This document shows positions 1-64,000 of a stretch of 64,000 bases of DNA, piece by piece. The translations under genes and the position numbers were made by a program. Each line of letters starts with the position of its first letter. Position 1 is the stretch's first letter. This DNA comes from Piromyces finnis finn (lineage: Eukaryota; Fungi; Neocallimastigomycota): assembly GCA_002104945.1 (NCBI GenBank), contig MCFH01000075.1:62001-126000 (forward strand), written 5' to 3'. Under the pieces are notes generated by a model. That model did not search any database, was not told where the DNA came from, and saw only the letters and a list, made by a program, of their open reading frames with translations.

Positions 1-69
1 AAATAAACACAACTGTAATGGTGTCAATTTACCAAGTTTGAATAATTTATTGACTACTTTGCTATTCAT
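1..69 (-). CDS. Possible N-terminus of a gene running off the left edge (MNSKVVNKLFKLGKLTPLQLCLF...)
   Basis: ATG at 69-67 after an A-rich leader, open frame to the window edge, higher GC than flanks; only 23 codons visible. Confidence 0.3.
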   Translation of the reverse strand, partial: MNSKVVNKLFKLGKLTPLQLCLF

Positions 70-3000
70 TCATTTATTTAATATTATATTTATTTAATAT
101 TATAATTTTTTATTCATTTATTATTTCAAAGAGTAAATTATTTAATAAACTTTTTAGTTTTAAATTAAAAAAGAAAAGAATAATAAAAAAAGAATCTAAT
201 ATTTTGTAATATAAATTAAATTGAATATAATATATATTATAATATATTGTGTAATACAAAAATAATATATGAACCATGAATTTTTCTATTAAAAAGAATT
301 AATAAACGAATGAATAAATAATATATTAAATAAATAAATGAATGATAAAATTTTTAAAGGAGAAAAAAATGTAGAATTGAAAAAACTTTTTACTATTGTT
401 TCTAGGTAGAAATAACAAATAATAATTCACTATTAGTATCAAAGGCCAAAATACACAAAGCCTCCATTGGCTATAGGAATGAGGTGTAAAGGGCTACTTT
501 TTCTTATTATTATCACTAATTAATCTTGATAAGAGGCAATCCTACTTCATAATCCACCAATTTTCTTTAAACCTAATAATTACGATTATTATTTATACTC
601 ATCAAAATAATGTAAACAAAAATTGACTTTTTTTTTATCACTTACATATACCTCTCAATTATTTATTTTATTGAATAATGTATACATAATGTAACAAAAA
701 AGTCTTTAAATTCAATTGTATAAATTGTATACATGAAATAAATATATATTTAATAAATTAATCTTAAATAGAATTTTTAAAATCTAACCTTTTCAGTTTA
801 TTAGGTAAATAATATATGAATTATTAAGAATAGTGTTATCTATAATATGGAGTAAAAAGATAAAAATAAAAAAGAAACTGGAATTGTTGACTTCAATTCA
901 ACATTCTATTATTATTTTAATTAAATATTTAAACTTTTACAATAGGAAATGAAATGTTTTTATTATTAATAATTTATTCTTTAGTAATTAGAGAAATGAT
1001 TTAAAACTAGAGTATATTACGTATACAGTATGTATACAATAATATATTGATACTATTTTTATAAATTATTTATTTAAACTTATCATTAAAAATTTTAATT
1101 AAATTTTATAAAGTTATATTTTAATATATAAAATATTCATATATTAGAATATACATGCAATATATTATGGCTTATATGTAATTATTAATTGTAAAAAAAG
1201 AGGCTAAATAAATTATGAATGAAAAAAAAATTAATAAATGAAATTATATTTGAATTATATATTGTAGTATAATGTAATTATATTATTTTTAAAAATTAAT
1301 CTAAAAAATAATTTCATGGTAAAATAGTGTTAATGGTTACTAAAAGCCTAGCATGAAGAGTGGTTAAATTTAGTAAGACAAATTTTTATTATTTAGAAAG
1401 ACTATTGTTCTAGAGTTTTTTAAGCTTTTTTTTTTTTTAATTTTTTAAAATACTTTAAATTTAACAATATATTTAGGTACTATAACTACAACATACTACT
1501 ACAAAAGTTATTACTTTCGTAAATCTAAAAAGAAATATAAAATGATTTTATTTTATATATTTTTAACTCTCAAATACCAAATTTTTAATCTTTATACTCA
1601 TATCATTTACTTTCCTTTCTTTTTCTTTCTTTTTTTTAATTCTACACTATAATTACCCTAACAACATTAAAATAAAAAAAGAACTTCTCTTTTTAAACTT
1701 TTTTTAATTTTACTGTTTATTGTATATGAAAAAAATGTATATCTATATAAATAAACAAATACAAATATAATTCATAAATTTTAAATAAATGTATTTTATA
1801 TATATATTATTGTAAATGAATTTCTTTTTTTTTTTTTATTTAATTAAAAAAAAAAAAGTCTAGGCTCTTTAGATTTTTTTGTAAATGGAAAATATAGAGT
1901 TTGAATGGCACCTTAACACTATTAATCCTATAGATATAATAGAGAATCTTATAATGAATATTACAATTTATATAAATTAATGATAAGAAAATGAATATTT
2001 TTTCATTCATTCTTATTAAATATAATCATCATCACCATTAATAATAAATCAATTTAATGCACTGATAGAATAAATCAAGATTAAGATTCAATGAACTTTT
2101 TTTTTTTTTTAGTTTTATTAAAGTTTTTAATTTTCGTTAATAAAACGTTAATTTTCTTATTTCTTTTATTTTTTATTTTTTTTTAAAAAAATATTAATAA
2201 ATTTGATATACTGATATATATTTGTTTTTCCTTTTTTCTTATTTTAATTCTATAAATAAGAAACTTACTATATTATAAACTACAAATGAACAAATATTAT
2301 AAAAAAAAAGTGGTATTATTTTTAAGCTTTCAATGAATGATCCTTTTTTTATTTCTAAAGCACAATATATATATGAGTTCATTATCTATCTAATTTCTTT
2401 ATTATATAAATTATAATTCTTATATAACATTAACAATTGGAGATACTAATTGTGATAATAATGATACGCTTTATTATTACTATGATATTATGATCGTTAT
2501 TACTTTTATTATAACTATTATCTATTTTATTTCACTTTTTTTCTTTTTCAATTTTTTCATTTTTTTAATTCAAAAATTAAAGAAAAAAAAAATCTTAAAA
2601 TTTTAGCAAATTAAATTTTTAAATAATATATTATTAATATATTGTAATGTATTATGATTTATTTTATTATAGATAAAAATATTAAATATTAAATTTTAAT
2701 TAAAATTAAAGTTCAACCAAAAATTTTAATATGTCTTAATTTAGAAGGTGAATTAATTATTTTTTTTAAAAAAAAGTATAATCAAAAAGTAGATTTCTGA
2801 GGCTTTCGTAGGCTTTCGTATTTTATTTTAAAAAAAAAAGTTTTATATCCTTTTTTTTTTTTTTTGTTATTCATAAAAACAATAATTTGTTGGTTTTAAT
2901 AAGATAGTGATAATAAATTTTTTAAATGAATTTTGATATTTAAGCTTTTTTTTTAAAAAAAATAAACAATTATTATTTCATTCCATAGTTAATTTATTAA

Positions 3001-6000
3001 AAAAAAAAAGCATCTTTTTACTTATATATTTTACTATTTAAAATGAATAAAAGAATAATAATAATATTATTATATATTATTATTAGTTTAAGTATTTAAT
3101 TGTTTAATTTAAAGTTTTACATGTAAAAAGTTAATCAAAAATAACATAAAATATTCAATGATTAGTCATTCAATTCTGGTATGATAGTTTGAATATTTAA
3201 ATATAGTTTTAAAAAATTAAAATTGACCATGAAAAAATAGACATTCCGTTATGTTTATCTATCTATTAAAGTTTATATACTTTGGTTAGTCATTCAATAA
3301 TAAAGTATATATATTATATATTTTATATATATAATATATAATTTAATAATTTTAGATTTTTAAAATCTTAATATGCGTTTATTAATATGTTTTTTTTAAA
3401 AAAAAAAATAAAAATAAAAATAAAAACAAATATATTGTTAAATGTCCAAATAATTGTATTATAATAAAGATAAATTTGAGTAAAAGATTTCTATATTTAT
3501 GAAAAGGATTCATCTCATCTTTTAAATTAAAAAAAAAAAAAAAAAACATTTAAGCTATAGTTATTAATTAACATACCATCGTCTTCCTTTATAAATTCAT
3601 ATGAAAAATAAAAGATTTCTATAAAAAAAAAAAAAGATTCACTACCATAAATATAGTTATTCTTTAAATAAAAAAAAATTGTTTCTACTTTATAAAAGTT
3701 TATTACTATTAAATTTTATATTTCTTTTATTATTAAATAACTATTATAAATTTATTTAATTATTTATTAACATTGATTATTTTTTTTTATTTTAATTTTA
3801 TTTTAATAGTCAATATAAATACTTTCATCAATTCTTTCAAATATAAAGACTTCATATATTGAAAAAAAGGAATAATATTAAATAAAATAATATTTATATA
3901 TATAAGTAAATTGAAAAAAGAAAAAAAAAAAAACTGATGCATTGTTTTTTTTTTCTCAATATTTGTATATTAATTATTCACTTTATTTTTTTAAAAAATT
4001 TTTTTTCTTTGATATTAAAAAAATGAGGCAAAAAAAAAAAAAAAAAAAGCATTTAGTTTTTGTTTATTAATTTACATTATTATTATATTAAATGTTGTTA
4101 ATAAATATTTATATAATTTATTTCACTTTTTTTTATTTTATTAAAATCTATTTATAGTATCAACCGTTTTTCTTTTTAAACTTTTTTTTTACCTTTTTAT
4201 AATTAATGATAATTTTATTTTATTTTTTTTTATCAATAAAATGATTCATCAGGTTTTATCCTTTACTTACTTTATTATTTATACATTCATTTATTTTTAA
4301 CATTTAATTTATTTTAATATAAATATTAATACATTAATGTATTTATTAAATCTTTCCATCATTTTTGTTTACATTTTTGTAAACAATAAAATAAATAATA
4401 TATTATTTTAATTTAAATGTAATGTAATACAAAATGTAAATAATAAAAGGAAAATAGCTTTAATTATATTAAAAAGAAAAATTAAAATAATTCAACCCAT
4501 ATTAATTAATAATATATTTATTAAATAATATTAACAACAGAAATAAATAATAATAATAATAATAATAATAATTCATGCATTGAAAGGATTTCGTTTTATA
4601 TTTATTGGTTTGTTAATTGATATTGCATATATATGTAAAATACTATTAATTTCAAGCTATCGGTCTAACTACTTTAAATATTTAAACTATAAAAATAAAG
4701 TATAATACATAATACTCCATAAGAATTTTCTTATTACTAACTATTTATTCAGAGATAAAAAATTAATAATAATTATAAAAAAAGAGTATTGCTAATAATT
4801 AAAAAATAGTTTTATTATAAACTAAAAATGAATTCTTTAATAATTTAATCTTCCATATTTTAATATTAAGCAATAGCATTTCTAAAAGAAAAAAAGAAAA
4901 AAAATATTGGATCAAAAATCCTATTTGAAACTCGTTTTTTTTTTTTTTTTTTACAATAATAATAAATAATAAAAAGAATAATTATAATTAATTATAAATA
5001 ATATAATTTCAACTTTATCTAAAAACAAATCAGTAATATTATTTAATATATAAAAATGGCTTTAGTTATCCAGAAACTTTTTATTTGTTTTTTATGCTTT
5101 TGGTTTATTTCTAATAATATTAATTTTTAAATTTCAAAAGTTTTTAAAAATATATAGATCGTGTAACGTCACACTAATCTTTTTTTAAAATTATAAATAA
5201 TATCATATAATATTATTTTCTATTCAATCTGTATGTATATTAAATAATATTTTAAATATTTTAAAATACCTATATTAAATAGTAAATAGTATTTAATAAT
5301 TAATAATAATAATATTGAATGAAAATTCATTCATCTTAAATCGGTAAATGATATTAATGTTTTTTTTTTTTCAGGAAAAAATCTTCAAGCCTTCTATAGA
5401 TATAATATCTGGATTACATAAATATTTATATTAAATACATAGAATGATAGTTTTTTTTTTTTCCTTAATAATTTTTTAAGTTATAATATTTCAATATATT
5501 CCCATAAATAAATAAAAATAAAGGGTACATTATTTTAGATTCTTTTTTCTGTATAATACTTGCATATATATTTTTTCATTATAGAATAATAAAAGATTTA
5601 TTGAATGAATATGAATAGCTATTGTTATCTATCATCCTCTTTAGAGTAGTAAATAATGTGTATAATTATAATTAATATTATATAAATATTTTTTATCAAA
5701 AAAGAATTCTATTCTTTACATTTAATCTATTACTTTCTTATTTCGTCTTTTCTTCTACCTTTTTTTTTTTATTTTTATTCATTTCTATTATAGATATTCA
5801 TATAATAATATTTAGTTGGTTTTATCATTTATATATTATACATATAATATAAACATTTAACTTTTGGTATAAATAAGATGTTAATATTCAAAAGTTTATA
5901 TTTTTTTTTATAATTTTTAAAGGTTTAATAAAAATTTTACAGCTGATATAAAGCATATATATATTTATTTATTTATTTATTTATAGCATAATAATATAAG

Positions 6001-6359
6001 AAGCTTAATTTATTTGATTTTATTTATTTTTTTTTATTTATTTTTAAAAGTTTAAGGGTTTAGTTATTGAAAAGAATTTTTTTTTTTTCTTTGTAGTATA
6101 TAATTTTTTCTGTATTAATACTCTTCTATATATATATTATATTTCATTTTAAAATATTTTGTGAAACAAGCTATTGTAAAGATATTATCATTTTTCATAA
6201 ACAACAATTAATGATATTTACATTTTTAAATGTCTATGGTTAAAAAAATAATAGAAAATTGGATTGAGTAAATTATATTTACAAGTAATATTAAAGTAAA
6301 ATTGATTTATTATACATTATTAAAATTTTTTTTTGTAAAAATTCACAATAATATGCTAT

Positions 6360-8234
6360 CTATACTTCTTCTTTATTACCAACAACAACAATAGTATGTT
6401 TAGCTTTTGAATCACCAATATTATAGATAATTAATATTTTTGATCCAATGAAAATTATGTTAGTAATTAAAGTAATAATGATAATAAGAAGAATTGATAT
6501 GGTAAATAATGAAGTATTATCCACAGTTTTCATTACTAAAAAATAACATATTGTAAGCTAGATTTTCAAAACAATAAATTAAAAAGAAAATATAAAAAAA
6601 AAAAAAATCAATCGTTAATTTTATACAATTATTAATATAGTATATATATAGTACTAATTTATTAATATTATTAAAAATAATACTAACTTGGAACGCAGAT
6701 ATAATAGATATAATAAATATTTTTCTAGACTATAAAAAAGGAATTATAAAAAAAGGTTATTAATTATATTTTATTCATTCATAAAATTAAAGTATTTATA
6801 ACTTACATCATTGAATTCACCTGGAACTTAAAATATATATAATATATAAATAAAATAATTAGAAAAAAGAGCCGTTTTTTTTAATTATAATTATAATAAA
6901 ATAAAAAATATTTTAAGATATATATATTTACTGTTTCTTCCACGATACGAAATAGTAATTGATAAAAATAACAATAAATAATCAATTGAAAATATTATAT
7001 TTAATATATTTAGATTTCCGTAGGAACATGAGGAAACAGTGTAATAACCAACATTATCCAAATAGAGTTGATGTAATTCTATTCCTTTATTTTTAATTGT
7101 CCATAATGATAATAAAAAAAATTGAATTATTGACAAGAGAATGTAAACTAAATAACTTTTATTTTGAATATTTGATTTCATGGATAATCTTCGGTTAGAA
7201 TAAATGGATACAATAATTTCTGCTTTAATAGAATATGAACAAATATAACCTGTCATCTATTAATTTGGGGAAAAAAAATATAATAAAATTAATAAATAAT
7301 TATATACAAATATATTATATATTCAATGATAAAAATGTTGTTGTTGGATTTATTAATATTATCAATTTTTTATATTTATAATAATACTTACACTGATAAT
7401 AATAAGCCATATTCTAATAATACATTTATGTTTTTTTAATGGACCAATCCAAAATACCACTGAATATTCTAGTAAAATACTTGTAAATATAAATAAAAGT
7501 AAAAAATATATACCAGAAATGTATACACATCTATTTTTTCGATGTCTTTTTTTTTTAATTAATAGAATATAAATATATATATAAATTAAAATGTTTTTTT
7601 TTTTTTTTAATAAAAAAAAATATAAATAATAAATAGTTATAAAATTTTGATTCATTATAATAAAGAATAAATGTATAATTACATTAATGTTATGACGAAA
7701 ATAATTAATTCAATAAGAATGACAAATATTGAAAATAGATAGATGGCTAATCCTTTATAATTATTATTTGTTATATATTCACATTCAACGGTAGTTCCAT
7801 ACTTCCCAATTACATTACTATTGATTTTACAATTATTATATTTAATTTCTCTTTTATTATTTACTTCTTGACATTCTCCCAAAGTAAAATTAATTTCTTT
7901 AGTATAATCACAATCAGGAAATAAAGCATCATCAATAATATCACAAAATTCATCAAGAATTGCTTCGAGAGAATTTTCACTTGTTTCATTATGCTTGTAA
8001 TATAAATGTGCAAATAAAAGACTTATCGGTGATCTTTGCTGTAATTGATTAATTTCAGGACTTTTTTTTTTTTTTTGTTAATTTATTATTTGTTTTGGAT
8101 TATTTCATAATAAACCAGCAAAAAATAAAAAAACAAAGAAGATTATTTATATGTTTAAAAAAAATATAATTAAAGATTATTTAATTTAATAAAAAAAACA
8201 TTTTTTTCTATATTATTATTTATTCATTATTAAA

Positions 8235-8265
<31 letters not shown>

Positions 8266-11200
8266 GAATGGTACTTACAAATTATTATATGGAAACTTTT
8301 TATTATTTATATATATATTATTCATGATGATGATTAAATAATTAAAATATATTAAATATATAAATAATAAAGCTATATAAAAAAAAAGTCATTCATTTAT
8401 ATAATAATAATTTTTTTATACTTCAATAGGTTTGGCTGTTTTTAATGTTTCATCATAAATTCTACAAATTGTTTCTGATAATTGTTCTAAATTTTTATGA
8501 TCATATATATCTTTCATTGATTTTAAAATAATAGATTCACTTTCACTCACCGGTAATTCTATTTTATATTCATCATAATATGTAATATAACGATTTTTAA
8601 AATCAGGTTTTGAACTACACATAAAACTAGTATTATCTAATTCGTTATTATCTATTAAAAAGGTTTTATTAATAGAGGAATTAATTAAGATGCCTCTGTT
8701 AGAATTATCTGATTTTATATGTGTCAAATATAAAACATTTGTAGTATTATTATAAATATAATAATATGGAAAGGTTCCATTAGATTGTAATATGTTATTA
8801 CAAAATTCTTGTTTAGCTTCTACTGAACGATTTCTACATCTATATTTTTTTTTGGTTATTTGTTTATTTTATTAATAGATTTCATTGTTATTGTTAGCAT
8901 TATTGATATTTTTATTGATATTATTTCATTTTTATTGAATTTGTGATTCACAGTATAATAGTATTTTAGTTTTTGTTTATAGTTTGAAAGATTCATTATA
9001 CCATAGTAATTAAATTATTAAAGATATGTTAAAAAATAAAAAGCTATTTATTAATATCATGTATTAGTATATTCATATTATATAATAATTGATATAAAAA
9101 AATTTAAAACCATTCAATATATTGCATGTATGTATAAAAGATTGTATTATTACTTTGCACCATTAACATTTTCAAATGGCTTATAAATATATAAATATAA
9201 AAAATGAAAAAAAAAGCAATTAATTAATATTATTTACTATTTAGAAAAAGTAATATAATAATTGAATGAAAAATTAAAGAAAAAAAAAAGTTTTAATTTA
9301 CAGTAATGGATATGTTCAAATCTGAAAAGAATGGTAAATCATCATCAATAAAAATTTCAATTAATTCAAATGCCTCATCAGGATATTTTGATTTTTTCGT
9401 TATAACTGCACCTAATTTTATATTAATAAAATAATGAATAATAGATGACATAGCAATTTTTGTTTTAATTTGATTTTAAAAATATATCTATATATATATT
9501 GATAGATATATTTTTCTTTCCTATATAACATTATAAATTTTGAATTTACCTGTTCCTCCAAGATCTTTTTTTTTTTACATACATATGTATATATATATAT
9601 ATATATATAATAATAATAAAAAGTTTATATAAGACTACTAATATTCTAAAAATAATTTTATATTTATTTAATAATCATTTATCTACATGTTGATGTCCCC
9701 GGAACATACTATATTAATAAATATATATAATATAATAGCATTAATTATTTTTACAATAATACTTCATTCATATACTTTATAACTTTTTTTTAATTAAAAA
9801 AATAAAAAATAAAATTACAGAAAATTTCAAATTTGGATTAGCTGACTACAGAGACGTGAATATTGAATGTTGAATTATATTAACATTTATAAATATGAAA
9901 AAATAGATTTTTTTTTAAAAAATTTAATAGCCTTATAATATAAAATAAACATATCTATAACTCATACCAACATAAATAAACTGGTTAACATCATTCCAAC
10001 AAAATCATTAATGTTTTTTTTTCCCATTTCTAAAGCAACTATATCATCATCATATTTTATTATTGGTTGATCTTTTAGTGATTTCGGATATTCTTTTCTC
10101 TGCCATTCCTCAACATCCGTTTTATTTAACCACATTTCAATCTATAGTAATAAGGAAATAAAATTGTTTTTAAATAATTAATCTAAATTTTTTTTCTTAA
10201 AAAAAAAAAAAATAATAATTAGTAGTTTTCATCATTATTAAAATAATATTACATTATGATTCTCTAAAAGATGTTTTAGTCCTGCTAATTTTTCTGCATT
10301 TGCTTTTCCCCTTAATCCACATTTTTTCATATCATATTTTTCATCATCAATAAAAACGGGAACTTTTAAAGATTGGCATAAACTGACAAAAAACTTTAAA
10401 TCTTTTTTTTTCGGAAAATTGATAAATATATATATTAATAATTATTTATACTCAATACAAAAATAAGTTATTACTTATTTATGTATTACCTTCATTGTAA
10501 TTGTGAAGAACTTTAAAACCAGGTTGACCTGTACATTGATGTATTATATCAGCATATTCAAATGCTTTATCCCAAGTCCACTAATAATAAAAAAAATGAT
10601 ATTATTTTTTTTTACATTATTATTTTTATTTTTTTATTTTTATTATTGTTCTTATTATTATATAAAAATTTATTAGTTACAGTTTCTCTATAGTTCTCCC
10701 CCCTATAATAATAATTTAAAAAAAAAAAAAAAAGAAGATGATATGTAATATTATTTAGTTAAAATAAGAATAGATTTATATTACATATATTTTTGATAAT
10801 GCTTACCAATAATCACTTAGAGGCTTAATATCACATAATTAAAATATTATAATAAATATCGTTAATAAAAAAAAAAAAAGGAAGAAAAGATTAATGTATA
10901 ATTTTATTAATATGATTATTTACAGGTGGATAGTGTAGGTCATATCCTTTTTCTATGCATTTATCAAATGTAGTAATATTAAATTTAAAAATTCTAAAAT
11001 CAGCAGATAATGGCACGGCTAACCAACTGTTTCCATCATGATCTTAGTCAAAAGAAAAGTATATTTATTTGTTAGTTGATAAATAAAATTAAATTATTTT
11101 TTAAAATCTTTTTTTTTTTTTTTACAAAAAAAAAAAAAAAAAAACTTAAACTTACAATCATAATAGGAATATTTATTAACTAAACTTTCAAATGATTTCC

Positions 11201-12080
11201 CTGTTTTTATAAAATAATTTCTAAAATATTTATTTAAATCCAAAGTTTCGCCTCGGTAATATCTATAAGTCAGCTGAAAAAAAAAAAAAAAAAAGAAGAA
11301 TAAATAAAAATAATATATATATTTAAATTAGGATACATATATTTTTTATCCATAAAATAAAATTATTAAATTAATTTACTTGAGCAGTATCAAGTATAAT
11401 TATATCTGGACAGGGAATAGAGGGATCACCTTCATTCCGATCATTACATATTGTTTTATATGCATTATCATACCTATTATTTATAATTACAAAAATATTA
11501 ATTTTTAATATTAAAATGTTTAAATGAATTTAAAAAAAAAAAATTACCATCCAACGGAATCTACTCTTAAACAGAATGTATTTCCTTTTTCTTTTTGATT
11601 AGCATAAAATATCGGGAACGCATTTACATATATGGACGCTGAAAAGAACGATGCTACCACAGAAGTATTCCAAAATAATAATGTTTTTTTATCTTCATTA
11701 TTAATATCGTTTTCATTACATATTATAGCATATTTAATATCAGTTCTTTAGTTTTGTTTGTTTATTTGGTTGGTTTGTTTATATTTTATAAATGAATATT
11801 GATTTTATATTATTAGTATTTTATCAATATATATATTTGTATGAAATATAAAAGGCACATAAATGCATATACATATATATATTAATTCTTACAAAGTACG
11901 TAAATACAAATAATTTTCAAATCTTTTTATTTGTTTATCAAAAATTAAATTGTATGATTTTATATATTCATCTTTTTCATTGTACGTCTCCATAATATAT
12001 ATATCTTCAGTATAATCCTTACATTGACACTTTTGTATTATTATACAAATAAATAATACAATATAATAATAAAATAGCAT
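6360..12080 (-). CDS. Multi-exon non-canonical GPCR: signal peptide + extracellular solute-binding-protein (periplasmic binding protein II-like) domain + class C-like 7TM domain
   Basis: Exons read by hand: MLFYYYIVLFICIIIQKCQC signal peptide; CPDIIILDTAQ, WLAVPLSADFRIFKFN, WTWDKAFEYADII and LGAVITKKSKYPDEAFELIEIF (SBP-like); several hydrophobic TM exons; VPGEFND|SRKIFIIS resembling the class C xPxxFNE motif before TM6; last exon ends NKEEV* at 6362-6360. Exact splice sites of all exons not resolved. Confidence 0.8.
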
Positions 12081-12732
12081 GTTGCTTTTATAATATTTTA
12101 AGACAATTAAAAAACTATTATTATTCTTTTTATTTAACTTTATCACATTTTATCATTTTATCATAATTATCATAAAAAATATATATAAATAATTTTTGTA
12201 TATATAAATAATAGTTTTTTTTTTAATAAATTTTAAATTAGTTATTTATACTTTTTAAGCTTCTAATTGATAATAATATTGTTCTTCTTTCTTTTTTTTT
12301 TTTTTTTATTATTATATTTCATTGAACCACTCTTTTTTTTTTAAAGTTTAATTATACCAAAAAAAGAATTTAAAAATTTTAAAAATTTTGGATCATAAAG
12401 AATTAAAAACTAAAATAAATAAATAAAATACGTTTTTCATATAAAGAAATATTTCCTTTAAAGCAATATAATCTTACTAAACCAAAAAAAAAAAAGCAAA
12501 GAAAATATAAAAAGAAAGAAAAAAAAAAAAAATAACTTTAATTTTTTATTTAATAATCTTTATAAATATATTATGGATGATTAATTTTTTCATTTTTTCA
12601 TTGTATACACATAAAATAGTCACATAAAACATAATTTCACGTGATATGTTTGTAATTAAATCATGTTTTTTAAAAATATGACTTTTTAAACAAGAAAAAA
12701 AAAATAATTTTTTATTTTCAAATAGAAAAAAA

Positions 12733-17371
<4,639 letters not shown>

Positions 17372-17874
17372 AGACCATATAACATTTATATAATTTGACC
17401 TTTAATGTATATATGCAAATTACAGATAATAAAATAATAATTAAGTTTTAAAAAAAAAAAGACCAATATTTAACTCTTAAATTGCTTAATAATACTTTTA
17501 TCTTTTTATTACTTTTTTTTTATATATATATATTGATTTTTTATTTTTTTTTTTTTTTTTTTTATTTATTTATTTTTTTTTATTTATTTTAATTGATTTA
17601 TAGTTGACAATTTTTATAAAATAAAAAGAAAATTTTATATAAATTTTTAATTTTTTATAAAAAAACTTTTTTTTTTTTAAATTTTTTTCTTATATTATTT
17701 TGCTAATTTTATACATATAAATTAATGATTATTTATATATAAAAGTTTTCCCTTTTATAATAATTTATGTATTCTGTAAAATTTTTTTGTTTCTTGATTA
17801 TCTTCTTTAATTATTATTTCTTTTTTTTTTTTCTTTTTTTTTTTAATTAAATAATAATTAAAAAAAAAAGCTTC

Positions 17875-20440
17875 TTAGAGTTCATCCTTTGATGTTGCTT
17901 TAGAACCTTCGGTTTTAACTGTTTTTGTTGGCTTAGTTGACTTTGATGACTTAGTTGACTTGGTATTTTCTAAAGCTTCTTTTGGAAGTGATTTAGCGTT
18001 ACCAGATTGCTTAGTCTTTTCTTCTTCAGCCTTCTTCTTCTTAGCTTCCTTTTGTAAACGCTTTTCCTTACGTTTCTTTTCAGCAGCCTTTCTCTTACGA
18101 GCGCGTTCTAAAGCGGTATCACCATCTAAATCTTCCTCATCACTTGAGCTTTCTTCATCACTACTAATTTCATCATCAACATCGAATTTACTAATATCCA
18201 TAATGTTTAAGTAAACCTTAGATTTGTGGCTATTTTTAAATAGAAGAAAAAAGGGGGAACATTATTAATTTCGTTTTAAAATTCACAAATTAATTTGATT
18301 TTACAAATTTTAGGCATAATAAAAATTAAAATGATTTTAAAAAAAAAAAATAAAAAATTATTTTAATGTTAGTATTATTAAATTAATAAAATTACTAATA
18401 TATATACATATTTGTGTATATGTGTGTGTGTGTGTGTGTGTGCGAAATACATACGTTGAAGTATGGTGAATGAAATTGGCGATTTCTTGAAGACCACGAA
18501 CTGAATCTTGACCAAAAACAACAACACCTTTATTGTAACTTTCAATAGTAACATTTTGTGATCTGGCTTCTTCTTGCATTAATTCCTTATCAATAGCTTG
18601 GTAAAGAACAATAGTTGGATAATCTAATATAAATATATATTCAGAAAATTATATAAAAAAATTATTAATTGTTCACAAAAAAAAAAAAAATTAATATATA
18701 TATAAATGAAATTGTAAAAAAAAAAAAGATTCAATGTATAAAAATTTTACATTCAAGCTTATTCCATGGAGAGGCTTTTGGAATTTTTTGGTTGAAAGCA
18801 TCGAATTTAGCAATAGTAATGTTTTTACGTTGGTATAAGTATCTTGAACCAAGATATTCCCAAATTGGGAATAACTATTTATAATTATATTAATGAAATT
18901 AAAATAATTTATTAAGTATATTATTTAATTAAGAAATAAATAAAATGAATTTTTTAAAAATTTACATTAAAAAAACTTTATAATTTTATCTATATAATAT
19001 TTACCTTTTGAGAATATTTGCAGTGTGGTGAATAGTAAAGAACAGCAACATCACGGTCTTCATCTAAAACAATATCATTGTGAGTCTTAGTGTTAAGAGC
19101 AACAACATCGTTTTCATAGACACGACCCTTAATTGGTTCATCAATGATTTGTGGAATAACTTCATTACGGAAGTAAGCTTCACCAAATTGAACAAGATTA
19201 GATTGATTCATACGTTTTCCCTTTGGGAAGGTGTAGAAGAAATCTGGTTCCTTTGGATCAAAGATACCAAAGTTTAATGGCTTGTTAAGTCTGTTCTTAT
19301 CCTTTAAAACAGTTTTGGTAGCAACAAAGTATAAACGGTCACGGTATAACTTAGAAATGTGGTATAAATCATCCTTATGCTTTTCATATTGAATATCCTT
19401 TTCATAGAAGAAAATTGCTAATGGAATTTCAGTATCGTAATAAGTTTGTAAATTATCCTTAGTTAAAATATCAAGATTTGGAATACGGTGAATCTTTACA
19501 AATTCTTCAATATTTTCTTCTGAAAGTTTAGTGTTACGAGCAATAGCTTCATCATAATCCTTGTACATAACGATACCTGGAATTACAACTCCACCAACAG
19601 CTTCGGCAGCTTGCTTATCACCAGCAGCAGCAAAAATAAATTCATCAGCATGTTTATTAGCAAACTTTTCAAAAGTCTTGTAATCAACATCACCAATTCT
19701 GTTAAAGTAACCAATAAGTAACTTTTGGTCATCAGTTTTGAAAGAATTAATGAATTCAACAGCTTCATTTCCATGAATAATATTAATGAGAGCACGAGAT
19801 TTTCTATTTTATTATTGTATATAAAAAATGTATATATATTGTATTTAATATATTTTATTCTTCATTTACTTTAAAAAAAAAAAAAACATATAATATTATC
19901 AATAAATCTAAATCATAAAATTAATTTCGATAATTACTCAACAATGAAATTTGAAATATTTTCAACGGTTCTCTTTTCTAAAAATTCAGCCTTGAATTTA
20001 CCATCCTTGTAGAACTTTAAGGTTGGATATCTAGTAATACTTTCCTTTTGGCAAATATCTTGGTTTACACTACAATCAAGTTCAGCTACGACAACACGAA
20101 CATTCTTTTCTCTGACATCCTTAGCAGCATCCTTATATATTGGAGCTAAATCTAATTTAAATGAAAATTTTTATATTAATACATTGAATTTATAAAAAGA
20201 AAATAATAATAAATAAAAAACCTAATTAAATAATATAAATTTAATACCTATACAGTGTGGACAAGATGGACTAAAGAACTATTATATTGATATTTTAAAA
20301 TATATATAATATATTTAAATTAATAAATATTCCTTTATACAATTACTATTTCTATTCCTTCTTTTTTAATAATATTAATATTAGTAAGATATTAAAAATT
20401 TCACTAAATCATTTGTTTTTCCTTTTTATTATTATTCCTA

Positions 20441-20479
<39 letters not shown>

Positions 20480-21078
20480 CCATCTATATATATTATTTTA
20501 TAACTGTAATTAATTTAAACATTTGTTAAAGTTATTTATTATATAAGTGTTCAAACTTTTCACATTATTAAGCAATTTTTTAATAATTGTCAAAAAAAAA
20601 AAAAGGAAAAGATCAAAAAAAAAATACAATAGAGATTTATTAACATCACAGGTATTTCTCTACTTAATATGAATTATTAAAAACTAAATAGTTATATTAT
20701 ATTTTATTCTGATATTCTATTTTTAATTAATTCGATGCTTTTTATTATTTATATATGCTACTTTAATTAAATATTCTGAAAAACCTTGTCATATAAAAAT
20801 GATAATTATTAAAAACTCTAATCAAGTATTATATTTTTTAGATATATTTAAATATCTTAATTACTTCTTTATATATCATCTTTATATTTCAAAAAATATT
20901 TTAATTTATTTTTACAAACCTTAACAATAACTTGTGGTGCATTTTCAACAGTTTCTTTGAAATTAGAACTATTTAAAGAAACAACTTCTGAAGTATAAGT
21001 TATTTTCTTATCACCTTGTTCTGCGAAAACCAGCGCAAAGAACAATACAACTTCCAAAAATAAAGTGTAGTATTTCAT
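17875..21078 (-). CDS. Multi-exon ER protein disulfide isomerase family protein (a-b-b'-a', acidic and Lys-rich tail, C-terminal KDEL)
   Basis: Signal peptide MKYYTLFLEVVLFFALVFA; micro-exon FFSPSCPHC at ~20249-20279; AELDCSVNQDICQKESITRYPTLKFY; second thioredoxin domain VLYYSPHCKYS..AKFDA..YPTIVLY; ends SKDEL*. Confidence 0.88.
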
Positions 21079-23426
21079 TTTTATTAAATTTATTGCTATT
21101 TATTCTTATGTACTCTTCTTATATATTTATTACTATCTTTTAATATAAATATAAATATAATATTAATATTAATATTATTTTAATATTATTTTAATATTAT
21201 TTTAAAAAATAAAAATATTAAAAAATTAATAATGCATTTTATTAAATAAGATTATTCAAAATATCAATCTATGAACACTATATTTGCTATTGAAAATAAA
21301 TATAAAAATGTGTTTAAATATTTTAATGAAGGTTTGAAAAAAAAACATTTATACTGTTATTATTTATATATTATATATTTCTTTATATTCTTGTTTATAA
21401 AAAGAAAACTTTTAATACTTTTTCATATTTTGATTATATAACAACTCTGTAGACTATATATATATATCTTTTTTTTTTTTTTTTGAATATTTGTACTTTG
21501 TAGCATAATAAATAAATTATTGAATTATAGATTACTATAATTTAAATATAAAGATGTGTTTTTTCTCCGAAAAAAATACTTATTATAATATTATTTTTGA
21601 ATTTTTACATGATTGAAAATGATTTAACAAATTCATTTACTATTACTGTTAAAACTAAATTTTAATATATATATTTTTTCTTCTTTACTTTTTTATTATA
21701 AATTTTCAATGAATATATATGAATTATGAATATATGTTTATTGTTCACGTTTTAAACAATAATTTAAATATTTTATACAATATTGATATAATGATTCAAA
21801 ATGGAACACTCACTTTTTATCAAAAGGAAAATATCGTTAAATTATTTTTTTTAAAAAAAAATATTCCTTTTTATTTTATTTTTATTTTTCTTTATTAATT
21901 TATTTTCTTTTTTTTTTTTTTTTTAAGAAATAAAAATTTATAATATTTTAATCTTTAATGTTAAAAATAATTATAAAAAGAAAAATAAGAAAACAAAATT
22001 GAATTTAACAAAAAAAAAAAAATAAAATAAAATTATATATTTAAATTTATTTAATGGAAAATAAATAAATATAAATTATTAATTATTAATAATTTATTAT
22101 TAATTTAAAAAAAAAAAATGGAAATTTTTTATATAATTTATCAAATCTTAACATAAAAAATTTAATACACAAAAATGGTTTAAACGACGACTTATTTATA
22201 ATTAATAATTATGAAAAAAAAGATAATGTTGCATTTTACTAAAAAAAAAAATGATTGATTTTAAATCATGTACATAGATTTTTTATTTATGTATTTTTAT
22301 TTTTTATTTCATCTTAATATTATAAAAAATGAATAGAATGCTATATACAACAATCATTAACATTGACACAATATTAATTTAGTAGTAACAATAATATTGT
22401 TCTTAAACGTAGTTCAATGATCAATTTCATGTTTTATACCATTGATCCTACATAAAACTCTATTTTATAATAAAAATGAACTACATCCTATAATTGTATG
22501 GTAATAAATAAAATATACAAAATTTTAAGAGGAACCTAAATCTCTCCTTTTTTTTTTTATTTTTTACCTTTTCATAGTTGAAAAAAAAAAAAAGGTGCTG
22601 GATAAAAAATATTGAATCAACCTATTACATAATATTGCATTAATGTATTTATATGTTTTGAATTTTATTAATTAATATATTAAAATCAATACTACCATAA
22701 ATAATATTATACCTACAAATATATTGGTTTTGTTTCTTAAATTTAAATGAAAAGATTAAATTTTTTTAATTTTAAAAATTAAAAAAAAATAAATTAAATT
22801 TTGTATACATTTTAAAAATATATTATTTAATAATTAGATTATATTTATGGAGATTTTTCATTATACCCATTTATGAAATTATTATTATGTTGAAACAATT
22901 AACAAAAAAAAAAAAAACCGAAAAAATAATCATTTTCTAAATCATTTTTTGGTGTAAAGTATTATAAAATAAAAAGATTATAGAAAAGGTAAAAAAAAAA
23001 ATTATCTAAATAGGATAGTTTGTGTATATTTTTTTCCATTAGTTATAGCACTTCTTCATGAATAAAAACACACACATGACAGAAATTCAAACTATTAATT
23101 TATGTGTCACTGTTAATTTTATATAACCATGTTTCATTACTATTATTTAGAATATTAAAAAGATTTAAGTTTTAAACCAATAATATCCCAGAATTGCTGT
23201 TTTAATTTTATTGGATTTAATCATTAAATTAAATCATACTTTTGAAGTTTAAATTAAAATAACAATAATGTATACATAAAAGTATTAAAATAAACAATGT
23301 ATGTATTAGTATTAATATTAATATGGGTTAACTTTGATGTATCATCCTTTTTTTTTTTAAAAAAAACTCAACGGCGACCTCTTAGAATTATTTTATTTTT
23401 ACAAATATATTATATATTTATAAAAA

Positions 23427-23459
<33 letters not shown>

Positions 23460-24019
23460 TTTTATATATATACATAGTTTTTATTTAGATTTTTAATGAA
23501 ACGTTTTTGTTTTTTATATTAGAATTTGTAAAAAGTCTTCATATTAATATAAAATCTAACCTATTTTAAGATTAAAACTTAATCCTTTTAACTAAAATAA
23601 ATAATATTTCTCTTTTAAAGAATATCATTTTGCTATACCTTTTTGACAAATACTTGAAATTAAAATTATATAGATTAATATTTATTAGATTGATAAGAAA
23701 TATCGTAAATTTAACTCAAGGAATTAGAAATATATAATGCTCTTTGTTATTAATATTACTATTATTACAATATTACTTTTTTATTGTTGGTTGTTTATTC
23801 AAGTATAAAATATTAATTAAAAGTATTCCATCATTGTACCTGCATTATTTTGTTCATAATAATAAAATTTTGATAAATAGGATAGATTTTGTTTCTCTGC
23901 TTCAGGAATTATGAGAATATTTTTGAGTATCTAAATATATATTTTATACTACACTTTATTTTTCATTAATAGATATATATATATATATTTTTTGTTGTTG
24001 TTGTTAAATTTTCCTTTTC

Positions 24020-24376
24020 TTTTTCTTTTTTTTTTTTTATTTTTAACGGCTGTAAGGAAAAAATCAATAGGCCACTAAAGTTATAACTAGTGTATTTGAA
24101 CCTTCAACAGTTAAAAACTAAAATTTTGTCAAGAGAGAGAAAAAAAATAAAATTATTATTATTGATTGTTTTGACAGTTTGTCTTTATAATGTGTTCTTA
24201 ATTTATGACTTTGGTTCATTTAAATATACACCTTGATGTCTCATTAATGCTTAAATGGATTGTAATTAAAAAAAATTGTTTTGATCCATTATACATGATG
24301 ATCCTTTGTAAAGTTATGGTTTACTTCTTTTGAATGAGTAGGTGTTTTTGAACCATTTTTACTTTTATAAAGGGAT
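24020..24376 (-). pseudogene. Degenerate 3' end of an older family-A-like LINE, the left target flank of element A1
   Basis: Minus strand shows tgacaaaatttt, tcaaataca, actttagt..gtggc and ends gccgtt-poly(A), the same landmarks in the same order as the family A 3' UTR. Confidence 0.45.
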
Positions 24377-24385
24377 TTAAATCGT

Positions 24386-24445
<60 letters not shown>

Positions 24446-24679
24446 GGCATCAAATATTTTAAACTTTATTATTAATTTAATTAAAATTATAATACATGAA
24501 ATATAAAAATTAAAATAAAATAAAAATAAAAAAATATGTTTAAATAAACACAAATGAATAAAAATTGGGTATAATGTATTCTAGTAATTTTAATTAAAGT
24601 AAGAAAGCCACTATCATACTAAAGTATAATAATTGTATTTGACTTCCAATGGGACACCGAGCCAAAGATCAAAATTTTA

Positions 24680-27600
24680 TCATGGGACAAAATTATGATC
24701 TCCATTGGTTGCGCTGGCCCTCCTGGCCTGTCTTACTGTTTCTTCAGCATTGACGCTCTTGGATGTTGCTTCAAACCTTTTGAACATTGACCATTGCTGG
24801 CCAATAGCAAAAGGCATGATTTTGGTTAGAAGTTCCGCGGTTACCGTCAAGAATGGTGTTCCTTCATTAGTACCAGATTGAATCTGACGCTTACAAAGTT
24901 CTTTCCATTCCCTTGAATTGTAATTGATATTGTTAAAACTTCTTCCCCCAAGAAGGAATTTAAATATTTTACTGCACACACTAGAATAATCATACACATT
25001 AATATTCACCGGATTATTAGAACTATTACTATCATTAACTAAATTACTATCTAAATTAGAATTATTATCTTCACTATTGCTATCATTACTAATATTATTA
25101 TTTCTATTATTGTTATTATTACTATTGTTACTATTACTATTGTTATTATTACTATTGTTACTATTACTATTAATATTATTACTATCTCTACTGATATTAT
25201 CAATTTCATTATTATTGATAGGACTATTGGAATTACGTTGACTGAAAAAATTTAATAGCTGGACTATGGAATCATAATGTTTAATACGGATATCTCTAAA
25301 TGTTGGACAATCTAATAACCAATGTTTAATACTTTGATCTCCACACTTGCAACATGGACAGTAGTTAGGACAAACTGGATCAACAAATTTGGCAGCTTTG
25401 GCAACTCTAGCATCCAACTTGTATCCGCTTCTTGCTTTCAATAGCCAGTAGAAGCCATAGGCAAACTCTGGGTACTCATAACATAATTTAATAAAATCTT
25501 TAGTTTCAATAAACTTATTATCATCATAATATTGCGCTTTGATTGAATTCCCTTTGAGATCTTTCCAATAAAAGTTTTTAACTGCTTTAACATCTCCATG
25601 TTTCTTTAGTTTTTTATCAAGTGTCCTACTTGATTTGCACCACGTGTATTTTCTAAATTTAGGAATGTAATTGACAAGGTATGAGATAATACAATTTGAG
25701 TTTTTCCATTTGTTAAAACATCTAACCTGAGCTAACGCACATTTGGCTGACAATGGAGGAATATTCAAATCTTTTGAAATAGAGTATAAAGATATAAACG
25801 ATACAGCTTTATGAACTCCGGCAACCCATCGTATTCCTTTGTTAACATGCTTCTGTGCAATTCTAGACCTGGCTTTGTTGGATCCAAGTAATGGTGCAAA
25901 GTATGAAACTCTGCTAATCACTTGTGAGTTAAGTACTAGCTTTTTGAAGGGAATAGGAATATTAGGATTTCTTAAGAATTTACTGACTGAAAAAAGCCCT
26001 TTCAAAACCTTGTTATTAAGAGCTTTAATAACTGGTTTAAGGGACAGATTCTTATCAAATGGAACACCAAGATAAGTATAACAATCAGTAGTTGGAATGG
26101 GTTGTCCTGCTAAGTAAAATGTTGGATCTCTCTTGTTCTGATTTTCTATTGATTCAGGACGAATCACCATCGTTGAACACTTCTGGATACCAAATTCCAT
26201 TTCATTATACAAGGCCCATTCATTAACTCTTCTAAGCATCTTTTTTAAGCATCCTCTTGTTGGAGCACAAATAACTATATCATCTGCAAAAAGTCCACCA
26301 CAGCATCGAGTGTCACCTAAACTGACTCCGAGATCTTCACACTCTTTAAATATATCATTAATAAAGAGATTAAAGAGAATAGGAGAAAGAGGGCATCCTT
26401 GACGGACTCCTTTCTTCACATCAAAAGATTTCGAGAATTGTCCATCTAATTTGACATTAGCCTTAGATGTTAAATATAAATTTTTGATGAATTGTAAACT
26501 CTTACCTCGGATTCCTAAACAATCTAATTTATGGAGAATATTACCGATTGGGACTGAATCGTATGCTTTCCTGAGATCTAAAAAGGCCAAATATGTCTCT
26601 TTATTATCTAATTGACGTCTACGGCATATTTCTTGGATTGAAATGAAAAGACTGATACTTTCTTCCTTTTTTCGAAAACCAAATTGTTCAGGTCTAATGA
26701 AATTATTCTTTAGACCATATTCTGAGATTCTAGTGGTGACAATTTTGGAAATCAACTTAATACCATTATTGATAAGTGATATACCTCGATAGTTATCACA
26801 ATCTGTCAAATCTCCCTTCTTAGGAATAGAAACAATACTGGATTCATTCCATGAGTTGGGGAAGTCTCCATCCCAAATACGGTTGAATAATTTAAGAATA
26901 AAATTTAAACCATAAGCATCATTATCTGAAGTGGTATTACCGGAAGAATTATTATCTGTAGCATTATTAGAATCATTACTTGATGGAATTAATGCTTTGT
27001 AAAATTCAATTGGAATACCATCCGGACCTGATGCTTTATAATTCGGAGTAGTGAGGATAGCTGACTTGACTTCATCAATACTAATATCTTGGTTGATATC
27101 CCATTCATCAAGCATAGGGAGTGAAAAACGTTTATTCGTTGGTTCTTCATACCAATGCTCCAAATCAAGACTTACACCACTTGGATCTGATGCAAGCTTT
27201 TCGAAATGATCATGCCACACATCTAGTTGTTCTTCCGTAGCAACAACTAATTCTCCATTTTTGTTTTTAATTGGTTGAGCAATAAAGAAAGAATCTTTTC
27301 CAATTTTTGCAGTTTTCTTGATCCATTTCCAGGCCTTCTTAGGATTATGACTCTTCATATACTCACATCCTGTTTTAATCCAATGAAGATATTCTTGCTT
27401 CCTAAATTCATTACATCTTTTGTGGATGTAATCAATGAGCTTACGGTAGATTTTAATTCTTTTAATAAATTCATCTATATCATAAATTCTTTCTTTTTTA
27501 AATCTCTTATACAACTTCATTTTGATTTTTTGGAGATTAAAAATTTGTTGTGAAATATGAAATGAAGACTTTATAACATTATTTGCTGAGGTAATACTGA

Positions 27601-29200
27601 GCTCGTCTGCAATTGAAAAAGCAGTTGAAGTAAACTCTTTGGAAAGTTCATCTGTAGAAACATTAGGATCGTTGAATTTTGCTGAAAGTATTTGGAATTT
27701 ATTATGACTGAGAATAGATTCCTTTTCCTCAATACATTTTAATCTATTCCATTTCAGAATTTTCTTAGGAACATTAAAGTCATTAGAAAAATCTTCCATA
27801 GGAATAATTTTACCATTAATAAGAAGTGGCTTATGGTCTGATACAGGATAAAAATTATTTATAAATGATCCTGAGTGAATAAGATCTTTCATCTTCGAAT
27901 TGATAAGAGCATGGTCAATGTCGGAAGATTGATCACCTCGAGTCCAAGAGATAGTAGACCCTCTAAGCGGAAGAATTTCCCAATCTCCTAATCCATTAGT
28001 TGATAACCAGTTGGATAATTTTACTTTAGACATATTAAAATCACCAACAAGAATCGATGGATGGGATGAATGAGTTTGTAACCACAAGCGAACTTCTAAC
28101 TTTGCATGATCAACATAGATGTTGTGATGACTATGAGGCATATAAACATTTCCAATCGAGCATTTGAATCTATTCCAGAGACAAAAAGTATAAATAGAAA
28201 TAATATACTTTCCAGAGAAGTTTTCAAGTGAGGCTTGACACGAATTGTGAAAACCTAAATATAAACCTCTCATTCCCGGAACTGATTCGTCAGCTTTCTT
28301 GAAAAAGTGTCTATAGTTTCGCAAAGTAACACGACAAGGATAATCTGTATTCGATCCAGAACCATTACCAGTTTCTTGGAAACATAAGAATAATGGTTTG
28401 AAAATAGCTGTGAAATAGCTAATACTATCTCTCTTTTCATGATTCCACCCATTGGTGTTCCAACTAAGACAAAAAGAAAAGTTATCAGGCTTGTTGGATG
28501 AGGAAGAATCGTTGCTATTATTATTATTATTAAAGTCATCGTTATTAATGGATGATGCATCAGAGGAATAAGTAGAACTATTACTAGATGGCTGTGAAAC
28601 TGAAGAACTATCAACTATTGAACTGTTATCAGAGTTGATAGAACTATTAGAATTAATTGTTGAATGTTGAGATTGAAATTGTGTTTGCTGTAGATCTGGA
28701 ATATTTTCATGATGGGAAACTTGTTGAAGATCCTGTTGAAGATCTTGTTGAAGATCGGATTGTTGATGAGATTGTTGAACTGATTGTTGAACTGATTGTT
28801 GAAATGATTGTTGAATAGAATGTTGATGTTTATTAGAAACTAAAATTTTACGTTTGAGAGTGGAAAAAGTGTATTTGTGATTCCTTCTACTACGAGCTGA
28901 AAAGGAAATTGAGGTAACTGAAAGTTTCTTCTTTAACATGTGTAAGATTTTAATACAATCTTTTGATGAACCATGAACCTTGACTAAGAAAAAGTGATCA
29001 TTGAAAGTTTGAAAATATTTAACACTAATAACTGAATTAAATTTATCTTCTAGAATAACCTCGAGTTTTTCCCATAGCATATTTACTGACCATGATCGAA
29101 TACCACGGATAAAGAAGGAGCGAATATCATCTAAGGGGATACCATAAGACCGGGTACCACGTCTGATATAATTCTTATCTTTAATATAAAGGACTGACAT
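24680..29200 (-). CDS. LINE polyprotein: N-terminal domain, Q/S/N linker, APE endonuclease, reverse transcriptase, CCHC zinc knuckle
   Basis: APE motifs SWNTNG, CFQET, GNVY, LVGDFN, SDIDH, VSDHKP; RT motifs SGPDG, IPKKG, YRGISL, QFGFR, FLDLRKAYD, GVRQGCPLSPILF, LFADD, YTYLG; CPCCKC..H.LLDC. Confidence 0.96.
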   Translation of the reverse strand: MSVLYIKDKNYIRRGTRSYGIPLDDIRSFFIRGIRSWSVNMLWEKLEVILEDKFNSVISVKYFQTFNDHFFLVKVHGSSKDCIKILHMLKKKLSVTSISFSARSRRNHKYTFSTLKRKILVSNKHQHSIQQSFQQSVQQSVQQSHQQSDLQQDLQQDLQQVSHHENIPDLQQTQFQSQHSTINSNSSINSDNSSIVDSSSVSQPSSNSSTYSSDASSINNDDFNNNNNSNDSSSSNKPDNFSFCLSWNTNGWNHEKRDSISYFTAIFKPLFLCFQETGNGSGSNTDYPCRVTLRNYRHFFKKADESVPGMRGLYLGFHNSCQASLENFSGKYIISIYTFCLWNRFKCSIGNVYMPHSHHNIYVDHAKLEVRLWLQTHSSHPSILVGDFNMSKVKLSNWLSTNGLGDWEILPLRGSTISWTRGDQSSDIDHALINSKMKDLIHSGSFINNFYPVSDHKPLLINGKIIPMEDFSNDFNVPKKILKWNRLKCIEEKESILSHNKFQILSAKFNDPNVSTDELSKEFTSTAFSIADELSITSANNVIKSSFHISQQIFNLQKIKMKLYKRFKKERIYDIDEFIKRIKIYRKLIDYIHKRCNEFRKQEYLHWIKTGCEYMKSHNPKKAWKWIKKTAKIGKDSFFIAQPIKNKNGELVVATEEQLDVWHDHFEKLASDPSGVSLDLEHWYEEPTNKRFSLPMLDEWDINQDISIDEVKSAILTTPNYKASGPDGIPIEFYKALIPSSNDSNNATDNNSSGNTTSDNDAYGLNFILKLFNRIWDGDFPNSWNESSIVSIPKKGDLTDCDNYRGISLINNGIKLISKIVTTRISEYGLKNNFIRPEQFGFRKKEESISLFISIQEICRRRQLDNKETYLAFLDLRKAYDSVPIGNILHKLDCLGIRGKSLQFIKNLYLTSKANVKLDGQFSKSFDVKKGVRQGCPLSPILFNLFINDIFKECEDLGVSLGDTRCCGGLFADDIVICAPTRGCLKKMLRRVNEWALYNEMEFGIQKCSTMVIRPESIENQNKRDPTFYLAGQPIPTTDCYTYLGVPFDKNLSLKPVIKALNNKVLKGLFSVSKFLRNPNIPIPFKKLVLNSQVISRVSYFAPLLGSNKARSRIAQKHVNKGIRWVAGVHKAVSFISLYSISKDLNIPPLSAKCALAQVRCFNKWKNSNCIISYLVNYIPKFRKYTWCKSSRTLDKKLKKHGDVKAVKNFYWKDLKGNSIKAQYYDDNKFIETKDFIKLCYEYPEFAYGFYWLLKARSGYKLDARVAKAAKFVDPVCPNYCPCCKCGDQSIKHWLLDCPTFRDIRIKHYDSIVQLLNFFSQRNSNSPINNNEIDNISRDSNNINSNSNNSNNNNSNSNNSNNNNNRNNNISNDSNSEDNNSNLDSNLVNDSNSSNNPVNINVYDYSSVCSKIFKFLLGGRSFNNINYNSREWKELCKRQIQSGTNEGTPFLTVTAELLTKIMPFAIGQQWSMFKRFEATSKSVNAEETVRQARRASATNGDHNFVP

Positions 29201-29796
29201 GATAATAAATTCTAATTAAAAAATATTGAATATAAAATAAATACTAATAAAAATTACAAATATAACGTATATGGAAAAAAATCTGTCTCTCTCTCTCTTC
29301 TTAAAAGTACTGGATAGTACAAAAATTGTTACGATGCTTTGTTTAAAGTTTCTTTTTTTGAATTCTAGTTGTAAATTTTCTTTAAAAATTCTAGTTTTGG
29401 TTTGTTGTTAGTAAATTCGATTCGCTTTTTGACACTAAACTTGTTTGACTTTACTTTTCATTAAATATTTAAATTGGTAAAAAATTTGAATCAAGAATGT
29501 CGACACCAGAAAGCTTGTGAATAGTATTTTTACATGATGTAGAGTGAATCAGTCTCTTACAAGAAACAATACAACAATAGCTACATGAATATAAAAGTAC
29601 AATGCAAATGCTAAAGTTGACTACATTGGATTCTTACAAGAGAAGAGTAGTACTACATGAATACATGAATAAAAGAAAAAATACAGCAACAAAATGTATT
29701 ACACTTCTAATTAAATACTATACAAACTTACCTGAAAAATCAAACATTCACTTATTCATCAAATACTTAAATTTGATGAATAAAATGTTTTTTAAT

Positions 29797-30090
29797 CGCT
29801 CAGTACCATGAGCTTAGTCCTAATAATTTTCCCTTGAAGACTAACCAAGCATCCATTGCGCAATGCTTGGATTTAATTCTTTCTACTCTCTCAGTACCAT
29901 GAGCATGAGTAGACCCCCTTGAGAAATTACATTTATTAAATAAATGAAGGCACATTCCTAAGAGGGCACCAAGCATCCATTGCGCAATACTTGGATTTAA
30001 TTCTTTCTACTCTCTCAGTACCATGAGCATGAGTAGACCCCCTTGAGAAACTACATTTATTAAATAAATGAAGGCACGTTCCCAAGAGGG
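29797..30090 (-). ncRNA. Putative structured RNA / internal-promoter module at the 5' end of LINE A1: two ~124-nt monomers plus two further hairpins
   Basis: Tandem monomers 29967-30090 and 29845-29966; multiple stems with compensatory changes between copies; near-identical module at 52588-52759. Confidence 0.6.
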
Positions 30091-30102
30091 TTAAATCGTA
30101 GA

Positions 30103-30327
30103 AACTCTTTCAAAAATCTTAATTACTTCTATATACCCGTGTGCATAATAATATATATATTATTACTGAATGAAAATTGTTTGATAGAATATTTTAATGC
30201 AACATCTTTTCATATTTTAAAACATTTCTTGGTTTTATTATATATTACAAAAAAATATATAAAGCAATATTTCTACAATATTCATTCATATATATATATA
30301 AAATACTTTTCAACAATACCACGAATA
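30103..30327 (-). pseudogene. Possible degenerate fragment of the N-terminal ORF region of an older A-like LINE (right target flank of A1)
   Basis: Broken translation YIRGI ... KKCFKI*KDVALKYSIKQFSFS resembles A1 FFIRGI ... KDCIKILHMLKKKLSVTSISFS; weak. Confidence 0.3.
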
Positions 30328-30339
30328 TACAAATAATTT

Positions 30340-30341
<2 letters not shown>

Positions 30342-30404
<63 letters not shown>
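30342..30404. repeat. (ATT)21 microsatellite in the GDH1 3' flank
   Basis: Directly visible; paralogous to the much longer tract at 52911-53405. Confidence 0.95.
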
Positions 30405-30406
<2 letters not shown>

Positions 30407-30826
30407 ACATCATTTAAAGAACAATAATTTAAATATTTTAAAATATTTTAAAATATTTTATTTTATTAAATGTACTTTTTTATTATTATATTATATTATA
30501 TTACAAAAATTACAAATTGTTCAATTTTATACATATTATTCTCTCTATAAAGTTTTACTAATTAATTAAAACTTTTATGGTATATTGTTAGTATTAGTAG
30601 TAGGTGTTAATATTATTATTATTACTAGTATTAATATTAATAATTTAATTATTAATTTCAATCTTTACTTTAATAAATTTGGATAGTTATGAAAATTTAA
30701 TTGTTTCGTAATTAAATTCTTTGAATTAATTACTTTCAAAATTATTTATGAATTTTAAAATATTCCTTTCGAAATATTAAAGAAAACTTTTCTTTAAATA
30801 AATAAAAAAAAAAGTTTTTAACTAAT

Positions 30827-32266
30827 TTACCACCAGTCACCGTGAACCTTCATGGCATTGGCAACCTTAATGAAACCAGTAATGTTGGCACCTTGGACAA
30901 GAGATGGAAGAGCTGAAACTGTGGCATCAGCCTTCTTGGCAGAAGCCTTAACTTCTCCAAGAACTTCACGAGTGTAAGTGGCTGAATTGTCAACAGATTC
31001 GTTGAAGATGTTGGTCATGATGTTGTTTAATTCTTCATCAACACGAGCTGGAGTCCAGGTCATACGTTGAGAGTTTTGGGCCATTTCAAGAGCAGAAACT
31101 GCAACACCACCAGCATTGGAGGCCTTACCTGGTGCATACCAGAATTGTCCAGTTGGCTTACCAGACTTAACAGATTCGTTGTAGGCAACACGAAGAGCTT
31201 CCATCTTTTGGACTGCGGCATCAGTAGATCCCATGTTGGAACCTTCAGCAACAAGGAAACATCCTGCCTTAACTAAAGCTTCAACATCATCAGCATCGTT
31301 TTCATTTTGTGTAGCACATGGAAGAGCAATGTCAACCTTTGGAAGGTTCTTCCATGGTCTTTGTCCTGGTAACCAAGTGAAACGATCATCCTTGATTTCT
31401 TCAAGTGATCCCTTTCTGACCTTAAGTTCGGCAATGAAATCAATATCAGCATGAGTGAATGGCTTGGAGGCATCCTTAACAATAAGTGCTCCACGAGAAT
31501 CTGATAATGACATAACAATAGCTCCAAGATCAATTAACTTCTTGGCTGCAAATTGAGCAACATTACCGGAACCTGAAACAGCACAGTACTTACCCTTGAT
31601 GTCCTTACCCATGTAAGTAAGCATGTTTAAGACAAAGTAAATTAAACCGTAACCAGTAGCTTCTGGACGGATGTAAGAACCGTTAAGACCGTAACGAGTA
31701 TCCTTACCAGTGAGGACACCAAAGTCACGCTTTTGTTGAAGACGCTTGTAGGCACCATATAAGAAGCCAACTTCACGACCACCAACACCAATATCACCAG
31801 CTGGAACATCAATATCAGCTCCAATGTGACGGTGGAGTTCAGTCATGAAAGCTTGACAGAATCTTCTGATTTCATTATCAGACTTGTCGTGTGGATCGAA
31901 GTTGGATCCTCCCTTACCACCACCAATTGGAAGACCGGTTAAGGCGTTCTTGAAGATTTGTTCAAAACCTAAGAACTTAAGAATGGAAAGGTTAACAGAT
32001 GGATGGAATCTTAAACCACCCTTGTATGGACCAATAGCTGAGTTGAATTGGACACGGTAACCCTTGTTGATTCTGGTGTTACCTTCATCATCTTCCCAAG
32101 TGACACGGAATTGAATAATTCTTTCTGGTTCAACAATAACTGGAAGACATCTCTTAAGATCTGGGTGCTTTTCGAAAACAGTGGATTCGGTTAAAGACTT
32201 GACGATTTCGTCACGAGCTTGTTCGAATTCTGGTTCGATTCCGTGAGTGAATTCAATATCAGACAT
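30827..32266 (-). CDS. gdhA: NADP-specific glutamate dehydrogenase, copy 1 (intronless, 479 aa)
   Basis: EPEFEQA, GYRVQFNSAIGPYKGGLRFHPSVNLSILKFLGFEQIFKNALTGLP, GGGKGG, VPAGDIGVG, RPEATGYG, SGSGNVAQ, KASNAGGVAVS, C-terminal GDWW typical of fungal NADP-GDH; strong codon bias. Confidence 0.97.
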   Translation of the reverse strand: MSDIEFTHGIEPEFEQARDEIVKSLTESTVFEKHPDLKRCLPVIVEPERIIQFRVTWEDDEGNTRINKGYRVQFNSAIGPYKGGLRFHPSVNLSILKFLGFEQIFKNALTGLPIGGGKGGSNFDPHDKSDNEIRRFCQAFMTELHRHIGADIDVPAGDIGVGGREVGFLYGAYKRLQQKRDFGVLTGKDTRYGLNGSYIRPEATGYGLIYFVLNMLTYMGKDIKGKYCAVSGSGNVAQFAAKKLIDLGAIVMSLSDSRGALIVKDASKPFTHADIDFIAELKVRKGSLEEIKDDRFTWLPGQRPWKNLPKVDIALPCATQNENDADDVEALVKAGCFLVAEGSNMGSTDAAVQKMEALRVAYNESVKSGKPTGQFWYAPGKASNAGGVAVSALEMAQNSQRMTWTPARVDEELNNIMTNIFNESVDNSATYTREVLGEVKASAKKADATVSALPSLVQGANITGFIKVANAMKVHGDWW

Positions 32267-32951
32267 GTTTATTCAATTAAAATAGAATATAAAAGATAAT
32301 ATTAAATTTTCTTTAAAAAAGATAGATTTTAATAAAATAATCTATTTCTTTTTTTCTTTTGGCTAAAAAAATCTAAATGATAATTAATTTAATAATTAAT
32401 GATGGAATTTTAAAATTTTGGTAAAATCTCTGCTTATTTATACTCGAATGAAATTTTTTAAAAAATCAAATATAAATTTTAATAAAAATAATGTAATAAT
32501 GTAATATATTTATTTACATTGATTTTAATACATTTTCAAATATATTAATTTTATTAATTATTATTTTTAAATTTGTTTTTTAGAATAGATAGGAATAGTT
32601 TTAAATTTTTAAATATTCGTTTATTTTCAATAACACCATATTTAGAATTTATAAAAGTAGATATATAAATAATTTCTTAATATTTTACATACTTAATATT
32701 ATCAATAATAATAAAATTCTTTTATTTAAATATTTATTTTTACATTTTTTGAATAAGTACCAATTAATTCATTAATATTTTATTTTATTTTAAAATTATT
32801 TTATTTTAAAATATTTAATCATAAGTTAAATATTATTTTTATTATTTTTATAATATTTTATGTAAACTTATTCATTGTTCTTCTAATTAGAATATTTATG
32901 CATTTTTAACATACATTAATGTAAAAATAACATATTTTAATTAAAAAATTA

Positions 32952-33051
32952 TTATCTCCGATTAATTTTGTGTTACATTTCTTATCTCTAAAAATAATTT
33001 GAAATTTGAAATTTTATCAAATTTTTTTAAATTATCAAAAAATGAGTTATC
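32952..33051. promoter_or_regulatory. Cluster of five co-oriented GATAA (TTATC) motifs near the midpoint between divergent GDH1 and GDH2
   Basis: TTATC at 32952, 32982, 33014, 33032 and 33047; analogous clusters upstream of GDH3 and GDH4. Confidence 0.55.
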
Positions 33052-33637
33052 TAAAATCAATAAATCTTTTCAGATGTTAAATCCATAATTATGAATAATA
33101 AATAATAATTATAATAAAAAATAACAGCAATGATCGTGTTTGTAGCAATTATTATAGCTTTTATTAATTCCTTTTTTTGATTTATATAAAATATAGGCTT
33201 TAAGATTTTTATCCTCCAACCTTTCTTTTTTTAAATTTTATATCTATAGATTTAAATAATTTTAAATATTTTAAAATGCTTTTTAAGAAAAAAAGAAAAT
33301 TGGTACGCGCTTTTTTAAAATTAATTTAAAAAAATTAAAAATTATGCAATTTTTAAAATTTTTATGAATTTTCTAATTTATAATTAATTTTTCCTATCAG
33401 AAAGAAAAAGATCGAAAAGATTTTTTAATTTTAAAAATTTTCAATTTAAATTTCAAATAAAATCAATTAAATTCAAATGTAAAATAATATAAGTATTAAA
33501 TATAAAGTAATATAAATTTTATATGTTGTAAAATAAATTATGAATCATTCATCCATTCATTTTTAATTTTTTTTAAAAAAAAAGCGTAAATTAAAAATTA
33601 ATAAAAAGGCAGATTTTTTAAAAAATTTCATTCGAGT

Positions 33638-33645
33638 ATAAATAA
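33638..33645 (+). promoter_or_regulatory. TATA box (TATAAATA) ~170 bp upstream of GDH2, inside the ~200-bp proximal block shared by all four GDH copies
   Basis: cgagTATAAATAagcagag present upstream of every GDH copy. Confidence 0.5.
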
Positions 33646-33812
33646 GCAGAGATTTTACCAAAATTTTAAAATTCCATCATTAATTATTAAATTAATTATC
33701 ATTTAGATTTTTTTAGCCAAAAGAAAAAAAGAAATAGATTATTTTATTAAAATCTATCTTTTTTAAAGAAAATTTAATATTATCTTTTATATTCTATTTT
33801 AATTGAATAAAC

Positions 33813-35252
33813 ATGTCTGATATTGAATTCACTCACGGAATCGAACCAGAATTCGAACAAGCTCGTGACGAAATCGTCAAGTCTTTAACCGAATCCACTG
33901 TTTTCGAAAAGCACCCAGATCTTAAGAGATGTCTTCCAGTTATTGTTGAACCAGAAAGAATTATTCAATTCCGTGTCACTTGGGAAGATGATGAAGGTAA
34001 CACCAGAATCAACAAGGGTTACCGTGTCCAATTCAACTCAGCTATTGGTCCATACAAGGGTGGTTTAAGATTCCATCCATCTGTTAACCTTTCCATTCTT
34101 AAGTTCTTAGGTTTTGAACAAATCTTCAAGAACGCCTTAACCGGTCTTCCAATTGGTGGTGGTAAGGGAGGATCCAACTTCGATCCACACGACAAGTCTG
34201 ATAATGAAATCAGAAGATTCTGTCAAGCTTTCATGACTGAACTCCACCGTCACATTGGAGCTGATATTGATGTTCCAGCTGGTGATATTGGTGTTGGTGG
34301 TCGTGAAGTTGGCTTCTTATATGGTGCCTACAAGCGTCTTCAACAAAAGCGTGACTTTGGTGTCCTCACTGGTAAGGATACTCGTTACGGTCTTAACGGT
34401 TCTTACATCCGTCCAGAAGCTACTGGTTACGGTTTAATTTACTTTGTCTTAAACATGCTTACTTACATGGGTAAGGACATCAAGGGTAAGTACTGTGCTG
34501 TTTCAGGTTCCGGTAATGTTGCTCAATTTGCAGCCAAGAAGTTAATTGATCTTGGAGCTATTGTTATGTCATTATCAGATTCTCGTGGAGCACTTATTGT
34601 TAAGGATGCCTCCAAGCCATTCACTCATGCTGATATTGATTTCATTGCCGAACTTAAGGTCAGAAAGGGATCACTTGAAGAAATCAAGGATGATCGTTTC
34701 ACTTGGTTACCAGGACAAAGACCATGGAAGAACCTTCCAAAGGTTGACATTGCTCTTCCATGTGCTACACAAAATGAAAACGATGCTGATGATGTTGAAG
34801 CTTTAGTTAAGGCAGGATGTTTCCTTGTTGCTGAAGGTTCCAACATGGGATCTACTGATGCCGCAGTCCAAAAGATGGAAGCTCTTCGTGTTGCCTACAA
34901 CGAATCTGTTAAGTCTGGTAAGCCAACTGGACAATTCTGGTATGCACCAGGTAAGGCCTCCAATGCTGGTGGTGTTGCAGTTTCTGCTCTTGAAATGGCC
35001 CAAAACTCTCAACGTATGACCTGGACTCCAGCTCGTGTTGATGAAGAATTAAACAACATCATGACCAACATCTTCAACGAATCTGTTGACAATTCAGCCA
35101 CTTACACTCGTGAAGTTCTTGGAGAAGTTAAGGCTTCTGCCAAGAAGGCTGATGCCACAGTTTCAGCTCTTCCATCTCTTGTCCAAGGTGCCAACATTAC
35201 TGGTTTCATTAAGGTTGCCAATGCCATGAAGGTTCACGGTGACTGGTGGTAA
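33813..35252 (+). CDS. gdhA: NADP-specific glutamate dehydrogenase, copy 2
   Basis: Translation identical to copy 1. Confidence 0.97.
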   Translation: MSDIEFTHGIEPEFEQARDEIVKSLTESTVFEKHPDLKRCLPVIVEPERIIQFRVTWEDDEGNTRINKGYRVQFNSAIGPYKGGLRFHPSVNLSILKFLGFEQIFKNALTGLPIGGGKGGSNFDPHDKSDNEIRRFCQAFMTELHRHIGADIDVPAGDIGVGGREVGFLYGAYKRLQQKRDFGVLTGKDTRYGLNGSYIRPEATGYGLIYFVLNMLTYMGKDIKGKYCAVSGSGNVAQFAAKKLIDLGAIVMSLSDSRGALIVKDASKPFTHADIDFIAELKVRKGSLEEIKDDRFTWLPGQRPWKNLPKVDIALPCATQNENDADDVEALVKAGCFLVAEGSNMGSTDAAVQKMEALRVAYNESVKSGKPTGQFWYAPGKASNAGGVAVSALEMAQNSQRMTWTPARVDEELNNIMTNIFNESVDNSATYTREVLGEVKASAKKADATVSALPSLVQGANITGFIKVANAMKVHGDWW

Positions 35253-35757
35253 ATTAGTTAAAAACTTTTTTTTTTATTTATTTAAAGAAAAGTTTTCTTT
35301 AATATTTCGAAAGGAATATTTTAAAATTCATAAATAATTTTGAAAGTAATTAATTCAAAGAATTTAATTACGAAACATTTAAATTTTCATAACTATCCAA
35401 ATTTATTAAAGTAAAGATTGAAATTAATAATTAAATTATTAATATTAATACTAGTAATAATAATAATATTAACACCTACTACTAATACTAACAATATACC
35501 ATAAAAGTTTTAATTAATTAGTAAAACTTTATAGAGAGAATAATATGTATAAAATTGAACAATTTGTAATTTTTGTAATATAATATAATATAATAATAAA
35601 AAAGTACATTTAATAAAATAATAAAATAAATAAAATATAAAAATATAAATATAAACATATAAATATAAGTATGATGTATTCGTGTAACTTTTCCCCTTTT
35701 TTTCCATTTCAATTCTTTTTATTAAAGGGTATGTTTGTTGAATTAGATATTATTGTA

Positions 35758-36447
35758 AACAATATCAACTATAATTCAAGGGAATGGAAAGAATTTTGCA
35801 AGTGTCAGATTCAATTTGGCATTAACGAAGGAACACTATTCTTGACGGTAATAGCGGAATTTCTCCCAGTTTTTATTCATTTGTGTTTATTTAAACATTT
35901 TTTTTTATTTTTATTTTTATTTTTATTTTTAATTTTTTATATTACATGTATTATAATTTTAATTAAATTAATAATAAAGTTCAAAATATTTGATGCCGTT
36001 AAAAAGAAAAAAAAAAAAAATAAAAAAATAGCGGGATTTCTAGCCAAAATCATGCCTTTTATTATTAGCTAGCAATGGTCAATGTTCAAAGGGTTTGAAG
36101 CAACATCCAAGAACGTCAATACTGAAGAAACAATAAGATAGGCTAGGAGGGCCAGCGCAACCAATGGAGATCATAATTTTGCCTTATGACAAAATTTTGA
36201 TCTTTGGCTCAGTGTCCCATTGGAAGTCAAATACAAATTATTATACTTTAGTATAATAGTGGGTTTCTTACTTTAATTAAAATAACTAGAATGCATTATA
36301 CTCAATTTTTATTCATTTGTGTTTATTTAACCATATTTTTTTAATTTTTATTTTTTTTATTTTTTAATTTTAATATTTATTTTTATAACATGTATTAAAT
36401 TAATAATAAAGTTTAAAAATATTTGATGCCGTTAAAAAAAAAAAAAA
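35758..36447 (+). mobile_element. Old, heavily 5'-truncated family A LINE fragment (ORF end, 3' UTR, poly(A)) interrupted by a nested mini-insertion
   Basis: Aligns to the last ~90 codons and 3' UTR of A1/A3 with many substitutions; ends gatgccgtt(A)14. Confidence 0.85.
35865..36026 (+). mobile_element. ~160-bp family A 3'-UTR-only insertion nested in the old A fragment
   Basis: Ends gatgccgtt-poly(A); flanked by a 15-bp TSD AATAGCGG(A/G)ATTTCT at 35850-35864 and 36027-36041 (one mismatch). Confidence 0.85.
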
Positions 36448-37676
36448 CGAAGATTTTAAAAATAATAATATTAATCAAACTTTGATCTTATTTGTGAATT
36501 TCAATTCCTGGTTAAATAATACATAATTATTTATTTTTTTTTAATTCTCATATTTTAATATAAAATATAAAATCATTGACTATAAAAAAATGCATCATAA
36601 TATGATATTAATATTTAAAAAATTAAGATAAAGTCTCTTATAATGATGTTTATATTATTCAAAGAAAGTTAAAAAAAAATTGTTCCAAATTTCAAACATA
36701 TTTTAGCAATAATAATAATAGGCCTTACAGAAAGTAAAATGATTTTTTCGCAAGTTATTTAAAGTCAATACTAAATTCTTTAGTATTTAATTTATGTTTA
36801 TAAGACTTACAAAAGTTGGAATTGTGATAAGAATAATATTTTTATATTTTATTTCTGTTTCTACATTAAAGGTGTAAAAGCTTTCAAGACGTAGGGAATA
36901 GTTACTTTATAATTTATTATTCTTTTTTATATCTGTTAAAGTTATAGACAGTTTAATCTTAAGGCTTCTTGTAATTAGATATTTATACATCTGTATTTAT
37001 TCTTATTTCACAATTATTCTTGAAACTCTTATTTATAAGCATTTCTATTACATTTCTAATATTTCTATCATTTTATATAATTTTTTGATGAAGGATACAT
37101 ACACTACATACATTTTTTAGTAAAACGAAAGAATTTTGTTGTTAAAAAAAATTAAAAAAGAAATTCAAATCCATTTATTAATTTTTTTATTAGAATAAAT
37201 AAAACTAGGAATAATTAATTTTATAGACAAGAGGGAAAAGGGAATCCATACCGTTTATTGTATATATATAAATCTAAAATGCAAATGCAATGCAATGAAA
37301 ATAAATAATATTATTATTATCATGCTTTATACTTTATGATTAAAACAAATATATCTATTAATCAATTAACTATAAAAAAACATCATTACAAAAATAAAGT
37401 AAAGAAAATCATAGTTAATAAAATTAAGAAATGCAAAATATAAAACCATCTTTTTTTTAAAAACTTACTATTCTTATTTTTAATTAATAATTTTTTGAAA
37501 ATGTGGATTCTTTTCATATTAAATAAAAAATTAAATAAATAATTAAATCACTATAAAATAATGATTTTCATTAGTTTTAATGTAAATTTATTATATATCA
37601 ATGTAATATTTACATATAATCAATTTATTAGCTTTTAATATTAAATTTTTAATATATATTTAATATTCATTATATA

Positions 37677-37756
37677 GATAAAGATCAAAAATCCTTATCT
37701 TTAAATTACATTTTGTTATCGGATTTTTATTCTTATCAAAATTATTTTTCGTTATC
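37677..37756. promoter_or_regulatory. GATAA cluster ~800-870 bp upstream of GDH3
   Basis: TTATC at 37695, 37716, 37733 and 37752 plus GATAA at 37677. Confidence 0.55.
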
Positions 37757-38548
37757 AAAATCTAATAATTTGATATTTTCAAAAGATCATGGCCTATTGA
37801 TCTTTTCAGATGTTAAATCCATAATTATGAATAATAAATAATAATTATAATAAAAAATAACAGCAATGATCGTGTTTGTAGCAATTATTATAGCTTTTAT
37901 TAATTCCTTTTTTTGATTTATATAAAATATAGGCTTTAAGATTTTTATCCTCCAACCTTTCTTTTTTTAAATTTTATATCTATAGATTTAAATAATTTTA
38001 AATATTTTAAAATGCTTTTTAAGAAAAAAAGAAAATTGGTACGCGCTTTTTTAAAATTAATTTAAAAAAATTAAAAATTATGCAATTTTTAAAATTTTTA
38101 TGAATTTTCTAATTTATAATTAATTTTTCCTATCAGAAAGAAAAAGATCGAAAAGATTTTTTAATTTTAAAAATTTTCAATTTAAATTTCAAATAAAATC
38201 AATTAAATTCAAATGTAAAATAATATAAGTATTAAATATAAAGTAATATAAATTTTATATGTTGTAAAATAAATTATGAATCATTCATCCATTCATTTTT
38301 AATTTTTTTTAAAAAAAAAGCGTAAATTAAAAATTAATAAAAAGGCAGATTTTTTAAAAAATTTCATTCGAGTATAAATAAGCAGAGATTTTACCAAAAT
38401 TTTAAAATTCCATCATTAATTATTAAATTAATTATCATTTAGATTTTTTTAGCCAAAAGAAAAAAAGAAATAGATTATTTTATTAAAATCTATCTTTTTT
38501 AAAGAAAATTTAATATTATCTTTTATATTCTATTTTAATTGAATAAAC

Positions 38549-39988
38549 ATGTCTGATATTGAATTCACTCACGGAATCGAACCAGAATTCGAACAAGCTC
38601 GTGACGAAATCGTCAAGTCTTTAACCGAATCCACTGTTTTCGAAAAGCACCCAGATCTTAAGAGATGTCTTCCAGTTATTGTTGAACCAGAAAGAATTAT
38701 TCAATTCCGTGTCACTTGGGAAGATGATGAAGGTAACACCAGAATCAACAAGGGTTACCGTGTCCAATTCAACTCAGCTATTGGTCCATACAAGGGTGGT
38801 TTAAGATTCCATCCATCTGTTAACCTTTCCATTCTTAAGTTCTTAGGTTTTGAACAAATCTTCAAGAACGCCTTAACCGGTCTTCCAATTGGTGGTGGTA
38901 AGGGAGGATCCAACTTCGATCCACACGACAAGTCTGATAATGAAATCAGAAGATTCTGTCAAGCTTTCATGACTGAACTCCACCGTCACATTGGAGCTGA
39001 TATTGATGTTCCAGCTGGTGATATTGGTGTTGGTGGTCGTGAAGTTGGCTTCTTATATGGTGCCTACAAGCGTCTTCAACAAAAGCGTGACTTTGGTGTC
39101 CTCACTGGTAAGGATACTCGTTACGGTCTTAACGGTTCTTACATCCGTCCAGAAGCTACTGGTTACGGTTTAATTTACTTTGTCTTAAACATGCTTACTT
39201 ACATGGGTAAGGACATCAAGGGTAAGTACTGTGCTGTTTCAGGTTCCGGTAATGTTGCTCAATTTGCAGCCAAGAAGTTAATTGATCTTGGAGCTATTGT
39301 TATGTCATTATCAGATTCTCGTGGAGCACTTATTGTTAAGGATGCCTCCAAGCCATTCACTCATGCTGATATTGATTTCATTGCCGAACTTAAGGTCAGA
39401 AAGGGATCACTTGAAGAAATCAAGGATGATCGTTTCACTTGGTTACCAGGACAAAGACCATGGAAGAACCTTCCAAAGGTTGACATTGCTCTTCCATGTG
39501 CTACACAAAATGAAAACGATGCTGATGATGTTGAAGCTTTAGTTAAGGCAGGATGTTTCCTTGTTGCTGAAGGTTCCAACATGGGATCTACTGATGCCGC
39601 AGTCCAAAAGATGGAAGCTCTTCGTGTTGCCTACAACGAATCTGTTAAGTCTGGTAAGCCAACTGGACAATTCTGGTATGCACCAGGTAAGGCCTCCAAT
39701 GCTGGTGGTGTTGCAGTTTCTGCTCTTGAAATGGCCCAAAACTCTCAACGTATGACCTGGACTCCAGCTCGTGTTGATGAAGAATTAAACAACATCATGA
39801 CCAACATCTTCAACGAATCTGTTGACAATTCAGCCACTTACACTCGTGAAGTTCTTGGAGAAGTTAAGGCTTCTGCCAAGAAGGCTGATGCCACAGTTTC
39901 AGCTCTTCCATCTCTTGTCCAAGGTGCCAACATTACTGGTTTCATTAAGGTTGCCAATGCCATGAAGGTTCACGGTGACTGGTGGTAA
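38549..39988 (+). CDS. gdhA: NADP-specific glutamate dehydrogenase, copy 3
   Basis: Translation identical to copy 1. Confidence 0.97.
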   Translation: MSDIEFTHGIEPEFEQARDEIVKSLTESTVFEKHPDLKRCLPVIVEPERIIQFRVTWEDDEGNTRINKGYRVQFNSAIGPYKGGLRFHPSVNLSILKFLGFEQIFKNALTGLPIGGGKGGSNFDPHDKSDNEIRRFCQAFMTELHRHIGADIDVPAGDIGVGGREVGFLYGAYKRLQQKRDFGVLTGKDTRYGLNGSYIRPEATGYGLIYFVLNMLTYMGKDIKGKYCAVSGSGNVAQFAAKKLIDLGAIVMSLSDSRGALIVKDASKPFTHADIDFIAELKVRKGSLEEIKDDRFTWLPGQRPWKNLPKVDIALPCATQNENDADDVEALVKAGCFLVAEGSNMGSTDAAVQKMEALRVAYNESVKSGKPTGQFWYAPGKASNAGGVAVSALEMAQNSQRMTWTPARVDEELNNIMTNIFNESVDNSATYTREVLGEVKASAKKADATVSALPSLVQGANITGFIKVANAMKVHGDWW

Positions 39989-40741
39989 ATTAGTTAAAAA
40001 CTTTTTTTTTTATTTATTTAAAGAAAAGTTTTCTTTAATATTTCGAAAGGAATATTTTAAAATTCATAAATAATTTTGAAAGTAATTAATTCAAAGAATT
40101 TAATTACGAAACATTTAAATTTTCATAACTATCCAAATTTATTAAAGTAAAGATTGAAATTAATAATTAAATTATTAATATTAATACTAGTAATAATAAT
40201 AATATTAACACCTACTACTAATACTAACAATATACCATAAAAGTTTTAATTAATTAGTAAAACTTTATAGAGAGAATAATATGTATAAAATTGAACAATT
40301 TGTAATTTTTGTAATATAATATAATATAATAATAAAAAAGTACATTTAATAAAATAATAAAATAAATAAAATATAAAAATATAAATATGAATATGCTGTA
40401 TTTGTGTAATTTATTATATATTTGTGGAAGTTTAGTGAAATAAATTAATAAAATTTAAATAATATTTTGAGTTTATTATTTTAATTAATTTGAATTAGAT
40501 TTAATCTATAATTTTTATAAATTTATTCTTTAAAAGTATTTCATGATTGATGTAATATGATGTAAGGCAAGGATGTTTGCTTTTCTCTATTTCTAATACT
40601 TTTCAATATTTTAATTAAAAATGTTTAAATAAATATGAATAATATTAATGTCAGTGTAGAAAATAATGCTACTAAAATATTATACTTGCTAATATATATA
40701 TATTATTATTACTATTATTATCAACAATAAATCAACAAATA

Positions 40742-43700
40742 ACTGGTAATGGTTCTGGTTCGAATACAGATTATCCTTGTCGTGTTACTTTGCGAAACTA
40801 TAGACACTTTTTCAAGAAAGCTGATGAATCAGTTCCTGGAATGAGAGGTTTATATTTAGGTTTTCACAATTCGTGTCAAGCCTCACTTGAAAACTTCTCT
40901 GGAAAGTATATTATTTCTATTTATACTTTTAGTCTTTGGAATAGATTCAAATGCTCGATTGGAAATGTTTATATGCCTCATAGTCATCACAACATCTATG
41001 TTGATCATGCAAAGTTAGAAGTTCGCTTGTGGTTACAAACTCATTCATCCCATCCATCGATTCTTGTTGGTGATTTTAATATGTCTAAAGTTAAATTATC
41101 CAACTGGTTATCAACTAATGGATTAGGAGATTGGGAAATTCTTCCGCTTAGAGGGTCGACTATCTCTTGGACTCGAGGTGATCAATCTTCCGACATTGAC
41201 CATGCTCTTATCAATTTGAAGATGAAAGATCTTATTCACTCAGGATCATTTATAAATAATTTTTATCCTGTATCAGACCATAAGCCACTTCTTATTAATG
41301 GTAAAATTATTCCTATGGAAGATTTTTCTAATGACTTTAATGTTCCTAAGAAAATTCTGAAATGGAATAGATTAAAATGTATTGAGGAAAAGGAATCTAT
41401 TCTCAGTCATAATAAATTCCAAATACTTTCATCAAAATTCAACGATCCTAATGTTTCTACAGATGAACTTTCCAAAGAGTTTACTTCAACTGCTTTTTCA
41501 ATTGCAGACGAGCTCAGTATTACCTCAGCAAATAATGTTATAAAGTCTTCATTTCATATTTCACAACAAATTTTTAATCTTCAAAGAATCAAAATGAAGT
41601 TATATAAGAGATTTAAAAAAGAAAGAATTTATGATATAGATGAATTTATTAAAAGAATTAAAATCTACCGTAAGCTCATTGATTACATCCACAAAAGATG
41701 TAATGAATTTAGGAAACAAGAATATCTTCATTGGATTAAAACAGGTTGTGAGTATATGAAGAGTCATAATCCTAAGAAGGCCTGGAAATGGATCAAGAAA
41801 ACTGCAAAAATTGGAAAAGATTCCTTCTTTATTGCTCAACCAATTAAAAATAAAAATGGAGAATTAGTTGTTGCTACGGAAGAACAACTTGAAGTGTGGC
41901 ATGATCATTTCGAAAACCTTGCATCAGATCCAAGTGGTGTAAGTTTTGATTTGGAGCATTGGTATGAAGAACCAACGAATAAACGTTTTTCACTTCCTAT
42001 GCTTGATGAATGGGATATCAACCAAGATATTAGTATTGATGAAGTCAAGTCAGCTATCCTCTCTACTCCAAATTATAAAGCATCAGGTCCGGATGGTATT
42101 CCAATTGAATTTTACAAAGCATTAATTCCATCAAGTAATGATTCTAATAATGCTACAGGTAATAATTCTTCCGGTAATACCACTTCAGATAATGATGCTC
42201 ATGGTTTAAATTTTATACTTAAATTATTCAACCGTATTTGGGATGGAGACTTCCCCAACTCATGGAATGAATCCAGTATTGTTTCTATTCCTAAGAAGGG
42301 AGATTTGACAGATTGTGATAACTATCGAGGTATATCACTTATCAATAATGGTATTAAGTTGATTTCAAAAATTGTCACCACTAGAATCTCAGAATATGGT
42401 TTAAAGAATAATTTCATTAGACCTGAACAATTTGGTTTTCGAAAAAAGGAAGAAAGTATCAGTCTTTTCATTTCAATCCAAGAAATATGCCGTAGACGTC
42501 AATTAGAAAATAAAGAGACATATTTGGCCTTTTTAGATCTCAGGAAAGCATACGATTCAGTCCCAATCGGTAATATTCTCCATAAATTAGATTGTTTAGG
42601 AATCCGAGGTAAGAGTTTACAATTTATCAAAAATTTATATTTAACATCTAAGGCTAATGTCAAATTAGATGGACAATTCTCGAAATCTTTTGATGTGAAG
42701 AAAGGAGTCCGTCAAGGATGCCCTCTTTCTCCTATTCTCTTTAATCTCTTTATTAATGATATATTTAAAGAGTGCGAAGATCTAGGAGTCAGTTTAGGTG
42801 ACACTCAATGCTGTGGTGGACTTTTTGCAGATGATATAGTTATTTGTGCTCCAACAAGAGGATGCTTAAAAAAGATGCTTAGAAGAGTTAATGAATGGGC
42901 CTTGTATAATGAAATGGAATTTGGTATCCAGAAGTGTTCAACGATGGTGATTCGTCCTGAATCAATAGAAAATCAGAACAAGAGAGATCCAACATTTTAC
43001 TTAGCAGGACAACCCATTCCAACTACTGATTGTTATACTTATCTTGGTGTTCCAATTTGATAAGAATCTGTCCCTTAAACCAGTTATTAAAACTCTTAAT
43101 AACAAAGTTTTGAAAGGACTTTTTTCAGTCAGTAAATTCTTAAGAAATCCTAATATTCCTATTCCCTTCAAAAAACTAGTACTTAACTCACAAGTGATTA
43201 GCAGAGTTTCATACTTTGCACCATTACTTGGATCCAACAAAGCTAGGTCTAGGATTGCTCAGAAGCATGTTAACAAAGGAATACGATGGGTTGCCGGAGT
43301 TCATAAAGCTGTATCGTTTATATCTTTATACTCTATTTCAAAAGATTTGAATATTCCTCCATTGTCAGCCAAATATGCGTTAGCTCAGGTTAGATGTTTT
43401 AACAAATGGAAAAACTCAAATTGTATTATCTCACACCTTGTCAATTACATTCCTAAATTTAGAAAATACACGTGGTGCAAATCAAGTAGGACACTTGATA
43501 AAAAACTAAAGAAACATGGAGATGTTAAAGCAGTTAAAAACTTTTATTGGAAAGATCTCAAAGGGAATTCAATCAAAGCGCAATATTATGATGATAATAA
43601 ATTTATTGAAACTAAAGATTTTATTAAATTATGTTATGAGTACCCAGAGTTTGCCTATGGCTTCTACTGGCTATTGAAAGCAAGAAGCGGATACAAGTTG

Positions 43701-44747
43701 GATGCTAGAGTTGCCAAAGCTGCTAAATTTGTTGATCCAGTTTGTCCTAACTACTGTCCATGTTGCAAGTGTGGAGATCAAAGTATTAAACATTGGTTAT
43801 TAGATTGTCCAGCATTTAGAGATATCCGTATTAAACATTATGATTCCATAGTCCAGCTATTAAATTTTTTCAGTCAACGTAATTCCAATAGTCCTATCAA
43901 TAATAATGAAATTGATAATATCAGTAGAGATAGTAATAACATTAATAGTAATAGTAACAATAGTAGTAATAACAATAGTAATAGTAACAATAGTAATAGT
44001 AACAATAGTAATAGTAACAATAGTAATAATAACAATAGTAGTAATAGAAATAGTAATAATAACAATAGTAATAATAACAATAATAGAAATAATAATATTA
44101 GTAATGATAGCAATAGTGAAGATAATAATTCTAATTTAGATAGTAATTTAGTTAATGATAGTAATAGTTCTAATAATCCGGTGAATATTAATGTGTATGA
44201 TTATTCTAGTGTGTGCAGTAAAATATTTAAATTCCTTCTTGGGGGAAGAAGTTTTAACAATATTAATTACAATTCAAGGGAATGGAAAGAACTTTGTAAG
44301 CGTCAGATTCAATCTGGTACTAACGAAGGAACACCATTCTTGACGGTAACCGCGGAACTTCTAACCAAAATCATGCCTTTTGCTATTGGCCAGCAATGGT
44401 CAATGTTCAAAAGGTTTGAAGCAACATCCAAGAGCGTCAATGCTGAAGAAACAGTAAGACAGGCCAGGAGGGCCAGCGCAACCAATGGAGATCATAATTT
44501 TGTTCCATGACAAAATTTTGATCTTTGGCTCGGTGTCCCATTGGAAGTCAAATACAATTATTGTACTTTAGTATGATAGTGGCTTTCTTACTTTAATTAA
44601 AATTACTAGAATACATTATACCCAATTTTTATTCATTTGTGTTTATTTAAACATATTTTTTTTTATTTTTATTTTAATTTTAATTTTTTTATTACATGTA
44701 TTATAATTTTAATTAAATTAATAATAAAGTTTAAAATATTTGATGCC

Positions 44748-44779
<32 letters not shown>
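40742..44779 (+). mobile_element. 5'-truncated young family A LINE (copy A3) with a +1 frameshift after the RT core
   Basis: Starts inside the APE domain; near-identical to A1; poly(A) from 44751; perfect 13-bp TSD AAATCAACAAATA at 40729-40741 and 44780-44792; GTTCCAATTTG versus A1 GTTCCATTTG splits the ORF into 40790-43060 and 43044-44510. Confidence 0.95.
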
Positions 44780-44782
<3 letters not shown>

Positions 44783-44785
<3 letters not shown>

Positions 44786-45378
44786 ACAAATATTTTGAAA
44801 ATGATTTTATTATATTAATTAAAATCATGAAACATATATTGTAAAAAATAAATTTAATTAAATACAGATGAATAAAAAATGGTATAATGGGGACCACTTG
44901 TAAATTTTTACTAGTTTTTTGAATGAAATGGGAGCATATAAGTTTCTTAATTATTAATTTCAATCATTAATTTTATTAATTTTGCTAGCTGAAAAAAAAA
45001 AAAAAAAAAAACTTACAAAATTTTATTATAAAGAGCTTTAATAATCCATATATAATGAAATATGCGTAGCTATCAGTAATTAGAATGGTTTTACCAGCTA
45101 ATAAAAATGTTGAATTTATTTTTCTCTGAGATTTCTTTGATTCAGAAGGAATCATCAATTCTGAATATCTCTTGATACTTTATCAGTTTTTTATTATACA
45201 TGACGAAATTGCATATTCTATTTACTAATTATTTAAGGCATTAATGAGGTACAAATAATTCTATTATCTGCAAAGAGTCTTTCCCATCAGCGCGAACTTC
45301 CTATACTAACACCAAAATCTAAATACTTTTCAAAATTAATAAGAAATTAGAGAAATTGGACAACTTTGTTGTACTTAT
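44783..45378 (-). pseudogene. Ancient, internally deleted A-like LINE relic (RT fragment plus 3' UTR)
   Basis: Broken translation VQQSCPISLI..GVSIGSSR*WERLFADNRIIC..STFLLAGKTILITDSYAY..IIKALYNKIL matches A GVRQGCPLSPI..GVSLGDTRCCGGLFADDIVIC..PTFYLAGQPIPTTDCYTY..VIKALNNKVL; 44790-44890 resembles the A 3' UTR. Confidence 0.7.
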
Positions 45379-45381
45379 TAA

Positions 45382-46971
45382 TTTTTTTTAGACAAGGAAA
45401 AGAATATACTTCTTTTATTTATTCATTTAATTTACAATGTTATATTATATTTGGTGAAAATATATATTGGTATAATAAAATATAAATAATAAATAAGAAT
45501 AATAAAATATAAATAAATATAGATAAAATATAACTATAAAATAAGTATTTAAGTTACATAAAGATTTAATGAACTCTGCAGATTTTACTGCGTGGGATTG
45601 GTCCCTACCTAATAAATTAAATGAAATAAAATAAAAAAGAGAAATAACATCAGATATGATAGTGTGATATCCACTAAACTTTATATATGAAACATGAGAC
45701 CCCGATGAACTGTAAAGTTGTTCATTCAAATGTCTTTATTCTACATTATCGATTTGTAGTTCATCACAAGTTAAAGTTCCACCAAGAAGGAACATACAAA
45801 TATAGTTATAAAATATTTTTCTTACTATTTTGAGGAGTAAGTGATAAATTGATTCTTATATTTATTATAAAAAAAGGTAAAAAGATCGTCAAAAAAAGCT
45901 AAGTGAAGAAATTATGTATTCAGAAAATGCAAAACATCTTAAAATCCAATAGTGAAAAAAAAATGTTCATCATATCCGCAACATGGACAGATACGAAGGT
46001 AGTCAGGAGTAACTCTATTACTTGCAATAGCAATTCTTGAGGTGTTTTCATAATTGCATTTAATATGAAGAATCCAAGTAGTTCCTAAACTTAAGTGAGG
46101 TTTGTTGAGACCAATTTGAATTAAGGGGTTTGTTGTTAGTATATCTGAGGACTTTACTTCCATTATTTTGGTTACTATCATTCCAATAATGTTTTCTAAT
46201 ATTTTTAACATTTCTAATATTTATTTTTATAAGTTTCTTATGTAGAGAACAAGAATTTTTGGCCCAAGAGTAAGACATAGGAAGAATAAGTCGGACGAGA
46301 TCTTTTATAATACAGTTTAATTTTCTTCATTTAACAAAGCATTTCACTTATTACTGTAAGAGTATACAGACTAATAAATGAATTTCGTTCAAAAATAGAA
46401 TCATTGTTATTTAGACTTTTATTTTGGAAGTTATTGACACTTCATAGAATAACAGTATTGATTATAGATTGAACTCTACGAGTTTTACTTTTATTGGAAT
46501 CAAGTAATAGTGTATAATAAGGTATTTAACTTAAAATATAGTCATTCATTCCTATATTTTTTAAACTAATAGGAAAACAATTGTTGGTAAAAAGGCTTTT
46601 AAAAGAGAATAAATATATATACTCTTTTTATATATATTAGATAGAATAGGAGTTAGTGAAAGTTTCTCGTCAAATGGGATTCCAAGGTAAGTATACCAAG
46701 AAACCTTTGGAATTTAGTACATACTAATGTATAATATTAGGTCTACATAACTATGGGATCTATTAAAATTGATAGAATTAACAATATTAGTTGCACATTT
46801 ATTTTATTCTAAAAGATATTTCATTTAAATTGGCCCAATTAAGAACAAGACTGAGCATTCTTTGAAGGTTCTTCTTTCTAGGAGCAATCAGAACAATGTC
46901 ATCAACAAAAAGGTCACCATAGCAACGTTTATTTCCTTAACTAACACCAAGTCTTTCTCATTTATTTAAAA
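45382..46971 (-). pseudogene. Degenerate older family B LINE (B'), 3' part; its upstream continuation lies at 52775-52896
   Basis: Co-linear with element B from the RT region to the tct-poly(A) end, with stops, frameshifts and deletions. Confidence 0.9.
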
Positions 46972-47057
46972 TAAAATATAATTGATTTTTTTTTTTTTTT
47001 TTTTTTTAGACTAGGAAGAGAATACACATCTTTTATTTATTTATTTAATTTGAGATA

Positions 47058-50000
47058 TTACATAACATTAGGTGATAATACATATTGATATTGATATAAT
47101 AAATAATAATAATAAATAATAAAATATATATAAATAAAAATATAAATATAAAATAATATAAAATAATTATTTAAGTTGCATAAAAGTTCAATGAACTCTG
47201 CAATTTGTACTGTGTGGGATTGGTCCCTACCTAATAAATTAAATGAAATAAAAAAAAGAAGTAACATCAGGTATGATAGTGTGGTGTCCACTAAACTCTC
47301 CCATGAGTTCATAATGTTTTCATTCGAATTTGAGGAAATACTAACATTGAACCCTGTGTACGGAACATTGGAAATGTTCCTTTGCCATATCGGTACGACG
47401 TCGGCGCTCTTGATTACGTTAGGTGTCTTACTAAACCTATCAAAAAGTAGCTTCATAGAGCTACTAATGATAGGGATTGTTTTAGTAAGAAAAGCCGCGA
47501 GACCCTCTACATATGGAACATGAGACCCCGATGAACTGTAAAGCTGTTCATTCAAATGTCTTTGTTCCGCCTTATCGATTTGTAGCTCATCATAAGCTAA
47601 AGTTCCACCAAGAAGGAACGTAAAAATATAGTTATAAATTATTTTTCTTACTTCCGTTTCGGGAAGTAAGTATGTGATGAATTGATTCTTATATTTATTG
47701 TAAAAAAGGGTAAAAAGATCGTCAAGAAAGCTAAGTGAAGAAGCTCTGTATTCAGAGAATGCAGAACATTCTAATATCCAATGGTAAAAAGATTGTTCGT
47801 CATATCCGCAACATGGACAGACACGAGGGCAGTCAGGAGTAACTCTATTACTGGCAATAGCAATTCGGGTAGTATTTTCATAACCGCATCGAATACGAAT
47901 AATCCAGGTAATTCCTAAATTTAAGTGAGGTTTGTTGAGACCGATATGCATTAGGCGATTTGAATTAAGGAATTTGTTGTTAGTATATCTGAGGGCCTTA
48001 CTTCCATTATTTAGGCTACTATTATTCCAATAATATTCTCTAATATCTTTAGTACTTTTAATATTTATTTTCATAAGCTTCTTATGTAGTAAACAAGATT
48101 CTTTGGCCCAAGAGTAATGAGACATGGGAGGAATAGATCGGACGAGATCTTTAATTATACAATTTAATTTTCTCCATTTAACAAAGCATTTCACTTGTTG
48201 CGCAGCACAAATACCTGAAAGGGTAGGAATCTTCATATCTCTTGTAAGAGCATACAGACTAATAAATGAATTTCGTTCAAAAACAAAATATTTGTTATTA
48301 AAACTTTTATTGTGAAAGCTATTGACACTCCATAAAACAGCAGTATTGATAAGAGATTGGACTCTTCTAGTTCTATTTTTGTTGGAACCAAGCAAAGGAG
48401 CATAATAAGAGACTTTGCTTAAAATATAAGAATGAATTACTATGTTTTTTAAGCCAATAGGAACACAATTGTTGGTGAGGAAGTTCTTAAAAGAGAATAA
48501 AGATTTCTGAACTTTTTTGTACATATTAGACAGAATAGGAGTCAAAGAAAGATCTTCGTCGAATGGGATTCCAAGATAAGTATAGCAAGAAACCTTTGGA
48601 ATCGAGTACATACCGATGTAAAATGTTGGGTCGACATAACTAGGGGATCTATTAAAGTTGATAGGTTTAACAACAATAGTTGCACATTTATTTATTCCAA
48701 AAGACATTTCATTTAAATTAGCCCAATCAAGGACTAGATTGAGCATCTTTTGAAGGTTCTTCTTACTAGGAGCAATCAAAACAATGTCATCAGCGAAAAG
48801 GCCACCACAACAACGTTTATTACCTAAGCTAACTCCAAGCCTTTCACATTTATTTAAAATATCATTGATAAAGAGGTTAAACAGTATAGGAGAAAGAGGA
48901 CATCCTTGTCTTACACCACGGTTTATAGGGAATTCATTGGAAAGCATATCCAAGAAACACGCACGAGCTTTAGAGGTAGAGTAGAGATTATTGAGAAAAT
49001 CAAAACATTTACCACGTATACCTAATTTATATAACTTTGTAAGGATATTAAAAATAGGAACTGAGTCGTATGCTTTTTTAAGGTCTAGAAAGGCGACATA
49101 AGTGGCTTTTCCTTTAAATTTTCTTCTTTGACAGATTTCTCTAATGGAAATAAATAAGCTAATACATTCTTCTTTATTGCGAAAACCAAATTGCTCAGGT
49201 CTTATAAAATTATGAGAAAGAGCATACTTTGAAATTCTATTAGTTACAATTTTTGAAATAATTTTAAGACCTACATTGATGAGAGAAATACCACGATAAT
49301 TATTACAGTCTGAAAGATCGCCTTTCTTTGGAATAGAAACAATGGAAGTAGAGTTCCATTTCAAAGGAAAGGAACCATTCCAGATTTTATTAAAAATTAA
49401 TTTAAGATAATTTCCAGCAGACTTATGTTCTTTCTCCAGTTCTTCGTTACAAAAGAAGGCTTTGAAAAATTCAATTGGGATACCATCGGGACCTGGAGCC
49501 TTGTTATTCTTCATTGACAGAACAACATTTCTAATTTCCTCAATAGAAATGGGACCATTTATATCCCATGCTATTTGATTGATATGGTTGAATTGGAAGG
49601 CTCTTTCCCAGTAACCACGATTTAAGCTGTGATTTGTAACATCAGATGCAAGATTTTCATAATGTTCAGCCCAACGTTTTAATTGTTCTTGAGGAGTAAA
49701 TAAATCCTTGCCATTCTTGTCCTTAATAGTTGAAACATGGGAGGACGAATAACTTGGTTTGGCAAGTTTTTTAAGGCCTTTCCAACCTTGTCTAAAGCTT
49801 TTATCAATAAAATGTTTACCGATAGAAATAATATTAGCTTTATAGAGATTGGATCTGAATTTGCTCTTAACCTTTTTGATGGTATTACATAGATTTTGGT
49901 ATATGGAGAACTGGTTAAGATAATTTTCCATGTCAGCGCAATCTGAAAGGGGCTTAATATTTTTGTAAGCCAGGTGTTTTTCATGTGATAAGTTTTTGAT

Positions 50001-51356
50001 GTATTGAGGGCAATGGAATGCTGGACCTTTTAAATCTGCAGGCACAATGGCTTTTATTTCTTTACCTATAGTTTTGGAAGTATCTAAAAATCTTGAAACC
50101 ATATCGTCAGCCGAAAGGCTATCGCAATTAGCTTCAAGCTCGGAAGCTAGAACAGCAAAGCGATTACTAGTAAGAATGTCAGAACACTTTGTGTTACAGA
50201 TATGACTTGACCACTTAAAGGTCTTCTTAGGCTTTTTGAAACCATCCGAAGAGTCTTTTTTACAAGACACAAGGATCGGTTTGTGATCAGAAACATCGTG
50301 GAAAACTTCACAAACTGAAGATTTGTTTGTGTGTTCTGTCATAGCTTTGTTGTATATAATATGATCAATGCATGAAGATTTAGATCCTTTTTCCCAGGTA
50401 AAATTATTACCAGTTAACTCAGCCATAGTCCAATCCGGGAAGTGTTGTGATATATAAGATTTGATTTTAATAGCTGACATATTAAAGTCTCCTACAAGGA
50501 TAGCTGGGTGGTTGAATTTGTTATGCGTTGTTAACCACTTATCAAGTTCATCAAAGGCAATTAATCTAGCATCCGGCCATCTAGTTTGCGGGAAGTAAAT
50601 ATTACCGATGGTACATCTCTGGTTCCAAAATGACAATATTGTAACTGAAATGATGTACTTATATAGAAGAGGTTCAGGAGTAAAGGAACAAGAATTATGA
50701 ACACCAATGTAAAGTCCTCTCATACCTGGAACTTTAGGATTAGCACGTCTGTGTACTGGTTTATAGTTCGGTAGGCATGGGGAGGAAATTGCATTACCAC
50801 AGAGGAATTGGCTGTTACCTACTTCTTGAAGACAGACACATACAGGTTTGAAAACAGAGATGAAGTATAAAACACCGTCCTTTTTCTCCGGGTTCCAACC
50901 ATTGATGTTCCAACAAGTACATAAGTTGAAAAAGGAAGCATTAGAGCTTAGATGACTAAAATAGAAATCGTCAGAGAGTGGACCAGTAGTAGATTTGATA
51001 GATCGTTTGTTTTTGTATGATCTATTGTTTTTGAGCTTATCAATGAATTTCCAAGATATTTTACTAGAGATTGGGAGTTTTTCAGAAAGTGAGTGTATAA
51101 GTAACATCGCTTTAAGCGGACATTTTCCATTGACTTTAAGAATGAAATAGGTACCGAGTGATTGTGAATATTTTTTGGTGAGGGATTGAAGAATATCATT
51201 GAAAGGTTGAATGTCCTTTAAAAGAAATTCCATTAGTCGTTGTTTTGACCATGAACTAAGATCATGGATAAAAATTAGATATGATTTATTGGAGTTAGAT
51301 CCGAAGAAACGAAGACCACGTCGTAAGGTAGGTACAGTACAATTGGTATTGTTCAT
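47058..51356 (-). CDS. LINE polyprotein (N-terminal domain, APE, RT, CCHC), family B
   Basis: CWNING, CLQEV, LVGDFN, CIDH, VSDHKP; APGPDG, IPKKG, YRGISL, QFGFR, FLDLKKAYD, GVRQGCPLSPILF, LFADD, YTYLG; CPCC..H.ILEC. Confidence 0.96.
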   Translation of the reverse strand: MNNTNCTVPTLRRGLRFFGSNSNKSYLIFIHDLSSWSKQRLMEFLLKDIQPFNDILQSLTKKYSQSLGTYFILKVNGKCPLKAMLLIHSLSEKLPISSKISWKFIDKLKNNRSYKNKRSIKSTTGPLSDDFYFSHLSSNASFFNLCTCWNINGWNPEKKDGVLYFISVFKPVCVCLQEVGNSQFLCGNAISSPCLPNYKPVHRRANPKVPGMRGLYIGVHNSCSFTPEPLLYKYIISVTILSFWNQRCTIGNIYFPQTRWPDARLIAFDELDKWLTTHNKFNHPAILVGDFNMSAIKIKSYISQHFPDWTMAELTGNNFTWEKGSKSSCIDHIIYNKAMTEHTNKSSVCEVFHDVSDHKPILVSCKKDSSDGFKKPKKTFKWSSHICNTKCSDILTSNRFAVLASELEANCDSLSADDMVSRFLDTSKTIGKEIKAIVPADLKGPAFHCPQYIKNLSHEKHLAYKNIKPLSDCADMENYLNQFSIYQNLCNTIKKVKSKFRSNLYKANIISIGKHFIDKSFRQGWKGLKKLAKPSYSSSHVSTIKDKNGKDLFTPQEQLKRWAEHYENLASDVTNHSLNRGYWERAFQFNHINQIAWDINGPISIEEIRNVVLSMKNNKAPGPDGIPIEFFKAFFCNEELEKEHKSAGNYLKLIFNKIWNGSFPLKWNSTSIVSIPKKGDLSDCNNYRGISLINVGLKIISKIVTNRISKYALSHNFIRPEQFGFRNKEECISLFISIREICQRRKFKGKATYVAFLDLKKAYDSVPIFNILTKLYKLGIRGKCFDFLNNLYSTSKARACFLDMLSNEFPINRGVRQGCPLSPILFNLFINDILNKCERLGVSLGNKRCCGGLFADDIVLIAPSKKNLQKMLNLVLDWANLNEMSFGINKCATIVVKPINFNRSPSYVDPTFYIGMYSIPKVSCYTYLGIPFDEDLSLTPILSNMYKKVQKSLFSFKNFLTNNCVPIGLKNIVIHSYILSKVSYYAPLLGSNKNRTRRVQSLINTAVLWSVNSFHNKSFNNKYFVFERNSFISLYALTRDMKIPTLSGICAAQQVKCFVKWRKLNCIIKDLVRSIPPMSHYSWAKESCLLHKKLMKINIKSTKDIREYYWNNSSLNNGSKALRYTNNKFLNSNRLMHIGLNKPHLNLGITWIIRIRCGYENTTRIAIASNRVTPDCPRVCPCCGYDEQSFYHWILECSAFSEYRASSLSFLDDLFTLFYNKYKNQFITYLLPETEVRKIIYNYIFTFLLGGTLAYDELQIDKAEQRHLNEQLYSSSGSHVPYVEGLAAFLTKTIPIISSSMKLLFDRFSKTPNVIKSADVVPIWQRNISNVPYTGFNVSISSNSNENIMNSWESLVDTTLSYLMLLLFFISFNLLGRDQSHTVQIAEFIELLCNLNNYFILFYIYIFIYIYFIIYYYYLLYQYQYVLSPNVM

Positions 51357-52587
51357 TTTGAAAGAACTTATTATGACAATAGATATTAATAATTTGAAGT
51401 ATTGATATAATGATATAAATAAGATAATGAAATAAAATATATAGTAAAATAAAAATAATAATAGTAAAGACGGATATATTATATAGCAAGTGGATTATTT
51501 GTCAAACAATATTTTAAATTTTATAACTGGAAAAGTGGCTAAGTTGTTGACAAACTTAGTTCTAACTCTACTGAAGACTTTAAACGGGAAGATAAATTTT
51601 GAATATCTATCACTTTGGATTTCTGTATTATAACTGTATTTTGAAAGCTCTTTATATTTATAAGAATTGTATAATTTATTGGATGATTATTGTATTGTGT
51701 TGATTCTGATTGTTGAAATTGAACATTCATTTAGGTTGTTTATGTTGTAAGGTAGAGAGATAATAAGAGTGAAAAGTTGTTATATCAAAAATAATGGAAA
51801 AAAGTTGAAGAATTTTGGGTAAACATAATAAATTTTTTTTTTTTTTTTAAAGATAAAATTGAAACAAGAGTAGTATTTACAATATAAAAATAGAATACTT
51901 GATTTTCCAGGATAGAAGCTTTGATAATAAAAGTGTTAAAAAAAAGGTGTTAATACTTACCATAATAGTCCATAATAAACCTAATTAAGTTATACAGATA
52001 TATAAATATAAATATAATATAAAGTATAAGAAATATATATATATATAGAAAAGAGATAGAAAAAGTATACAAAAGAATGTTAGTAGAAAAGAGATTCCTT
52101 GGAAAATCTAGAGTTACAAAAAAATAAGAAATAAAAAAAGATATTACTAGAATCATATAAAATCATAAAGGAAAAATAAAAAAGCCGCGCCCCTCGAAAA
52201 TAATAAAAATAGAAAAAAATAAAAGATTAAATATGATTATAGTAATGAAAGCTGCACCCCACACGAAACTCAAGAATAAATAAAAGGAATAACAAACTAA
52301 CTGAAAAAACAAAACTATCTGACTAATCAACATATAAAGAATAAAAAAGGAATAAAAGAACAAAGAGAATAAATAGTAAACTGGGATAACAAATTATCGA
52401 TGAAAGCTAAAATAAAAATGAAATCAAGAAATATTCAAAATCAGTATTTAATACTACCGAATCAAACAATTTTAAGTTTAAAATAATATGTTATAAAAGT
52501 TGTTAAAGCAACTACTATCTAAAAAATAAGTTGAAGGTGTAAGGGATATATGATATAACAACTAACACTCAAATTATCAACTCTGTT

Positions 52588-52759
52588 CGCTCAGTACCAT
52601 GAGCTTAGTCCTAATAATATTTCCAAATAAAGACTAACCAAGTATCCATTGCGCAATACTTGGATTTAATTCTTTCTACTCTCTCAGTACCATGAGCATG
52701 AGTAGACCCCCTTGAGAAACTACATTTATTAAATAAATGAAGGCACGTACCCAAGAGGG
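52588..52759 (-). ncRNA. Putative structured RNA / internal-promoter module at the 5' end of LINE B (one monomer plus two hairpins)
   Basis: Near-identical to the A1 5' module; differences fall mainly in loops or preserve pairing. Confidence 0.6.
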
Positions 52760-52774
52760 TAAAATATTATTGAT

Positions 52775-52896
52775 GAAGAAATTAAATAGTATAGGAGAAA
52801 GAAGACATTCCTGTCTTACACCATGATTGATAAGAATTTCATTAGAAAGCACGAGCTTTTGAGTTGGAGTAAAGATATTAAGAAAATCAAAACATT
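52775..52896 (-). pseudogene. Upstream RT remnant of the old B' element, truncated at the GDH4 duplicated block
   Basis: Translates CFDFLNIF..HGVRQECLLSPILFNFFINNI, continuous across the TSD with 46971 and below. Confidence 0.85.
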
Positions 52897-52908
52897 TACA
52901 AATAATTT

Positions 52909-53407
<499 letters not shown>

Positions 53408-53834
53408 ACATCATTTAAAGAAAAATAATTTAAAACCATTTTTTTTTTAAATATTTTATTTATTTTATTATTTTATTAAATGTACTTTTTTATTATTATA
53501 TTATATTATATTACAAAAATTACAAATTGTTCAATTTTATACATATTATTCTCTCTATAAAGTTTTACTAATTAATTAAAACTTTTATGGTATATTGTTA
53601 GTATTAGTAGTAGGTGTTAATATTATTATTATTACTAGTATTAATATTAATAATTTAATTATTAATTTCAATCTTTACTTTAATAAATTTGGATAGTTAT
53701 GAAAATTTAATTGTTTCGTAATTAAATTCTTTGAATTAATTACTTTCAAAATTATTTATGAATTTTAAAATATTCCTTTCGAAATATTAAAGAAAACTTT
53801 TCTTTAAATAAAAAAAAAAAGGTTTTTAACTAAT

Positions 53835-55274
53835 TTACCACCAGTCACCGTGAACCTTCATGGCATTGGCAACCTTAATGAAACCAGTAATGTTGGCACC
53901 TTGGACAAGAGATGGAAGAGCTGAAACTGTGGCATCAGCCTTCTTGGCAGAAGCCTTAACTTCTCCAAGAACTTCACGAGTGTAAGTGGCTGAATTGTCA
54001 ACAGATTCGTTGAAGATGTTGGTCATGATGTTGTTTAATTCTTCATCAACACGAGCTGGAGTCCAGGTCATACGTTGAGAGTTTTGGGCCATTTCAAGAG
54101 CAGAAACTGCAACACCACCAGCATTGGAGGCCTTACCTGGTGCATACCAGAATTGTCCAGTTGGCTTACCAGACTTAACAGATTCGTTGTAGGCAACACG
54201 AAGAGCTTCCATCTTTTGGACTGCGGCATCAGTAGATCCCATGTTGGAACCTTCAGCAACAAGGAAACATCCTGCCTTAACTAAAGCTTCAACATCATCA
54301 GCATCGTTTTCATTTTGTGTAGCACATGGAAGAGCAATGTCAACCTTTGGAAGGTTCTTCCATGGTCTTTGTCCTGGTAACCAAGTGAAACGATCATCCT
54401 TGATTTCTTCAAGTGATCCCTTTCTGACCTTAAGTTCGGCAATGAAATCAATATCAGCATGAGTGAATGGCTTGGAGGCATCCTTAACAATAAGTGCTCC
54501 ACGAGAATCTGATAATGACATAACAATAGCTCCAAGATCAATTAACTTCTTGGCTGCAAATTGAGCAACATTACCGGAACCTGAAACAGCACAGTACTTA
54601 CCCTTGATGTCCTTACCCATGTAAGTAAGCATGTTTAAGACAAAGTAAATTAAACCGTAACCAGTAGCTTCTGGACGGATGTAAGAACCGTTAAGACCGT
54701 AACGAGTATCCTTACCAGTGAGGACACCAAAGTCACGCTTTTGTTGAAGACGCTTGTAGGCACCATATAAGAAGCCAACTTCACGACCACCAACACCAAT
54801 ATCACCAGCTGGAACATCAATATCAGCTCCAATGTGACGGTGGAGTTCAGTCATGAAAGCTTGACAGAATCTTCTGATTTCATTATCAGACTTGTCGTGT
54901 GGATCGAAGTTGGATCCTCCCTTACCACCACCAATTGGAAGACCGGTTAAGGCGTTCTTGAAGATTTGTTCAAAACCTAAGAACTTAAGAATGGAAAGGT
55001 TAACAGATGGATGGAATCTTAAACCACCCTTGTATGGACCAATAGCTGAGTTGAATTGGACACGGTAACCCTTGTTGATTCTGGTGTTACCTTCATCATC
55101 TTCCCAAGTGACACGGAATTGAATAATTCTTTCTGGTTCAACAATAACTGGAAGACATCTCTTAAGATCTGGGTGCTTTTCGAAAACAGTGGATTCGGTT
55201 AAAGACTTGACGATTTCGTCACGAGCTTGTTCGAATTCTGGTTCGATTCCGTGAGTGAATTCAATATCAGACAT
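53835..55274 (-). CDS. gdhA: NADP-specific glutamate dehydrogenase, copy 4
   Basis: Translation identical to copy 1. Confidence 0.97.
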   Translation of the reverse strand: MSDIEFTHGIEPEFEQARDEIVKSLTESTVFEKHPDLKRCLPVIVEPERIIQFRVTWEDDEGNTRINKGYRVQFNSAIGPYKGGLRFHPSVNLSILKFLGFEQIFKNALTGLPIGGGKGGSNFDPHDKSDNEIRRFCQAFMTELHRHIGADIDVPAGDIGVGGREVGFLYGAYKRLQQKRDFGVLTGKDTRYGLNGSYIRPEATGYGLIYFVLNMLTYMGKDIKGKYCAVSGSGNVAQFAAKKLIDLGAIVMSLSDSRGALIVKDASKPFTHADIDFIAELKVRKGSLEEIKDDRFTWLPGQRPWKNLPKVDIALPCATQNENDADDVEALVKAGCFLVAEGSNMGSTDAAVQKMEALRVAYNESVKSGKPTGQFWYAPGKASNAGGVAVSALEMAQNSQRMTWTPARVDEELNNIMTNIFNESVDNSATYTREVLGEVKASAKKADATVSALPSLVQGANITGFIKVANAMKVHGDWW

Positions 55275-56066
55275 GTTTATTCAATTAAAATAGAATATAA
55301 AAGATAATATTAAATTTTCTTTAAAAAAGATAGATTTTAATAAAATAATCTATTTCTTTTTTTCTTTTGGCTAAAAAAATCTAAATGATAATTAATTTAA
55401 TAATTAATGATGGAATTTTAAAATTTTGGTAAAATCTCTGCTTATTTATACTCGAATGAAATTTTTTAAAAAATCTGCCTTTTTATTAATTTTTAATTTA
55501 CGCTTTTTTTTTAAAAAAAATTAAAAATGAATGGATGAATGATTCATAATTTATTTTACAACATATAAAATTTATATTACTTTATATTTAATACTTATAT
55601 TATTTTACATTTGAATTTAATTGATTTTATTTGAAATTTAAATTGAAAATTTTTAAAATTAAAAAATCTTTTCGATCTTTTTCTTTCTGATAGGAAAAAT
55701 TAATTATAAATTAGAAAATTCATAAAAATTTTAAAAATTGCATAATTTTTAATTTTTTTAAATTAATTTTAAAAAAGCGCGTACCAATTTTCTTTTTTTC
55801 TTAAAAAGCATTTTAAAATATTTAAAATTATTTAAATCTATAGATATAAAATTTAAAAAAAGAAAGGTTGGAGGATAAAAATCTTAAAGCCTATATTTTA
55901 TATAAATCAAAAAAAGGAATTAATAAAAGCTATAATAATTGCTACAAACACGATCATTGCTGTTATTTTTTATTATAATTATTATTTATTATTCATAATT
56001 ATGGATTTAACATCTGAAAAGATCAATAGGCCATGATCTTTTGAAAATATCAAATTATTAGATTTT

Positions 56067-56137
56067 GATAACGAAAAATAATTTTGATAAGAATAAAAAT
56101 CCGATAACGAAATGTAATTTGGAGATAAGAATGATAA
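56067..56137. promoter_or_regulatory. Cluster of five GATAA motifs ~800-860 bp upstream of GDH4
   Basis: GATAA at 56067, 56086, 56103, 56124 and 56133. Confidence 0.55.
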
Positions 56138-56753
56138 AAATTGATTAATAGAAATATGTAAAAACAGCATTGATATATGTTGATATTTCATTAATTTAAA
56201 AACTAAATAAACTAACCCTTATTGTTATTAGATTATATTTTATATTCTAACCTTTTTTAAATGTATAAATTATAAAACTAATTATATTTCATATACCTTC
56301 TTTGAGTGAATTAAATGCTACTATATTTTTATTTTAAGCATAATAAATAAAATAATTATATGATAATTAAATTATTATAATATATAAATTAACTGTAGTT
56401 CAAGCATTGCATTGTAACTTTCAATACACATTATTATAATTTTTAAATTAATATATTTTTATATTTTTTTTTATATATTTAATTTTATTATAATTTTTTT
56501 TTTTTTTTTTTTTTAGGTTTAAGTTTAAATAACTATTTTTAATTTCATTTTATAAATAATATAATTATTACATAAAGCAAAAGAAAAAAATAAAAGAACA
56601 TTACCATTATTTTTTCTTAAAATTTTAAGTATACAATTATTTTTTTTCTTATTTAAAATAAGCTATTTTTAGTAAATGATACTAATATTAAACATCATTT
56701 TCAAGTTTCTTTAAAATTTATAATTGTTATACTAGTCTATAGTTTTTTAAAAG

Positions 56754-56786
<33 letters not shown>

Positions 56787-56801
56787 TATTAGGGAAATTT
56801 A

Positions 56802-58244
56802 TTAGTTTGCTTTAGATTGAGAAGCTAACCAACTCCACATGTTACCATCCTTGGAACAATTAGCATTAGTAACATAATTGTCTTCGGATGTTAAAACACC
56901 TCCTTCAATAGTGATGTTTTCAAAGTCTTCAAGAACCTTTGAATTATCAAATTCATTCTTAACATCATCATTGAAAGCATAAACCCAAGCGTAGTGACCA
57001 AAGTAAACAGCAGATGGATCATCAGAACCAACTGCATTTTCCTTTAAAGTAAAGTGAACATTTTCAGCACCAGCATTAATTAATCTGTAGAATGATGGAA
57101 TAGTGGTAGTTAATGGATCAACTGTACCATCATTTTCAGCTTGTAAGAACCAAATATTATAATCTTTAACTTGTTCAATCATTTCATCAGAAATGTTTTT
57201 ATTTAAGTAAGCTTCACAAATTGGATAGAAAGCAGCAAAGTAATCACCATATTCAAACATTAAATCCATAGTCATGTATCCACCATTAGAACAACCACCA
57301 ACGTAAATTCTGCTGGTATCAATATCATCATTATTATCAACATAATCCTTAATAGCAGCAAATAATTCTACTTCATAATATGATCTTTGTCTTTCACCTT
57401 CTTTGTAATCAATTTCACTGTTGTATGATCCGTCCCCAGCATCCATCCATAAGGTTGGAGTTTGAAGAGCAAGAACATAAGCACCCTTTTGTTTTTCATT
57501 AATGAAGTACTTTTGAATGCCATCTTTTCTGGAAAGAGCGGTAACTTCACTACCAAGTAAAGCAATATCAATATTATTACCACCTTCACCAGCACCATGT
57601 AACCAAATAAGTAATGGATTCTTAACACCATCAGTTAGAGCATCTTCTGGGGCATAAGCAGCACGTTGTAATGTTTTTCCATTTAAGGTGAATGTGTCCT
57701 TTTCCCATTCATCAGTTTCTGGAATAATGTAGTTTTCCATTAAATTCTTTTTATAAGTAGTCCAATCATTTTCCTTACCAAATTCAATATTACCGATCTT
57801 GAATGTTTCATTTTCAGCTAAATCTAATTCTAATTCAAAGGTGGTAGCCCATGTATTTCTGGCTGTTGTAGGATTATAAGCAAATGGACTTGCATCACCA
57901 AAACTAACACCTAAAAATGGAATAAGAACGGTATTTACCTTTAAATCAAAGGTAACATGCTTGGATGGATTTTCTTTTTGTTTGCCATTTTTATTGGATG
58001 AATAGGCATTAATAATTTCACGTTCAACGTCGCCTGTTTTAATTTTAAAAGTATTTTTAGTAAATCCAGAAACTTTATCATTAAATTCTACAATTACTCT
58101 TGGAACAGCTGGACCCCATTCATAACCTTGAACGACCATTAATGCATCAACTGCATTTTTTACTTCTGACTTTTTACTCCATACAGATGGAGTAAATAAT
58201 GTTAATGTATATAATAATGTTGGTATAAATAATTTTTTATTCAT
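56802..58244 (-). CDS. Secreted alpha/beta-hydrolase (esterase or predicted peptidase, COG4099/EstA-like, probable N-terminal Ig-like domain), paralogue 1
   Basis: Signal peptide; GYEWGPAVPRVIVEF; LLIWLHGAGEGG; nucleophile elbow GCSNGG; ENDGTVDP (Asp); GHYAW (His); intronless. Confidence 0.85.
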   Translation of the reverse strand: MNKKLFIPTLLYTLTLFTPSVWSKKSEVKNAVDALMVVQGYEWGPAVPRVIVEFNDKVSGFTKNTFKIKTGDVEREIINAYSSNKNGKQKENPSKHVTFDLKVNTVLIPFLGVSFGDASPFAYNPTTARNTWATTFELELDLAENETFKIGNIEFGKENDWTTYKKNLMENYIIPETDEWEKDTFTLNGKTLQRAAYAPEDALTDGVKNPLLIWLHGAGEGGNNIDIALLGSEVTALSRKDGIQKYFINEKQKGAYVLALQTPTLWMDAGDGSYNSEIDYKEGERQRSYYEVELFAAIKDYVDNNDDIDTSRIYVGGCSNGGYMTMDLMFEYGDYFAAFYPICEAYLNKNISDEMIEQVKDYNIWFLQAENDGTVDPLTTTIPSFYRLINAGAENVHFTLKENAVGSDDPSAVYFGHYAWVYAFNDDVKNEFDNSKVLEDFENITIEGGVLTSEDNYVTNANCSKDGNMWSWLASQSKAN

Positions 58245-58853
58245 TTTTACTTCTATTTCTTTATATATTAATAAAGATAATGATGAAAATTTAAAAAAAA
58301 CTCTTTATTTATATACCATTATATATTATATATTATATATTAATAAAATTTTTAGTTTAATATTATAAACTTAATGTGTACTACAAATACCATCCATTAA
58401 TACTAAAAAAAAACTTTTGATCTATAATAATTTTATGATGAAATTTTTTAAAAATACCAACAAATAATATTTCTAAATCTATTTGGTAATAGAAAGTTTA
58501 TTTAAAAAAAAATTATATTTTTAATCAATTTAAAGTTTTTTATCCAATAATTTAAAGTTTGCTTTTTTAAAGTTTGCATTTTTAGTTATTCACACTCAAA
58601 TATTAAATCTTTGAAATATATAATTTATAATTTATTAATATAAATCCGTTGTTGTAAATGTCAATTTCTTGTAACCATATTTTATATATTATCCAAAACC
58701 TATGTTTTTTTATATGTAAAAAATAATCAAACAAACAAATAAGCAAACTCATTTTAATATATTACATAATTTTTAATTCTCAATTCTTTTCTTTAATTAT
58801 AAAATTAGTTTTTAAAAATAAATATTAGAATTTATAATTTTATCATTTATCAT

Positions 58854-58927
58854 ATTTGAATTATGAATGTTTATCTAAAATTAATAGATTATTTGAATTA
58901 TGAATGTTTATCTAAAATTAATAGATT
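58854..58927. repeat. Perfect 37-bp tandem duplication in the spacer between the divergent esterase genes
   Basis: atttgaattatgaatgtttatctaaaattaatagatt x2. Confidence 0.9.
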
Positions 58928-59595
58928 CCTAATAAAACAAGAATATTTAATACTCATTTATAATATATTACATTAATAATTTTCTACATATTATTAATAA
59001 AATCAATATTATTCATTTATTATAGTATTTAATAGTATCAAAAATAATTTTCTACATGTTATTAACAAAATCAATGTTGTTATATTATTCCCTTATTATA
59101 GTATTTAATGGTATCAACAATATATAAAATATTAATACTATTTTTTAATTAGTACATAAAATTATTTATTCTATTTTCTTTTTTTAAGACTTTTTTTTTT
59201 GGATAATAATAAAAAAAGTATTAATAAAGTTTTTTATAATATAATAAAAGAATGTTGTCTTTCTGTTTTTTTTTTACTTATTAAATATAATTTAAAAAGA
59301 ATTAATATTAGAGATATTAATTAGTAAAGACTTTAATTTTAGTAAAAAAATATATAATAATTAAAGTTATTTTTTTTTTTCTTTTAATTATTATTACTAA
59401 ATTCAAAAATTATTTAGCAAATAATAATTAAAATTACTTTAACACGATTATTAATTTAATTATAATTATTAAAAGAAATTAAAAAAAAAAAAAAAACTTT
59501 AATCTTTTTTTTTTTTTATATAAATAGTAAAAAATTTTTATCCTTTTTTTATTAGTTAATTATCTTTATAAATACATAAAGAAATAAAAATAAGA

Positions 59596-61056
59596 ATGAA
59601 TAAAAAATTATTTTTACCAGTATTATTGTACACATTAACATTATTTACCCTTTCTACTTGGGGTAAAAAAGATGATTTAAAAAAGAAATCAGAAGTAAAA
59701 AATGCAGTTGATGCATTAATGGTTGTTCAAGGTTATGAATGGGGTCCAGCTGTTCCAAGAGTAATTGTAGAATTTAATGATAAGGTTAGTGGATTCACAA
59801 AGAATACTTTTAAAATCAAAACAGGTGGCGTTGAACGTGAAATTATTAATGCCTATTCATCCAATAAAAAGGGTAAACAAAAGGAAAATCCATCGAAACA
59901 TGTTACCTTTGATTTAAAGGTTAGTACTGTTCATATTGACTTTTTAGGTGTTAATTTTGGTGATGCAAGTCCACTTGCCTATAATAACGACTCAATGAAA
60001 AATGAATGGGCTACCACCTTTGAATTAGAATTAGATTTAGCTGAAAATGAAACATTCAAGATCGGTAATATTGAATTTGGTAAGAAAAATGATTGGACTA
60101 CTTATAAAAAGAATTTAATGGAAAACTACATTATTCCAGAAACTGATGAATGGGAAAAGGACACATTCACCTTAAATGGAAAAACATTACAACGTGCTGC
60201 TTATGCCCCAGAAGATGCTCTAACTGATGGTGTTAAGAATCCATTACTTATTTGGTTACATGGTATTGGTGAAGGTGGTAATGATATTGATATTGCTTTA
60301 TTAGGTAATGAAGTTACCGCTCTTTCCAGAAAAGATGGTATTCAAAAGTACTTCATTAATGAAAAACAAAAGGGTGCTTATGTTCTTGCTCTTCAAACTC
60401 CAACCATGTGGATGGATGCTGGTGATGGTTCCTTCAACAGTGAAATTGATTACAAAGAAGGTGAAAGACAAAGATCACTCTATGAAGTAGAATTATTTGC
60501 TGCTATTAAGGATTATGTTGATAATAATGATGATATTGATACCAGCAGAATTTACGTTGGTGGTTGTTCTAATGGTGGATACATGACTATGGATTTAATG
60601 TTTGAATATGGTGATTACTTTGCTGCTTTCTATCCAATTTGTGAAGCTTACATGAACAAAAACATTTCTGATGAAATGATTGAACAAGTTAAGGATTATA
60701 ATATTTGGTTCTTACAAGCTGAAAATGATGGTACAGTTGATCCATTAACTACCACTATTCCATCATTCTACAGATTAATTAATGCTGGTGCTGAAAATGT
60801 TCACTTTACTTTAAAGGAAAATGCAGTTGGTTCTGATGATCCATCTGCTGTTTACTTTGGTCACTACGCTTGGGTTTATGCTTTCAATGATGATGTTAAG
60901 AATGAATTTGATAATTCAAAGGTTCTTGAAGACTTTGAAAACATCACTATTGAAGGAGGTGTTTTAACATCCGAAGACAATTATGTTACTAATGCTAATT
61001 GTTCCAAGGATGGTAACATGTGGAGTTGGTTAGCTTCTCAATCTAAAGCAAACTAA
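59596..61056 (+). CDS. Secreted alpha/beta-hydrolase, paralogue 2 (inverted partner of paralogue 1)
   Basis: Same motifs; C-terminal ~40% near-identical to paralogue 1, as is ~170 bp of 3' flank. Confidence 0.85.
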   Translation: MNKKLFLPVLLYTLTLFTLSTWGKKDDLKKKSEVKNAVDALMVVQGYEWGPAVPRVIVEFNDKVSGFTKNTFKIKTGGVEREIINAYSSNKKGKQKENPSKHVTFDLKVSTVHIDFLGVNFGDASPLAYNNDSMKNEWATTFELELDLAENETFKIGNIEFGKKNDWTTYKKNLMENYIIPETDEWEKDTFTLNGKTLQRAAYAPEDALTDGVKNPLLIWLHGIGEGGNDIDIALLGNEVTALSRKDGIQKYFINEKQKGAYVLALQTPTMWMDAGDGSFNSEIDYKEGERQRSLYEVELFAAIKDYVDNNDDIDTSRIYVGGCSNGGYMTMDLMFEYGDYFAAFYPICEAYMNKNISDEMIEQVKDYNIWFLQAENDGTVDPLTTTIPSFYRLINAGAENVHFTLKENAVGSDDPSAVYFGHYAWVYAFNDDVKNEFDNSKVLEDFENITIEGGVLTSEDNYVTNANCSKDGNMWSWLASQSKAN

Positions 61057-61074
61057 TAAATTTCCCTAATAATC

Positions 61075-61105
<31 letters not shown>

Positions 61106-62121
61106 CTTTTAAAAAACTATAGACTAATATAACAATTATAAATTTTAAAGAAACTTGAAAATGATGTTTAATATTAGTATCATTTACTAAAAATAGCTTA
61201 TTTTAAATAAGAAAAAAATAATTGTATACTTTAAAAATTAAAAGGAAAATAATGAAAGTTATGTTCTTTAATTATTGACTTATTCCTCTTAATTTTATGA
61301 AAAATAATTATTTTAATTATGAAAAATAATAATTGTAAAAAAAATAATGATAATAAAAAATATAATTTAAAAAAAGTTTTTAATATTATTCTATATAATT
61401 GTTGAGTACATCTTTTTTTTATATATTTTTTAATACTATTGATTTTGAATTTTGTAGAAATAAAAAATGTATGATGGCACCATTTAATTATATGAATAAA
61501 TATTAAAAGTTAAGTAATTTATATATATAAATTTTATTTATTTATATATTTATAATTAACAATAAACGTTCTTTTCACAGATTCAATATTAATAATTTAA
61601 TGAATAAAAATAAAATCATTTTTTTTTACATTGTTGAAATAACTCATATTACTAATACATTATTAGGTGAAAATAATATTTTTTATAAAATCTTTTTTTT
61701 TGTAATTAAATAAAGTTGATATATGACTTTCTATAATTTAAAATTCTAATATAAAAAAACTTGATAATGGTATAAATAATGATATAAATAAAAAATAGTT
61801 AAATAGGTACACAATAACATTAAAATATTTATATAATTAAATTAGTTTTTATTTTATGTAAATAAATTTTAATTTTGATTAATTATGCGCTTTTTAAATA
61901 AATAATATGAAAATAAATATAAAAAATAACTTAAATTCTATTTTAATTCGAAAAAAAAATTTTTTTAAACTAATTATTATATAGTAAAATTTAATTACGA
62001 TAGCGTTTGTTTTAATAATTATTAATTTCTAAAACTATTTTTTTCAATTTCGATTTAATAAATTAAAATAAAGAATTACTATAAATGACTTATAATAATT
62101 TAAAATTCATTATAATTTGAA

Positions 62122-63573
62122 TTAATTGGTTTTAGTTTGAGCAGATAACCAAGCCCACATGTTACCATCAACGGAACAATTGGCATTGGTAACATAATTA
62201 TTGGTGGAAGTAAGTTCACCACCTTCAATAGTAATGTTAGTAAAGTCAGCAAGAGTCTTGGAATTATCGAATTCCTTCTTAACATCATCATTGAAAGCAT
62301 AAACCCAAGCGTAGTGACCAAAGTAAACGGATGATGGATCATCAGAACCAACAACACGATCTTTTAAGGTAAAGTGAACATTCTTAGCACCAGCATTAAT
62401 TAATCTGTAGTAAGATGGGATGGTTGTCATTAATGGGTTAACGGTAGTATCATCTTCAGATTGTAAGAACCAAATATTGTAATCCTTAACTTGTTCAATC
62501 ATTTCATCAGAAATGTTTTTGTTCATGTAGGCTTCACAGATTGGATAGAAAGCAGTGAAATAGTCACCATGTTCAAACATTAAATTCATAGTCATGTATC
62601 CACCATTGGAGCAACCACCAAGGTAAATTCTACTAGTATCAATATCAGGGTTACTGGCAACATAATCTTGAATAGCTTCGAATAAAGCAGCATCATACTT
62701 TGATCTTTGTCTTTCACCAGCTGGAGTATTATCATTGTATGTACCATCACCCTTGTCCATCCACATAGTTGGATTTTGAACAGCAAGAACGTAAGCACCT
62801 CTTTGGGAACCAGTAGTAAAGTATTTTTGAATTTCATATCTTGAAAGGGCAGTAACTTCATTACCTAATAAAGCAATATCAATATCATGACCACCTTCAC
62901 CAGCACCATGTAACCAAATAAGTAATGGATTCTTAACACCATCAGTTTCAGCACCTACTGGAGTAAAAGCAGCACGTTGTAAAGTGAAATCAGCATTAGT
63001 TGGTTGGAAAGTATCTTTTTTCCAGGTAGCAGTTTCTGGAATAACATAATTTTCCATTAAATTCTTCTTGTAAGTGGTCCAAACGTTTTCGTTACCATAT
63101 TCAGTTCCACCAACCTTGAAAGTCTTATTGTCAGCTAAATCTAATTCTAATTCATAAGAAGTAGCCCAATCATTTAAACCGGTGGCATTATCATAGACGA
63201 ATGGACTAGCATCACCAAAGGAAGCATTTATGAAATCAATGTAAACAGTACCAACCTTTAATAAGAAAGTTAAATATTTAGTGGCAGCATCAGTAATTTT
63301 AACACCATTGGCATCTGATGAGTAAACATCAATAATTTCACGTTCAGCACCTTCAGTTTTAATTATGAAAGTTTCTTTGTCAAAACCAAAAACAACATCT
63401 TCAAATTCAACAACAATCTTTGGGACGGCTGGACCCCATTCATAACCTTGAACAAACATTTGAGCATTAACAGCAGTTTCTACAGTGGTATAATCAATAG
63501 CACCACCTAAAACTGAAGTAAAGAGGAAGGTTAAAGCATATAAAAATGCTTGAATAAATATTGTTTGATTCAT
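62122..63573 (-). CDS. Secreted alpha/beta-hydrolase, paralogue 3 (more divergent; likely start MNQTIFIQAF at 63573)
   Basis: Signal peptide; GYEWGPAVPKIVVEF, WLHGAGEGG, GCSNGG, EDDTTVNP, GHYAW. Confidence 0.85.
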   Translation of the reverse strand: MNQTIFIQAFLYALTFLFTSVLGGAIDYTTVETAVNAQMFVQGYEWGPAVPKIVVEFEDVVFGFDKETFIIKTEGAEREIIDVYSSDANGVKITDAATKYLTFLLKVGTVYIDFINASFGDASPFVYDNATGLNDWATSYELELDLADNKTFKVGGTEYGNENVWTTYKKNLMENYVIPETATWKKDTFQPTNADFTLQRAAFTPVGAETDGVKNPLLIWLHGAGEGGHDIDIALLGNEVTALSRYEIQKYFTTGSQRGAYVLAVQNPTMWMDKGDGTYNDNTPAGERQRSKYDAALFEAIQDYVASNPDIDTSRIYLGGCSNGGYMTMNLMFEHGDYFTAFYPICEAYMNKNISDEMIEQVKDYNIWFLQSEDDTTVNPLMTTIPSYYRLINAGAKNVHFTLKDRVVGSDDPSSVYFGHYAWVYAFNDDVKKEFDNSKTLADFTNITIEGGELTSTNNYVTNANCSVDGNMWAWLSAQTKTN

Positions 63574-64000
63574 ATTTTGATTATTTAATTTTTTTTTAAA
63601 ATATTGCGAATATAATGAAAAAATATTTTGTACCAATACTTTATTTATATAAGAAAATGTATATATATAATAAATAAGCCCTTTTTTTTTTTTTTTTCTA
63701 AATCAAAACTACCGTTATATTAATTATTGAATAGAATATTACGTTACACATTTTTTTAATATATATATATGTAAAATATAAATGAATATAAACAAGTTCT
63801 TGATATTATATATATTTTAATTCTCCTATAATACATTTTAATTTATAAAATTATTTTTTCTTTTTTACTTTTGATATATTGATTTTGATATAAATAATCC
63901 TTTAATTTATTAGATTTAATTTTTAAATGTACAAAATTTTTCTTTGGTTACACAAAAGTATAACCAACTTTTAGTTGTTACCGTAAACAATATTAAATAA

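What the first reader, a model, noticed from the sequence alone, without database searches (positions are those of the whole stretch)
29797..30090. Covarying multi-hairpin RNA with a possible pseudoknot at the exact 5' end of full-length LINEs: candidate novel ribozyme or structured cis-element
On the element (minus) strand the module reads as follows. P1 is CCCUCUUGGGAAC/GUUUCUCAAGGGGG, enclosing an internal GUGCC and a CAUUUAUU/AAUAAAUG hairpin. P2 is UCUACUC/GAGUAGA capped by CUCA-UGGUAC-UGAG. P3 is CCAAGYAU/AURCUUGG. P4 is UUAGUCUU/AGGACUAA. P5 is GCUCA-UGGUAC-UGAGC. Seen directly across the three monomer copies (two in A1, one in B): one P3 pair occurs as U-G, C-G and U-A; a P1 pair switches from C-G to U-A; the P4 loop differs between A and B while the stem is unchanged. 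The unpaired GUGCC can pair with the GGUAC loop (5 bp, pseudoknot-like). Established: several non-LTR clades (R2, RTE, L1Tc) carry 5' HDV-like self-cleaving ribozymes that define the 5' end. Inference: this may be an analogous but different motif, since I could not fit it to HDV, hammerhead, twister or hairpin consensus. Covariation rests on only three copies.
Basis: partly seen in the sequence, partly recalled or inferred. Interest (0 to 1): 0.85.

Follow-up and report, generated by a model that had tools for sequence, protein, structure and literature searches.

The report
Folded RNA head of fungal LINE
A very abundant jumping gene (LINE) of an anaerobic gut fungus starts, at its first base, with a chain of RNA hairpins; related elements keep the same shapes with different sequences, so the fold is real and uncatalogued, but nothing here shows that it cuts itself.

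Summary
The hairpins are at 29797-30090 on the minus strand as described. The 124-nt unit folds far better than shuffles (z -4.7). Element A starts exactly at C30090: a 12-nt target-site duplication abuts it, as in 9 of 13 full-length copies. Twenty-one distinct genomic copies give no compensatory change, and the score equals the shuffles.

The fold is nevertheless supported by homologous LINEs from gut metagenomes (44-64% protein identity). They start with CCC(C/U) and keep a terminal stem from nt 1-2, a two-tier hairpin with a YRGUAC loop, and a hairpin with a GCGCAAUG loop, all on different stem sequences. Covariation beats 500 of 500 shuffles. The sense strand folds 4-20 kcal/mol better than the antisense in 10 of 10 modules.

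Rfam has no match, and the HDV topology does not fit. The internal monomer never forms a 5' end (0 of 120). Best reading: an uncatalogued, non-catalytic 5'-terminal cis-acting RNA of a Neocallimastigomycota LINE clade. Its monomers were probably built by reverse-transcriptase template jumps. A ribozyme remains untested (about 0.1). Two earlier follow-ups of this scan, on other windows of the same genome, reached a similar verdict.

The parts
29967..30090 (-). Monomer 1 (m1), the 5'-terminal 124 nt of LINE A. It holds P1 (nt 1-12 with 42-53) with an inner hairpin, the two-tier P2 with a UGGUAC loop (nt 54-85), and P3 with a GCGCAAUG loop (nt 97-122). C30090 is nt +1.
   Evidence: Fold (z -4.7). 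CM hit of 155.6 bits. The 5' end is set by 30 loci and by the target-site duplication TCTACGATTTAA.
29843..29966 (-). Monomer 2 (m2), the internal copy. It differs from m1 by G8A, C13U, G40A, U102C and G124U. Its P1 refolds to 13 bp with one bulge.
   Evidence: Genome-wide it is always preceded by G (120 of 120) and never by A, C or T.
29797..29842 (-). Tail of the module: P4 (UUAGUCUU/AGGACUAA, with a variable loop) and P5 (GCUCA-UGGUAC-UGAGC, a second YRGUAC-loop hairpin). The sequence shared by LINE families A and B ends at ...GAGCGA.
   Evidence: The A/B comparison rests.
29201..29796 (-). Rest of the 890-nt 5' UTR. It carries 20 upstream AUGs, an array of YWUGUAR motifs, and a further conserved hairpin at 29541-29557 (AGAG-ACUGAUUCA-CUCU).
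   Evidence: The stem varies as AGAG/CUCU, UGAG/CUCA, GGAG/CUCC and GGAA/UUCC in 9 homologues, and 100% of cells are paired.
24680..29200 (-). Single ORF of LINE A (1506 aa). It encodes an N-terminal ferredoxin-like domain, an apurinic/apyrimidinic-type (APE) endonuclease region, a reverse transcriptase and a C-terminal Cys-His motif.
   Evidence: Pfam RVT_1, E = 1e-35. Exo_endo_phos matches the family B ORF and the homologues. The N-terminal domain model has pLDDT 82.
24390..24679 (-). 3' UTR ending in ...GAUGCCGUU followed by poly(A), then the 3' copy of the target-site duplication.
   Evidence: Repeat listing (24346-24478). The same 3' end followed by poly(A) is seen in 18 other copies.
52585..52759 (-). 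The same module with a single monomer at the 5' end of LINE B (ORF 51356-47058). B is a nested insertion into an older LINE copy, with a target-site duplication of about 14 nt.
   Evidence: 155.1 bits; the 3' flank continues the old reverse-transcriptase reading frame.

Best explanation
The region is the 5'-terminal cis-acting RNA module of a very young, very abundant single-ORF LINE (apurinic/apyrimidinic-type (APE) endonuclease plus reverse transcriptase). The host is an anaerobic gut fungus whose assembly matches Piromyces finnis in size and contig number.

**Shown**
- The RNA, and therefore each new copy, starts exactly at C1.
- The first 124-175 nt form, on the sense strand, three elements: a terminal stem P1 that closes the 5' end, a two-tier hairpin presenting a 6-nt YRGUAC loop, and a hairpin presenting a GCGCAAUG loop.
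- This architecture is kept, with covarying stems, in related LINE families of other gut fungi. It is therefore a selected RNA structure and not a by-product of repeats.
- Two LINE families in this genome, A and B, differ in their ORFs (about 70% DNA identity over the repeats compared) and share the module.

**Inferred**
- The module acts without catalysis, as the 5' handle of the LINE RNA. The conserved loops would be recognition sites for the element's own protein or for host factors. In R2, 5' RNA structure bound by the R2 protein is reported to direct the late steps of integration (recalled from memory).
- A stable stem at nt 1 and 20 upstream AUGs argue against ordinary cap-dependent scanning. 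The module may therefore also serve 5'-end protection and internal translation initiation.
- The same DNA probably carries the internal promoter.
- The tandem 'monomers' are not an independent repeat family. They arise when reverse transcriptase reaches C1 and jumps onto the 3' end of a short 5' fragment of another LINE RNA. The joints are always [1..x]|C1.
For: **Fold and 5' end**
- The fold is real.
- The 5' end is exact.
- At least 40 copies are 100% identical over 265 nt. A covariance-model (CM) search of the genome gave about 4800 first-look candidates, and its 150 best are near-identical.

**Homologous families**
- Homologous LINEs at 44-70% protein identity were found.
- Their 5' ends begin with CCC(C/U).
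- Uninterrupted P1 helices of 8-12 bp start at nt 1-2 in three lineages (A/B, L031/L037, L034/L190). Shuffles reach the same length in 2-21 of 2000 trials.
- L035/L033 has 12 bp with one bulge.

**Covariation**

| Element | Observed score | Shuffle mean | Shuffles reaching it | Best slid control |
|---|---|---|---|---|
| P2 apex | 0.844 | 0.358 | 0 of 500 | 0.27 |
| P3 | 0.622 | 0.295 | 0 of 500 | - |
| Downstream hairpin | 0.518 | 0.264 | 0 of 500 | - |

- Seven of 19 GUAC sites sit in a 6-nt loop on a stem of at least 4 bp, against 4.7% of all positions.
- L034 and L190 differ at 7 of 80 paired columns against 38 of 87 unpaired columns (Fisher p = 2e-7). All paired changes keep the pair.

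**Strand.** The sense-strand MFE is 4-20 kcal/mol lower than the antisense MFE in 10 of 10 modules.

**Sharing between families.** Family B copies carry the same module. Their first monomer is identical to A's m1 and is joined exactly at 124|1.

**Head-to-tail pieces.** L001, L002, L006, L010, L016, L027 and L007 carry pieces [1..x]|C1 with no element in between.

**Translation context.** There are 20 upstream AUGs.

**Candidate binding partner.** The ORF begins with a conserved N-terminal beta-alpha-beta-beta-alpha-beta domain.
Against: - No experiment bears on function. Protein binding, translation and promoter roles are all inferences.
- The comparative set is small: about six lineages and ten loci.
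- The rows of the P2-apex alignment were chosen for having a stem of at least 3 bp.
- For loci known from a single copy, the 5' ends (L036, L192) are guesses, and those two lack a long P1.
- The N-terminal domain gave only generic ferredoxin-like structural matches and no Pfam hit.
- A pyrimidine (C) as first base is unusual for RNA polymerase II initiation (established knowledge). This leaves room for a processing step.
- The sequencing runs were available only as assembled contigs and say nothing about RNA 5' ends.
Confidence: 0.6

Rival explanations
1. The module is a self-cleaving ribozyme of a new class. It cuts 5' of C1 out of read-through transcripts and so defines the LINE 5' end, as HDV-like ribozymes do in R2, RTE and L1Tc, and as twister variants do in Perere-3.
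For: - The 5' end is exact and independent of the flank.
- P1 starts at nt 1-2 in several lineages.
- The first base is C, which is atypical for Pol II starts.
- No extra G lies between the target-site duplication and C1 in 13 copies.
- Nt 14-18 could contact the P2 loop in three lineages.
- There is precedent for ribozymes at LINE 5' ends (PMC3185411, PMC3383444, PMC8501958).
Against: - No Rfam ribozyme family matches at E <= 10 or at E <= 1 in eight homologous loci.
- The HDV strand order (P1-P2-P3-P1'-P4-P2') cannot be drawn. P1 is a continuous 12-bp helix, and no 3' partner for a P2 exists after the P4-like hairpin.
- The three elements are serial hairpins with no multi-helix junction.
- No junction nucleotides are conserved between families. 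Spacers vary from 0-1 nt (L031) to 11 nt (A).
- Monomer 2 keeps all stems yet is never a 5' end (0 of 120). L1Tc's ribozyme, in contrast, is said to separate tandem copies (PMC3383444).
- Thousands of dispersed young copies fit an element with its own promoter better than one that depends on read-through.
Confidence: 0.1
2. The monomers are only DNA-level promoter repeats, like mouse L1 monomers. The conserved GTAC and (T)TGCGCAAT motifs are transcription-factor sites, the latter resembling a C/EBP-type bZIP palindrome (from memory). The RNA hairpins are incidental.
For: - The repeats are tandem, variable in number and lie at the 5' end.
- The conserved blocks are short and palindrome-like: GTAC, GCGC and TGATTCA.
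- The module has been swapped between LINE families, as L1 5' UTRs are.
- Very many autonomous copies imply an internal promoter somewhere in the element.
Against: - Sequences flanking a factor site have no reason to stay complementary to each other while changing. Yet stems covary around conserved loops in three separate hairpins.
- G-U pairs make the sense strand fold 4-20 kcal/mol better than the antisense in 10 of 10 modules. A duplex-DNA signal would not show this.
- Repeat joints are always at C1, with variable 3' cut-offs. That is the signature of template jumps at the RNA level, not of unequal crossing-over.
- A promoter role may coexist with the RNA structure; what the data contradict is 'hairpins incidental'.
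Confidence: 0.15
3. The module is an RNA-RNA pairing (dimerisation) device. The self-complementary loop cores GUAC and GCGC form kissing complexes between LINE RNAs. Two RNAs are thereby held together, and reverse transcriptase jumps between them.
For: - Both conserved loops contain palindromes: YRGUAC and (U)GCGCA.
- A GUAC-like segment also lies at nt 13-19 in three lineages.
- Head-to-tail joints show frequent jumps from C1 onto other LINE 5' fragments or poly(A) tails.
- From memory, retroviral dimer-initiation loops are 6-nt palindromes.
Against: - A 4-nt palindrome is weak.
- GCGCAAUG as a whole is not symmetric.
- The acceptor cut-offs fit 3'-trimmed RNA fragments equally well, with no need for a dimer.
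- The LINE pieces I first read as jumps into ORF regions proved to be ordinary nested insertions with target-site duplications.
- No direct evidence for dimers exists.
Confidence: 0.08

Closest known systems
HDV-like ribozymes at the 5' ends of R2, RTE and L1Tc (L1TcRz/Pr77)
   Same: Both are structured RNAs that begin at nt +1 of a LINE, with a P1 stem starting at the first base. Both travel with the element. In L1Tc the same 77 nt are also the internal promoter (PMC3383444, PMC3185411).
   Different: The nested double-pseudoknot strand order is absent here. No Rfam HDV, CPEB3 or drz model matches. The internal tandem copy does not create 5' ends. Cleavage has not been tested.
Twister-variant ribozymes at the 5' end of Perere-3 (Schistosoma mansoni)
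   Same: Both lie at the 5' end of a LINE that is not site-specific, with target-site duplications next to the structure (PMC8501958).
   Different: In Perere-3 the target-site duplication supplies part of P1. Here P1 lies wholly inside the element and the duplication abuts C1. No twister model matches.
Mouse L1 5'-UTR monomers (A, Tf, Gf)
   Same: Both are tandem repeats, variable in number, at the 5' end of a LINE. In both, the 5' module has been exchanged between lineages (from memory for L1; here).
   Different: Each unit here is a covarying RNA fold. The joints are always at the RNA's first base, with varied 3' cut-offs.
R2 5' RNA protein-binding motif (5' PBM)
   Same: Both are structured 5' RNAs of a single-ORF LINE. 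In R2 this RNA is bound by the element's protein and governs second-strand steps (from memory). This is the functional analogy I favour.
   Different: There is no sequence or structural similarity. Binding has not been tested here. R2 is site-specific and uses a different endonuclease.

Membership tests
HDV-like self-cleaving ribozyme | Strand order P1(5')-P2(5')-P3 hairpin-P1(3')-P4 hairpin-J4/2 with a catalytic C-P2(3'), forming a nested double pseudoknot. | tested here: not met
   P1 is one continuous 12-bp helix. After the P4-like hairpin (nt 54-85) no segment is complementary to nt 8-30 that could form P2. This comes from reading the sequence.
HDV-like self-cleaving ribozyme | A match to the Rfam covariance models (HDV, CPEB3, drz-Agam and others). 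| tested here: not met
   There are no hits at gathering score over the whole window. None appear at E <= 10 in 29600-30250 or at E <= 1 in eight homologous loci.
HDV-like or any self-cleaving ribozyme | Site-specific self-cleavage that gives 5'-OH and 2',3'-cyclic phosphate ends. | not testable with these tools
   Only assembled contigs of the sequencing runs were available, so RNA ends cannot be seen. The indirect evidence is that internal monomer 2 is never a 5' end (0 of 120).
Hammerhead, twister, twister-sister, pistol, hatchet and hairpin ribozymes | A match to the family's conserved core and helix junction, as captured by the Rfam models. | tested here: not met
   Searches give no hit. 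The module is a series of hairpins without a multi-helix junction.
LINE 5'-UTR monomer repeats (mouse L1 type) | Tandem units at the 5' end that vary in number between copies. | tested here: met
   Copies carry one to four units.
LINE 5'-UTR monomer repeats (mouse L1 type) | Promoter activity of the units. | not testable with these tools
   No reporter data or transcription-start data were available.
Conserved structured RNA (Rfam-type family) | Base pairs kept through compensatory changes in independent lineages, more than controls give. | tested here: met
   each beat 500 of 500 shuffles and all slid controls. The caveat is that few lineages were available and the P2-apex rows were pre-selected for having a stem.

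The most novel reading that the evidence does not exclude
The module is a new class of self-cleaving RNA, or the substrate of a specific host endonuclease. It would create the unusual C-initiated 5' end of the LINE RNA, with P1 docking beside P2 through the contact between nt 14-18 and the YRGUAC loop. Internal monomers would be silenced by pairing with their neighbours.
Probability: 0.1. Interest if true: 0.85.

Novelty: new variant of a known kind. Interest (0 to 1): 0.5.

Why it matters
LINE 5' ends are poorly understood outside a few animals and trypanosomes. In particular it is unclear how an element that loses everything upstream of its RNA start keeps a defined 5' end, a promoter and a way to be translated.

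This fungal clade offers four useful features:
- an exact 5' end and thousands of young copies;
- a compact, covarying RNA fold with two conserved loops;
- clear footprints of reverse-transcriptase template jumping that build 'monomers';
- loops, stems and a candidate N-terminal binding domain that can all be mutated.

Together these make the questions 'what defines a LINE 5' end' and 'how do 5' monomers arise' directly testable. The fold is absent from Rfam and could be added as a family. It would also help to annotate full-length LINEs in anaerobic fungal genomes.

Tried and rejected
1. **Covariation inside this genome.** 95 copies (21 distinct) are too alike, and the score equals the shuffles.
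2. **Metagenome scan.** I scanned with TGGTACN{15,45}GCGCAATG. 
3. **Viral-contig scan with the downstream-hairpin pattern.** It gave three chance hits in coding DNA. One related-loci run failed because I gave the wrong reading frame.
4. **Other families' modules in this genome.** Searches with the modules of L034, L035 and L031 found nothing.
5. **Reads.** Only Logan contigs of uncertain library type were available. The unique flank at 30200-30399 has depth 0 in all four runs. One metatranscriptome contig covers 29760-29982. There is no information on RNA starts.
6. **A reading I withdrew.** I first read LINE-ORF pieces lying just upstream of C1 as template jumps. That included the reverse-transcriptase fragment upstream of element B at 52760-52900. 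Target-site duplications and the continuation of the old reading frame after the poly(A) tail show they are nested insertions, all in sense orientation.
7. **N-terminal domain as an RRM.** Foldseek gives only generic ferredoxin-like matches (TM about 0.4), and Pfam gives nothing. The claim is reduced to 'beta-alpha-beta-beta-alpha-beta fold'.
8. **MAFFT/RNAalifold across families.** P1 aligned correctly, but P2 and P3 were misaligned. I therefore tested the helices separately.
9. **Literature.** I found no paper on LINE 5' structures in Neocallimastigomycota.
Full report
**Setting**

The window is contig C206:62001-126000 of a 56,455,805-bp assembly in 232 contigs. Its GC content is 14-35%. 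Size and contig number equal the published Piromyces finnis assembly (56.46 Mb, 232 contigs; PMC5622200). The nearest named protein relatives come from Neocallimastix and Orpinomyces.

On the minus strand lies LINE A:
- 5' end at 30090
- an 890-nt 5' UTR
- one ORF at 29200-24680 (1506 aa; RVT_1)
- a 3' end ...GATGCCGTT followed by poly(A) near 24390-24450

A second LINE, B, has its ORF at 51356-47058 with Exo_endo_phos and RVT_1. It starts at 52759. The two ORFs are about 70% identical in DNA over the repeats compared.

All named stems are recovered by folding. The monomer folds at -43.4 kcal/mol against -27.0 for shuffles (z -4.7). The 301-nt module gives z -5.3, and the B module gives z -3.9. 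The three named variations among the copies are real. The C13-G40 to U13-A40 switch belongs to a re-registered 13-bp P1 in monomer 2.

The 5' end is exact.
- Thirty fetched copies all begin at CCCTCTTGGG whatever lies upstream.
- This copy has the 12-nt target-site duplication TCTACGATTTAA directly against C30090.
- Across 13 copies with a recognisable duplication (12 scored plus this one), 9 have no base between the duplication and C1. Four have one odd base (C, A, T, T), never G.

The element is very young and abundant. At least 40 copies are 100% identical over 265 nt. A genome-wide covariance-model search gave about 4800 first-look candidates, and its 150 best were near-identical.

Within this genome there are 95 module copies (21 distinct). 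They show no pair with changes on both sides, and the covariation score equals that of shuffles (0.038 against 0.037). Three copies prove nothing.

I therefore looked for relatives. The ORF has homologues at 44-70% identity on short contigs from gut metagenomes and other assemblies. Ten of these contigs gave DNA upstream of the ORF. Where two copies of a family exist (L031/L037, L034/L190, L035/L033), similarity starts at CCC(C/U).

These families share almost no primary sequence with A, yet repeat its layout.

*P1, the terminal stem from nt 1-2:*

| Lineage | 5' strand / 3' strand |
|---|---|
| A | CCCUCUUGGGAA / UUCUCAAGGGGG |
| L031 | CCCUCCGGG / UCUGGAGGG |
| L034 | CCCCUAGCAGG / CUUGCUAGGGG |
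| L035 | CCCCGAUGAAGA / UCUUCAUC(A)GGGG |

The uninterrupted helices of 8-12 bp in A/B, L031/L037 and L034/L190 are reached by 2-21 of 2000 shuffles. L035/L033 has 12 bp with one bulge. A and L031 align over P1 and show U-A becoming C-G and U-A becoming G-U.

*P2, a two-tier hairpin whose apex is a 6-nt loop YRGUAC:*

| Hairpin | Stem-loop-stem |
|---|---|
| A P2 | CUCA-UGGUAC-UGAG |
| A P5 | GCUCA-UGGUAC-UGAGC |
| L034 | AUUCCU-CAGUAC-GGGAAU |
| L190 | AUUCCU-CAGUAC-AGGAAU |
| L192 | CUUC-UAGUAC-GAAG |
| L191 | CCA-CAGUAC-UGG |

All six pairs show changes on both sides. The score is 0.844 against 0.358 for shuffles (0 of 500 reach it), and slid controls stay at or below 0.27. The rows were chosen for a stem of at least 3 bp. 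As an unselected control, 7 of all 19 GUAC sites in the first 320 nt sit in such a loop on at least 4 bp, against 4.7% of all positions.

*P3, a hairpin with the loop GCGCAAUG:*
- A: CCAAGUAUU / GAUGCUUGG
- L031/L037: AACAUUAU / AUAAUGUU
- L036: CCAAACAUC / GAUG(C)UUUGG

Six of nine pairs show changes on both sides, and 0 of 500 shuffles reach the score.

*Other support:*
- A further hairpin about 540 nt into the UTR (window 29541-29557) has the loop NYUGAUUCA and stems AGAG/CUCU, UGAG/CUCA, GGAG/CUCC and GGAA/UUCC in nine sequences. All cells are paired, and 0 of 500 shuffles reach the score.
- L034 and L190 differ at 7 of 80 paired columns and at 38 of 87 unpaired columns (Fisher p = 2e-7). 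All seven paired changes keep the pair.
- The sense strand folds 4-20 kcal/mol better than the antisense strand in 10 of 10 modules. This points to RNA rather than duplex DNA.

I conclude that a selected sense-strand RNA structure exists. The sample is small (about six lineages). Two single-copy loci (L036, L192) lack a long P1, possibly because their 5' ends are mis-set.

**Is it a ribozyme?**

No Rfam family matches. There is nothing at gathering score in the window. Only a chance miRNA hit at E = 4.8 appears in 29600-30250. Nothing relevant appears at E <= 1 in eight homologous loci.

The HDV strand order cannot be drawn. P1 is one continuous helix, and no 3' partner for a P2 follows the P4-like hairpin. 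The module is a row of hairpins without a multi-helix junction. The spacers between hairpins are not conserved: 0-1 nt in L031 and 11 nt in A. What is conserved is the 5' CCC, its GGG partners and two apical loops.

The internal monomer gives an indirect test. The start of monomer 2 (CCCTCTTAGGAATGTGCCTTC) occurs 120 times in the genome. It is always preceded by G (the end of monomer 1) and never by A, C or T. Yet its P1 is intact. An autonomous ribozyme, or an autonomous initiator, in each unit should have produced copies that start there. L1Tc's ribozyme is described as separating tandem copies (PMC3383444).

This test is not decisive. Monomer 2 carries G8A and a bulge near the putative site. 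In family B the tail-adjacent monomer type is found both internal and terminal.

Three points favour some processing step. The first base is a pyrimidine, the end is exact, and no cap-derived G is seen. I put the ribozyme reading at about 0.1.

The proposed GUGCC/GGUAC contact has counterparts: CCGUA with UACGG in L031, and GUAC with GUAC in L034, L190 and L192. Both partners are GUAC-like and GUAC is self-complementary. Tertiary pairing, intermolecular kissing and a repeated protein site therefore cannot be told apart.

**How the monomers arise**

Several copies carry partial units joined head to tail with no element in between (L001, L002, L006, L010, L016, L027, L007). Every joint is [1..x]|C1. 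The observed cut-offs are:
- x = 124
- x = 213 plus an extra g (position 89 of monomer 2)
- x = 89/90, 95 and 64
- x = 45/46 (twice in one locus)
- x = 18, 14, 12 and 8
- poly(A)|C1

Spacings of 124, 129, 137, 213/214, 234 and 281 nt occur elsewhere in the genome. This is the footprint of reverse transcriptase reaching the RNA's first base and continuing on another template. End-to-end jumping is established for R2 and group II intron reverse transcriptases.

The commonest cut-offs lie 2-5 nt 3' of a hairpin base: P3 ends at nt 122 and P2 at nt 85. I infer that the acceptors are 3'-trimmed 5' fragments of LINE RNA.

Family B two-monomer copies carry a first monomer identical to A's m1, joined exactly at 124|1 to a B-type monomer. 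This fits a jump and does not fit crossing-over within the unit. It also explains how two LINE families share one module.

*A correction to my own earlier reading.* LINE-ORF pieces directly upstream of C1 are nested insertions into older copies. They have target-site duplications, and the old reading frame continues after the poly(A) tail. This applies to L008, L011, L019, L024, L026 and L020, and to the reverse-transcriptase fragment at window 52760-52900. All seven are in sense orientation.

**Most likely function**

- Shown: a conserved 5'-terminal RNA fold with two conserved loops, shared between LINE lineages.
- Inferred: a non-catalytic cis-element.

A stable stem at nt 1 and 20 upstream AUGs in 890 nt make ordinary cap-scanning unlikely. 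The module may therefore protect the 5' end and support internal initiation. The loops are natural recognition sites for the element's protein.

The ORF begins with a conserved beta-alpha-beta-beta-alpha-beta domain. The model has pLDDT 82. It gives only generic ferredoxin-like structural matches and no Pfam hit. In R2, 5' RNA structure bound by the protein is reported to govern late integration steps (from memory), and I offer that as the analogy. The DNA probably also holds the internal promoter. That can coexist with the RNA fold but does not explain the covariation.

**Comparison and novelty**

The nearest known things are:
- HDV-like ribozymes with the Pr77 promoter in L1Tc;
- twister variants in Perere-3 (PMC8501958);
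- mouse L1 monomers;
- the R2 5' protein-binding RNA.

The module works like a LINE 5' cis-element, but it meets none of the tested membership criteria of the ribozyme families. It is absent from Rfam, and I found no paper on it. I class it as a new variant of a known kind.

Two earlier follow-ups of this scan, on other windows of the same genome (s1-176575 and s1-182138), reached a similar verdict. I reached mine from my own tests. A first-reader note on this window (s1-185777) had already flagged that two LINE families share the module, and I confirmed it.

**Limits**

The single metagenome scan was wasted on a pattern that was too loose. The contig look-ups are exhausted. The sequencing runs were assembled contigs only. 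No RNA 5'-end chemistry, cleavage, binding or promoter data exist.

Noticed in passing
L001:1060-1625; L002, L006, L010, L016, L027, L007 (same region of each locus); G000:C156:866069-866603: There are head-to-tail arrays of partial 5' units, all restarting at C1. The cut-offs are x = 124, 213 plus g, 89/90, 95, 64, 45/46, 18, 14, 12 and 8, or a poly(A) tail. They cluster 2-5 nt 3' of hairpin bases. I read these as serial reverse-transcriptase template jumps onto trimmed 5' RNA fragments.
   Followed up: partly
window 52760-52900 and 45500-46900; L008, L011, L019, L024, L026, L020 with L197-L206: Full-length LINEs sit nested in older LINE copies, with target-site duplications of 11-14 nt. All seven cases are in the same orientation as the host copy. 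This suggests a strand-asymmetric target preference of the endonuclease.
   Followed up: partly
window 29541-29557 (-), and 29560-29700 (-): A further conserved hairpin (NGAG-NYUGAUUCA-CUCN) has covarying stems in nine LINE families. It is flanked by about seven YWUGUAR motifs (CAUGUAG, CUUGUAAG), which also recur in the other families' UTRs. Their meaning is unknown.
   Followed up: partly
window 28811-29200 (-), ORF aa 1-130: The LINE ORF begins with a conserved domain of about 100 aa (RRGxRCYG...LIFIHxLxSW...YFxIKV). It is predicted to fold as beta-alpha-beta-beta-alpha-beta (pLDDT 82). There is no Pfam hit, and only generic ferredoxin-like structural matches were found.
   Followed up: partly
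window 30827-32266 (-), 33813-35252 (+), 38549-39988 (+), 53835-55274 (-), 56802-58244 (-): There is a cluster of 479-480-aa ORFs in duplicated segments. The first is a Glu/Leu/Phe/Val dehydrogenase by Pfam. The others have the same length and lie in 97-100% identical repeats, but I did not test them individually. LINEs A and B each lie just downstream of one copy.
   Followed up: no
window 52920-53400 versus 30340-30400: The (TAA)n microsatellite between the dehydrogenase gene and the LINE is about 480 nt long at the B locus and about 60 nt long at the A locus, within otherwise 97-100% identical flanks.
   Followed up: no
window 40740-44510 (+): A 5'-truncated family A LINE starts inside the endonuclease region. 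Its ORFs lie at 40790-43060 and 43044-44510, and RVT_1 matches the first.
   Followed up: no
window 59596-61056 (+), 62122-63636 (-): Two paralogous ORFs carry an esterase Ig-like N-terminal domain and a Peptidase_S9/hydrolase domain. They lie in a diverged duplication (74-88% identity).
   Followed up: no
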